From Antedon mediterranea (lineage: Eukaryota > Animalia > Echinodermata), in assembly GCF_964355755.1 (NCBI RefSeq), contig NC_092677.1, forward strand, positions 6,036,101 to 6,100,100: a stretch of 64,000 nucleotides of DNA. Reading direction: 5' to 3'. Below, piece by piece: positions 1 to 64,000 of the stretch. The number at the start of each line of letters is the position of its first letter. Within the stretch, counting starts at the first letter, position 1. The translations under genes and the position numbers were made by a program. Under the pieces are notes generated by a model. The model was not told the DNA's origin and ran no database searches. It worked only from the letters and a program-made list of their open reading frames with translations.

Positions 1-178
1 TTAATATTTAGTTAATTTGTATGGATGTTTTAAATCTTGAATCTTTAATCACCTTCAATTTTAGGGGAAGGTTTAAATGTTTTTAAGTATTGGCTGCCTT
101 GCCTATAAAGTTATAAGTGGCCATCTTGTTTTTTAGATACATCAATACAAATTATTATCTAAATCAAAAACTTCTTAC

Positions 179-3100
179 CTTTTCAGTTTCTTCGTCTTTT
201 ACTTCTTCTTCCTCTTTCACTTCTTCTGCATCTTTTGCTTCTTCTCCATCCTTTGCTTCTTCTCCTTCTTTTGTTTCGGCCTCCTTTCCATCTTCATCTG
301 TCAGCTTCTCTTCTTCTCCAGCCTCCTCAGCATCTTCTGCTTTCTCCTCAACTTTGCCGTCCTCTTCCTCAGCTTTGGAACCACCAAAGAAGTCAATAAT
401 TTTACTGCCTAATTCTGGGAGCAAAATTAGTATATATTTAGTAATTAGGTTACTGATTTATAAACTAGATGTGTGTGTTTCTTTTCATTGATTGCTCTTA
501 TTTATCAGTCAAAAAGAATTGCGGTTCTGTGAAATACTTACTAGCAAAGGTAGACTGTGATTCATCCGATTCATTTTCAGCTTTGTCCAATAATTTCTCA
601 AAAACAGACTCAACCTAAAAAAAAACCAATTTCAAATACTAATAATTAATAAATATTTAAGTCAGACATTTCCACTTGAAAACAAAGCATTGGGAATGGA
701 AATGTTTTTAAAACATACCTATTTTTAACATTACGGAATTAAGGACCTTTCGATCTTAAGAAAAGTCGTGTATTGGGAGGGTTTCCAGTTGTTAGAAAGT
801 TTGGAAATGAAAGAGGTTGACTGTGGTACTATATTGAAAGGTTATCTGTAAAGGGTCTTTCACACCTGTTCTGATGTGAATGTCAATGTTTCGTTTTCAC
901 GGCTATGCACCAACCGATATACGCATAGACGTCTGGAAACGAAACAATGACTTTCAATTTGATTTGCTGGCACTGGTGTAAAAGACTCTTAAGTCCATTT
1001 AAACTAAACTTGTGGCGCAAAGTGATTACTTACTCTAACAAGATTCAGAAGACCGCTCTCATCCATGTGGAAGTGTGCCTTGATTCCTTTTGATTCAGTT
1101 CCGGCATTTTTTTCCAGCTTCTCAGAAACACCTCCCAATTCCACCTTGCTAAGGTTTGCTGATCCAAAAACACTAAAATAGGAAGAATAAATTAGGATAT
1201 TCAATGCTGGGTTGTTCCACTAATGGTTTGGGTAAAAAATAGTGACAGCTAAAATAATTGAGCCACTGTAGATTGGCGGTTAATGGGTTTCTTATCAATT
1301 CTATGGTGCCGTGCTTAAATAAATAGGCCTAATTGTTAATATAATAATCAAAGTAAGCCTACGATGGAAAAGTGGTTTAGGCAGGGGCGCCATTTACCTA
1401 ATACCTAAAGAGCTAACAATATCGGCATGGTTTCAAGACCGACTCGCTCCTAGTACCGGTGGTGTAACAAGTCTTCTCGGATAAGGACTATAAATCGTAG
1501 GTCCAGTGTACACAGTTATAACCCGTGTACACTTAGAACCCTGTTCATCATTCAAAACGAGTAGGGGAGTTACCCAGGTGAACTATCTGATAGGACAATG
1601 ATTTATTTACTATTGGTAATCCTTGGCCACATGTGCCTAGAGACATAAAATAAATAATTACCTCATGTAATCTGTTGGTAGAACATTCTCAAGATCAACG
1701 TAGTTAACATTAAATGTAAAATCATCCGTCATCCGGTTAAAGGTCATGACCTTTTTCTGCGGATACGGATTGTTGCGGGAGAATAAGGTTCTCTTAACTT
1801 TCTTGGTAGTTGTTACACCGTCATCATCTGTTATCAGTCGCGTAAAGTCAACCTAAGAAAGAAATCAGTATTTCATTTTTTGCACCATAGTTTTAGTACA
1901 GAATATATCAACAATAATATTTGAAAATATACATACCGCAATAGGATAGAGATTAGCATCTTTGACGATAAACTTCTTTACTTTGAAGCCTTTGCTGAGA
2001 TGAGCAGCCTGGTAAACAGCCCCCAGTGCGGCTGCTTCATCTGCGTTTATGTTCTTTCCAAGTTCATCCCTAAATTCAGAAAAAATTGTAAGAAAATATT
2101 AATAGTATAATGATCTGTATACACTATCAAACTAGTTTGAAAAAAAAAAGGTGGTGTGCCCAAATATGTTAGTAACATGATGTCTTCGTGTCCATATATG
2201 GGCACATACATGTTTTTGACAGTATAGACAGATCTTTAAACAAAACATGGATGCATACAACCACACTATGGATCTTTGCACAGGTATTAAAACAAAAGGA
2301 TAAATCACTTACTTTCCTGTAGCCTTCAGCAGCATTTCCTGAACTTTTGGAACTCGTGTTCCACCTCCTACAAGAATCACCTGGCTTATTTCATTCTAAG
2401 AAATAAATTTGGTTATTTTTATGGATTTATAACGATACATGGTGTGGTGATCCCTTGCTCAAATGAAGCTAATGCAAGGGTGTGTGGCGCAGTGTGTTGG
2501 ACTACTGATCGTGGTTCGAATCCAACTCATGCTTGTATCCTTAGGCAAGATACTTTACTTATGTTTGGCGCTCTCCACCCAGGTGTATAAATGGGTACCT
2601 GGTTAGATCAAGACACAACTTTGCACTGATTACTAGCTGCATTATGGGAGTATGTTTCCATACGTGTTTGATGCAAAAAATGACCGGGGTAATAATGTTC
2701 AGCGCTTAGGGGTTTCACAACATTAGGCGCTATATAAATCCAGGATATTATTATTATATTAAAATGATTGGATGTAGGTGGGGGCATGTGGCACAATGAG
2801 TTGGACGTTGGACTATTGATCGAAAGATCGTGAGTTCGAATCCAAAGCTGTTCGCATTGCTTAATATACACTTCTGAGCAGAAAGGTTACTAAGGGATTC
2901 CAGACAGAATAATTAGATTTGATTCGTACCATGCCCATTTCTGCCGACTTCAGCGCCATGTTGATGGGGTCATCAATTCGCTCCCATAAATCACTGCACA
3001 TCTCCTCCAATTCTGCTCTTGTTACCATTGCTCGAAAATCTTTGTCTTCTAGGACTCCTTCAACCTGAATAAAAATGAATTAATTAACATTCTTAACACA

Positions 3101-6100
3101 CATTGCTTGCATAAAACCAAGGCAATTTAACAGGACTATAAATCAGTTTAAAAAACAAAGATATTTTATTTAAACTAATGTTATGTATAGCGCCGCTGAT
3201 TATGAGCTTATATAAATGGGCGCTATATAAGTGTTAAAACTAGGACAATTTTTTTTAAGCTATAAAATGTTATTTGTTAATACACACACCTGTGACAAAT
3301 GGTCTATATTCGCACTTAAGCTATAAAATGTTATTTGTTAATACACACACCTGTGACAAATGGTCTATATTCGCACTTAACACTTTCTTCAATCGTTTTG
3401 CTTCTTTTAGTAGCTTTGCCATTGCACGTGGGCTGTCTTGTACTTTCCCTTCAGTTTTTACTTTTTCAGTGAAAAGTTTTACGAGGTGATTCCTTAGCCT
3501 CATGTCTATTTCCAGGCCACCAAGTCCCCTATCGAATCTGAGGTTAAAAACAGTAAATTAAATTTAACTTATATCAAGAATAGTAGATAACTTTAGTAAC
3601 TAAACTAAAAAAGTTTCTATAATCTAACAATCAGTACCACTATCATTCATATCATCAATTTACCCATTTCTACTCCTGGGAGAAAAATGTTAAATTTACT
3701 TTTATGTTTATTAATCTGGTTGTTAAAATGGAAATTACAGGAGAACAGAGGGGAATTATTTTATATAATTTGAAGGGAAAAGCAGTATAAATGTTCAGTT
3801 TCAAGTGTAGATTAATAAAGTGATAATCAATTTTGTCGAATGACATGGTTGTATTCATGAAACTCAGTCAGTGCGATAACTTACCCAACCCCTTTAACAA
3901 ATAAATGAGGATTGGTTTCTGTAACGCCATGGTCTTTACTCTTGGTTATCTGGTACCCAACGATGGTAGCTGTAGTACTACTAGCACCCATGTCATAAAA
4001 CATTATATGTTGGATTGATTTATCAAACTCTTGACGACGGAACACACCATAATTTAACGCAACTAAATAGAGAAAAAACAAAACATTCAAAAATGTATAT
4101 CATCACAACTATTATTAGACATGTCAGGTTGAGAGAGATGGAGGGTTGGGGAGAGCAATATGGCATAATGGTAAGGAATTTTTAAGAGACTACAGGAGAG
4201 GCATGGGTTCGAGACATATTGTTTGCATCCTTAGGCAAGATACTTTACGCTCATTGCATCGTCCTTCAGATGGAATGTAAAGCATTTGATCACAGTAGGC
4301 TGCCAGGAGTATGTAGAGGGCATATTTCAAATGTCCTGTTAAACTAAGGAAAATTATTAATACATTTAGTATTACTGATAAAAGTTAAGATTTTCTCTTA
4401 CCTGCAGCATTGTCATTTATAAGCTGTAATACATTCAGGCCTGCAAGTTCAGCTGCATACTTGACAGCTCTCCTCTCAGCCTGGTTGAAGTAGGCTGGAA
4501 CTGTTAGTACTACATCTTTAATAGGATGATCTAACATGTAAAAAAAGCACTTATACTTTCTATTTTCAATTGTCATATACGATTGATTGATCATATAGTG
4601 ATACTGTATTACAATTAGATTACTTATTAGATTACTTATTATTAGATTGTAAGGAAATTCTGTAATAAATAAAACATCTATTAATATTTACCAGCATATT
4701 CTTGAGAAAAATCCCTTGCTTTGCTTAGGATCATACTTAAAAGCTCTTCAGGACTGAATGCTATGTCATCATCATGTTGAAACAGAACTGAACCTATGAA
4801 CAATAAATAGAAACAAAATTCATAAATTCATGTTGTTTTTTTCTCCAAAAAAAAAAATAAAAAAATATAATGATTAAAATGCAGTAAAACATTCAAGACT
4901 CAACCTAAATAAAGTGTTTGTGTTTGCGAAAATTAATAAAACTCGCGAAATGCTGCCTTTGGTTAGTTCACCCCTAACAAGTTTTACAATAACAACCTAT
5001 TTTCCTCCTACTAAAATTATTATATAGATGAGATCTGAAGAGGTTACCTCTTGATTGTGTGATTTCGATAAACAAAGTTCAAATAAATAAAAATATAAAA
5101 AAATTCTCAAAGCCATATCGAAATACATATTTCTGAAATCTTAACAGAGGTTTCACTAACCTGTTTCTTTATCTTCAACTATATTGTAGTATGGGAATCT
5201 TTCTTTATATTTTGTAACAATCGAGTTATTAAATGACTTGCCAATGAGGTCTTGTAAATAAATATATGCATTCTTTGGATATCGAACACTCTGAAACAAA
5301 CAAAAGAACACATTGTTAGCGAGAGTAGGCCAACAGCCGCATTCAGTTCATATAAATCAAAACATCTTTAATAAGAACAAAAAACAACAAATTATAATTG
5401 TATAAAAACTAATAAGATAATGGCAAGCGGATAAAGCCCTATACTCAGATTACACCGAGCTAAGGGATTACACCGAGCTGAGGGGTTACACCGAGCTAAG
5501 GGATTACACTGAGCTAAGGAATTACACCAAGCATAGGGGTTACACTGAGCTATGGGATTACATCGAGCTAAGGTGTTACACAGAGCTAAGGAATTACATA
5601 GAGCTAAGGAATTACACCGAGCTAAGGGGTTACACCGAGCTAAGGAATTACACCGAGCTAAGGGGTTACACCGAGCTAAGGGATTACCTCGAGCTAAGGG
5701 ATTACACAAACCTAATGGGTTATACCAAGTTAAGGAATTACAACGAGCTAAGGGATTACACCAAGCTAAGGGATTACACCGAGCATAGGGATTACACTGA
5801 GCTATAGGATTACACCGAGCTAAGGGGTTACACCGAGCTAAGGAATTACACCGAGCTAAGGAATTACACCGAGCTAAGGGGTTACACCGAGCTAAGGGAT
5901 TACATCGAGCGAAGGGATTACACTAGACTTGCCCCAAGTCTGTATTATCTTCTTTTTTAATTTATTTGTTTTTATTTCGAACGCGATTTTTGTCTGAAAA
6001 TACAGACTTGTGAAACACGTATAGAAATCGATTTGCAGACCGTAAACATCCGATAATGACGTAGGTTATCATACCGTATTTGGCTATATGGGGCGGGCGG

Positions 6101-7413
6101 TATGTAAATATGGATTTCGAATCAACCAATGATCATTTTGTTTCAAAATGAAAAAGATCGAGACGTACGTACAGTGCTGAATGTACGATCGAGACTGTTG
6201 AAATAATAAAATCGTAATGCCAAGTTGTTTTGTTTATTAATTGTTTAGTCCTTGGCCTAGGCCTCTTTTGTAGGTCCCACTCAACTCGCACGCATGACCT
6301 GCCAAATAAAACGCCAATAAAGTAGCCCTACATACCACCACCGGCACACAACAGGGCTACACCACCACACAGAACAGGACAGGGTCTGGGTGGGAATTAA
6401 ATCAAAATTATCTCCGCGTAATAAATGATCCATTCAATGTTTGATTTGCGGAGAAGCTAGCCTATCATATCAAGACGAGTTTTCATGTTCTTGGGAAAAA
6501 ATCCCATCAAATGTTTACCAGACTACTAGGCATATAAAATAATTTCTAGCCTTCAGAAACTTTCATAAATGTACCCAAGTACACATTGTCTAAACGTAAC
6601 ATAGCGCATGCGCATCATCTTAGTTGTTGAGTCTTTGAAATTCTGAAATATGAATATTAAAACGGTGTACGAGTGAGTAGCCAATCGAATGCAGCTGAAA
6701 CTAGTCAACCGGATAATCGTATGCACCAAGAATTCTTGGTGTCAAACCATGTGACTTGTGCGTGTTTCCCCAGACGGAGTATCCAAAATCAAGTAGTATA
6801 CGTATGAAACGCCATATGTGCCAAAATATTTATCTTTTTACTAATATTAAGACAAAACTCCGTCTGGAACCCAGACTAGGATTACACCTACTAACCAAGA
6901 AAACATTAACTTACAACTCCCATGGCTGGATCTCCAAAAAGACGTTCACCATCTTTCATAGATACTGTAACCGGGGTTTTCCTTCTTGATTCCCTAAAAT
7001 TGAAAATATATAATAGTTATTTTTTTTACCCCAGAAATAGAAGAAAGTAAATCCACTCAGAATTAATTATAGGACGTCTCAATATTATCTGTTTGCGATT
7101 GAGTCATAGTTGGTAATAGTTTTTTTTTAGTTTTTAACAAAGTTTTGTACTTACTTATTAAGTACTATGTCCATTGGTACACCAGGCTGTAATAAAGAAA
7201 AGGTATTATATAATATTAATAGTATCAATTAATGAAAATATAGACACAATCGGAATTATTCTCAAAATAAATGAAATTATTTACTTTTACGATTGCAACT
7301 TTCATCCATTCACTTCCAAGATCAACTGACATAACAGCAAAACCTTGAATCAGACGAGGCATACATAACGCCACAAACACAGTTGCTAAAAAAGCAACCG
7401 TTGCTCTCCCCAT
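179..7413 (-). CDS. HYOU1: Hypoxia up-regulated protein 1 (GRP170/ORP150, ER Hsp70-family nucleotide exchange factor); multi-exon, 3' part lies beyond the window start
   Basis: GT-AG exons read by eye: 7413-7285, 7186-7155, 6993-6915, 5290-5161, 4793-4692, 4530-4402, 4062-3885, 3537-3351, 3064-2930, 2395-2313, 2069-1937, 1852-1662, 1172-1034, 614-542, 414-179. Signal peptide, then family motifs [83 protein letters not shown], and an acidic insertion. Confidence 0.95.
852..990. mobile_element. Short MITE-like element (PIF/Harbinger-like)
   Basis: Imperfect terminal inverted repeats agggtctttcacacc / ggtgtaaaagactct, with TAA on both flanks. Confidence 0.4.
1400..1600 (+). mobile_element. SINE fragment with Deu/Nin-like central domain; further copies on the - strand at ~23735-23925 and ~56590-56700
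   Basis: Three dispersed copies share ggataaggactataaa.cgtaggtccagtgtacac...gagtaggggagttac; resemblance to the Deu/Nin domain is from recall. Confidence 0.6.
2478..2758 (+). mobile_element. tRNA-derived SINE with L2-like 3' tail; related heads at ~2780-2850 and ~4160-4300
   Basis: A-box (tggcgcagtg), B-box (ggttcgaatcc), core tccttaggcaagatacttta...ctccacccaggtgtataaatgggtacc, and 3' gcgctatataaat followed by (TAT)n. Confidence 0.65.
3256..3380. repeat. 61-bp perfect tandem duplication spanning a HYOU1 exon 3' end and its donor site
   Basis: Two adjacent copies of gctataaaatgttatttgttaatacacacacctgtgacaaatggtctatattcgcacttaa. Confidence 0.9.
5448..5923. repeat. 18-bp minisatellite (gagctaagggattacacc)n, about 26 copies, intronic
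   Basis: Directly visible periodicity; accounts for the repetitive ORFs 5392-5709 and 5552-5788. Confidence 0.95.
5924..6878. mobile_element. Non-autonomous DNA transposon with TAG...CTA termini and 9-bp TSD (AcademH-like)
   Basis: ggattacac flanks both ends (5915-5923 and 6879-6887). Each terminus has a small hairpin (agacttg-cc-ccaagtct; gtctgg-aac-ccagac). A shorter related copy lies at ~20626-20745. Confidence 0.6.
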
Positions 7414-7612
7414 TTTGTCTCAAGTCAAATCTACATCAAAAATTACAATAAAGTATTTGATCGAATAAAAAGTAAATCAAATATATAATATAAAAATTTA
7501 CAATATTACTATTTATTATGTTAAAACTAATACAGTAATATACTATACACCAAAAGCAACTGATTTTTGTAAACAAAATTGATCAAAAAATCAAAACAAC
7601 CCAAACAAAGAA

Positions 7613-10229
7613 CGCCGTGGTTAGAATTCCGGCACCGGAACTCAACTGCCCACCGTTAAAGAATCCGACACGCTATTGCGCATGCCCAGAGCTATGGGAA
7701 GTGAATTATAGCTTGCACTAATAGTGCCACACCACACCACCACACCACGGAGAGTCGAAGTGTTTATAGGGATTTACTGTAGCCTAGATAGTCGTTGCGG
7801 GAGCGAGAGAGCGATGGATGAAACTTGGCCTATGCCATACAAGAATTAATAATTGAAATACGACTACGCCACGCGTTAAAATAATTTTAATGATATTAAT
7901 AAGTATCAGTATCTATCTAAGAATCGTAATGCTGTTTTTAGCGTTGTGACCCTGACTTCCCGAACAGTTTTTTTCACATCCATGCGTGGTGTACAGTATA
8001 ATGCGTTATGAAAAATCAAAAAACTAGTCATGTAATTATATAATTCATAATGATATGAAGTATATATATGAATGAAGCAACCACTTTTTAATTACAAAAT
8101 CAATAGGCCCACTGGTCACGTCAAAGGATGCTAGTCAAGTCGCCCCATCGCAAAGTCGCCCCATACAAAGTCGCCCATTACACAGTCGCCCCATCGCAAA
8201 GTCGCCCCAAAACAAAGTCGCCCCGACACAGTCGCCCCATCGCAAAGTCGCCCCATCGCAAAGTCGCCCCAACGCAAAGTCGCCCCATCGCAAAGTCGCC
8301 CCATCACAAAGTCGCCCTATCGCAAAGTCGCCCCAAAACGTTAAAAAATAGTTTACAAGTGCGTAAAATGTCGCAATGATACACAAAATAACACGGAACG
8401 TGTAGGCATAAAAAGGGGAAGCCCCGCCATGTAGGCCTAGTCTCAGGTCACACGATCGGCACGCACCACCATCATCAGAGAGGAAGCCCCCGACTAATCA
8501 CTCCGCGGTCGCACTAACGTGCTAGCTTTCCAGAGGGAAACCCCCGTAATTACTCCGCCGTTGTCGCGCTACAACGATGGGGAAACCCCGCCGGAGTTTT
8601 ACGATGATATCAGTCGCGTTCGAAATCGGTCGCGTTTAAATTTGGTCGCGATAAAATGATGTTATACGATCTAGATTATTTTTACTTTGGTCGATGAATA
8701 TGTATTATTATTATTAGGCCTATATTAATAATTTGTAAACATAGTTTAAGATTATAATATTATCCAGCATATTAATGTCATTTAACAGTACATAATTATT
8801 TAAATGTGAAATATTTTATAGGAAACGTAGGCTACGTCTGTGTCTTTTATTTTATATGCAACAAATTACGTAAAACAATTTATTTATAAACATTCAGTTT
8901 ACTATTAAATACATAGTATTACGTAATGAACATTGATTGTAAGCCTGGAAAGGCAATCCCATCATTATATCCATTATAAAATTGCATCATATCACCACTA
9001 TATGTTGTAAATGATGACGTGCGTCTGTGTATTCGTCGTACGTCCGTGTACGTATTATTCCGTGCCTCTTCACGGTCTTGTTTAATTTAAAATTAAATAA
9101 ATACCCGATATGAGGATATTTATTAGGCATGATAATTAGAATGTTCTAGGCCTAACCAAAAGGGTTGAAAAGAATTTCTTCAGTAAAATGATCATTGTGC
9201 TGTTGAATAAAAGGCGACTCGCCATCTGAAACATTCTCTGAAACCAATCGAAGCTGCGCCGTCTTTCTGCTGACCGTCGGGGATTCCCCTTTTTAAAAAA
9301 CACGCACACGATACTGTACGATGGTTTTTCCATGGTCAAAATGTAGCGTTTTAATTTTACTAAAATACCTGCATGTAAAACAATCATATTGGCGATGAAA
9401 TCCTTTTTTTTTTATTTCTTTATTTTGAAAAGTCATTATAAAATTAAGACACATAACTTGTCAATAAATGCAAAATGATCAATAAGTAGCCTATAACACG
9501 CATTGTCTTACAACACTGTTATTGTTTTAACTACTGTAAATCTATAGGAAGGCCTAGGCTACTACATATTTATACATTTATTATATTATCCTAAAAAATT
9601 AGCTGGTATCCACGCGTAGGTTGAAGAAAGATTCGTAACTCTGGTAACTAATTTTAAAATCATATTAAATTAACATTTTCGAAACTATATATAAATCAGG
9701 GATAATCTTTTTAGAACTTTTAAACAAGGGACTATATTTTTAATGATTTTTAAAAAGCACATCACTCCATTAAAACCTGTAAAATAAAAATTAAAACACA
9801 AATTATGATAGGATAAACATTATACTGTATACGACATTAGCGCGACCAAAGTAACAACGCAATCGATATCAAACGCAACCAATATGATTAAAACCGTGGG
9901 CGACTTTGCGATGGGGCGACTTTGCGTTGGGGCGACTTTGCGATGGGGCGAATTTGCGATGGGGCGACTTTGTAATGGGGCGACTTTGCGATGGGGCGAC
10001 TGTGCCGGGGCGACTTTGTTTTGGGGCGACTTTGCGATGTAGCCTAGATTAGTGGATCCCGTATTAGTAGGCATCTAGCCTAGGCTAGTTCGCCGTGTGG
10101 CGCAGCTATGAAATGATCCATCGCTGTTGATAAGTATAGAGTCGCCGATTACCTCGCTCTGGGCATGCGCAATAGCGTGTCGGATTCCCTAACGGTGGGC
10201 AGTTGAGTTCCGGAATCCTAACCACGGCG
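7613..10229. mobile_element. Non-autonomous TIR DNA transposon with ~80-bp TIRs and 9-bp TSD (MULE- or AcademH-like) in HYOU1 intron 1
   Basis: TIRs cgccgtggttag...gcatgcccagagc (7613-7693) and its reverse complement (10156-10229); TSD aacaaagaa at 7604-7612 and 10230-10238. Confidence 0.85.
8126..10040. mobile_element. Nested foldback-type element with inverted arrays of a ~17-bp repeat (aaagtcgccccatcgc)
   Basis: Direct array at 8137-8337 and inverted array at 9897-10037; exact termini and TSD not resolved. Confidence 0.7.
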
Positions 10230-10763
10230 AACAAAGAACTTCTTTTAAAAATGGCTTTTTCCTTTGTTTCAATTCATAATAGATCCTTTGCAGACAATAA
10301 AACATAATACAATATTATTAATATTAAATTATTAATTCATTTTTTTTTGTAGAATACTGTTGTTATTACACTGCAGACTGTATTAATTTTAATTTATTAA
10401 CAATAACATACAGTATTGGCCTCCTACAAATACAATATCAAACGATATATATCGATTGAACCAAACAATGAATGATTTATTATTCTAGGCCCCTAGTAAG
10501 CAGTATAAGTAGAAACTCAAGGCCTAGCCTCCTACCTCCTAGTCGCCCGCTTAGACTAGCGGATCTAGCTAACTACAATTTGCGGTTAGGCCTAGCCTAG
10601 TTGTAGTACTGTAGGACTAGTAGGCTAAACTGCCCGGCTTCTGTCTGGCCTGCCGACCGGTGTGTGGACCAGCCTTTTTCCAATCAAGAAAAATATATAT
10701 CGACTTATACTTATGTTTTATGATAACATATTACGCATATTTAAAATAAAAGATATACCATAC

Positions 10764-10860
10764 CTTCTGTAGAATTCTTAATATTTAATATTCTGTTGCT
10801 GAAACACAAAACACTTGCCGTAAGTCAACGTGTCTTTTTCAACAACCGGCAAGTTTTAAA
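10764..10860 (-). other. HYOU1: Putative non-coding first exon of HYOU1
   Basis: Donor AAG|GTATGG at 10763, acceptor at 7431 just upstream of the ATG, and an ERSE-like element immediately upstream. The TSS position is approximate. Confidence 0.55.
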
Positions 10861-10879
10861 ATAGCGCCCTCTTGGCGAA

Positions 10880-10898
10880 TGTGGCGAAATTTCATTGG
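10880..10898 (-). promoter_or_regulatory. ER stress response element (ERSE-like), CCAAT-N9-CCACA
   Basis: Minus strand reads CCAAT gaaatttcg CCACA with exact 9-nt spacing, directly upstream of an ER chaperone gene. Confidence 0.7.
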
Positions 10899-11944
10899 CT
10901 ATTAAATTTTGTCTTCGAAAATTATTAGGCAACACACAGGGAAATTAATAATAAATTAGCTACTACTAGGCCTATAAATCATATTTCATACTTAGATAAA
11001 AGAAATTGCTGGACTATAACATAAAATAATAATAAAATTTAAAATGAAGAGCAATTATCAAATTACCAAACAAACCACTTTATGCATAAACAAAAATTTA
11101 CAAACTTTACTGATCCTTAAAAATAAAAGTTAGCACAGCTCCTTATTTGATTGGGCACAGCATTTGTTAACGCTGGCGTAGACTACATAATGATGCAATT
11201 GATGTCATAGTTTATAATAACCACTAACTTTTTATAAGGCTGATTGGAAACATTTACCAGGAAGTGACCTCTTTTGAAGGGTACGGTATGTGAACACAAT
11301 AACATAGAAAAATCACTGAGTTTTTTCAATATACAGTACATCCACAGAAAAATAAGACATTTAAAATAGAAGAACTGATCCGATCTATTCTAGACACACA
11401 TAACAAAAATTGGAACATAAAATCTATATTTTTTATTTCCACCAATCCAATTATTTTTTACCTTATTATAATATAATCAAATTATATCAACTTTATTGAC
11501 AATTTATATTACAGTAGATATCATTGTTAGTATTATCGTTAATATTTATGCATTATTTTGCTTTTATACTATAAATATAATACCCATTTCATCCCATGCT
11601 TCATTCCATTCAATTCTCCCTTCCATTCCATCTCTCCATCCCACACCCTATAATAATATGCTATATTGTGTGAACAATAGAATTTGTTTTCTGTTTTCAT
11701 ATTTCAACTCATGAAATTATTTGTACTATTTCATAAACATAAAATAATCTACCACAGGCTCCAATATGTTTTCAGTCCCTTCTGTCTGGCTATCCATATA
11801 TATCTTCATGCTTTTACACCAAACCAAACACATCTGGATCTGGAGAGCGCTATAAAATGGTAAAACTTCACTCTTTTTGTATCACAAAACTACGTATTTG
11901 TGTGAGTCTGTTCTTATAGAGGAATTGCAATGTACACTTTAACA

Positions 11945-14447
11945 TCAAGGTTGTGTTAAGTCTATAATTTTCTTTTCTAATGAATCGTTAAAGTCTAATC
12001 TTTGTTGAATCTTCTGTACTGTCGTCTTCCTTTTAGTTCTGATCACAATCAGACTTTCCCCTATACTCTGAAAAAATAAAAATAAAAGTGGCCTAATGAT
12101 AAAAATGTCTGACTATTGAGTGTGAGTTTGAGTCTCACTCTCAGTCTATACTTAAATATATAGTTTGCAGTTTTTTAGTCAGACCGACTTTGCAGTCTCA
12201 GTCAGGCCGACTTTACAGTTTTAGTAAGGTTGACTTCGCAGTTTTAGTCAGGCCGACTTTGCAGTCTCAGTCAGGTTGACTTTGCAGTCTCAGTCAGGCC
12301 GACTTCACAGTTTCAGTCAGGCCGACTTTACAGTTTTAGTAAGGTAGACTTCGCAGTTTTAGTCAGGCTGACTTTGCGGTCTCAGTCAAGCGGACATTCC
12401 AGTCTCAGCCAGGCCGACTTTGCAGATAATTAATTATTATTATCTTTTATAGACTATGCTTTAATTTAAAGGGTGGAAGTATAGTTATTGGATGTCATAC
12501 CAGTTTGTCCAGCTGTTCCAATAATCGCATTAACTCCTCCTGACTAACTAATAACCTTTTTTGTAATCTTTTCAATGCTTCTTCAACCAAGTCCTTCTGT
12601 AAAAATCCCTAAAAACCATTGAAAATACAAGTTAATGTCAGTACAATTTCATATAACTACTATTTTTCATCTAAAATTTAGTAGGTTTTCCTTGATCATT
12701 GTCTATGGCAATTAAAACCATTTTACAAGAAATGCCTTTTTTTTTGCATTTGTCTATACTGTACTACTAACATCTAATTGTTCATAAATAAAAATAATGA
12801 AAATGTATATAAGCGCTGGTATCCTCCACTCAAGTGTTGCTCAGCATATAGTGTTTGCTTTTTTTAATGTAAATTTGTAGCAGTCCATAGACAGGATGTG
12901 ACCACTGATTATGTTACCTTTTGTATGCCATCTATTTCTTCTTGTATTTCGTGTTGTTTCTTCTCAACGTCATCAGTTCTTTTCTCAACATCCTTGATTG
13001 TTTTATAGCTAGCGTCAGCCTCAATATCAACCTGAAAATGTATTTTTAAAAGTACTATTAAACTATACAATATTAATAATACTTGTCAGAAGAGTTTTGA
13101 ATTTGAATTTAATTCATTGCATGTCAAGATGTTCTCTTTAAAATAAAGAGTTGTGGTATTCTAATTCTTTCCTCTGTATTTATTGGATTAAATGCATAAA
13201 AGTGCAACCAAACCATAGAAGGTGCTATACTTTTTTAAATACATCCAAACATAGAGGGTGCTATTCAAAAAAAATCTCAGGCATTAGCAGTATCTAAGCC
13301 TATAATGATGAATGGGTATGCTAGGCACTTCCCAAGCATGGCATATGTGCATTGTGTGAAAGGGGTTGCCAATGCATTTTTAAAAAGTGTAACATGTTGA
13401 GGATTTTATTTTTGTATCACCAAAACAATCGGTAGAAATTTTAACTTTAGCAGGATGAATCACAAAAATGTGGGAAAGTAACTCCCAGGATTATTAGGAG
13501 ACTTTGGGGGTCTGTAAAAGTTTACAAATATACTTGTGCAATACCTTTTTGCCTATTAACATAACTTTGCAGCCATTCTTGATACCAACATCTTTGAGGA
13601 GCATGCTTTGATCATTGAGTGACTTACCTATTTTAACAAAAATTCTCATAATTTTTAGTTTTCGAAGCAGTATTAGGAGAGGCAACTGACTGACCATGCA
13701 ATTGTGGCATTTATAAGCTTAATATATTATAAGTAAACTGACTGACCATGCCAATTGGCAATAAGTGAACTGACTGACCACACCCGTTGGCATTTGTAAG
13801 ATTCTTAATATCCTTAGCTTAGTTCGCACTTGGGCGCAACACAAGTATGTGATTTGATACCACAAACTTTACCCCAGTTTAAGTAAAGTACAAATAGTAT
13901 ACCTTTAAATATCAGTTTCTGAGATTCAACTGGAACATCTGTAGCTGTTGATGCAGCATTTTTTAGATCGAGCACGCTCAGTTCAGAGCTGTCAAGTGAT
14001 AACTTGTGTTTACTAGAACCTGAATCAGTTTGAATAAGTAAACAGGTTAAAAATGTTGTTACAAAATATGTATCTGTTTGTACTATTTATGTGTTTCGTT
14101 ATGAATAAATACCTATATATATATATATATATATATGTATAATGTCTGTCCTGGAAAAAAGAGGTTGCAATTTCATTCATAATGTGAATTCTCTTTATCA
14201 AGGTGCTTTAAACAGTCCTGGCTTTGTTTGTATCAAACCTGTTAGTGGCGGTAATTATCGCTGTTGGTTTCGATTGAATAAAATAAAATAAATAAATTTA
14301 CACTTTTATTTACTGAAGACAGATAACTTGCCGTTAGAAAACATGTCAACTGCGTTGTGATTGGCCAGCCTATTTTCCATTAAATAAAATGTTAGCAGAA
14401 AAATCAAACAAATCCTTACCATGCAGAATTGTAATTTTCAACTCCAT
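11945..14447 (-). CDS. BAG1: BAG family molecular chaperone regulator 1 (ubiquitin-like plus BAG domain), 6 coding exons
   Basis: Exons 14447-14420, 14019-13903, 13627-13545, 13031-12918, 12608-12501, 12067-11945 splice in frame. UBL part MELKITILHG...VPVESQKLIFKGKSL...GIKNGCKVMLIGKK; BAG helices EIDGIQKGFL...EELMRLLEQLDKL...RTKRKTTVQKIQ. Confidence 0.9.
12160..12425. repeat. ~22-bp minisatellite (cagtcaggccgactttgcagtct)n in a BAG1 intron
   Basis: Visible tandem periodicity, about 11-12 degenerate copies. Confidence 0.9.
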
Positions 14448-14639
14448 TCTCCTTTGTTTTAAGAAGATTATCACTAGTCACTAGGCCCAGGCCTTAGTTG
14501 TAAATTATTTCTGTGGGTAAAACACACAAGATTATATTAATTCAATTCAAAATATATTATGTTTATGAAGGTGCTGTATGTACATTTAGAAAGCTTGCCT
14601 AAACTAAAGAAATCACTTTGCCTTAAGAAAGGCAAATTT

Positions 14640-15130
14640 GTGATCCTGCTCTAGCTACCCGCCCGGCCCTCCTAGCTAGGCTAAGCCTAGCCTAGTTTAG
14701 TTAAGAAAAAAATACAATTTGGAACAGGCCTAGGCCTAGTTTAAGTTAAGGCCTACGTACGCCTACCTACGTTTACGTAGCCCGGGCCTAGCCCTAGCTA
14801 GCCTAGCTAGGCCCCTAGGTCTGGGTAGGCATTATGGAGGCCAGACATAGGCCTCTAGGCCTATCTAGAGGCTAGCTAGTAGGGGAGGCCTGCCTATTAT
14901 AGATAGGCCTACCTAGCTAGGCCTAGCTAGGGCTAGGCCTACTAGCCTAGGCCTACCTAGCCAGGCTATTATAGGCTAGCCTGACACGACATGTGTTCAG
15001 CCTAGCTAGAGTCTACATTAGGCCTAGCCTCTAGGCCTAGGCTAGATCTAGTAGGCCCATCCGGCCCTCTATTATCAAGCTATAGCTATATCGGTCTAGG
15101 ACAGCCCTAAAATATAGGCCTAGGCCTACC
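14640..15130. repeat. CTAG/AGGCCT palindrome-rich low-complexity tract just upstream of the BAG1 start exon (probable first intron)
   Basis: Dense ctaggcctag, gctagc and aggcct words; similar tracts at 10480-10630, 38800-38960, 40720-41450 and 47350-47620. Confidence 0.85.
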
Positions 15131-15289
15131 CTTCTTTTTCTTTCCTCCGGCCGGCCGGTCTCGCAGGCAGGAGCGTCAGATCATTATTCTGACGATCGAT
15201 GGAGCATTCTACTTCTCTACGGAGCGCCATTTATGCCTTTATTTACTTCCGAAATAGAAATAGTACTAGGCCTACTAGTAACCAGTCCA

Positions 15290-15645
15290 GTGGATTTGGC
15301 ACCGGGTGGAGCGAGCACAGTGGTATAGAATAGAAATAAGTCACTATTTTTTAAATATATTTTCATATGTTAATACACTGTGCTCAAGTGAACCAAATTT
15401 GGCACCAGTCAGTGGAGCACAGTGATATAAAATAAAAAATAAGTCACTGAATTTTAATATAATATGTATGTTAAATACACTGTGCTCAGTGAACCCATTG
15501 GCGCGCCAGTGGAGCACAGTGATATAAAATACAAATAAAGTCACTTAAATTAGTATCTTTTTGTATGTTAATACACTGTGCTTAATTCAACCCAATTTGC
15601 CACCAGGGGAGCACAGTGGTATATAAAAATAAAGTCACTACATTT
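15290..15645. repeat. ~100-bp tandem repeat, about 4 copies, each with an internal inverted pair cactgtgctc / gagcacagtg
   Basis: gagcacagtg recurs at ~15313, 15416, 15512 and 15610. Confidence 0.8.
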
Positions 15646-15904
15646 TTAATAAATGTAAGGAGCGACAATATCCTTTGTGTTCCCTTAGCAGAGTCAATGT
15701 TCTTAAAAATGGTTACATCAGTAGATTAAGTTTATCCTATAATAGTTTATTCCAGGCCCATCCCCATATCGACATTTTTAATTCCAATCTTTATCTGTTT
15801 CGTCGTGTTTCTGAGTTGTTGTAATTGTCTTTGTATCTGTTAAACTAAGCTGTAAGTGGCGGAGTTGTTTCTGCTTTAAAAAAATATAATATATATAATA
15901 TAAA

Positions 15905-17240
15905 AGAGCTAATAATGAAATAGAGCCCAGAATTTCACTTATACTTATTACTATACATAATCACCTATGATAATTATTTTAAAATTTCAACTATACGGAC
16001 GCGACTTCAACATTTTAGGAGGGGTTTTCTACTTTAAAAAACTCGCCTTCGCCCGGTGGCGGTTTATTCTGTTGTAAATGTTAGGCCTAAAAAAGTGGAC
16101 CTTTTTTGAAATCAGAAACAAAGTTGCATGGCATTATTTTCCATTATTAAATAGACTGCCATAAAACCTCGAAAAGAAGCCCATGTGCTCCTTCATTTTT
16201 AGTTCTTTTCGAAATTACTTTTGCAAACTAAAAGAGAAGAGCTGCTAGGTTCCCGCCTGGAAAATGTTTTATTTACATGATCTGAATGAACAATCTTCTA
16301 ATGTAAAGGTTAACAACATCAAAATTTAACAGTGTGGCGAATGACTAACATACCTTCTTCCCAATAATACACCTGCATAAACTCATTTGCATAACAACGC
16401 ACGGCATACCAAACTGTTTAAAATAGAGCTGTAAGGTTCTCGGAAATGACATCTGTTATTTTTTTCAAACAACATTTATAAGAATTTTTAGTACCCCACC
16501 ATGCTTAGGGCTGAGCAAAGGCAATTTTGAAAAATAGGCTGCATAGGTTCCTGCTGCCCGAAAAAATGGCACTTTACATGATTTTAAATTATATGAAACA
16601 AACTATATAAGAATCACACCAGGACAATAGAGCTTGTCCACGGAAAGTGCACCTATTCATTGAAATATAAAATTGAATATTAAGTCTCCAGGCAGTATAT
16701 ACTATCCCACCATGTTTGGGGGGCAGAGCTAATAATGAAAATAGAGCCCAGAATTACACTTATACTTATTACTATATATAATCACCTATGATAATTATGA
16801 TAATGTTAAAATTTCAACTATCCAGATGCTACTTCAACATTTTAGGTTGGGTTTTCTACTTAAAACTCGACTTCGTATATGATGCCTAAGGCCTAGCCCG
16901 GTGGCGAAATTAGTCTAAGTTTCGAAATTGGTCTAGAAATCGGCATCTTTGCAAATGTTCTAAATTTTATCTTATTTCACTCTCCATTAACCCCATACAA
17001 ATACTATCGGAGACAAACTATCTGTTTAAAACATGTTTATTCTGGGACGGTGCGGCCATACACACCAACTATCATAAACGTGTATTCATAACATATTACA
17101 ATACCAATGTAGCAACATTGATTAACAAAATCAAAATTTAACAGCGTGGCATGTTGACCGCGAATGACTAACACTACCGTCTTTTTTCACTACACCTGCA
17201 CAACCTTTGCATAACAACGCACGGCATTCCAAACCGTTTC
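15905..17240. repeat. Local diverged segmental duplication (15905-16420 vs 16726-17240)
   Basis: Shared blocks agagctaataatgaaa(a)tagagcccagaat..., gcccggtggcg, and atcaaaatttaacag...tttgcataacaacgcacggcat. Confidence 0.75.
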
Positions 17241-17339
17241 GTACACCTGCGATAAAAATAAATTCAATTTCTTTTAAAATTGAGGGCGACAAACATAAAA
17301 TTGACGAGATCGAATACAGGTTTAAAAAAAAAAATTAAA

Positions 17340-17599
17340 TAACAAAAAAGGTGTTACATGTGCTCTTCCTGCCTCAGCACTAAGGCCCTGCCACAGCCTT
17401 TTGGGGTCGTTTCCAGCACATCACCAGATGCATAGATGTTGTCGCCTCATGATGTGTGGTGGAAAGGGGGACGTATAATCTGTGAACCCCAAACACAGTG
17501 GTCGCATACCTTTAACTCTATTCCACCGACCAGCGTGGGAATCGAACCCACGACCTACGTGTTGTCACCACGACGCTCAGGCGACTGAGCCAACTGGTC
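17340..17599 (-). mobile_element. tRNA-derived SINE whose head (17527-17599) still folds as a cloverleaf
   Basis: Acceptor stem gaccagt/gctggtc, D arm gctc/gagc, T arm gtggg-ttcgatt-cccac. The D loop lacks GG and a non-tRNA body follows. Confidence 0.6.
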
Positions 17600-17698
17600 A
17601 TTTTGGTTTTAACAAGGTTAATAGGATATTTATTACGTAATGATGAATTACGTAATACACGTATAAATAGACTATTATCAGCTATTCAGTCATGTACT

Positions 17699-17794
17699 GC
17701 TTTGTGGCGTAACGGGTAATGCTCAGGTTTAGATGCTCTCAGCTCTAGTAGATTGGGTTCGAACCTCTACGGATCTTTTTTTTTTTTTTTTTTT
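17699..17794 (+). pseudogene. Degenerate tRNA-like Pol III unit with poly-T terminator
   Basis: A-box tggcgtaacggg, B-box ggttcgaacct, then a long T run; no intact cloverleaf. Confidence 0.45.
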
Positions 17795-19114
17795 GGAATT
17801 AAAAATAAATATTGTTTTTCTTTGATTTTAAAAGAGAGATATTTTAAGCGTTATAAATGTCAGGCCTAAATAAGTGGACCTTTTTTAAAATCAGAAACAA
17901 ATTTGCGCTGTCTAGATTTGGTCACTCGGCACAAACGTCATCAATAACTGATCACAATGTAGACTAAGTATAGTCCAGGGTCTAGTCCTAAACAATGTTA
18001 CTTAAAAAACCATTGTAAAACAAATAGATAAATTAAAAACATCATGATATCATAGTATAATTTTAATACCATTATTACATAATATTATTATGAATTTAAC
18101 TGCGAATACATTTCGTTTTTATTTCTCTCTTCTAGGGAGTTAATTAGGCAACTCCCTGCTCATACAAACTGAAATAAATATTTTCTCACAATATTTCATA
18201 AAACAAATTTACCTTTCACAACTACTTTTATTTCCAGCGCTCAATTGAATTCCCTCTCTCCCTCTCGTATTCCTTTTTTCCACCCTACCTCTTATTTACA
18301 TTCAGATAATAAGAATTGCACAATATGTATTAATCTATTATTATTTATTTAAGCCCTATTAGTAATTGAATGAATTCGATTGAAAAATGTATACAGCTAG
18401 CATTGAATATATTTTTGCCTGTAAAATAATAATTACTACCGGTTAAGTAATCGGACTTAAAACATAGACCTTATAAAATTAACTGCGGTTACAATAATGC
18501 GTACAGGTATTGTTTTGTAAAGCCTACCATTTCTTCACAATAAGCCTCTAGTGCTAAATAATAATCCTATTGACCGTAAAGAAGAGGTAGTCATAACTAA
18601 TTAATAACTATAAAACATAGACCTAGAAAATTAGCTGACGCGTTACATTATTTTAAACATACTAATAATTACACTTTATTCGCAATAAGACAGGACGCGT
18701 TTAGTGTTCTCTACATGCGGAATTTACTCTAACAACAAGATGCCGAGCTTCGTCAGATCAAAGGTTTTATGTGTGGTTGCGACACGATCAGTTCCACAGA
18801 AACCGGAGTGTAATTGGTATAAACCGCAACTATAGTGTGAATTTTGTCAGCCAATTATTACAAAATCAAAAGATTATTAGTTCCTATTCTTCGCAATGAG
18901 GCGAGCTCAGCTTCTTGATGATGATTGCCTTGCTAAAACATGAAAATATTGAATATGCTACTGTATTATCATATTAATATTGATTATCAAAACTCAGTCA
19001 AACATTCTATACAAAAGTACAGTTTCAAACTATATTGCAAACATATTACATTCCGAAATGTACAAGTGTTAGTTGTTGTTATATAGTTAGAACGTGTTGC
19101 TACTGGGCCATATT

Positions 19115-22100
19115 CTAAAACAATATTGAAATGACAAAAGCTGCTAGAATTACGGTGGCCGTTAATGTTCCCATCGTCTTGCTACTCCCACTGAAAACGG
19201 TCATTGCGCATGCCTCGTGCTTAACGATACGTCTATCATCTTTAAACCACTTTGGAGGAAACTCTCGTACGCCATGCTGTATGAAATCAAAACAAGTTTG
19301 TTATTAAGAGATGTAGACTTACACAATTTTTTATAAACGGATTAAATTAGCCAATTTATAGTCATTGAATTTGCGGACAGATTTCTCCATCATCGGACCG
19401 ACAGGAGGAATAGGCAACGTCGAGGCCGGTAAGCATCGTGTTTAAATAGTTCCCATTGAACTGACTTGCGTTGCATCTATGTACTTGCGTTGCGTCTCTA
19501 GTGAGAACCAAGCGACGTGGCTGTACTTAAGCCTACTTAAATACTTCCTACTTAAGCGTGGTTCCCACTAGCGACGTAACACAAGGACATAACGCAACGC
19601 AAGTGAATTGACCAATCACTAGCGATGGCTTATTCGCTTGTGATTGCTAACTGTCTATAACTTCGCTTGTCATTGGTTAAAACGCTTGCGTTGCGTTTAC
19701 GTCCTTGCGTTACGTTCTAGTGGGAACCAAGCTTTAGAGACGCAACACAAGGACGCGTAGGCGCAACGCAAGTGATAATTTGACCAATCACAAGCGTGGA
19801 TTATTCGATCTGTTGCTTGCGTTGCGTTTACCAAGCTTTGTTTATTATACATACACTGACAAATCCGCAAACTTCATAACGTGCCCCATGGTACGCTACT
19901 TCTTTCAAACTATCCTTTAGTTCTTTTCCATCTAAGTCTGTTATATCTGTTATATTGCTGACAATAAGAGTTCTGTAAAATCAAATAAATTTATTTTAAC
20001 TATTGTAGAAGTATAAAAAGTAGCACAAGATGTCTTTAAAACACGTATTGAAAGTATATAGCTAAATCTGATGTTAAAATTTGACAAACCCGAACACTGA
20101 TTCTTTTATGATTTATAAATTGGCGTCTAATTTTCATAATTTGTCATTTTGTAAGTTCGTTTTTCTTAGTTTAGTTTAGTTTAGTTTAGTTATAATGGGA
20201 AAGTTTAGGCGAATGCCTTTTTAACCCCATATCAACTACATTTTGTCGATGCGATTCTTGAAGGTGTTAGTGGTCTCAGAATTAACAACGTCAGCTGGTA
20301 AACTGTTCCAATGGTTTATTACTCGTTGCGAGAAGGTATGTCTTCTACAGTTCAATCCTTTATGGAAAATAGGCTTGAAAAATCTCAGGTGATGTCCTCG
20401 AGTAATTCGGCTAATGTTATTTCTCATTTGGAAAAAGTCATCCTTGGCTTACCCGTTGTTAGTGTTAATTCCAAATTCGTTGCTGATACTATCCCATGTA
20501 GGATTAGATATACAGAAAGTGAAGTTAGCTCTCCGCGGATAGTAGTATATAAATGCTAAACACATCTCTTCGTGGGTTCCTATACCACCCTGAAACGAAG
20601 ATGTAGCGGTTTATTGCATATGACGTAGACTTTACCCAAGGCTGTACGGTTATAGTTATTATGATTTTTTTTTAAACTCAAGTAGTATGTATATGAAACG
20701 CCATATGTGTAAAAATAATTATCTTTTTATTAATATTACGTAAAACCAGGGAAGAGTGAAATTACAATAATAAATAAATATAATAACATTGAATTATTAT
20801 TGTCTTGAAAATACTTACAAATGTAATGTTTTCTCTGTCCATTGTATCGTAAGAACATGTCACTACAAAATCATCTCCCTACAAAAAAAATGTTTATTGA
20901 ATATAAAAATATCATGGAGTGAAAATTGATATTCACACTTGATTGTTTAGGGCAACTGATGTGTCGCAACCACACGTAAATCCTTTGATCTCCTAACGGA
21001 GCTCAGCGTCCTGTTGTTAGATTGCATTGATAGGTCTACGAATACAGTACCATGCTGTTCTACCACACACAGTGATATGCTTGATGATTAACTGTTTTCA
21101 GAAATAAATTGGTGAACATGTTGAAAATTATCATAATATGCATACCGGTTTGTATATAATTTCGGGTGTATTTCGGGTTTCTTGCAGATTAAAATCATAA
21201 TTATCGTCACGCACTTCACTAATAAGTGTACCATTTCGATATTGTTGAAGATTGATTTGTCGAACTGAAAAAAAAGAGGAGATTGTGAATGTTTATTTTT
21301 TCTAAGAATTGTAGTATTTCAACCACCGATATAAGTGGCGTCATCATGTCTGCGAAAATGTACTGTAATATAATTATTATGCACCATCCCCTTCTGACGC
21401 AGCAACCTTCATCCGGGACACTGTATTAGCCTCTCAAGATACTGTGCCTTCAGGAGGACGATGTTCATGATGTATTTTCTCTATGATACCATACGAGAAT
21501 TAGCTGGATACTTACGTGCAAGATGACCATGAAGTAAAACTGCGAATACTTTGACATCTTCTTTCATACTCTTTAAAAAAATATTTCATCACTCAATCAA
21601 TTAATCAAAAATAACATTTATTCTATTTGCTAAAAAATAAAACACAACAATTTATAAGGAAAAAACACTTTAAAAATTAGTTGGGATAGGGTACGTTTTC
21701 TAATAACTATAGGCCGGATGTGGCCTTATTACTTTGGAAAGTCTATCTAGATCGATCTTGCACCATTAAGCGGAACTTAAACAGATTACGTAACAGGAAA
21801 GGTGTATTTTACCGGAAGTATATCCAGCTTTAAAACTGTCAATTATTATAGAAACCTTGGTTTGCACTATAACGCGTAAGCGCAACGCAAGCTAAGCAAC
21901 CAATGACAAGCGTCTGTTCGAAAAATTCATCTCTTATGATTGGTCAAATTGCTAATTTATATTTTTACTTCATCTGTTATGGAAAAGTAATTGTATAATT
22001 AATACTTACTGCCTGTGTACACTCTCCAGAACAATAACCAAACGTTTTAAAAGAAGTTTCTTTTGGTGGAATCATATGTGCTTTTGTTTCAAATGCCTCT

Positions 22101-25100
22101 CCGACCATCCATACATCAAGATCGTACTCGCGTCTTGCAGGTATATAATGGAGTCGAAGTCCAGAACTATCCACGAAATCTTAAATATGAAATTTAGAGT
22201 GATTAACTATTTTAGGAACGGTCGTCCTTAAAAATGCCATTTCTATGTATTGTTAAACATTTGTTTTTTAACTTATGGATTTAATTTTTTGTGAAAAAAA
22301 AACTTACAATTAAAGGATTTTTAAGTTACCAAAAACTAGTATTGAAATGAATATATATTTTATTTTATTACGTATATTAATAGTACAGGGATTTGTTTTT
22401 TCGAGCTTTCTCAGTTACAAACTGTTTTCAGACCAAGCAAATAAATGCGAATGTCGACAATACCTACCTGATCTACGTTCAGGATTATCATAATGCATTT
22501 CGATATACATGAACGTTGGGTCGTTTGCTCCACCAAGTGATAGGCCAACATGTTCCGGAAATTCAAACGGCTGAATGGGTAAAAGAATACTGTATATTTA
22601 TTTCATTTCCATTTGTATATTACTGTAAAAAGCTACAGCACTACATGGAGTATACGGTAAAACATGCATAGTTCCTTCTTAAACCAAATCCTCTAAATTA
22701 GTGTTTTGTGAAAAAATTAGAGTTTCTTTTGTAGGCCCTAATCATAATGTCTTTCTTCAGACTGGATATCATAAGCATGATACAAACTTACCCCAGCACC
22801 GACTGCCCATGCGTAAATCACTCTTACGCATTTTTCAAGTTCGGGTGGCATATTTTTTCTTATGCACAAATCTGCCCAATGAGAGACAGAGTCGTAGTCG
22901 CCAGTGCAGCCGTAAATAATCATGTGATGAACAAGAGCCTCATGACCTTTTTGAACTATGGTGTCAAACTAAACACAAATACATAATATAAGCAAGTTTT
23001 AAATTTATACACGAATACATGTAAAATATGTAAAAGCGAGTAAAACAAACACCCTTTAAAATGTTCGCCGTATTCGAGATATGATGTCATTTTCAAAAGG
23101 GGCTTATAGGCATAGCTTAGCCTCGACTCCGGATCCAGCAGATGCTCAGCTCCGGAAACAAGTAAACTTATTTTATAATCCTTTTTTTGGAAGGCATTGA
23201 CGTTTTGACAAGAACATATCTACACTTACACGAAATACCTGCACAGGTTTATCAAACTTTGGCACTAGAAATGGAGAACACCAATACGTCGTGTCGTCAT
23301 TCGGTACCGACACCTACAAATATAGTATTATGTAATTCATAATTGTAAAAATTAGAATGTTATCATCGATATACTTTCATCAAACTCTTCCTTCTCGTGT
23401 TTCTTGAAACACGAGGTCTCTAATAGGTCTAACATGCTTTCTTCTATCACAAACAACAATAATGAATTACTACTTTATTATAATCCAGTTATACAATGAG
23501 GTCATTAATCGTTATTACCATTTTTATTAGTATTGAATAATAATTCATTGTCATAATAATTGTTAAAAAATAAGCATTCTTATCATCGAACATACTTCTT
23601 CAAACTTTAATTTTGATGTTATGTCTTTAGGCGCAAGTGACCGAGGATTACCAATAGTAAATTATTAATCACTGTCCTATCACACATCACAAAGATGGTA
23701 ATCCCCCTGATACATGTGCTATTTATTTTGTGAACCAGTTCACCGGGTAAATCCCCATACTCGTCTAGAATGATGAACAGGGGTTATATCTGTGTACACT
23801 GGACCTACGGTGTAACACTGGACCTACGGTGTATGTTCTTATCCGAGAAGACTTGTTCCACCACCAGAACAAGAAGCGAGTCGGTCTCGAATCCATGCCG
23901 TTATTGTTGGCTAGTTAACCACTCGGCAATTTGACTCGCTCCTTCCATCTTGAAACTTTGTATGTTTCTATTATGTTATATTGCATTAAAAATAAAGTCA
24001 AACACAGACTAGGACTTGTTAAAAAATGTCCATGGTTAATGTTCACTGCGGAGTTAGAAGATATAATCAATTGTGAGTTTTTAATAAATAAAGAAAAGGC
24101 AAAAAAAATGTGGTCAGATATGGACCGTAACAATTTAGCAAGGTATAAAATTAACGTTTATAAAATTGATATTTAGGTAAAGTAAAATATAACTTGCCTG
24201 AAAGAGATAAAAAGAGTTATAAAATTAAGAATTCTGTGGTAAATTATACGTACATTGTTAAGGATTGAAAAACGTGTAAAGAGTGTATAACATAGAGGAA
24301 TTTTTTTGTACTGAAAGTTAGTTAATGTCAATTATATTGTATTGTATCATTACATTACTCATGTGCTCAATGTACTCATTGTAAACGAACATTTTATTGA
24401 TGAAGAAATAAAAGTGGGTCGATCCTACATAAGACAAAAAATGTTATATTGCATTAAACATCATCCGTAGGCCTATATTGTTATCCTCAACATTGTAATA
24501 ATAATTATTAGGTACAATACCAATACAACTCACATTTGGCATTAACATATCAAAATACTTTCCATCCTCTGGCAGTTCACGTAGCTTGAAGGTGGAGTCT
24601 AGAATTACAACAGATCGAACACCTCTGGCCGTTCTATGGTACTGCAGATCGTCTGATTTGTCAGGATCATTATCATTGATAGCCCAAATTATTCTTGATG
24701 TGTCACCCTAAATGAAGCAATCGAAACAATAGGAAACTCACTCATAATTATACAAATGTAATACATCAATATTCATGAGATAGTTTGCTCCTATGGAATT
24801 AATATCTTACTTTTTCTTTTGATACTCAACTAAAAATTTAGAAATTATTCTTATGTTTTACCATGTACAATGTAATTTCATTTGGAAACTCAGCCTTAAA
24901 GACCTTTTTGGCTTACTTGAGTATACATAAATATAATGAATTTAAAAAAAAAAATATGTTTTCTTACAATTTATTATGTGGAAAAATAAAACGAAACGAA
25001 AAACATGGCATTTTAACGTCTTTGTGGCCTAATATTATTGATAACCAAGCATTAGTATGTTTTGTTGTAGTTTCCGCTTTCATGCTCATGCCTTTATTAT

Positions 25101-27705
25101 GGATTGTGGTGGTGGAGTACCAGGTTGCAAGGTTGTTGCAACGAATCTCCTTGAGAGACTATAGACATGTTTAAGGTTGATGAAAAAAAACCCGATATAA
25201 ATGATGAAACTAGATAATTTGAAGCAATTCAAAACAGAGTATTTTATACTACTTGGGTAATTACTATCAACATTTTAGATACGAGTTTAAAGTTGTTCTT
25301 ATTAAAGAATGTATAGGTCTACATACAGTAAATAATTATTTAAACAAAAAACCGCAGTTTGCCTTTGAGAAAACTACTTTTTTGATAGAAACATTAGAAA
25401 ACATCAAAATTCGTTTATGCAAAATGTTCTGTATTTAGTTTGAAAGAGTATAGGACCATTAATGTTTCCAATTACCACAGATTCGTTCACAGTCAAGTTT
25501 TTGTCAACCCTTGTTTTACTTTTATGTGAACCCCGGAGTTTCTTTCTAGGCGATTTGAAACGTACCAAAAGTGTAAATTAGTTACATGATTGTATAACTT
25601 ACTGTAATGGTGTAATCTTTCGGGTCACATGTATGCAACTTCCTTGTGAATCCAATAGTTGTTTTACCATTTTTTTCATATCCGTAAAGGAGTTCATAGT
25701 CTTGAGACGAATCAGCTTCAGGCTTTTTGAAGTCATTTGCGTATCGGTCCTTTTATGGAAACAATAGCATTAATTAACAAATACTGGTCTGAAACAGTTT
25801 AATTTTGTTTTTTAGATTCTTGGGAAACAGGTCTAGATGCAGTTTTTATATTGACATTTCCTTTTATTGTTATTAACATTTTTGGAGAGTTTAATTAAAC
25901 TTTCATAAGCCATGTTATGTGCGAACATTATGAATCCGTAACCAAGTCGGCTCTTTTGAAGACGTCAAATGTGAAAATTACATATATTAGCTATTATACA
26001 AACATGAAATATGAGAACATGAAATATGAAATATGAAAGCAATACAAACAGTGTTTATATAACATTTTATTATTATTAACTTACATTGTATACTATGCAG
26101 TACCGTATAGAATTTTTAAAAATTGAGCACAAATCAGAAAGAGTCATGTCATCTACATTTTACATAAGCCTCTCCAGATGTGTGGTTTCCAATATGTTTC
26201 ATTGATTGTAAGTAAGTGGAAGTTATGGTCTATACAGTATATACTGTATTACCAAATGTGAAACAAATGCCGAGTGTTTTTCTATTATTTAGTTGTAATG
26301 TATTACCAAATAAGGAATTTTTAATTTAATATTCTGTCTATCTTTACTCTTAAAAACAACTGTACTTGACTGTTTTTTTGCCGCCGGCTAAATAAAAAAG
26401 AAAAGTAAAACAATAAAGCTCTGTATTTTCTTCCAATAGTATGCAAATAAGGAAGCTTTAAAGTTTACAATTATGGTATAAATCTGCTTCGAAGAATTAA
26501 AAATAGTCATAGGCCTATGGATCAGATTTCATGTCTGGATCGGCACTGTTATGAAAACAGAAACCCATTTAAAACTGCTCAATAGTGTGTTCTAAAGTGT
26601 TCTAAACTGTTGGGAAATCAACAATAGGCCTACGAAACACTTATTATGACTCCTCTAATTTCTAATAATTCTGGGCTTCAATCACCGTAATCGTTGTAAT
26701 GATTGCCGATTAAGTTTTTTTACAGTCCCACTGCAGATTTGCTTCTTGACAATTCAAACAACTGCCTTCAATCATTTTGTGCCACCAAACACCTCTGTGG
26801 AATGCTTATCCGAATATACTGTATGTATCTACTTGTCCCTGTACCCTAGGCTACTGTTTAGGTGCTAGTGTTCCTTCAACAACAATTTACCTTAATTGCT
26901 TGGTCATCGTCAATATCTTATATTCATTAAAAGTGTATTAAGTAATAACTTTTGATGATTTAATTGTTAATAAAACAGTCCGACGGACACATATATATAC
27001 ATTTTGTGTCCATTACAGGTTGCCACCAAAATAACACACTCTTTAATATGTAGTCATTTAAATCGGTAAAAGGTTGCCATTTTAAAATTATGACAAATTG
27101 TTTGCCATGGATACCATACATAATTAAAAACCGGTTTACTTCTTCCATAGTTAGTATAACCTCAAGCTAAAAACTCATTCAATCATTTCAGTACTACAGT
27201 AAATTCTCCAAACTTATACTCTCGGTTCTGGCAAAATAAAAAAATCTAGCTATGTTTCCAAAAGGTTAGGCCTGGTTAGAATTGGTGTCAAACTAAACTT
27301 ATACTATGACTTATTTTAGTACCGGTGTCTAATTACAAAATGTCTGTCTATATATACCATTTTCACATTATAGTATACTGTATTAGTATTTTACCAGCTT
27401 AAATCACCTCTCTATAGGCTTTAAAAAAAGAAACTTACAGATACGAATGCTTTGCCGTTGTTCACCCATCCAACTACAATATCAGAACCAGGCATTCCAC
27501 CATTAGGAGAAAACCCAACGGCTACATAACCACGAGTTACAGCACTCATCTCAAAGAGAATGTCTTCTCCGTCAACTCTCCACTTCAGGTTAACACCATG
27601 CTCTACGTTTAGGACAACTTCATGTTTTTCATCGATAGTTTTAAGAGCTTCGACAAAGCAAATACAAAGAATTGCAGAAAATATATTTACTTGTATTCTA
27701 GCCAT
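19115..27705 (-). CDS. MOXD1: DBH-like monooxygenase (MOXD1-like): signal peptide, DOMON, copper type II monooxygenase N and C domains, hydrophobic C-terminal tail; 13 exons
   Basis: Exons 27705-27439, 25749-25603, 24707-24534, 23313-23230, 22968-22792, 22570-22468, 22179-22010, 21570-21516, 21264-21146, 20878-20819, 20589-20453, 19972-19855, 19276-19115. Motifs GFSPNGGMPGSDIVVGWV, TTYWC, VHHMIIYGC, EMHYDNP, DSSGLRL, LLHGHL, NYDFNLQ, EEMCLAF carry the expected copper ligands. Orthology within the MOXD family is not established. Confidence 0.92.
19552..19736. mobile_element. PIF/Harbinger-like MITE nested in a related older copy (~19445-19840)
   Basis: TIRs aagcgtggttcccactag / ctagtgggaaccaagctt with acgcaacgcaag subterminal motifs; related fragments at ~13815-13860 and ~21855-21950. 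Confidence 0.6.
20166..20435 (-). mobile_element. 5'-truncated CR1/L2-group LINE 3' end with (ACTAA)n tail
   Basis: Peptide TRGH...FSQRVINHWNSLPADVV...NTFKNRID is typical of the RT C-terminal region; pentanucleotide tail at 20166-20192. Confidence 0.85.
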
Positions 27706-30700
27706 TTTATTGCGTAAAAAATGTTGGAAATGATTTTCCAAGTCGTCATCCGGATTATAAAGGGCAATCACTGACAGGAAAAGCTGCTAGACATCGTCAT
27801 AACTTCGTAGCATTCTTCAACGTTCAATACTTCCGAACATGGGCACTCCTTTTCTATCCTCTCTTACGTGGATAAGCCTTTAATCACAAGTTAATTAGTA
27901 GAGATATTACCATTTTAATATTATGTCACGGCTGTTCTTTAGGTTAACAAACTTTTAAGCACAGTGCTAATTTTTGGTTGCAACGTGTAGGCCTATTAAA
28001 CTTTTAAATAAGCGTTTAGCGTTTGACAAAAAGGCCTACATTGCATAACCTGTCATTATGCTACAAGACATTTTCTATCGATGCCATCACCACAGAACGA
28101 TGTACGTATATCGAAACTACATACAGTAATAGCTGAGATGCCCAATTGCACTCACGGGAGTAGGTGTAACGAATTGTTTTCCGTCACATCACTACAACTT
28201 TCATTTGGACATCCAATTATATATAATGCTACCATTGCCTCTCGTAAAACCCGTACGATACCTTGCCGGGCAGTAAAATAATTGTTACGTCTAGGCTATA
28301 AGAACGAAAACGATTTGTAATTATCGTCCGGTTTTAAAGGAACATTGTAGCCATTATTAATATAAATAGTCTAACTTATTTGACATCTTATTCTAAAATC
28401 GCATGTTTAACTGACCATATCGATTTAAACGGTGTTTAGACAATTTATACGGACCGACAGTTATAATAGCTTTACAACAAAAATCAAAGTGTTTCATTCC
28501 GATTGCAGTACGCTACCAATTGGTTGATCAGTTTTTATACTGTACTTATATTTTACAAAAGTTATACAAAATACAACAATATATTAAAGCGGTTTATTGA
28601 CAAGCAAAATCCGAAACTTAATCAAAGTGCACATACAAACGTTCATCGCATTGTGAGAGGTGGTGACGCGTGATGATCTCTACTTAAACTTTTAAAAATA
28701 GATCGTTTCGCATACTACAGAGGGCGCATGTAAACTTTTTACGATTCAACTCCGCGTACGTTACCATGCGCGCTCTGTCATTGACGCGATTATTTGTCCA
28801 TTGGTAAACACATTTTTATGTACTGTATTATTATTCTGAAAATAATTGAACTGTAAACATAATTCTTTTGAGTATTTGTTTATTTACATATCATTCCATC
28901 AGATCAACTATTTTTTATTTCCATTACATCCAACCAAACATGTAAAAAATGTAGTTAAAATATCGTACTATCTACCGCGTACGACCATACGCGGTAGATT
29001 GTTTACTCAAAAATCATCGAACGGTCCTTACACTATACTATTCAACCTTGTTTTTGTAGTTGAGCCTCTCGTGACCTGGGATTTGTTTGTCTTCCTACGC
29101 CAAGATAATATAGTTCTACAAGCCATGTGCTTTTTTCTCTGAGAAATATTTATTATAAGTGCCAAAAAAATGTTTTTTTCTCGATATGAAGCCTTTATTA
29201 TTCAAATCTTTTAAAGAAAAATCACACATACCATAAAGAAGGTTCATTTATTTCATTTTTGAAACAATATTTGTGAAAAGTACGTGAGGCTCAACTACAA
29301 AACCACCATTTTGTGATATGATGTCATCGTAAGCCAATCAAAGCTGAGCTTTCCCGCGATCAGCAGAGCTCACGGTCGAATGATTTTGGATTCTGGCTAT
29401 TTTGGATTGGTGGACGCGAATCACCCACAGCGGAATGTTTTCTCTCGCGTGTACCAAGAAGTCACGTGATCTCTCTGTACTGAACGGTACTCTACACACA
29501 TTTAGAGCAATGAATTTGTACGAATTCCGTTAAATAAACAACTCTATATATTTTATAAACATTTAATAACATATTTTATTGATATTTCCAATGTTGATAT
29601 ATAAAAGAAATTACTATTAAATGTAATTATATGTAATTATTTTAGCGAAAAATGGCGCAATTTGTTTACAACGTTCGTGGCTAAAAACGATCATTTTCGG
29701 CAATGTTTTAGACCCTATATTTCGAAAACTACAAGTCAGATTTTCGTAATTCTTTCTTTATTGGAATATTGAAACAAAATACCAACAGATAATGTTTAAA
29801 TTGGTTGAAAAATAACAACTTTTAATTTTGCATCGTTATCCCTGCTAATAAAGTGTCATTTCCGGCGAACTAGAAAGGTGCCATTTATCATGGATTTTGC
29901 GTGCGAGAGTGCCATTTCCGGCCATCTAAGTGTGTCCTGGGGGGCTGTGGCTCAAATACTCAATATCTGATGTGCCCTTTTTATCGGCGGACCACCCCCC
30001 CCCCCTCCCTTCTCAAAAATGTCTGGATCCGCTCCAGGTCCTAGTATAAAAACATACCTTTAACCATATATACAGTATAATAAGGCTCTTTTAATGCTTG
30101 AAGTTTAGCACAAATTATAGTTAAATTCGCCCCAGCAAATTCTCAACGGACGCTCCTACCCCGAAAACCTTCCTAATATTGGCTATTTGTCAATAATCCA
30201 AGATGATACAGCAGTCACGTTCCAGCAAGAATTTGAGTTGCTTTTAGCAAACCAATAAAATAAAAATGATTCATAACATAGACGATATCTATATACAAAA
30301 TATATATTAATTATTTTAAAATTACTATATTATAAACGCTCTACCATACCATATATAAACTTTATTCTTTAAAAAATTGTAAATAATTAATATTGTAATT
30401 AATAATAATTATCATAATGTATTCTATTCAAACGTTTGTATAAGACAGAGATAAGAAAAACAAGAGACACTGTATACATACATACAGTACTCTTCACCAC
30501 ATTCGTTAAATAATTTAAACAATACATCGTCATATTTGTGATTTATTATCAGCCAGGGAACATATATTCGCCAGAAAAATTTAAAAAATCCTAAAAAACT
30601 AAACTATCATATTGCAAAACATTCATAACATGGAGTAGGAAAACTATGTTTTCTACACCAAATTCTGAATTTTATTATCGTGGTAATAATGTTCCATTTA

Positions 30701-30737
30701 AATAAATAACTTTTATGGCGAATTTGTTTTAAATTAA

Positions 30738-33700
30738 TCATTTGGAATGATGGTGAGTTATGCTGCAGTACAATGTAGTATCTTCTGTGTGTATTATGCG
30801 ATCTTTTGAGCTACTGGAGTGACGTGCATGCCGTGTAAAATCCAGGTCAGCATAATGTAAGCCTTCTATATTCTGAAACATATTATTCAAAACATTCGAG
30901 ATTGCAATAAATGTGTATATGAATGGCAACATATTCTTTTTCAAATACAATTTAAGCAGGTGAAATATTAGTTTAATTTGTGGTTCAAGATTTAGATTCT
31001 TTTTTTTATTAAAGATGTATTGTCCCTTTGTCAAATTCCAAAAAAATTAAAATAAAAAGATTTCGAAAAAAAGTGAGTCATTTTGAAGTATCATAATAGT
31101 TATTAACTTTCACCAAAAATTTGTCAAAAAAAAAAATCATTTAACTGAAATACAGACGTTTTTTGGTTCAAAAAATAACTTTGACTTCCAGTCAAAGTTT
31201 TCGATCAAAACATATCCCATATGCAATGCGCTTATTTGGCTACTCTGTATGCATAATCATAAAACTTCCTCGCGATCTGTGTGAAAACAACTTTCAACCG
31301 TGACGAGTTGTAAACAATAAATTAGCATCATGCATAATGTATACTCATGGTTTGAAATCTTTGTTTACTTTTGCTCGCTATTTTCCAGACAAAATGTAAT
31401 CAAATTAGTTTAGCTATTAATTACGTAAAATTGTTGTTTTTGGCTCGAATTTTCGACTTAAAGTGAATAACTTTAATATTACTTTGATATGGCCAATTAA
31501 AATTTAGTATATTTTGACCTTAATTTTTTTGTGTTTCAAGGGACAATAAAGAATCAAGTAAAACAAAAATATAATAAATAATAAACTGAAATAAAACTAA
31601 AAGCAACAGAAAACATCAATATCATAATACAAGTAACAATGCTGAAAAATATTTCATAACTTAAAATAAACATCAGTTTTTAGTTTTTACACACAACAAC
31701 TTGCAAAAAATTAACTCATTTTTAAAAGTATTCTACAATTTTGCCATTAAAACAAGTTAATAGTAAGTTAATTTTTAAAATAAAGTTTCTTAATAGAGGT
31801 TTTGAATGAGAGATAATAATGAGAAAATAACATAATTCAACATACATTTTAAATTTAATAAACATTGTCTCTGGAAAGTGTGATGTGATATCTTGTCTTA
31901 GCTCCGACGCGTTAGATCGTTCACCCTCCCCAAAGTCCGGACACAACGCACAAAAAACTTCATTACTTTCCACGGAGTTTTCAATGATTGGTGAATGATC
32001 AGTAACTGAGTTATGATAAGCAAATTGTGAACCTCTATTGGTTTGTGTTACTGGATGTACTATGATGGCCATTGAAAGACTGATTTGTGGACTATGATAT
32101 ATTTTAGTATTACTTGTTTGGACTGTGTTATACTATGTGTTTACATATTTACTATTATATTTATGTCAACTTCATCACTGCTTACTTGATGCAATAAAGG
32201 AAATAAATAATAATAATAATAATAGTAATTATGCCTTACGATGTTCATAATAAGCATTATCAATGAATCATAGATGTGACAACGAAGTGTTGATGGTGAC
32301 AACGAGGTTGAGGATAAAATTAGAAGACTTTAGAATTTAAGATTTAAGCTCAAAACCTTATAGCCTGGAAAATAAATGCTTTTAACATTGCATTGAAGTT
32401 GCTTAATAAACGAAATGCAAAACTGATAAAGAAAAGAAAATAGAAATTCAATATTGAATCAAAATGAATGCAGATTACAGTTCTCATTATCTTTCTGTAT
32501 GAAATGTAAAAAAAATCAAATCAATAAATTACACTTTGTACTATGACATATGTTTTAGTGTGGAAATTAAATTGAAATGGAACTTCCATTAACAAGGAAA
32601 TGCAACTTTGTTTAGTACATTGTTAGCTGCATTGTTTTAACAAGTTTGAAAGGTTTAGCTTGTTATGGACATGTTGATTGTACTTACAAGGCTTTTCTGT
32701 GGGTAATGTTCAACTTTGTTTAAATGTCTTTCATGGTAGTTCTTTTTAGTCATTGCAACATTATCTTGACTTTGTTGTCTCTTTTTATCTATTTCGTTCT
32801 TACGGAAGGAACCTCTACTACAAACCGGTAAATTATGGTTTAAGCATAGTCTACACTAGCAAACTCCAAGTTTGTTACTGTTTGGAGAGGGTTGTGGTTA
32901 CTGGTGGATGTCCATTTGAGGTTAGCCGGAAACCTTTTTGGATTTAGAGGACTATATCCCTGGTACCATACAAATGATTGCATTTTTTGTATTTGTTAAC
33001 TTTGTATGATATCAAAATAAAATCAAAGCCATGTTATCTTCAGATGGACAACCTCAAGTAGCACATCCTTCTACAAACAGTGGCAAACTTTGTTTGCAAA
33101 CAAAAGTTAGCTAGTGTAGACAATTCTTCAGGCATTATAATTACTTATAATAATTAGGAACATTTCTAAATTATTTTGTACAGTAACTTCTATGGTTCTA
33201 AAAAATGGAAAACAAATGACAGTTATTTCACCCACTAATGTAAATCAATAAACATCTAACAGTAACCAAATCACAAAATCAAACACTTTTTTTTAGTGTT
33301 TAATCAAGTTTGGTATGTTGGTTCAGCTGGATTTTTACATTAAAACAATTTTTTTTTAAATTAAACTGAACCATTGTTAATACCAATACACAATTCACTA
33401 GCTTTTATGTTGGTTTGGTGGTTTGCTATGTTTTTTTGGAGGTTGAGCAATTATTTTTAACCACAAAATGATGTTTTACCTCTAAAATCAGTAAGTAGTT
33501 AACAACAAAAATGTATTTTTTTTTTGACATATCAAGTGTGTAGTAAACTACTCGATTCAGTAACTTTTATGTTGGTTCGATGGGGTTTGCTATGTTTTTT
33601 TTTAGAGGTTTGCGGTGTTTAGCAAGAACCTGCCAAACTGTTCTAATAATTGTATTTTATTACTGTATATTATAAATTGTAATTGTATGTAATTGATAGT

Positions 33701-36700
33701 TATGTTAATTTTAATGTTAAATTTTATTATTGTGTTTATCCAACTTTTACTATTTTTATAAATTGTAACAATTGTTGTAATTCTGCTTTTTTAACTGCAA
33801 GAACGATTGAAATAAATAAACCCTTAATTGAACCCCTTGATTAAAAATATAAATTTTTATCTTTCACTTCATGAAATTATTTGCACCATTGCACTCATAA
33901 ACATTCCTTCTTTGTATATTATAATACTAAGTGACAAAATGTACTTTTTTAAACACAGTTGACAACATATATACCAATACTTACAGAGCGTCTCTACTTG
34001 TTTTACTTTCCACGCTACCATTTGAATTCCTAAACAAAATTATAGTAAATATAAATAAATGTAAACATACAAAAGCTACAAAAAACTTAAGATGTGCATT
34101 TTGAGTTAAAAATCCCCTTTTGGTATATCAATAACCACTAAATCCTCATGGAAGGACAGGAAGAACAAAGAATCCATAAAATTAAGATATTACCATAACA
34201 GAGATGATGGCGCACCATTGTAAATACCCTTGAGTGCACTGCATCTAACACACTCTGACTTGTGCGTTATTTGTATACTGCTGTAGTAGGCCTACAGAAG
34301 TTCAATGTGTTTACAAAAGGAAATATTAAATGCATACTTACAAAACATTTTCCCCAATACTATCATCACTTGAGCATGGAGTCGTAATTTCTTGATTTGA
34401 GCTATCAGAAAATAGTAAAATAAATCTAAAAATGTACAAAGGGTTTATGGAAATTGGAAGTTGTTTTGTTGTGAGCATAGACAAGAATTCACCCCTAATT
34501 TTTCAAAGATTTTCTAAGATTAAATCAATTACAACATATGATAGGACAGTTTAAAACTAACCCAGGTTTTGAACCTTTTTAATAATTATAAACAAAATGT
34601 GTTTTTTACGCTTTACTGTATAATTTGCTTTCCCATGCACATCATTTTCAATGTGAAAAATCTTTTGTTTTGTCTGCTTTAAATGTTATAAAACCAATTT
34701 TGCATGTTTTGCATCAAACATTTCCAAAATTGATACTAAGTAACTGTTCTCCCGAAGCAGGTTTTGTCAGCAAGATTTGCCAGACTAAATTGTCTCCAAT
34801 CGGTATTAAAAATGGTGTAAGAAAATTATATAGAAAACACTTATCTAATAGTGGTAGGTTAGGTCTAGCTATTAAAAGCATAGACCAAGAGCAATCAAAT
34901 GCTACATTTTGTCAATTGGATAGACGAAATACAATATTATTTGACTTTTTTGTATATAGTAGATTAGTTACATGTATTATCAATATTTCGGTACTTTACT
35001 TAATTTTTAAAATTTGACTTTTATATTAGAACAAGGAAAGTTTAAACCTTTCCCAGGACCATTGTGGTCATGATGTATACCCCATATGTATAGATGCACA
35101 CAATATCAAACATTTGTATTAACAACAAAAATGCTCTCTCTTATAATATAGATTATCAAAATAGTTAAAAGTGAATCCTTACCGAAATGCTTTAATCCGT
35201 ATATATCCACCTATTTTTTTAATGAAGAAAAATGAAAAATAGATATATAATAACATGCTATTTTTTTTATAATCATTCATCTTTTCATTTCGGATGACAT
35301 AATAATATATCCATAGCAAAAAAAAATTGATTTATTCATACTCTACTTTAAAAGCATGTTTCTTTTACTTGTAAATTAATTTTGAAGAACACTACCTTTA
35401 TTCACCTCATTTTTACCTAGTATTGGTTCCCCATTAATATCTGCTGTCATTTTAGTATTATAATCTGACAGGCTTTTGTCAAAAAGCCCAGTCTTTATAT
35501 TGCCTAAACCAGGCAATTGATTATGAATGAGAGCAAATACTCATGAAACATGAATTTGAAATCCCAATGATAATGAAAGTCTATGAAAACTACTGATATA
35601 AAGTGGTATTAATAATACAAGTGTACAAGGGTATTGTTAATTGCAGGTAACAGACAACCATTTCTGTCATTATTTTATAAATAATTTAATAATTAATTTT
35701 AAAATCAATTCACTGCTGTAAAAAATTCATTGCCGTCTTTAAAGATTATTAACAAAGCCTCTGAGTGTATGAAAATGGATACGATACTTACATTTCTTTA
35801 GGATGATAACAACAACGACGATAATCATTACAAGGACAAGTATTAACATAATGACCATGAAAATGGGGACTTCCCCACCTGCAAAAAAAATATTAGTATG
35901 TGGTTAAATTAAAAACATAAAAATGATACTGTAGTAATACTTTTATTCATTAAAAAAATCAGGTTGGAAAGGTATTGCACAACTTTGTCATTCAGTAGGT
36001 TAAATTGTACCACATATTATGTACACCTGAGAATACTATTACAAAATTGGAAGTTAATGGATGGGACTTGAACTGAAGACTGTGGGTTTGAAGTTTGAAT
36101 ACTATCCAAAAACAACTTTTTCTGTATTTTTAAATTACAATTGTTCAAAACATATTTAGAGGATTTTAATTCAGTATTATTACCCTGGTCATCAACTGGA
36201 TCACCTTCATAGGCACTGGTATTGGTAACCTTTCCTATAAAAGCAAACCATAAAAATAATAATTTCTACATTACAACTGAGCATTCATTCATGTGGCTAG
36301 GGATCTCACTCTTCCATGATTTAAGCTTGAAGCAATTTGACCAATCACAACATGATGGGTCATCAACCATCGCATCATGATTGATCAAATTACTTGCAGT
36401 GTGATTACGTCATTGTGTTCAAAGCAGTTTCACAGCAGTAAAATGTTCATTTTTGTATTAAAACAAGACAGACAAGATAAGCGAAAATTTATAATGGGGC
36501 ATGTGCAATATAAGTAGGCAGCGCTTAGTGTGAAGTGTTATGTAAACTGTAGTTTATATAATAAATAAATATAAATAGAATAATAAATTCTAACTGCACA
36601 TAGTTTTGATTTTTTTTTTTTACATTTTAATTGTGTCAAATTTGATCATGAGAAGGGCTCTATTAGTATAACAATCTGGTAAAAAACAATAATTAGGTTA

Positions 36701-38200
36701 TATGCATGATATGCATATATAACCTCTTGATTCTGTCAAAATCTTTATTTATTTATTTATTTATTTATTTATTCTTTCCTTAGTACTATTTTGTCCGTGA
36801 ATTATCTTGGCATCAGTTTCATCTAGCTAAGTCAAGTTTTCAGAGTATATTCCTTATGGCCAGGAATCGATGTGGTTATATTTTCACGATGCGCAATCAA
36901 AAATGACGCGGTCTACGCGCGATTTTACGAAATCACGTTTGTAATCATATCTTCACAAGCATGAATCACAATTAAACAAAATTTGGTACTCATAAATTTC
37001 AGGTAATATTTCATCATATGGCAATACAATTACGTGCGTAGCGCATATAACGCTTGCGTACGCGCGCTTAAAATGTTCAAAATTAATTTTCGATGAAATT
37101 AGAGTACGTTTCAGGCAATTTTAAGCGTTTAAAAAATTGCCATGAGTGCGCAGATTTTTGCACGCCCACTGCGCGTTAAACATTAATGCGCATTCTTTTT
37201 GCCCGATTTCTGTTTTACAATCTTTCTTTAATAATATCATCATATTTGATTCAGGTTTCAACTCGAAATTGCGTTATACGAGCACGTCAAAAGTGACTGG
37301 CTACGCACGTATAAGTTAACAAAATGGTGAAAATATGCTAAATTTTAAAATTAATATATATCGTCAGAATGATTTATTATCAAATTAAGAGAACAAAAGT
37401 TGATTAAGTCATCATTAATTGCATATTAAATTTTAAAAAAATAATTTTGACAATCAAACAAATTATGACATTTTCTTAGGCCAAAATAACAAACTTAACA
37501 TTAACTTTCTTCCTTCAAAAGTTCATATATTAAAGTTAAAAGTATGTAGTTTGACAGTGCATCATTTGTTTACATTTTAAAGATCTCATTATAGTAAAAA
37601 ATTATAATTCATTTCGGTATGTAATAATCTATTTTCACCAAAGTGGTTACTGCATAGTAAATACACGGAGGAATTTTTCTACAACTTTTAGTCAGTTGTG
37701 TATGGCTCGATGGTCTGTGCTCGTGTCTATGGCATTCAAGGTACCGAGATCGAGTCTCACCTTGGGAAACGAAATAAGATTTTTTTTTATTATCCGTATT
37801 GTTTTTTCTAATTTATTTCTTAGTGTATAGATTATACACATGATTTCTAATGAAATCTAGATAAAAATTAATTTGTGTCTTTATTATTATGTAACAACAA
37901 ATGTGGTTTATGACATTATACGCATATGGATCTTTGATCGGATTGTGATACCGGCTATGGTGTTCGCGTTAGCAAGGTCCTATCATATATTATAAATAAT
38001 TAAAGATTCTGAGAAAATCAATCAATCAATATATCTTTTAAAAATCAATTATCTTTATTTAAATCAATGCATATAACCTATAATTCGTCATAGTGACGAA
38101 TTAAATCTAGTTTTATAATTAATTTTGTTAGTATTTTGTATTATTAAAAAAATACATTAAATACACGTACCATCCTCCACAGATGGTGAGACGCTTGAAC
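30738..38200 (-). CDS. Putative small single-pass membrane protein with cytoplasmic ITIM-like motifs; N-terminus and one junction unresolved
   Basis: Phase-compatible exons 38200-38171, 36234-36184, 35878-35792 (TM: IFMVIMLILVLVMIIVVVVIILKK), 35210-35183, 34244-34194, 34029-33985, a probable exon starting at 32079, and last exon 30872-30738 (LHYADL, TLYCSI, stop). Confidence 0.5.
36690..38112 (+). mobile_element. Helentron-associated (HINE/DINE-1-like) non-autonomous element
   Basis: Sub-terminal inverted repeats aggttatatgcat (~36696) / atgcatataacct (~38067), an adjacent partial inverted copy at the 5' end, a (TTTA)n microsatellite, a 3' stem-loop taattcgtca-tag-tgacgaatta, then CTAG and a T run. 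Confidence 0.75.
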
Positions 38201-39039
38201 CTAGAGGAAAAATAATTACATGAGTATGTCCCTTAGTAAAAGCATAGAACTACATTTATAGCTCCATTGTCAATTTTTTTAATTACCTGTAAATGACCGT
38301 ATAGTATTTGTTAGTTGTGTTTTTATAAATTATTCATTAGCCAGTATTCAATTCTATTCAATGGTGAATACCTCAATGCATGCAGTAGGAATGTTTTGTA
38401 TTCATTTGATTTGAGCATGGATTAAAGAATAGAAGGATATGCATCGACGTGAGATCAAGGGTTCCTTGACTCTCGCCGACAGACCGCGGACCGCCCACAA
38501 TGTTACAGTTTAATTAACCGCATGGTAACAACGAAACGGTCGCGTGCCTAATATATTGTTTACTGCACATGTGCAACGACATTTAACCTTGTTGGCTACT
38601 ACGCTTCTTTCGCGCGTTCTTTGGTGGCATGATGTTTGTAGATGGTCAACTATTGACTATGTTGGTTTCTGCCGCGATTGATCTACGCTAATGATTTTTT
38701 TATGATGATTAAAGTAGCATTTTATGACCTGTAGTAGCCCTACATCTGAGACAATAACTATTAGTTGTCTCATTTGTTGTAAAATTACAAAATCAGCAAG
38801 AATGCTAGCCTAGCTAGGCCCAGGCCTTGTACTAACTAGGCTAAACTGGGCTAGTAAACCCTATGATTTGCCGACATTGATACTGCCTAGGTAGGCCTAG
38901 GCTAATCTTAAATACTCACCGTTGTCTTACTTCTTGTGTGAATAATAATAGGTAGGCCTACTTCGTTTGTTCGTGATCAAGTTTGCCCTGCGTGTACTTT
39001 TCAAAACGACCGCTAGGTAACGAATCGCAACTATACATA

Positions 39040-39130
39040 GCCAGCCAATCCCGGATCAGGGATCGCTGTTTTCATTCAATTAGGCCCGGTGATTGGATGT
39101 GATGTGGATGACATAACCACTAGCCAATCA
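39040..39130. promoter_or_regulatory. Cluster of three CCAAT boxes (candidate promoter, possibly bidirectional)
   Basis: agccaatc at ~39043, gattgg at ~39091 and agccaatc at ~39122, next to a CTAG-rich tract and a donor site at 38919. Confidence 0.45.
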
Positions 39131-39999
39131 CCAGGCACTACAGTTTAAATATAATCACATCGATAATTAAGGAGATTTATGAAGAAACCACTGCTTAGCC
39201 ATATATTAAAAAACACGATTGTTGTATGTCTGAACACCGGCCACGCTAACAACATACATGGTCAAATGCATAATTTAATATTCTATAGATTAACGCAATT
39301 TTTAATGACAGAAGATGGCAGGCAAATAATGATAATTCAAATATAAAAATGGCATATTTTATTAATATTACCAACTACCTAAAATTACCAGTCGTAAGAA
39401 AGTGAACTTTTCGTAGTCCGATTGTGATGAAACTAAAACAGAATTATTCAGCAATATATGTTTGTTATCAATTAATCATCGACGCAGACATGTCAATAGA
39501 ACATTCAGACTGCGCATACGATTTCTACATGGTTACGTTTTGGTCTAAAAAAATGTAACAGTTGATTCGCAGCGTTTTACAGAGGGCCGCGGTTAGAGAC
39601 ACGGAGTTCAATGAACGTGTTTGTTTGATTGGCAGCAGTGCTTTAGTATAGGCAAGCGCGTTGTAAAATCGTTTGATGTCACCGTCGATGCATATCCTTC
39701 TATTCTTTAATCCATGATTTGAGGCAATCATTTTATTTGACTGGCTGTTCTATTCAATTTCATAAACCTTTTTCTCACAGGGTGATGGAACAGACAGGGA
39801 TACCATTACCATGTCAGTATGGTCACTGTCACGCAATGCGAAATTATCGCCACTGTATTTGATCAAGATGAAGCAAATTTGATGGAGTCATTTGGAATCT
39901 TTCCACCAATAGAAAGTGGCCGATAAGTACAGTATGAAGCCTATGCATACATGGTAAGCCTAGGTTTTTCATTTCTAGTTGTTTTAAACTAAACAGAAA

Positions 40000-40049
<50 letters not shown>

Positions 40050-40530
40050 ATTAATTATACACTTGGGAGACAATTTGGCGTTTCAATCTGATACTTGGGA
40101 GACAAATACTTTTGGGAGACATTTTGATGTCTCCCTAATGTTAACATACCGTAAAAAACACCGTCTGCTGTTGTAACTTAAGATTTGAAGCAGTCTTTCT
40201 ATTCAAGTACATGTCTAAACACTTAGAATAGTTGATTTTAGTCGTAGGGGTGTTTATTAATAAAATTAAACCCTATAAGAATAAAGGGGGTTATATGTCG
40301 TGTTGTATGTATATGACATTTGGTAGACATTCAGTATTTCTTGAATTTTCAACAAAAAACGGATTATATGTTTAGCAAATTAGTTTAGTAATGTTTCCTT
40401 AATGATTCTAAATCTGGAAAATTTGCTATACCTGAAATTTAAAATAAACATTGTATTTATTGAAGTTTAATTAAAACAACACCATCATCAGGCGAATTAA
40501 AACTTTGAATTCAAAGATCCCACTCCTCCA

Positions 40531-40630
40531 CGCATGCGCAGTGTGCATGCATCGGGCGGCGCGCGAAGCGAGAAGAGGATCGGCGGGAAGCGAGCCGTGG
40601 GGTGGTAGTGAAAAACTTTTTTGATGCTTG
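40531..40630 (+). promoter_or_regulatory. Candidate internal promoter and non-coding first exon of the YR gene
   Basis: NRF1-like cgcatgcgca at 40531-40540, a GC-rich patch, donor TTG|GTATGC at 40631, then a CTAG-rich tract as seen near the host gene 5' ends. Confidence 0.45.
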
Positions 40631-41084
40631 GTATGCATAAATTAACTACTAATATTTACTAGGCTAGTTTGAATAAAATAAAACAACTAACAACCAATAA
40701 TATACAGGTCTATTAAGGCTAGTGAGGCTAGGCCCGGGCCAGCGAGAGGGTCCCCTACAAACAAGTACCCTTATTCTATACGATACGTCGTCTAGGCCTA
40801 GCTAGAGGGCTAGGTAGGCCTAGGCCTAGCCTATTATGCCAAGTAGGCCTAGGGGAAGGTAGGTAGGCTAAGCCTAGGCTACTAGATAGGTAGGCCTATA
40901 GGGCTACTACTAGCTAGCGGGAGGGGCCTTATTAGTTAGGCCTTGCCCTGGCCTAGTCTAGCCTAAAAAGAGAGTAGCCTAGCCTAAGGCCTAGCTAGGC
41001 CTAGCCCTACTACTACGTTCTAGGCTAGGCCTAGCCTAGCTAGGCCTAGGCTGTATAATAATAAGCTTAGAAGGTTAGTTAAGG

Positions 41085-41120
41085 CATAGAGATATTATAG
41101 TTCACTATAATATCTCTATG
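41085..41120. mobile_element. 36-bp micro-MITE (16-bp perfect TIRs, 4-nt spacer, 7-bp TSD; P-element-like ends)
   Basis: catagagatattatag-ttca-ctataatatctctatg flanked by gttaagg on both sides (41078-41084 and 41121-41127). Confidence 0.7.
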
Positions 41121-41945
41121 GTTAAGGCCTCCTATGCCTACTAAAGGTTATAATATTATAGGCCCTCTAGGCCTAAACCTACAAAAATGTTGACATTTAC
41201 AATGTCAAATTCAAAAGGATGCCTAGCTCTAGGCCTAGGCTAGGCCTAGGAAGAGTTATAAAATACAACTCACTCTACTAAGAGCTAGGCCTACCTAGGT
41301 AGACCCATAGCCTACTAAGCCTAGAGTAGGCCTACCCTATGCCTAGGCTACTTTCTACTTCTACAGGCCTAAAGTAGCCTAGTAGTAGGTACTAGTCTAG
41401 GTTAACTTTTAGAGGGTTAGCCTATTTTTTAGGTAGCTATGCTTAGTACTCTAGTAGAAGTGGTAGGATATGAGCCAGGTTTTTCTGTGACTTTTTTTTA
41501 TGATTCTCATTCATATGGGATTATGGGGGCTATGAAGGCAGTACATAGGCAAGTACAGCACTTTGAAGTGCTGTAGGTCTTGTTTGTCTGTTAAAGATAG
41601 TCTTTAGGTTTACCATCTCATAAGTCATACCCTCTAAAAACTGATGTGCTTAGTAACCTATACTAGTACTACACAGACAAGCATATTATAAACTGTATAA
41701 ACTAAGTAAGCCTAAATCTACTTTAACCTTACGTTAAAATGACAGTCAATTCTCAGCTGTATCACAAATTTCATTTTCAATTTCAAATAATTTTCCCTCA
41801 AAACAGAAGTAATGTTATTAGCAAGTGTACTCACTCAATACTTGTGGTATACATTGTGTACAGTAAATAAGTGCATTTTGATTTTATAGCTATTCAAATT
41901 CTAGTTTTTTTTTAAACTCTAGGAAGGTAATCAATCCTGAAACCG

Positions 41946-44900
41946 ATGGCACTCTCTTTTGAAGATGTGTTTAGAGATTTAAAGAAATCGTAAGTACACA
42001 TAATATGAATTATATACACATAGGGTTGATACGAGGCCTAATTCAATTATTTCCATTAAGCTTATTGATTACGTTTGACTATCATCAAATCGTTGACTTT
42101 AATTGAACTTGACTCAAATTAATAAAACCCATGTCTGTCTGTCTGTCCGGGTTTATTGAAAGACTAGGGGTTGCACGATCTTCAAACTAATAAGTAACCC
42201 TGAGGATATAGGTGAGTATGAATCTGATAAATGATGTTTTAAATTACATTTGAAACTTGCTCTGGGGTAGGTATACTTACTGGTAGATAAAAAACATTAT
42301 TACTGTATTATTATACATTCCAGATGTGGCCAATTAAAAAAGTAGAGTTAGTTAATGTTTAAAAGTGACATTCAAAATGGTAAGGTTGCAAATCTACAAA
42401 TGCAAATATTTTCTGTACAATTAAATTCGGCTGACCTATGAATATATTAATCTAGTAATTTAGTTGAATGAGAATTTTACAACCATTTTCTGACTTGTAT
42501 ATTCTTTTTATTTCAGAGGTAGAATAAGGGATGACGACTCATCAAGTGATGAAGAAACGGCTACTATCTTGACTACCACGGAAATGTAAATATTTACCAA
42601 ATTGAATTGCTCAGTTTGTAATTTTTAATTTGCATTTCATTGTATAGCCCATTTTTCTAAAAAGTTAAGCTCTTTTTCAATGTTGAATTATAAGAATTTT
42701 CTTGATTTTTGATTGTAAACACTAGGAAGACATGATGATCGTTGTTCTTCCAAACCGCTTTCAGAAAATGATTATCAAAGTTATTAGAAATACTTATATT
42801 TTTAAATAAGCAATAGAACGAAAAGTTATTGTAGTAGACTAAACACCTTTGTTAGCAATGTTGAGTACAAAATTGTGTAGTATTTTGATAAGTATTTTCT
42901 GTTAATTTCAGTGGTACAATAAGGAGTGGCAACTCATACAGTGAAGATAATTCAAACAAAACTACTTTCTTACCAACAAAAAAAATGTAAATATTTGCCA
43001 AATTAAATTGCTATTTAACATGATGCACTTGTAATTTTTAATCATGTATCTTGGAATAGTCTATTTTTCAAAAGGGACTAGGAATATTTATATTTTTTAA
43101 TAAGCAATAGAACGAAGAGTTATTGTAGTAGACTAAACACTTTTGTCAGCAATTGAAAATTGTCTAGTATTAATTATAAATTTTTTTGTTTCAGTGCTAC
43201 TGACTGTAACAAAACGTTGTTCACCAAAAAAACGTAAATATTTATTTAATTGAATGTCCATAATAAAACTGCTGATACTTTTGTTAATTGTAAACTCAGA
43301 TTGGTGGTACATAATGTTGGATGTCACTATCTCTAATAGTTTATGAGTATATTTCACTATATGTTATTTGTAAATGTTGCTACCATCCTACTGTATACTG
43401 TCATTGGGTTTAAAAATGTATATTTTTATATTATAAATTGCTAATTTTTTATTTAGATTGCGACCAGTAAAGACAGCATATGACATATTAGATGGTCTTA
43501 CATTCTGTGGTCTAAGAATTGTACGTATTTATTAACTCTTATCAAAATTAAATTATTACAGAAAACTACTGTATTTATATATATGCATAAGCAGAAATTC
43601 ATAAACGATGCCATTGTCATAAATGTCCTGATTTATTCATTTTTTTAGCCAAGATCAGATACTAAGAATAATGGTATGCAATCTGAAATTTGTATTTCAT
43701 TTTTCAATTTAGGTTCAGTTTTGTTTTCATGTCCAAAATGTTTTAAATGTTTTTTTTTTTGTGTTGATATGTTGATATTTAATAGTAACTTGAATAGTGT
43801 ATTTTTTCTTTATGATGTTAATTAAAAATAAGTATTGTTTGACTATTTTGACATCATTGGGAAATAAGATATAATTTTAAATATTGAATTTTGGTGTTTT
43901 CTTAGACATTGGTACAAACTATGGGGAAGAAGAAGAAGAAGGAACTGTAAGTATTATACCAGCATAGACTAAAATGCTTTGAAAGCTAACCTCGCCCAAA
44001 TTTTTATATGAAAAGTGTGTATCATTGTAACTGTGAAACATCCCTCAACGTCTTTTCTAATTAGTATAAAAATAGTATTTTTATGTCTTTTTTTTTTAAT
44101 AGGTATCTTATGTGGACACTTCCTATAGGCCAGATGATTCAATATCTGAAACTAGTGATGAAGTAGGTGTTATACTTTTAATGTTAATTTTGAAATCGTA
44201 TTTTGAAACTTTTAATGTTATAAAACAAATATTTACTGGGCTTTCATCGGGTAACGGTTACAAATATAGCCCTCGACTTCGTCTCAGGATATAGCATAGT
44301 CTCCAGATCACCTTGGTCTATATTTTTAACCATGCCCCTCAGTCCAGTAAATATTTGTATAACATACAACGTAATGTATTGCCTAGGCCAAAACTACTAC
44401 TTATCTATCTAGCGAACCATTTGTAAGAAGCGAAATACCCCCTATCCCAATATTCTCATATTATAACGCCTTATAAAATACTGTATTGTTATGAATATTA
44501 TACCAGCATAGACCTAGTGGGTTTAAAATGTTTCTAAAATGCTTTGAAAACTAGGCATGCTATGGCTGCTAAGCTAGTCCCTGCCTAAAAGAATAGTAAC
44601 TGACGGCAGTGCCAAATAATAATTTTAATACTACGTATGTTGGTTAAAACTTAGTATTATTAGGTATCCCAATGAAAAAATTCAGATTAATTTTTTTAAA
44701 TTTCCTTTAAGTTAACCATAAAGAACTTAATGTAATTAGCATTTTGCAATTTAAATGATTGAAATCCGATTACCCGTTCTAAAGTTATGGTTATTTAAAG
44801 TGGTAAAAAAATATACGATTTTTTGCCTAAAAATGGTGTTTTTTGCAGTTGAAATTGGAAGCATTTTTAAAAGGTTATAACTTTTACAATAATTAGTTAA

Positions 44901-47900
44901 AAGTTTTGAATTTTGTTAAACCTATAGATATCACAGAGTTGTACAACTCTATTTTTTTTGGAGCCTCAACGAAACCTATTTTTTAAATTATTGGTCCGCA
45001 AAGTGGTAGGAAAGCATTTAACGCCCATTTTTGCTGGAATTCCCTAAAAAATGAAAAAACTGCAATTTTTCAATGATCTGTAACTTTTGAACTACGGTAC
45101 TAATTCATTTAATTTTTTTTGTACTTGTTAGAATGTAGTGTATATTTCATTAATAAATATATTTTAGATGTGTATTTGAAAAAAAAAAATTTTTAATGGT
45201 AAAATTTAAAATTATAAAAAAAAAAAAATGAAAAAGTATGTTAAAAACGGTGTGTACTGTTTCCTTTCTTTTACACTAATTTTCGGTAAGTATAATTATT
45301 AGAATATTTTAATATACTTTATATTTATAATTTCAATCATAAATACTATTATATATAACTTTTGAATACGTAAAACAAGATTTTAGGCCCATATGATTAT
45401 GACACCAAATCTAAGCCGGGCTGCTAAGTAAGATATGCTCTTTTAAGGCAAACGCACAATATGGGTCAAAATAAACTCATTTAAACTAATCAATGTTAAG
45501 TAAAACAATTAATTGTTTACCTGAATAGTATATATAACATTATAAAAATTGTTTTCTTTTCGTATTATTACGTTATTAAATTGAAATACGGAGCTAAAGT
45601 TTAGGCCAAGTCACGGCTTACTCGCGATCAGTAGTCGCTCCCGTTAAAGTATTTCGGTCGCAGTTAATGACTTTCGGCCGCCGTATACAGAGTCAAATGT
45701 AACGTTGGTAAATTAGCTTAATAAATTTTCTCGGTACATTTTAACCTAACGCATTTGCATTGTATACTTGCATAATAAATCTTCCGCACATTACATCAAT
45801 TTTAAGTTGTTAAATTAATGTGTAAAACCAGATATTCTACGACGGAAAAGGACATGTCAATCTCCGACATCGCTGCTGTCACACATCTCGCGTCGAGCCG
45901 ATCGAACTCGAGCGAGGAAAACTAAACAACGTGTTCAAAATATGGAACGTACCATTCGCTGATAGGGTGCATTAATGTATTTAACAGAAAACGCCACAAC
46001 AAACACGCGCGTATTTTAGAGTACAATATTTTACTCACTACAATATTCACCGGATTATAATGGTTGGATCTTTAAAATTTTTGAACGGGATTTACGCCTC
46101 ATGCACCATTTTAAAATGTAGTTCGCACAATTACCATGCACAATACGTTTGTAAACTATGTTTTATCAATTTCAATGTAGATTTAGCTATAATTTAATAC
46201 CAAAATCCATAATATTTTTCCATAAACGGTGAATCAAAATTGGATTTTTGTCACAAAAATTGACTTTTCGTTACAAAAAACCTATTTATAGAAGACGATT
46301 TTCGTATCAAATTAAAGCTTATTTAAAGCCTGATAACATACAACAAAAATTAATCCGCTAGCTCCAATGGTAATCGTGCGATCGTGTTTTGAAAACTGAT
46401 GGGGATTTTCCGATGAGGTTTTCAACGCGCGGAAATCGGCTCGACGGGATTTTAGAACCGTTTTAAAATCGCATTTTCTCGGCAACTAATTCATTAATTT
46501 TAATTATAAACACACTTATACATAGATTAAAACAAGTACTTTCAAACAATATAAATTTTGTAAGTATTAATTAAGATTGAATACGATTTATTTAACATCA
46601 AAGTCATACTACTTTTTCGAATTTCGTCAATATTTCAAAAGTGATATAGGCTATGGGGCATGGCCTTCTATCGTTTCATTTCGTGATCCCCTATCGGGGG
46701 GGAGAATAAAATTGCTATGACAATTATAACAAAAATATAGATAATCTTAAACTGGCCGGTCCCGGTTGTAAATTTTACGCGTCAACGAAATATGTTTGTT
46801 TTTATATGTATTTTATTGTGATATAGAAGATTTTTGTAGGTCAGTACAGGTCGCACAATTGACCAATCAAAAAATTTGTCTTTTAACTCATGAAGCTGTG
46901 CAACAGTAACTGTCCAATCAGATTCCCTTACACAGCGGGATACGGCTACTAGACGATCGTAAACAAACATGTGTTGTTCTTCTGGAGCGCGGAGCAGGAA
47001 GATGTCATCTTCTGATGATCAAAAACGTTGTTATTGACACAATACATCTAATTCTGGGACAATATTAACATTCACAGAAACCAAATGGAAAACTTTTTTA
47101 ATGTGTACAAAAAGTTGGTGCAATCTAAGCGGCAATCAAAAGGAGTTTTGTAGCCGCAAATCCTTTTGAAAATATTGAGAGGAGCTTACCAATACTTGTT
47201 ACCAATTCCTGGCGACGCTGGATGTCATAAAAAGATGCTATCAATATTTCACTGATTGTAGCAAACAAAGGCGAGCAGTAAAATATGAAATAGAGGATGT
47301 TAATTCATCCAACAATGAAGAAGGTAAATTCTATTTGTTTTAATGATAGGTCTAGTCTAGCCTAGGCTAGGCCCCTACTAGGCCTAGTAATTAGTTCATA
47401 TCATACTGCCTTGCTAAAAAAAGCCTAGCTAGGTAGGTTGGCGGTGGGTAGTCTACAAAGTTTATTTTTTTAATATGTATTAAGCCTACGTAGAGTAGGC
47501 TAGGCCTAGTATATAATTTTTTTTAAATATCTGGGCCAACAAAAAATGAACCCATAATTACAATATGAATTAGGCCTAGCTAGGGTGGCCCCAGTATTAT
47601 TGTGTAGTGGACCTAGTTTGATGGTACCTCCATCTTGGGAAAAAACATTTGCATTTTATTATTCAATGTGGTAATGCATGCAAACCTTGGCAAGTAGCCT
47701 CAGGCAAGGACAGAATGGACCAACCTGATGCTTTATGTTGTTATTTGAGACATATTATTTGAATTCTTGTACTGCAATATTAAATAGTGTATAGATGATA
47801 CTGAACTGATTATATTATTATATTTATTACACAAACATTTAGAATCATAAATATTAATTAGTATTCTTTTTTTTTACAGAAGAATTTCAAGGATTAGAGT

Positions 47901-50900
47901 CAACAGAAGAGTTACTAAACGAAGGAGAGTTCTGCGATCACATGTAGCAATTACACAAACTGCATAAAAAATGCTGAACGAAGTCGAAGAGTAGCCATCG
48001 GCTCACAAACAATTAAAATACCAAAAGCCGAACAGCAAATTCCAGAACAGTTGAAAACATTTTTATCTGCTAATCAAGTTCTTCTTTCAAATATGAAGCA
48101 TGTGTGAAGCAGATCACCTCAAGGGAATAAATGTATTCATAACATCATCATTATTATGCCATTCTATTTCAGAATCAAATGGAAAAGTTTTAATCAAGAA
48201 GAGGCAGACACCAGAATGTTTCTGTATGCGAAGTATGCTGCACACCATGGTGGTAAAGATATTGTTACAATCAGCCCTGACACTGATGATGTTTTTATTA
48301 TTGGATTGGCATTTTGCAAAAGTCTGCATGGCTCTCACCTATATTTCAATACTGGAAAAGATGCTAATCTCCGAACAATTCATCTGCAGGCTATTCAGGA
48401 ACATATTGGAAATGATGTTTCAAATGCATTAATTAGACTACATTGCTTCACAGGATGCGATTCAGTCAGCGCTTTTTTTGGGAACGGTAAAGTGAAGGCA
48501 ATGAAACTCGTAATGGAAAACTCTAATTTATGCATTCTTTTCATTGGGCAATTCTACCAGCAAACTTTCAGATGAATTACTTTGTGATCTAGAAACATTT
48601 GTATGTAGGCTGTACAGTATTGTCACAAGAACCAATCTGTCAATGAAGTAAGGTATGCAATGTTCTCAATGAATGTAAGAGCTGAAAATATGATGCCACA
48701 CAATAAAGATACTGTATATAAACATATTCAGCATGCCAATTCTCAAGCTTCAATTCACAAAGCTAGTTTTATTCAACAACAAAATGCTCCATCTCCTGTT
48801 GGAAATGGGTGGAAGATGGCCGATAATAAACTCGTAATTGACTGGATGGAGAAGCAACCTGCTCTACACAGCATTCTCGAATTGTCATCCTGGTCATGTA
48901 AAAAGTCAAAATGCAATGAAAGGGTTGCAAATGAAAAATGCTGTGTATCCTTAGGATTCTCTTGTACAGAATTATGCTCGTGCAAAAACTGTAACAATCT
49001 TCTTCATACATCAGATGTTTGAAATTGATGGAGATGATAGCGATGATGAGGAAGAGTTTGAGCAGGAAGAACTTTTTAGTGTAGTTTAAGTGTAATTTAT
49101 GGTTTACAAATGTTCATTTTACTTGGTCTAAATGATTTTAATGTAATAGGCCTATAATATGTAAATTTATATTAAACTATTTTGTAACGTAACGGATGAA
49201 CCATGAGAAAGTATAAAATAAAGAACCCATGAGATGATAAGCGATATTAAGACACAGGAGTATTATAAGAAACTTTCTACTTTGATGCTTACAATACATT
49301 AATATGCCTCTAAAATGTAAATTTATATTAAACTATTTTGTAACTTAACTATTTTGTAACGTAACGGATGAACCATGAGAAAGTATAAAATAAAGAACCC
49401 ATGAGATGATAAGTGATATTAAGACACAGGAGTATTAATAAGAAACTTTCTACTTTGATGCTTACAATACATTAATATGCCTATAAAATGTAAATTTATA
49501 TTAAACTATTTTGTAACTTAACTATTTTGTAACGTAACGGATGAACCATGAGAAAGTATAAAATAAAGAACCCATGAGATGATAAGTGATATTAAGACAC
49601 AGGAGTATTAATAAGAAACTTTCTACTTTGATGCTTACAATACATTAATATGCCTATAAAATGTAAATTTATATTAAACTATTTTGTAACTTAACTATTT
49701 TGTAACGTAACGGATGAACCATGAGAAAGTATAAAATAAAGAACCCATGAGATGATAAGCAATATTAAGGAACAGGAGTATTATAAGAAACTTTGCTGTA
49801 ATAATTTCATTTATTTGTTACTAATTGATTACAATTCTATGTTATACATCTACAATGAAAACAATAATGCAACATTTGATTTATTACTAATTGATTATAA
49901 TTCTATGTTATGCATCCAATGAAAACAAAAAGTTGCAATTATATAGGAGAGATAATATTAATAAATATTTTGTGACAGCATAGTCATGAATTATAAAGAT
50001 TGAAAATGCATCTTCTTTTCAGTGTGCTTAAATAAATATTAATTAAGGTTTACTAACAGATACATTTCTTACAAGGACTACAATATTAATCTCAAAATTA
50101 TGATAAAAATATTGCATGTTAAATGTCAAAGAAAGATACAGTATAAGTTATTCCAATGGAACGATTGTATTTTATCCAGTACTAACACTAACAGAAAATA
50201 TACAAAATAGAGGGCGCTATTTCTATGTATTTCTTTATGTTGAGAAATTCGATTTTTTTACACCTAAAATTACACTTATTGCGTAACTTTTGAAAGCGGG
50301 ACCGGCTGAATTTGTGTTAATCTAATTATTAACTATAAACTGTGTGAATATCTTCCTCCCCCCCGTTAGGAGATCACGAAATTCGTTTTCTAGGCCTCTT
50401 TTTGGCTCATGCCCCATAGCCTAATACCCCTCTGTGCGCTTTCATTGGGATACCTAGTATTATGGTTTTGCTACAATTATTTGAGTGTATGTTAAAAAAA
50501 CTTATGGACGAAAAACGCTCCATTACAAAAATACAAAAGGCAAAATGTTTGGAATCATGAAATTGGAAAAATTTAGTACCATGAAAATAAAATATTTTAC
50601 AGTATATCATTGTAACTGTATGGAACATCCCTCAATGTATTTTCCAATTAGTATACAAATAGTATTTTTATATTTTTCCTTTTGAATAGGCATCTGATGT
50701 GGACACTTCCTATAGGCCAGACGATTCAATATCTGAAACTCGTGATGAAGTAAGTGTTTTACTTTTTATGTTTATTTTGAAATTGTATTTTGAAACTTTT
50801 AATTTTATAAAACAAATATTTACTGGGCTTCAATATAGCCCTCGACTTCGTTTCAGGATATAGCATAGTCTGCAGATCACCTTGGTCTATATTTTTAACC

Positions 50901-53900
50901 ATGCCCCTCAGTCCAGTAAATATTTGTATAACATACAACGTAATGTATTGCCTAGGCCAAAACTACTACTTATCTATCTAGCGAACCATTTGTAAGAAGC
51001 GAAATACCCCCTATCCCAATATGCTCATATTATAACGCCTTATAAAATACTGTATTGTTATGAATATTATACCAGCATGGGTTTAAAATGTTGCTAAAAT
51101 GCTTTGAAAACTAGGCATGCTATGGCTGCTAAGCTAGTCCCTGCCTAAAAGAATAGTAACTGACGGCAGTGCCAAATAATAATTTTAATACTAAGTGTGT
51201 TGGTTAAAACTTAGTATTATGGTTTTGCTACAATTATTTGAGTGTATGTTAAAAAAACTTATGGACGAAAAACGCTCCATTACAAAAATAAAAAGGCAAA
51301 ATGTTGAAAATAAAATATTTTACAGTATATCATTGTAACTGTATGGAACATCCCTCAATGTATTTTCCAATTAGTATACAAATAGTATTTTTATTTTTTT
51401 CCTTTTGAATAGGCATCTGATGTGGACACTTCCTATAGGCCAGACGATTCAATATCTGAAACTAGTGATGAAGTAAGTGTTTTACTTTTTATGTTTCTTT
51501 TGAAATTGTATTTTGAAACTTTTAATTTTATAAAACAAATATTTACTGGGCTTTCATCGGGTAACGGTTACAAATATACCGTATGTGTTAAACCAAGGGC
51601 TCATAAATTTACCTACTTGTGTTAAACCAAACTCTGGCAGACTGAGAGATTGGGATGTTCCATTCATCGCAAATCAATACATTTGTATAATCGTATATTA
51701 AATCTATCAAAATAGTATTTTTTAAAGAAAATCGGCCTGTCTTCAACATTATGATGCTGTACTCTAGCTGTTCAACCAGTTTTCAGCTATTAAAAACAAT
51801 TATCGTAGGAGGAGATAGGAAAATGCGAAGCCTCTTCGCATTTTTGTGGCGGGTATTTTTCAAGATGGACATCCATTAGACAGTGTATACCACGATCGGA
51901 AAACACCCTTATTTGGGGCAAATCGTTGAACCTAAATTTGTTTTAATCGTCAATAACTAATTATCTAACTTAATTTAATTAGTAAACAGGGTTACATCAG
52001 GTGGTGAAAATCAGTACCGAAAGTACGAACCAACTTTATATACCATCGAGTAAAAATTCTAGAAGTAAGGCGCGATTTACCGAATTTTGCCCTTACGTAA
52101 ATTTATATATAGATTATAGAAATAATTATCACTAAATCAAACAATATTTGTCCAAAAAAGCCACTCTACATTCTTAGACAAAGTTATCATGTTTTTTTCC
52201 ATAGGAAACAGAAATTCCAGAGGTTGAAGAAGTAGTAGTGAGTAATTTAATTCCATATTATTTAGCAGTAGCAACCTTTTCTCACAAGACATTAATATCA
52301 TACCCATACCTTTTTTTTTCTGTATGAAGGGAATTGTCAATATTTGTATATGAAAGCTTATGCAAAACCAGTAAACATATACCCTTTACTTTACTGCTTG
52401 TGAAAATCGTGAAATTCAAGTAAAAGTTTTTTGCCATTAAAATCACAAATGTATAAATTTTAGTGTGTAACCTTATTTTAGGTCGATGTAAATAATTGTC
52501 ACTAAAACATTGATATTTATGCTTTAGGCCTATATTATACAACGTAATGTATTGCCTAGGCCCAAACTACTACTTCTTTATCTAGCTCGATCGAAGCTGC
52601 TTGTTAATGTTTAAACTGATCTATAACTATATTATTAACTTAATTTATTTGAAATAAATATATTTATATATTACTATCTAAAAGTTTAGGCTAAAATTAT
52701 TTTTTTCTTTATCATAGGATCCTGAAATAAAAAAAAAAAAAAAAAATCAAAAAAATTAAGGAAACCAGCACGTTTGTGTCCATTCTGTAAAAAGTATTAT
52801 CGGGAAAAACTAACAAGACACATTAAAACAGTACACAATGACAACCAAAGAGTAAAAGATGCTCTTAAATTTCCAAAGCGAGAAATGCAAAAACAGTTCG
52901 ACCTAATGAGAAAAGAGGGTATATATATTGTAAATAATGGTGAAATGAAGAAGAATGATCCAAAGTACGAACAAGAAAGAAGAACCACAAGTAAGAAGCC
53001 ACCTGTAATGTGTGGGCTTTGTAAGGGATTTTACAACCGGGCATCGTTTAGCCGGCACAAGGTTAAGTGTCGGGGTAAAACTAGTGCTAACTGCGACCAC
53101 ATTCCGATGAGTGGAATTAGTTGTGATCTGTCTGCCTTTAATGTTGAAATTCTCAATCGTTTTAGGACCGATGAAGTTGGTGAGATTTGCAGAACTGATT
53201 TAACATTAATAAATATCGGGAAAAAATTTTGGGACAAAAAGAAAAACAAAAAAGACAAGAAGCTAGAGGGTCGGAAATCTGTAATGTCTGACATGAGGAG
53301 GTTGGCGACATTATATAACTTCTTTAAAAAACATCTAGTTAATAAAACCCAATGTGATCTAAAAGGTGACATTAGTGACATGTTTAAAAGAAAGCATTTT
53401 ACCTCCCTAGTTGAGGCTATCGATGAGTACACTACCGACGAGGTAACTACATCTCTAAAAGCTGGTCTGAAGTCTGGTTTATACTACTTGATTAGAAGAG
53501 CATGCTTGATTATCAAAGGCACTCATCTTGAACAAGAAAGAGATACTGATGCTTCAGAAGTTGACAAATTCCTAGATGTCCTTAAGTTGAATGAAGATTT
53601 TGTTTTTGGAGATGCTTCCTACCAACAGAATCAGAACAGACAAAAGAATTTGCGAAAACCTACAGTGTTACCCTTAGAAAATGATGTGCAAAAACTCAGA
53701 GAGTACACTTTAAATCAAATTACAACCATGATAAATGACCCATATATGATATGGGATTCACATAATTTCAGAAAATTACGAGATTTAACCGTTTCAAGAT
53801 TGACACTTTACAATGCTCGACGTGGTGGGGAGCCATGCCGTTTAGTGATAGAGGAGTGGCAAGAAGCCAAAAACAACACATGGGTTGATAAATATCATGC

Positions 53901-56900
53901 TGATGGAATTTCTGATCCACTCGAAAAGTCTTTGATCAACAAACTAAAAATCACCTTTCAAACAGGTAAAGGAAACAACCATTTGGTGCCGGTTCTGTTC
54001 CCGCAAGACTGTGTTGATGCTATGGATGTACTGAGTAAACCTGAAGCAAGATCTTCTGCAGGTGTTGCTGAAGATAACAAATATGTCTTTGCGTGTGTCC
54101 AAAGATCACAAAATCATGTGACGGGCTGGCACGCCATTAATAGCATTTGTGTTGAAGCAGAAATCAGTTGTCTGGAAAAGTTAACAGCAACAAAAAACCG
54201 CCATAGAATCAGTACTCTGTATGCTTCCATGGAGCTGCCAGAAGCGGAAAGGTCACTGTTCTATAAACACATGGGGCATTCCTCAACTATTAATCAGAAT
54301 GTTTACCAGGCTCCACCAGCTTTAATGGAAATAATCAAAATCGGAAGAGGCTGGAACACATTGACAAAGGTTAGTCATTTTATTTTTTAATCATTTCATT
54401 CAAAATAATTAAAAAATAAAGTTAATGAGCAAATTATGACCATTCAAATTCAAATCAACAAATGCTGCTCTGTATTGTAATCCGAATTTTGATTATCATA
54501 CTTATCTAAAATACAATTATCTACTTGTTGAATATCATTAAATGTTTATATTTTACAGGTGCCAATAATTCACAAGAGTCCCAGAAAACTTGTATAGAAG
54601 GTAATTATGTAGGCCTAATTATAACAGACAATTAACTTGTTCTTTTTCTAATAACATTGTTCATAAAACTTATATTATATCGGTCAGACTTTAATACATT
54701 TTTTAGAATGTGTTTTTTAAAGGAAGAATAGGAGTGATTTTGAGACCTAAAAAGTCAGATTTAGCGTGAAATGTATTTTTCCGTGTGGTCAGTACTGAAG
54801 AATCCAATGTATAAACAAATCACTACATACATAGAAGTCTTGGTCCACGAATATATGAATAACAATTCTCTATGACTTCTTTGATATTTTACAGATGACA
54901 GGTTGATGGATTTGGAGGAGGAAGAGGAGATAATTGAGAAAAGTAAAAGAGGAAAAAGAAGGAAAGGTATGCAGAAATATGTGCTGTTTGTGTTTTAAAT
55001 GTGGCTAAATATTTTTTAATTTGGCAAAAAGAAACCAAAACTTTAGTTAAATCTTTGTCTAGAGTATGAGCGACTCCACTACTACAATAGAGTACATAGA
55101 AACGTTGCACTCCCTCCACCCCCATAAAGGGTCTGGTTCAAAAGTTTTATTACCAACCCAGATCTTTGCTCTTGGTACCCCAGAATCAATTTTTTGAAGG
55201 CAATTCAGATATCACTGAACAGTTTTGTTCACCATCTAATATGACTTAGGAATATATGAATAAATATAAAACAATTCTCTATGACTTCTTTGATATTTCA
55301 CAGATGACAGGTTGATGGATTCGGAAGAGGAAGAGGAGATAATTGAGAAAAGAAGAAAAAGAAAGAAAGGTATGCAGAAATATATGCTGTTTGTGTTTTA
55401 AATGTGGCTAAATATTTTTCAATTTGGCAAAAAGAAACCAAACCTTTAGTTAAATCTTTGTCTAGAGTATGAGCGACTCCACTACTACAATAGAGTACAT
55501 AGAAACGTTGCACTCCCTCCACCCCCATAAAGGGTCTGGTTCAAAAGTTTTATTACCAACCCAGATCTTTGCTCTTGGTACCCAAGAATCAATTTTTTGA
55601 AGGCAATTCAGATATCACTGAACAGTTTTGTTCACCATCTAATATGACTTAGGAATATATGAATAAATATAAAACAATTCTCTATGACTTCTTTGATATT
55701 TCACAGATGACAGGTTGATGGATTCGGAAGAGGAAGAGGAGATAATTGAGAAAAGAAGAAAAAGTTTGAAAGGTACATGCGGGAATATGGGCTGTTTGTG
55801 TTTTAAATGTGGCTAAATATTTTTTTAATTTGGCAAAAAGAAATCAAACCTTTAGTTAATTTTTTGTCTAGAGTATGAGCGACTCCACTACTACAATAAA
55901 GTACATATAAACGTCGGACCCCGTCAATCCAGATCTTTGTTCTTGGTTTCTATTAATCGATTTTTAGGGAAATGCAAATATGAAAAAGTAACCCTTAGCT
56001 TTATAAATGTTTTTTGCTCGAAATGTTCTGAATTGTCAGTTAAGAAAATATGATGTATTGTTTAAATTGTTAACCTCTCTTAATTGCACTAAAAAAATGT
56101 AATTAGCTAACATATTTTTCATTGCAAGTGAGCAAAATGATGAAAAGAAAATGCTTTTATTTACAGGGAGAATGTACACAAAATGGAAAACAAAAGATGA
56201 AAGAAACTTCAATGACATAATAATTGGTACAGCAAATAAGACTATACCTTGTGAGTAATAATTTTTCTGCATTATTTAGTACAGTAAATCCTATGTAACA
56301 GTAGTATTTAAGTGTTATTGATAATTAAATCCCTTGTGTACAGTTAATACTTTTATTCTGTTTTTATAGATATCATTTAAGGCCAAAAAATGTATATTTA
56401 TCGTTTCTGACTGCTTCCTTTTAGATGTCACTTTTAAATATGGAGAGGAAAAGCATTTTTGTATCGATGGCGATTTAGAGCCAATTTCTAACAACTAGAT
56501 GGTACGCTTGCTTCGCTCGCGTACCATCTAGCATCATGTCTATGCTGCCAATCAGCTTGATCGGCGCTTTCTCGTATGTCCACGACAGTGGCTGTATGAA
56601 CTGGTACACCAGGTGTAACTCCCCTACTTGTCTTCGAAATATGTACTAGGTTCAGCAGTGTGTGTACACTGGACCTACGCTTTATAGTCCTTATGCGAGA
56701 AGAAAAAAAAATGCAAGAAAAAAAAAACAGGGCATACTCTTTTCAAAAAGTTTGGATGTTTTTTTTTCATGTAATAACACATAATAAACCATCAATTAAT
56801 AATTAGAGATATTATTATTGTTTTTTTTTTTTGTATTGTAGCTAAGAATGAAGCTTTGACATTTTTAAACAAATATATGCTGCATGAGAGCTATCCATGG

Positions 56901-56984
56901 AAGACCGTAAGATCAAAAGTTATGAATGAACGAGTAAAGAGGCAAAGACAAATTAAAGAAAGGATGGAGATAATGGAGATGTGA
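41946..56984 (+). CDS. Multi-exon tyrosine recombinase gene: acidic N-terminus, C2H2 and C2HC zinc fingers, YR domain, acidic/basic repeats, Myb/SANT-like C-terminus; two apparent 1-nt frameshifts
   Basis: Exons 41946-41989, 42517-42585, 42912-42986, 43195-43233, 43457-43520, 43649-43673, 43906-43946, 44103-44162, 50690-50749, 51413-51472, 52718-54369, 54559-54600, 54895-54966, 55304-55369, 55707-55772, 56167-56250, 56842-56984. YR motifs LYNARRGGE (R), GKGN (K), TKNRHR (R), MGH (H), VYQ (Y). Frameshifts needed in the A18 run 52729-52746 and near 54349. Confidence 0.8.
47000..49090 (+). pseudogene. Degraded Academ protein: XPG/FEN1-like nuclease domain and C-terminal Cys-rich zinc finger
   Basis: EEADTRMF, SPDTDDVF, HCFTGCDSVSAFFGNGK (H3TH-like), GNGW, and CKKSKC...CC...CTELCSCKNCNN; broken by frameshifts and stops; no transposase core seen. 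Confidence 0.8.
49150..49795. repeat. 173-bp tandem repeat, about 3.7 copies, inside the Academ element
   Basis: atgtaaatttatattaaact recurs at 49159, 49315, 49488 and 49661. Confidence 0.9.
50457..51578 (+). repeat. ~720-bp tandem exon-intron unit (copies at ~44020-44660 continuing at 50457, ~50605-51330 and ~51330-51578)
   Basis: Near-identical 60-nt exon (xSxVDTSYRPDDSISETxDE) and intron flanks repeated three times. Confidence 0.9.
51578..52113 (-). mobile_element. 5' fragment of the Helitron family found at 59260-60576
   Basis: Near-identical to 60036-60576, including the A|TCTATATA start. Confidence 0.8.
54850..55960 (+). repeat. ~405-bp tandem exon-intron unit, 3 copies
   Basis: Exons begin at 54895, 55304 and 55707 (DDRLMDxEEEEEIIEK...), with near-identical introns. 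Confidence 0.92.
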
Positions 56985-57094
56985 GATGTCATAAAAATCA
57001 ATGTATTAACAATTTGCAAATTGTTAATATATTGATGTAGCAGTCCAAATACATTGCATGCTAATATCAGCTCTATTAACAATTTTCTTAAAGA

Positions 57095-58030
57095 TGTATT
57101 GTTGATAATAGTAGGCAATTTATTGAGACTGCAATGTGTTAACAATTTACCTAATGGCACAAGATTTGATTCTGATTCAATTATATAATTGCTGTATTAC
57201 AATTTCCTGTAATATTGATAATAGTATGCAATTTATTGAGACTGCAATGTGTTAACAATTTGCCTAATGGCACAAAATTTGATTCTGATTAAATTATATA
57301 ATTGCTGTATTACAATTTCCTATAATATTGATAATAGTATGCAATTTATTGAGACTGCAATGTGTTAACAATTTGCCTAATGGCACAAAATTTGATTCTG
57401 ATTAAATTATATAATTGCTGTATTACAATTTCCTATAATATTGATAATAGTATGCAATTTATTGAGACTGCAATGTGTTAACAATTTGCCTAATGGCACA
57501 AAATTTGATTCTGATTAAATTATATAATTGCTGTATTACAATTTCCTGTAATATTGATAATAGTAGGCAATTTATTGAGACTGCAATGTGTTAACAATTT
57601 GCCTAATGGCACAAGATTTGATTCTGATTAAATTATATAATTGCTGTATTACAATTTCCTATAATATTGATAATAGTATGCAATTTATTGAGACTGCAAT
57701 GTGTTAACAATTTGCCTAATGGCACAAGATTTGATTCTGATTCAATTATATAATTGCGGTATTGCAATTTCCTGTAATATTGATAGTAGTATGCAATTCA
57801 TTGAGACTGCAATGTGTTAACAATTTACCTAATCGCACAAGATTTTATTCTGATTAAATTATATAATTGCGGTATTACAATTTCCTGTAATATTGATAAT
57901 AGTATGCAATTTATTAAGACTGCAATGTGTTAACAATTTGCCTAATGGCACAAGATTTGATTCTGATTCAATTATATAATTGCTGTATTACAATTTTCTG
58001 TAATATTGATAATAATAATATGCAATTTAT
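57095..58030. repeat. 113-bp satellite, about 8 copies, downstream of the YR stop codon
   Basis: gcaatttattgagactgcaatg (with minor variants) recurs at 57115, 57228, 57341, 57454, 57567, 57680, 57793 and 57906. Confidence 0.95.
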
Positions 58031-59125
58031 TTTTATCTGTACATAATTGTATATGTAATGCTTGCATAAATGATTTTTATTTATTTATTTTTTTGACGCA
58101 GCTTTTATGAAATTGATTGCCGCCGATGTACATCATATATGTCAATAAAATATTATTATTATAGCATGCAATTTATTGAGACTTGCTACACTATAATTAC
58201 TGTGTACTCTATGTATACATTATTTTATTTAATGTGAAAACAGTATCAATTACTTTGTTTGTACAATCTTCACCTTACAAGCTAAAATTGTTTCAAAGTT
58301 TAGATATTCTGTTAAATTGAATAGGTTTGGCATTTGGACTCTTAATAAATCTATCTTAAAGAAATTGCGAATTTGTTGAACTTCTTTATTTTGAGTAAGT
58401 TTGTTGCTTGATCTAATTCATTCGGGCTGGTTTAACTTTCAGCTAGGTTACAAAGCGAAATCAAATGTTCCTTTTATTCAAAAAAATAGAATTTTTATTT
58501 TGAATACTGTATTATAACACATTTATATTTTTAGTAGAATTGTTGTCTGAAGATGATCTTTACAAAGCATTTTTAACAATTTGTACCATATTTTAACACC
58601 TTGATATTAATCGTGTTGTAGATTTTCATTTCGAGGGTTAATTATTGTTAGCATTTCATGGCCCCACCCTCTTAAAAACCCTTCTGAACAATTAACAAAA
58701 AACATTTTTTTATTCATCAATTTAACATTGGTATGTTTTTTTCTATCAATAGTAATAATTGGAATGGTTTTAATGAGCTTTGTACTGGTATTGTTGACTT
58801 TGCACTATTGTTGCACTGTTTAATCTGTAAATAAGACATTTTTATACTGTAATATGTTATGTACACTGTCAAGTCTCCCAAATGTACATTTTAGAGTTTG
58901 AAAAACAGTTGGGAGACAAAAATAACAACTTAAAACATATATATCTTACAGTTTAATTGTTATTATAATTTTTTTTGTTTTTAAATATGTAGTAACATGC
59001 CTTTAATGAAATAAAATGAAAGGGTGTATGTAAAATATATGTCAAAGTATAATAATCAGCCATTTTGTCATTGTCTCCCAAATATACAAAAAAATAGCAT
59101 GTCTCCCAAAGTGTTAATTTAGTGG

Positions 59126-59158
<33 letters not shown>

Positions 59159-59259
59159 CATACTGTAAATTATAGAAACAGTGCTCATATTCGGAACATG
59201 ATCTCAATCGCGTCGAGCATAGCTCATTGGCGAAAGTTATTATACTATAATTTACAGTA

Positions 59260-60576
59260 CTAGATGGTACGCTCGCTTCGCTCGCGTACCATCTAGGTCG
59301 TTCCCACAGATGGTTCTCGAATACACAGTAATTTCAGCGTAACAAAACTGGCGATTTCAAATGTACGTACCGCAGGACTATAGGCCTATACATTGTCGTT
59401 TACAGTTCTACAAATAAATAGACACGATGATTTATGTAGTCAACTAAAATTAGCACCCTGGGAATTACTTCCGAAGGAGAAACTTATCACAAAATGAGTC
59501 CAAGTTTTTGATTTGGACTCATTTAAAGAAACCCAATTTGTGTTTTGTATGTAACATTAGGGTTGAGGGATGGGAAAGCGGATAGGTACAAAGAGGAACA
59601 ATTTTTAAATATATTCTTTATCCACTCAGTAACGAAATATTTTTTTTATAGGCCTATAAATAATATACCTCTAAATACAGTAAAACATTTGCGATTTAAT
59701 ACTTTTTTTATTTTATTTATTTATTTATTTCTTTTAAATATTCATTGTACACTAATTTTCCCCGTGTATGGCAGGAGATTCCTAATTATATTAGAGAACA
59801 TTCTTTATTTAGTTTAGTTAAAACTGTCACTGTCATAATCGATTGAAATATTAAAGTACCATGTAACGATACACCACTACGACGTTTATATTTGGTAATT
59901 AATAATTAATACAAACGTTGAGAAAGAACTGTCAGTATAAAGTTTATTTGTATATAATAATGTGTTTATATATCTAACAGTAGAGCCTATCCACAATCTC
60001 GCAAGTTTATTCTCAAAGGGCCCATATATTTACCTACCATATGTGTTAAACCAAGGGCTCATAAATTTACCTACAGTACTTGTGTTAAACCAAACTCTGG
60101 CAGACTGAGAGATTGGGATGTTCCATTCATCGCAAATCAATAGATTTGTATAATCGTATATTAAATCTATCAAAATAGTATTTTTTAAAGAAAATCGGCC
60201 TGTCTTCAACATTATGATGGTGTACTCTAGCTGTTCAACCGGTTTTCAGCTATTAAAAACAATTATCGTAGGAGGAGATAGGAAAATGCGAAGCCTCCTC
60301 ACATTTTTGTGGCGGGTATTTTTCAAGACGGACATCCATTATACAGTGTATACCACGGTCGGAAAACACCCCTATTTGGGGCAAATCTTGGAACCTAAAT
60401 TCGTTTTAACCGTCAATAACTTATTATCTAACTTAATTTAATTAGTAAACAGGGTTACATCAGGTGGTTAAAATCAGTACCGAAAGTACGAACCAACTTT
60501 ATATACCATCGAGTAAAAATTATAGAAGTAAGGCGCGATTTACCGAATTTTGCCCTTACGTAAATTTATATATAGA
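59260..60576 (-). mobile_element. Non-autonomous Helitron, about 1.3 kb
   Basis: Minus strand begins A|TCTATATA and ends with hairpin ctagatggtacgc...gcgtaccatCTAG|T; inserted in AT with no TSD. A second copy of the 3' hairpin is at 56495-56531. Confidence 0.75.
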
Positions 60577-60906
60577 TGATTTATATATAATTTACACAGT
60601 GCTACGCAACATCATTGATATATATATATACAGTATTACGTCCCGAGTCCAGATAAGAATCCACTCAAACATGCCATATCAAGACTGTGTATACAGGGCC
60701 AGGATCACTTGTGTGAAATGCATAACAGGACAGCGGACATTGTCTACCGCCGGCCCCGATGTGAAAGTTCACTAACAACAATTATGACAAAAATTCATAA
60801 AGAAGTACGGTAACTAAATTTAATATATATACGGTACTGATGATGAGCTCGTAACAGACACACACATCGGCTATCTGATCCGTCAATAATGATACTTAAA
60901 ATACAG

Positions 60907-61986
60907 GGGTGTCACGAAACCTCAGACCACGAAAGCTCAGACCCCCTAAGACCTAAGATCACGAAAGCTAAGACCCAACACCTAAGATTACAAATACTAA
61001 GATATACTACAGCTTAAAAACAATACTTGTTTATCCATACATAATTTTAAACACAGTAGGTTTCATTTATTACCATAAATATAATTTAATACTACCGCAA
61101 AACATAGATAAACTCACATTATTTTCGCCCGTTGAGTAAATGTATATTTTTTCTTTACAACAAACAAACTTGACGGGTTGTTTGTTGGTATATATTTACT
61201 CCATTGTGTTGGTTCAGAGGATGTTTTTCTTACGCACCTGCCTTTCTTGTATTTTGACTCCAAATTTGTTGACTAACTTTATCCTGAACACCACACTTTA
61301 AAATTAGGACTTATAAGTACTTTCAAAAGGAGAAACACATAATAACAAATAAATAAATCCTTTAAATTGATGATTTTACAGATGTGTTTCTTTGTATACT
61401 GTAATGTAACTCCTCGAGCTCCCCATGCTCAATGTTTTTGTTTCTATGGAGCGCCAAAAGAGCAACAATAATAGTACAAGTATAAAAACAGAAAGAAAAC
61501 GAAACAAAAAAACTTATCATGATTTTTAAATTAAAATTTATTTGCCAGTATTTATTTCTTCGTACTTGCATGATTATACTATTATCATTACAATTTTAAT
61601 TTTACATTGTTCCATCCACACTGTAGATGGACTCCACAGAGTTTTCAGCCCTCTATATAATTTTTGCTCTTTTGACGTTCCATAGAAACAAAAACATTGA
61701 ACATGGCCCATGGGGTAGGCCTACTGTACTGTAGGCTAGTCATTTTGTGTGCGAGAAAAACGTCTGTAAAATCATCAATTTAAAAATGTATTTGTTACTT
61801 TTTATGTGATTCTTTTTCATGAAAGTGCCAATTCTAAGGTGTGGTATTCAGAATAAATGTTAGGAGTTAAAATACAAGGCAGGTGCGAAAGATAAATATT
61901 TGTAATCTTAGGTGTTGGGTCTTAGCTTTCGTGATCTTAGGTCTTAGGGGGTCTGAGCTTTCGTGGTCTGAGGTTTCGTGACACCC
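60907..61986. mobile_element. MULE-like foldback MITE with ~90-bp perfect TIRs and 10-bp TSD
   Basis: TIR gggtgtcacgaaacctcagacc...cctaagattacaaata and its reverse complement; TSD taaaatacag at 60897-60906 and 61987-61996; further imperfect internal inverted arms. Confidence 0.9.
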
Positions 61987-62065
61987 TAAAATACAGCCAT
62001 CTATTAAAAAACCAACAAACATTTAAATATATATATATAAACGGTGAATACAACTGCACGTCAAC

Positions 62066-64000
62066 ATGAGCCGAGAAAGAAGAAATAAAAAAAAAGATAA
62101 AGAAAAAGATCGAGTTCTACTAGCCCCAGAATCATCAACTCTTGACTCTGAATGCATGGACCCTGACGGAACTGATGCAACAGAAGTGGGTATGCTGTGG
62201 CGGGAACTTCGAACATTTCAAACCGTCATCAAGGGTAAGCTAAACTCGATCATTTTAAATCAAGAGGCTTACTCAAACGAATTGACAAGATCGAACATAA
62301 ACAAACGGAACTAGAAAAATCGATCGCATTTACCAGTGATTCAATCGTAGAGATAGAGAAGAAAATCGTATCATTTTGTACGGACATTTAAGCGGTTAAG
62401 ACATCAATGGACGCCGACCGGAACAACGTCACATTACTTCAAAATCAAATCCTTAAACTTGAGAGATACTCTAGAAGTTTTAATTTGAGATTCGGTGGAA
62501 TTAAAGAAAGTATAGATGAAATTCCATTTGAGAAAATTAATGAAATTATAAAGAACGATCTGAAACTACCGAACATTACAGTCGAAAATGCCCACCGTAC
62601 AGGCAAACCCCGTACTTCACCGACCGGAGCACCTAGACATATTATCGCTAAATTCCTGTTTCGACCGCAGCGCTACCAAGTACTGATGCAAGCCAAAACA
62701 GGTCATGTGTTGAAAAATAAGGGGATCTTCGTACTAGAGGACTTACCAGAAACTGACCTTAAAAAGAAACGTAATCTCAGAGAAATAATGGCAAAAGCAT
62801 ACGGAGAAGGGAAACGACCAGTGTTTAGAAACGGGAACCTCTATATTAACGGTAAACTCCACTCATAAGCCGTTCATACGACTTTTGTTTTTGTCAACAA
62901 AGTCTTAAAAACTACGATGTATGTAAACAATCAATTACATTTGCATATGAAAGGGTGTCTCCTGTCAAACGTGTTATTGTTCTCACCTACTATTACGCCA
63001 CAATTAAGTAACAATCATTTGCATACAGATGAGAGAATGTCCCATGTCAAACACATATTGCTACCATACTACCACTGTATGTAAACAAACCAGCTAATCA
63101 ATTACTAAAGTAACAAATCCAAGACACATTGAGATACAGGTGAGAGGATGTTCCAGTCTATAACAGACTTGTGATTGTCTAATTAATTGTACGTACTATC
63201 TAGAAAATGGCTGAAATAGTACCGGTATTTTTATATTGCTGCTTTTTTTAAATATTATATAATACATCTGTATTATAACTATAAGTTGCAAACATTGCAT
63301 ATTCAACATTTGCTCACAACTTCAAACATTTAATTGATAAAAACTTTCCTTTGAAAAAAATTAAGGCAAAAGCAAATAAAGATCGATCTCCATGGATCAC
63401 CGAGGCATAGCAAAGTCAATAACAACTAAGGGCAGGTTGTATAGTTCATACAGAAAAAATCCCACTCCCTCAAATAAACTGAAATATACTAAATACAGAA
63501 ACAAACTTACAGCACTTATTAAGAAACAAAAAGAAGAATACTACTTTACTCAATTTGAAAATAATAAAAGTAATACCAAAAAGACATAGAAAACGATTAA
63601 CACTATAATGGGAAGGACAAAAACACAACAACTACCACCAACAATAAATCATGACTTTAAGCAATTTAACACCCCCTCAGAAAAAGCAAATGCGTTTAAT
63701 ACTTATTTCACAAGCATTGGAGAAACGTTGGCAAAACGAATCTCACAAGAACCACAAATAACAGAATCATCCTCGTATTTAACAGGAAACTATGTTAATT
63801 CTATGTTTCTAAGACCTGTTAGTGTTACTGAGGATGAAATTAAAAGTCTCCTTGAAAATTTGGAAACTAATAAAACACCTGGAGCACTATATCTAAAACC
63901 ATACTCAAACTATCTTAAACGACCGATTACTCATTTGATCAACATATCACTCGCCACCGGTTGTTTTCCGGACGAACTTAAAATTGCAAAAACAATACCT
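62066..64000 (+). mobile_element. Decayed LINE (CR1/L2 group): frameshifted ORF1 (62066-62868) and ORF2 fragment (~63290 to window end) with no endonuclease region seen
   Basis: ORF1 has a coiled coil plus LERYSRSFNLRFGGI, VENAHR, PRHIIAKF. ORF2 linker PWIT...KYTKYRNKLTALIKKQK...ANAFNTYF...INISLATGCFPDELKIAK is broken by stops and frameshifts. Confidence 0.85.

Follow-up and report, generated by a model that had tools for sequence, protein, structure and literature searches.

Does a tyrosine recombinase (YR) reading frame lying between two long TA microsatellites in the crinoid Antedon mediterranea belong to a mobile element and, if so, what kind of element is it and how would it move? We examined this in a 64,000-nucleotide stretch of contig NC_092677.1 (positions 6,036,101 to 6,100,100), referred to as the window and numbered from its first letter. 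The reading that we consider likely is that the locus holds a decayed but full-length member of a young Crypton-type YR DNA transposon family with multiple copies, predicted to move via (TA)n recombination, and that its Crypton subtype is probably CryptonV.

Boundaries and terminal motifs

The candidate unit measures 19,080 bp (40046-59125) and lies between pure (TA)22 and (TA)14 tracts, which places its ends against TA repeats as the initial annotation of this DNA had claimed. The next-longest TA run within the 64-kb window is 22 bp, at 14114.

40002-40045, no strand: pure (AT)22 tract, presumed left portion of the target microsatellite
40046-40137, plus strand: left end, a ~55-bp imperfect inverted repeat with TTGGGAGACA at inward positions 18, 50 and 67
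58872-59125, minus strand: right end, with TTGGGAGACA at inward positions 17 and 45 and a further pair at 208 (inverted) and 245
59126-59153, no strand: pure (TA)14 tract, presumed right portion of the target microsatellite

At the left end, an inverted TTGGGAGACA copy at inward position 83 pairs with the copy at 67, forming a palindrome (40112-40137) with 10-bp arms and a 6-bp spacer. Alignment of the first 70 bp with the reverse complement of the last 70 bp scored 48, against a maximum of 34 among 4,931 random window controls, in support of the earlier description of the ends as imperfect inverted repeats; the outermost ~6 bp are unlike (GTGTAT vs CCACTA). When up to one mismatch is permitted, TTGGGAGACA occurs 10 times in the window compared with 2.66 expected, a count reached in 0 of 100 shuffles. 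The motif had been described as confined to the two terminal clusters, and this holds for all six exact copies, which lie within 300 bp of the unit ends; it holds for nine of the ten matches when a mismatch is permitted, the tenth lying outside the unit at 25820. On the motif shuffles and the inverted-end alignment score, we reject the idea that microsatellites flank the unit by chance.

Nested insertions and size

Several insertions and internal repeats contribute to the length of the unit.

41078-41127, no strand: hairpin insertion, a 36-bp perfect hairpin (41085-41120) between 7-bp duplicates GTTAAGG
44661-50456, plus strand: nested 5.8-kb DNA transposon in intron 8, with terminal inverted repeats TAGGTATCCCAATGAAA and a 7-bp duplication GTATTAT
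51577-52127, no strand: 551-bp host repeat in intron 10, sharing 95% identity with 60035-60592, which lies beyond the element
57095-58031, no strand: 113-bp tandem array of 8.3 copies in the 3' region

The nested transposon, perhaps Academ-like, contains a 173-bp tandem array and a broken ORF (48108-49022) that had no match in Pfam, and its empty site is visible in a duplicated intron at 51195-51240. The hairpin insertion is missing from other copies, as a contig joint skips 43 bp in three public runs (X1, X2 and X5). Nested insertions amount to 6.4 kb, leaving a net unit of 12.6-12.7 kb, in agreement with the ~12-13 kb first estimated. The original description of the element as giant does not stand as worded, the total length coming in part from this nested DNA and from internal tandem duplications. 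No cargo genes were found among the unit's ORFs and gene model, the only other ORF remains being those of the nested transposon, and Rfam gave no match across 38000-64000.

A single predicted gene encodes the recombinase

One gene with 18 coding exons is predicted in the unit, confirming the complex gene of the initial annotation while revising its count of ~17 exons.

40500-40640, plus strand: candidate promoter, or else a first exon without coding sequence, rich in GC and CpG; a TAGGCC-rich stretch resembling an intron comes next
41946-44162, plus strand: predicted exons 1-8, with an ATG at 41946 and a low-complexity, acidic N-terminus
50690-52237, plus strand: predicted exons 9-11 of the gene model
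52718-54369, plus strand: exon 12, with two zinc fingers and the tyrosine recombinase
54559-56985, plus strand: predicted exons 13-18, of which the first three are acidic/basic and repeated in tandem (403-bp units), ahead of a C-terminal domain; stop at 56983-56985

All introns are GT-AG, and their phases keep exons 1-11 and 13-18 open. The predicted protein comprises acidic repeats, zinc fingers, a YR fold and a conserved tail. Exons 8-10 are tandem duplicates of one another, with identities of 56/60 and 59/60, and AATAAA occurs in the 3' region at 58144, 58344 and 59010. The promoter proposed earlier keeps its candidate status, with a GC content of 0.56 and 12 CpG in 40500-40620. The C-terminal domain encoded by exons 13-18 is kept in relatives, and an HTH/Myb-like identity for it is a lead only.

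The YR reading frame is at 52726-54390. The AlphaFold model has a pLDDT of 93.8, and its top 15 PDB ranks in a structure search are all tyrosine recombinases (best XerA, E 2.4e-3, prob 1.00), with no PDB match at E<=0.001. Catalytic-type residues, assigned by motif order and not by structural superposition, are R349/R350, K399, R476/H477, H502 and Y511 (counted from 52774). R, K, R, H and Y are retained in 84-87 of 88 aligned relatives, and the first His position of HxxR is a Lys in the Antedon YR. Both hallmarks of the tyrosine recombinase superfamily, the integrase catalytic fold and the catalytic residues, are present, and the identification of the ORF as a YR stands. By sequence, the YR frame matched nothing in Pfam or PDB beyond weak zinc-finger hits, and PF00589 matched 3 of 16 relatives weakly, all below the curated cut-off. 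DUF3504 (PF12012) and GCR1_C were found in 0 of 16 family members at E<=0.5, with no DUF3504 match for the window frame; DUF3435 matched neither the YR frame nor the 16 family members, and no viral protein was a structural match to the YR at E<=0.001.

Exon 12 as assembled contains two -1 frameshifts, one within the run of A at 52729-52746 and one close to 54340. The copy is therefore non-autonomous as assembled, contrary to its earlier designation as autonomous-type. It is conceivable, though in our judgment unlikely, that both frameshifts are homopolymer assembly errors in an intact, autonomous copy of the same element, given that each break amounts to one lost base in a short run (18 A in one case, GGAA in the other) and that all other exon frames are open. 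Against this, private substitutions and insertions also distinguish this copy from the others, and the public gene model of this locus (P0001) skips the first break and takes the shifted frame after the second.

Copy number and insertion site

Contigs of public runs, compared with the window outside the YR exon, bear on whether this decayed copy is one of many. Contig depth rises about 11-20-fold at the left end: from 5-8.7 on left-flank contigs to 55-116 inside the unit in run X2, and from 120-171 to 1,520-2,690 in run X1. Run X5, from another sample, goes from 2.7 to 7-18.5; its contigs continue unspliced through introns, and the run reads as DNA, not RNA as first guessed. The two ends have equal depth in X2 (left 97.8, right 94.8), and the right-end depth in X5 is 14.6. 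The left-end rise and the equal end depths make a young element present in multiple copies the likely reading; the family is also young because end contigs differ little from the window (over 926 letters, 1 differs and a further 28 positions are gaps; over 918, 3 differ). Depth in X2 drops to 55 at 43511-43900, so copies differ internally. Contig depth alone indicates about 10-20 near-identical copies with both ends present, although depth is not copy number and reads the same for dispersed and clustered copies.

Relative to the other copies, this one has a unique left flank, frameshifts, and private substitutions and insertions; its right flank is a very high-copy repeat. Right-end contigs (X2, X5) stop 35 and 38 letters past 59117, inside the TA tract, and left-end contigs (X2, X6) stop 37 letters before 40059. 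In organism B, contigs of X6 match the left 3.8 kb closely, and neither X6 nor X7 has a long contig on 58200-59117 at >=90%, a missing cover that proves nothing. The empty allele that the initial annotation had proposed as a check was not seen in run contigs at either flank; one 476-nt X2 contig departs from the window at 39990 with 349 unmatched letters and did not reappear at the right flank. These contigs show no second insertion site, and dispersal and TA targeting are read from one locus plus contig ends. These data support a bounded, probably multi-copy YR element with ends abutting TA tracts.

Amplification by segmental or tandem duplication with microsatellite breaks, or a host-retained YR gene family, could stand in place of active transposition, as contig depth is blind to the arrangement of copies and the many introns are compatible with domestication, a point discussed for Glomhoppers in a passage of PMC13465315. 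We find this quite improbable: depth steps up at the left TA junction, motif arrays face inward at both ends, and the unique left flank, frameshifts and private insertions are unlike a conserved host gene.

Relatives in other animals

The relatives of this YR make up a large animal protein family (2,055 clusters at E<=1e-30), and its members are often SET-fused. Seven Hydra loci are present among the 15 listed members of one 90% cluster and the YR tree contains several lineages per echinoderm species, suggesting that the relatives behave like transposons. The Antedon protein groups with Hydra and Hydractinia proteins (support 98/95; 39-43% identity). SET-bearing members are dispersed over the tree (10 changes vs a shuffled mean of 9.5), a pattern that may reflect truncated gene models, and tblastn with five SET-bearing relatives as queries found no SET domain in the element. 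DUF3435 clusters appeared as weak look-alikes of one relative (Atlas score 0.88, a lead only).

Metagenomes provided 185 stretches with relatives, of which 80, in 52 groups, were kept; these are short contigs, most unable to hold both ends. Microsatellites of at least 16 bp occur in 19 of the 80 loci, two of them TA. No inverted-repeat pair beside microsatellites surrounds the YR in any of 55 loci of at least 4.5 kb, most being too short for both ends. In these short contigs, breakpoints between near-copies are internal insertions with no clear termini, and TTGGGAGACA does not cluster. The TA-plus-end-motif pattern had 0 matches in prokaryotic genomes and viral contigs, and the viral contigs contained no relative of the YR.

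Comparison with known elements

CryptonV was reportedly described by Kapitonov and Jurka in 2012, in Repbase Reports 12:2034. It appears by name in passages of PMC4455052 and PMC5753468, and a sentence in PMC8869645 states that some CryptonV families insert specifically in microsatellites. The Antedon element is alike in being a YR-encoding DNA transposon in a microsatellite, a trait present at one locus and accompanied by high-depth end contigs that stop in TA tracts, and its YR has close relatives in cnidarians. The Antedon copy is 19 kb (net ~12.7 kb) with 18 predicted exons and imperfect inverted ends, in a comparison where CryptonV is known by description only. The initial suggestion of a possible CryptonV relative is plausible, given the PMC8869645 sentence and the Hydra relatives in the same family.

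CryptonA, I, F and S also have a single YR gene as sole mobility protein and a proposed circular intermediate, according to parts of Kojima and Jurka 2011 (PMC3212892), which describe them as without TIRs and the animal ones as without terminal repeats or C-terminal domain. The ORF list and gene model likewise give a YR as the sole mobility gene, without reverse transcriptase. In contrast to these Cryptons, the Antedon element has zinc fingers, a conserved C-terminal tail and, in place of the classical 4-6-bp end direct repeats without TIRs, ~55-bp imperfect inverted ends; the TA tracts could represent Crypton-style end direct repeats. The DUF3504 YR of CryptonA is found in 0 of 16 family members.

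The captain YR of Starships sits at the 5' end. Partial accounts portray Starships (fungal, with a DUF3435 captain YR) as large YR-driven eukaryotic elements like the present one, whereas the Antedon element has an animal host, its YR in the 3' half, no DUF3435 match and no cargo genes. Starship-like cargo carriage is rejected on the last two grounds, as is a DIRS/Ngaro-type retroelement, there being no RT/RNase H ORF of at least 100 aa in 40046-59125. Telomere-repeat-targeting YRs of endogenous nimaviruses, as described in part of PMC10871703, share an animal-genome YR, a C2H2 zinc finger and a simple-repeat target with the Antedon element, which has no viral genes; this comparison is by description, not sequence.

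Proposed mechanism

For Cryptons, a section of PMC3212892 presents a model with a circular intermediate and a 6-8-bp spacer. In the Antedon element, the protein of an intact copy may bind the TTGGGAGACA repeats as subterminal arm-type sites, and its YR would cut inside the TA tracts beside each end. Because (TA)n would supply an identical, self-complementary 6-8-bp overlap in any register, the need of a YR for matching crossover sequences would be satisfied. Excision would yield a circle containing a short TA spacer; this circle could then insert into any TA tract, in both orientations, without leaving a target duplication that could be measured. For the frameshifted copy, the enzyme would have to be supplied in trans.

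DDE elements typically have inverted ends and repeated motifs in subterminal position, and the ends might instead be those of a cut-and-paste (DDE) TIR element with a TA target, in which the YR gene is captured cargo and for which the transposase is encoded elsewhere. The outermost bases differ between the two ends, however, and such a difference fits YR arm sites better than DDE termini. Sesarmid nimaviruses, which have a 46-bp inverted repeat, provide a parallel: part of PMC10871703 reports that their insertion into (AT/TA)n is DDE-driven. Nevertheless, the sole other ORF remains in the unit belong to a nested element with its own ends, the YR catalytic residues are kept and the relatives are multi-locus in other animals, and we give a DDE origin little credence.

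Implications for Cryptons and for annotation

According to a passage of the Kojima 2026 review (PMC13565253), the Crypton transposition mechanism has not been demonstrated experimentally. With a young, sharply bounded family and mapped end motifs, circle formation and TA targeting become directly testable. CryptonV is seldom named in the literature searched, despite the size of the protein family; Repbase probably includes this class of element already, so the surprise is limited. A bolder and rather doubtful reading is that the element is a recently active member of a large, animal-wide YR transposon lineage distinct from described CryptonV, combining Tn916/lambda-style subterminal arm sites with (TA)n as a universal crossover, moving 13-19 kb and tolerating an 18-exon gene and, in many relatives, a SET methyltransferase fusion. 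If so, nature would offer, in an intact copy, an integrase able to place large payloads in animal microsatellites. Relatives are annotated as uncharacterised or as SET/KMT5A-like host genes in several animals, and the finding therefore bears on their annotation.

Boundaries and size of the element

The element is likely a real, microsatellite-bounded tyrosine recombinase (YR) transposon, multi-copy and young, of which the present copy is damaged. Pure TA tracts adjoin the unit on both sides, as the initial annotation had described, and its ends are indeed imperfect inverted repeats: aligning the first 70 bp to the reverse-complemented last 70 bp gives a score of 48, against a maximum of 34 among random controls (n = 4,931). 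The outermost six bases of the two ends are not alike. TTGGGAGACA has 10 matches in the window at ≤1 mismatch, against 2.66 expected, and 0 of 100 shuffles reached 10. The six exact copies all lie ≤300 bp from the two element ends, in line with the terminal clusters of the initial annotation; of the 10 matches in total, nine do so and one does not. The motif pair at 40112-40137 (10-bp arms, 6-bp spacer) resembles in layout the YR core site of 11-13-bp arms and 6-8-bp spacer described in PMC3212892, and is a candidate core site.

Features bounding, interrupting or encoded by the element (window coordinates)
40002-40045: pure TA tract, left
59126-59153: pure TA tract, right
Left end, inward positions 18, 50 and 67: TTGGGAGACA; inverted copy at 83
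Right end, inward positions 17, 45 and 245: TTGGGAGACA; inverted copy at 208
41078-41127: perfect hairpin of 36 bp, flanked by 7-bp duplicates and present at very high copy number in the runs
44661-50456: nested TIR transposon, 5.8 kb, with 7-bp duplication; the duplicated intron shows the empty site
52718-54369: exon 12, two -1 frameshifts as assembled (A-run 52729-52746, and near 54340)

Subtracting the nested transposon, two small hairpins and a host repeat of 551 bp from the 19,080-bp unit leaves 12.6-12.7 kb, within the 12-13 kb estimated previously. Together with one 7-bp duplicate, the 36-bp hairpin at 41078-41127 is missing from other copies, for which the sequencing runs X1, X2 and X5 show a 43-bp skip; it is a minimal mobile hairpin. 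The nested transposon, which we take to be Academ-like, likewise has a 7-bp duplication. Its terminal repeats are 17 bp long, a second inverted pair lies further inside (46678-46713 / 50347-50382), and its ORF, nuclease-like and ending in a tail rich in Cys, is broken. A 37-bp hairpin repeat lies both in the element (56494-56531) and in the right flank (59259-59296), at a depth of hundreds of thousands.

The predicted gene and its recombinase

Splice sites read by hand yield a gene model of 18 coding exons, close to the roughly 17 first proposed, running from an ATG at 41946 to a stop at 56983-56985 and totalling 2,696 nt, with GT-AG boundaries at every intron. Small exon-intron units duplicated in tandem (exons 8-10 and 14-16) account for much of this number. 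Exons 1-11 are open (190 aa), as are exons 13-18, entered in phase 1, and once both exon 12 frameshifts are allowed for, the phases of neighbouring exons agree on each side. Near 54340 the alternative frame yields a G-x-x-L-x-x-I-D motif present in 83 of 114 relatives, and the C-terminus of a holothurian relative is matched by exon 17 (E 1e-4) and by exon 18 (E 5e-6). With these two -1 frameshifts, the copy as assembled does not bear out the designation "autonomous-type".

The frame at 52774-54369 is 100% identical to an NCBI protein of the crinoid Antedon mediterranea (P0001, 703 aa), from which the window very likely comes. Pfam and PDB sequence searches with this frame did not recognise a YR. 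The AlphaFold model built from an 88-sequence alignment (pLDDT 93.8) has a YR fold: tyrosine recombinases occupy every one of the top 15 ranks in a Foldseek search against the PDB (XerA, XerH, integron and Tn1549 integrases, XerD), the best at E 2.4e-3 and probability 1.00, with nothing at E ≤ 0.001. Matches in a viral structure library are integrases and VLF-1, all at E ≥ 0.01. The catalytic-type residues R349/R350, K399, R476/H477, H502 and Y511 are conserved in 84-87 of the 88 sequences; two zinc fingers are likewise conserved wherever the alignment covers them. Cargo genes were not found in the element, and we think it improbable that a DDE enzyme drives its movement with the YR itself as cargo.

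Copy number and mobility

Public contig sets were placed on both ends (39500-43900 and 58200-59700). In X2, left-flank contigs have depths of 5 and 8.69, compared with 54.7-116.3 on contigs from 40059 on; the corresponding values are 119.8-171.2 and 1,520.9-2,692.2 in X1 (same sample), 2.7 and 7-18.5 in X5 (different sample), and 27.7 and 49-110 in X6 (different organism code). These depths suggest 11-20 copies relative to the flank, taken as a ratio, contig depth itself being no copy number. Between the end contigs and the window there is 1 letter of difference in 926 (plus 28 gap positions) in one case and 3 in 918 in the other, so that the family is likely young.

A single X2 contig spans 58200-59117; its depth of 94.8 resembles the 97.8 recorded at the left end, and it continues only 35 letters beyond. 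An X5 contig stops similarly, after 38 letters. On the left, end contigs of X2 and X6 extend 37 letters beyond 40059. Each overhang equals the leftover terminal bases plus 24-30 letters, lengths (rather than compared letters) that fit all copies ending in TA. We regard amplification without transposition as an improbable account of these copies. Speaking against mobility, no second insertion site was seen among the contigs placed on the two ends. Nor did contigs on either end show the empty allele anticipated by the initial annotation, perhaps because a patchwork of repeats at very high copy number makes up the right flank (59154-59700) directly after the TA tract, with very high-copy sequence from about 59160 onward. 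A 476-nt X2 contig matches 39864-39990 with 4 differences, followed by 349 unmatched letters, and is not among the contigs listed on the right flank.

The left flank at 39731-39990 is unique. Part of it resembles an exon, with an acceptor near 39780 and a donor near 39955, and the element may therefore sit inside an intron. X6 covers the left part closely (40059-43900, 3.8 kb); neither X6 nor X7, both from organism B, has a long contig at ≥90% on the right end (58200-59117), and organism B may carry a related family whose 3' end differs.

Relatives and comparison with known systems

Relatives comprise 164 near-length and 32 longer proteins, and relative clusters number 9,563 at E ≤ 1e-3, 5,665 at E ≤ 1e-10 and 2,055 at E ≤ 1e-30. 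Named relatives come from echinoderms, cnidarians, molluscs and one tunicate, with distant matches in one beetle and one frog. A 34-protein tree groups the Antedon protein with sea-cucumber, urchin, Hydra and Hydractinia proteins (support 98/95). One Hydra cluster has 7 loci among the 15 members listed, several with isoforms, on contigs of four lengths; multi-locus spliced genes are therefore not unique to Antedon. Among 16 family members scanned, none matches DUF3504 or DUF3435 at E ≤ 0.5, and three match PF00589 weakly. A SET domain occurs in 11 of the 32 longer relatives; none was found in the Antedon element. The database proteins P0121, P0123, P0126, P0139, P0140 and P0144, from echinoderms, cnidarians and one mollusc, carry annotations as uncharacterised or SET-domain proteins but belong to the element's family, in which they are SET-zinc finger-YR fusions.

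By analogy, the element may act like a Crypton. It probably belongs to CryptonV: some CryptonV families insert specifically in microsatellites, according to PMC8869645, which cites a report on cnidarians. Domain content sets it apart from CryptonA, Starship and DIRS. Classical Cryptons lack TIRs, whereas the Antedon element has inverted ends, and Cryptons described in the literature examined are smaller and less intron-rich. That literature, with most subscription journals and Repbase Reports outside it, contained no TIR-bearing, intron-rich or SET-fused microsatellite Crypton and no description of the Antedon element itself.

On the analogy of YR biochemistry and the Crypton model, the YR would bind the subterminal motifs, strand exchange would occur inside the TA tracts, and the element would be released as a circle and then inserted into another TA tract. 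(TA)n could offer matching overlaps in every register and both orientations, which would explain the target choice and also why no defined duplication is present. The transposition model is that of PMC3212892, and PMC13565253 calls it still unproven.

Other features of the window

An inverted repeat pair, 38434-38475 / 39683-39703, lies about 1.2 kb apart. The sequence that continues the left arm is matched, as its reverse complement, by loose ends at 39683, which suggests an inversion or a further small TIR element. Visual inspection of 62050-64000 shows a broken ORF1 and remnants resembling a reverse transcriptase, presumably LINE-like. Host exons, all on the minus strand, were observed as follows, with identities that we assume from their appearance.

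Host exons (window coordinates)
4385-4687, minus: Hsp70-family gene
13814-14086, minus: ubiquitin-like domain
27421-27786, minus: DOMON domain
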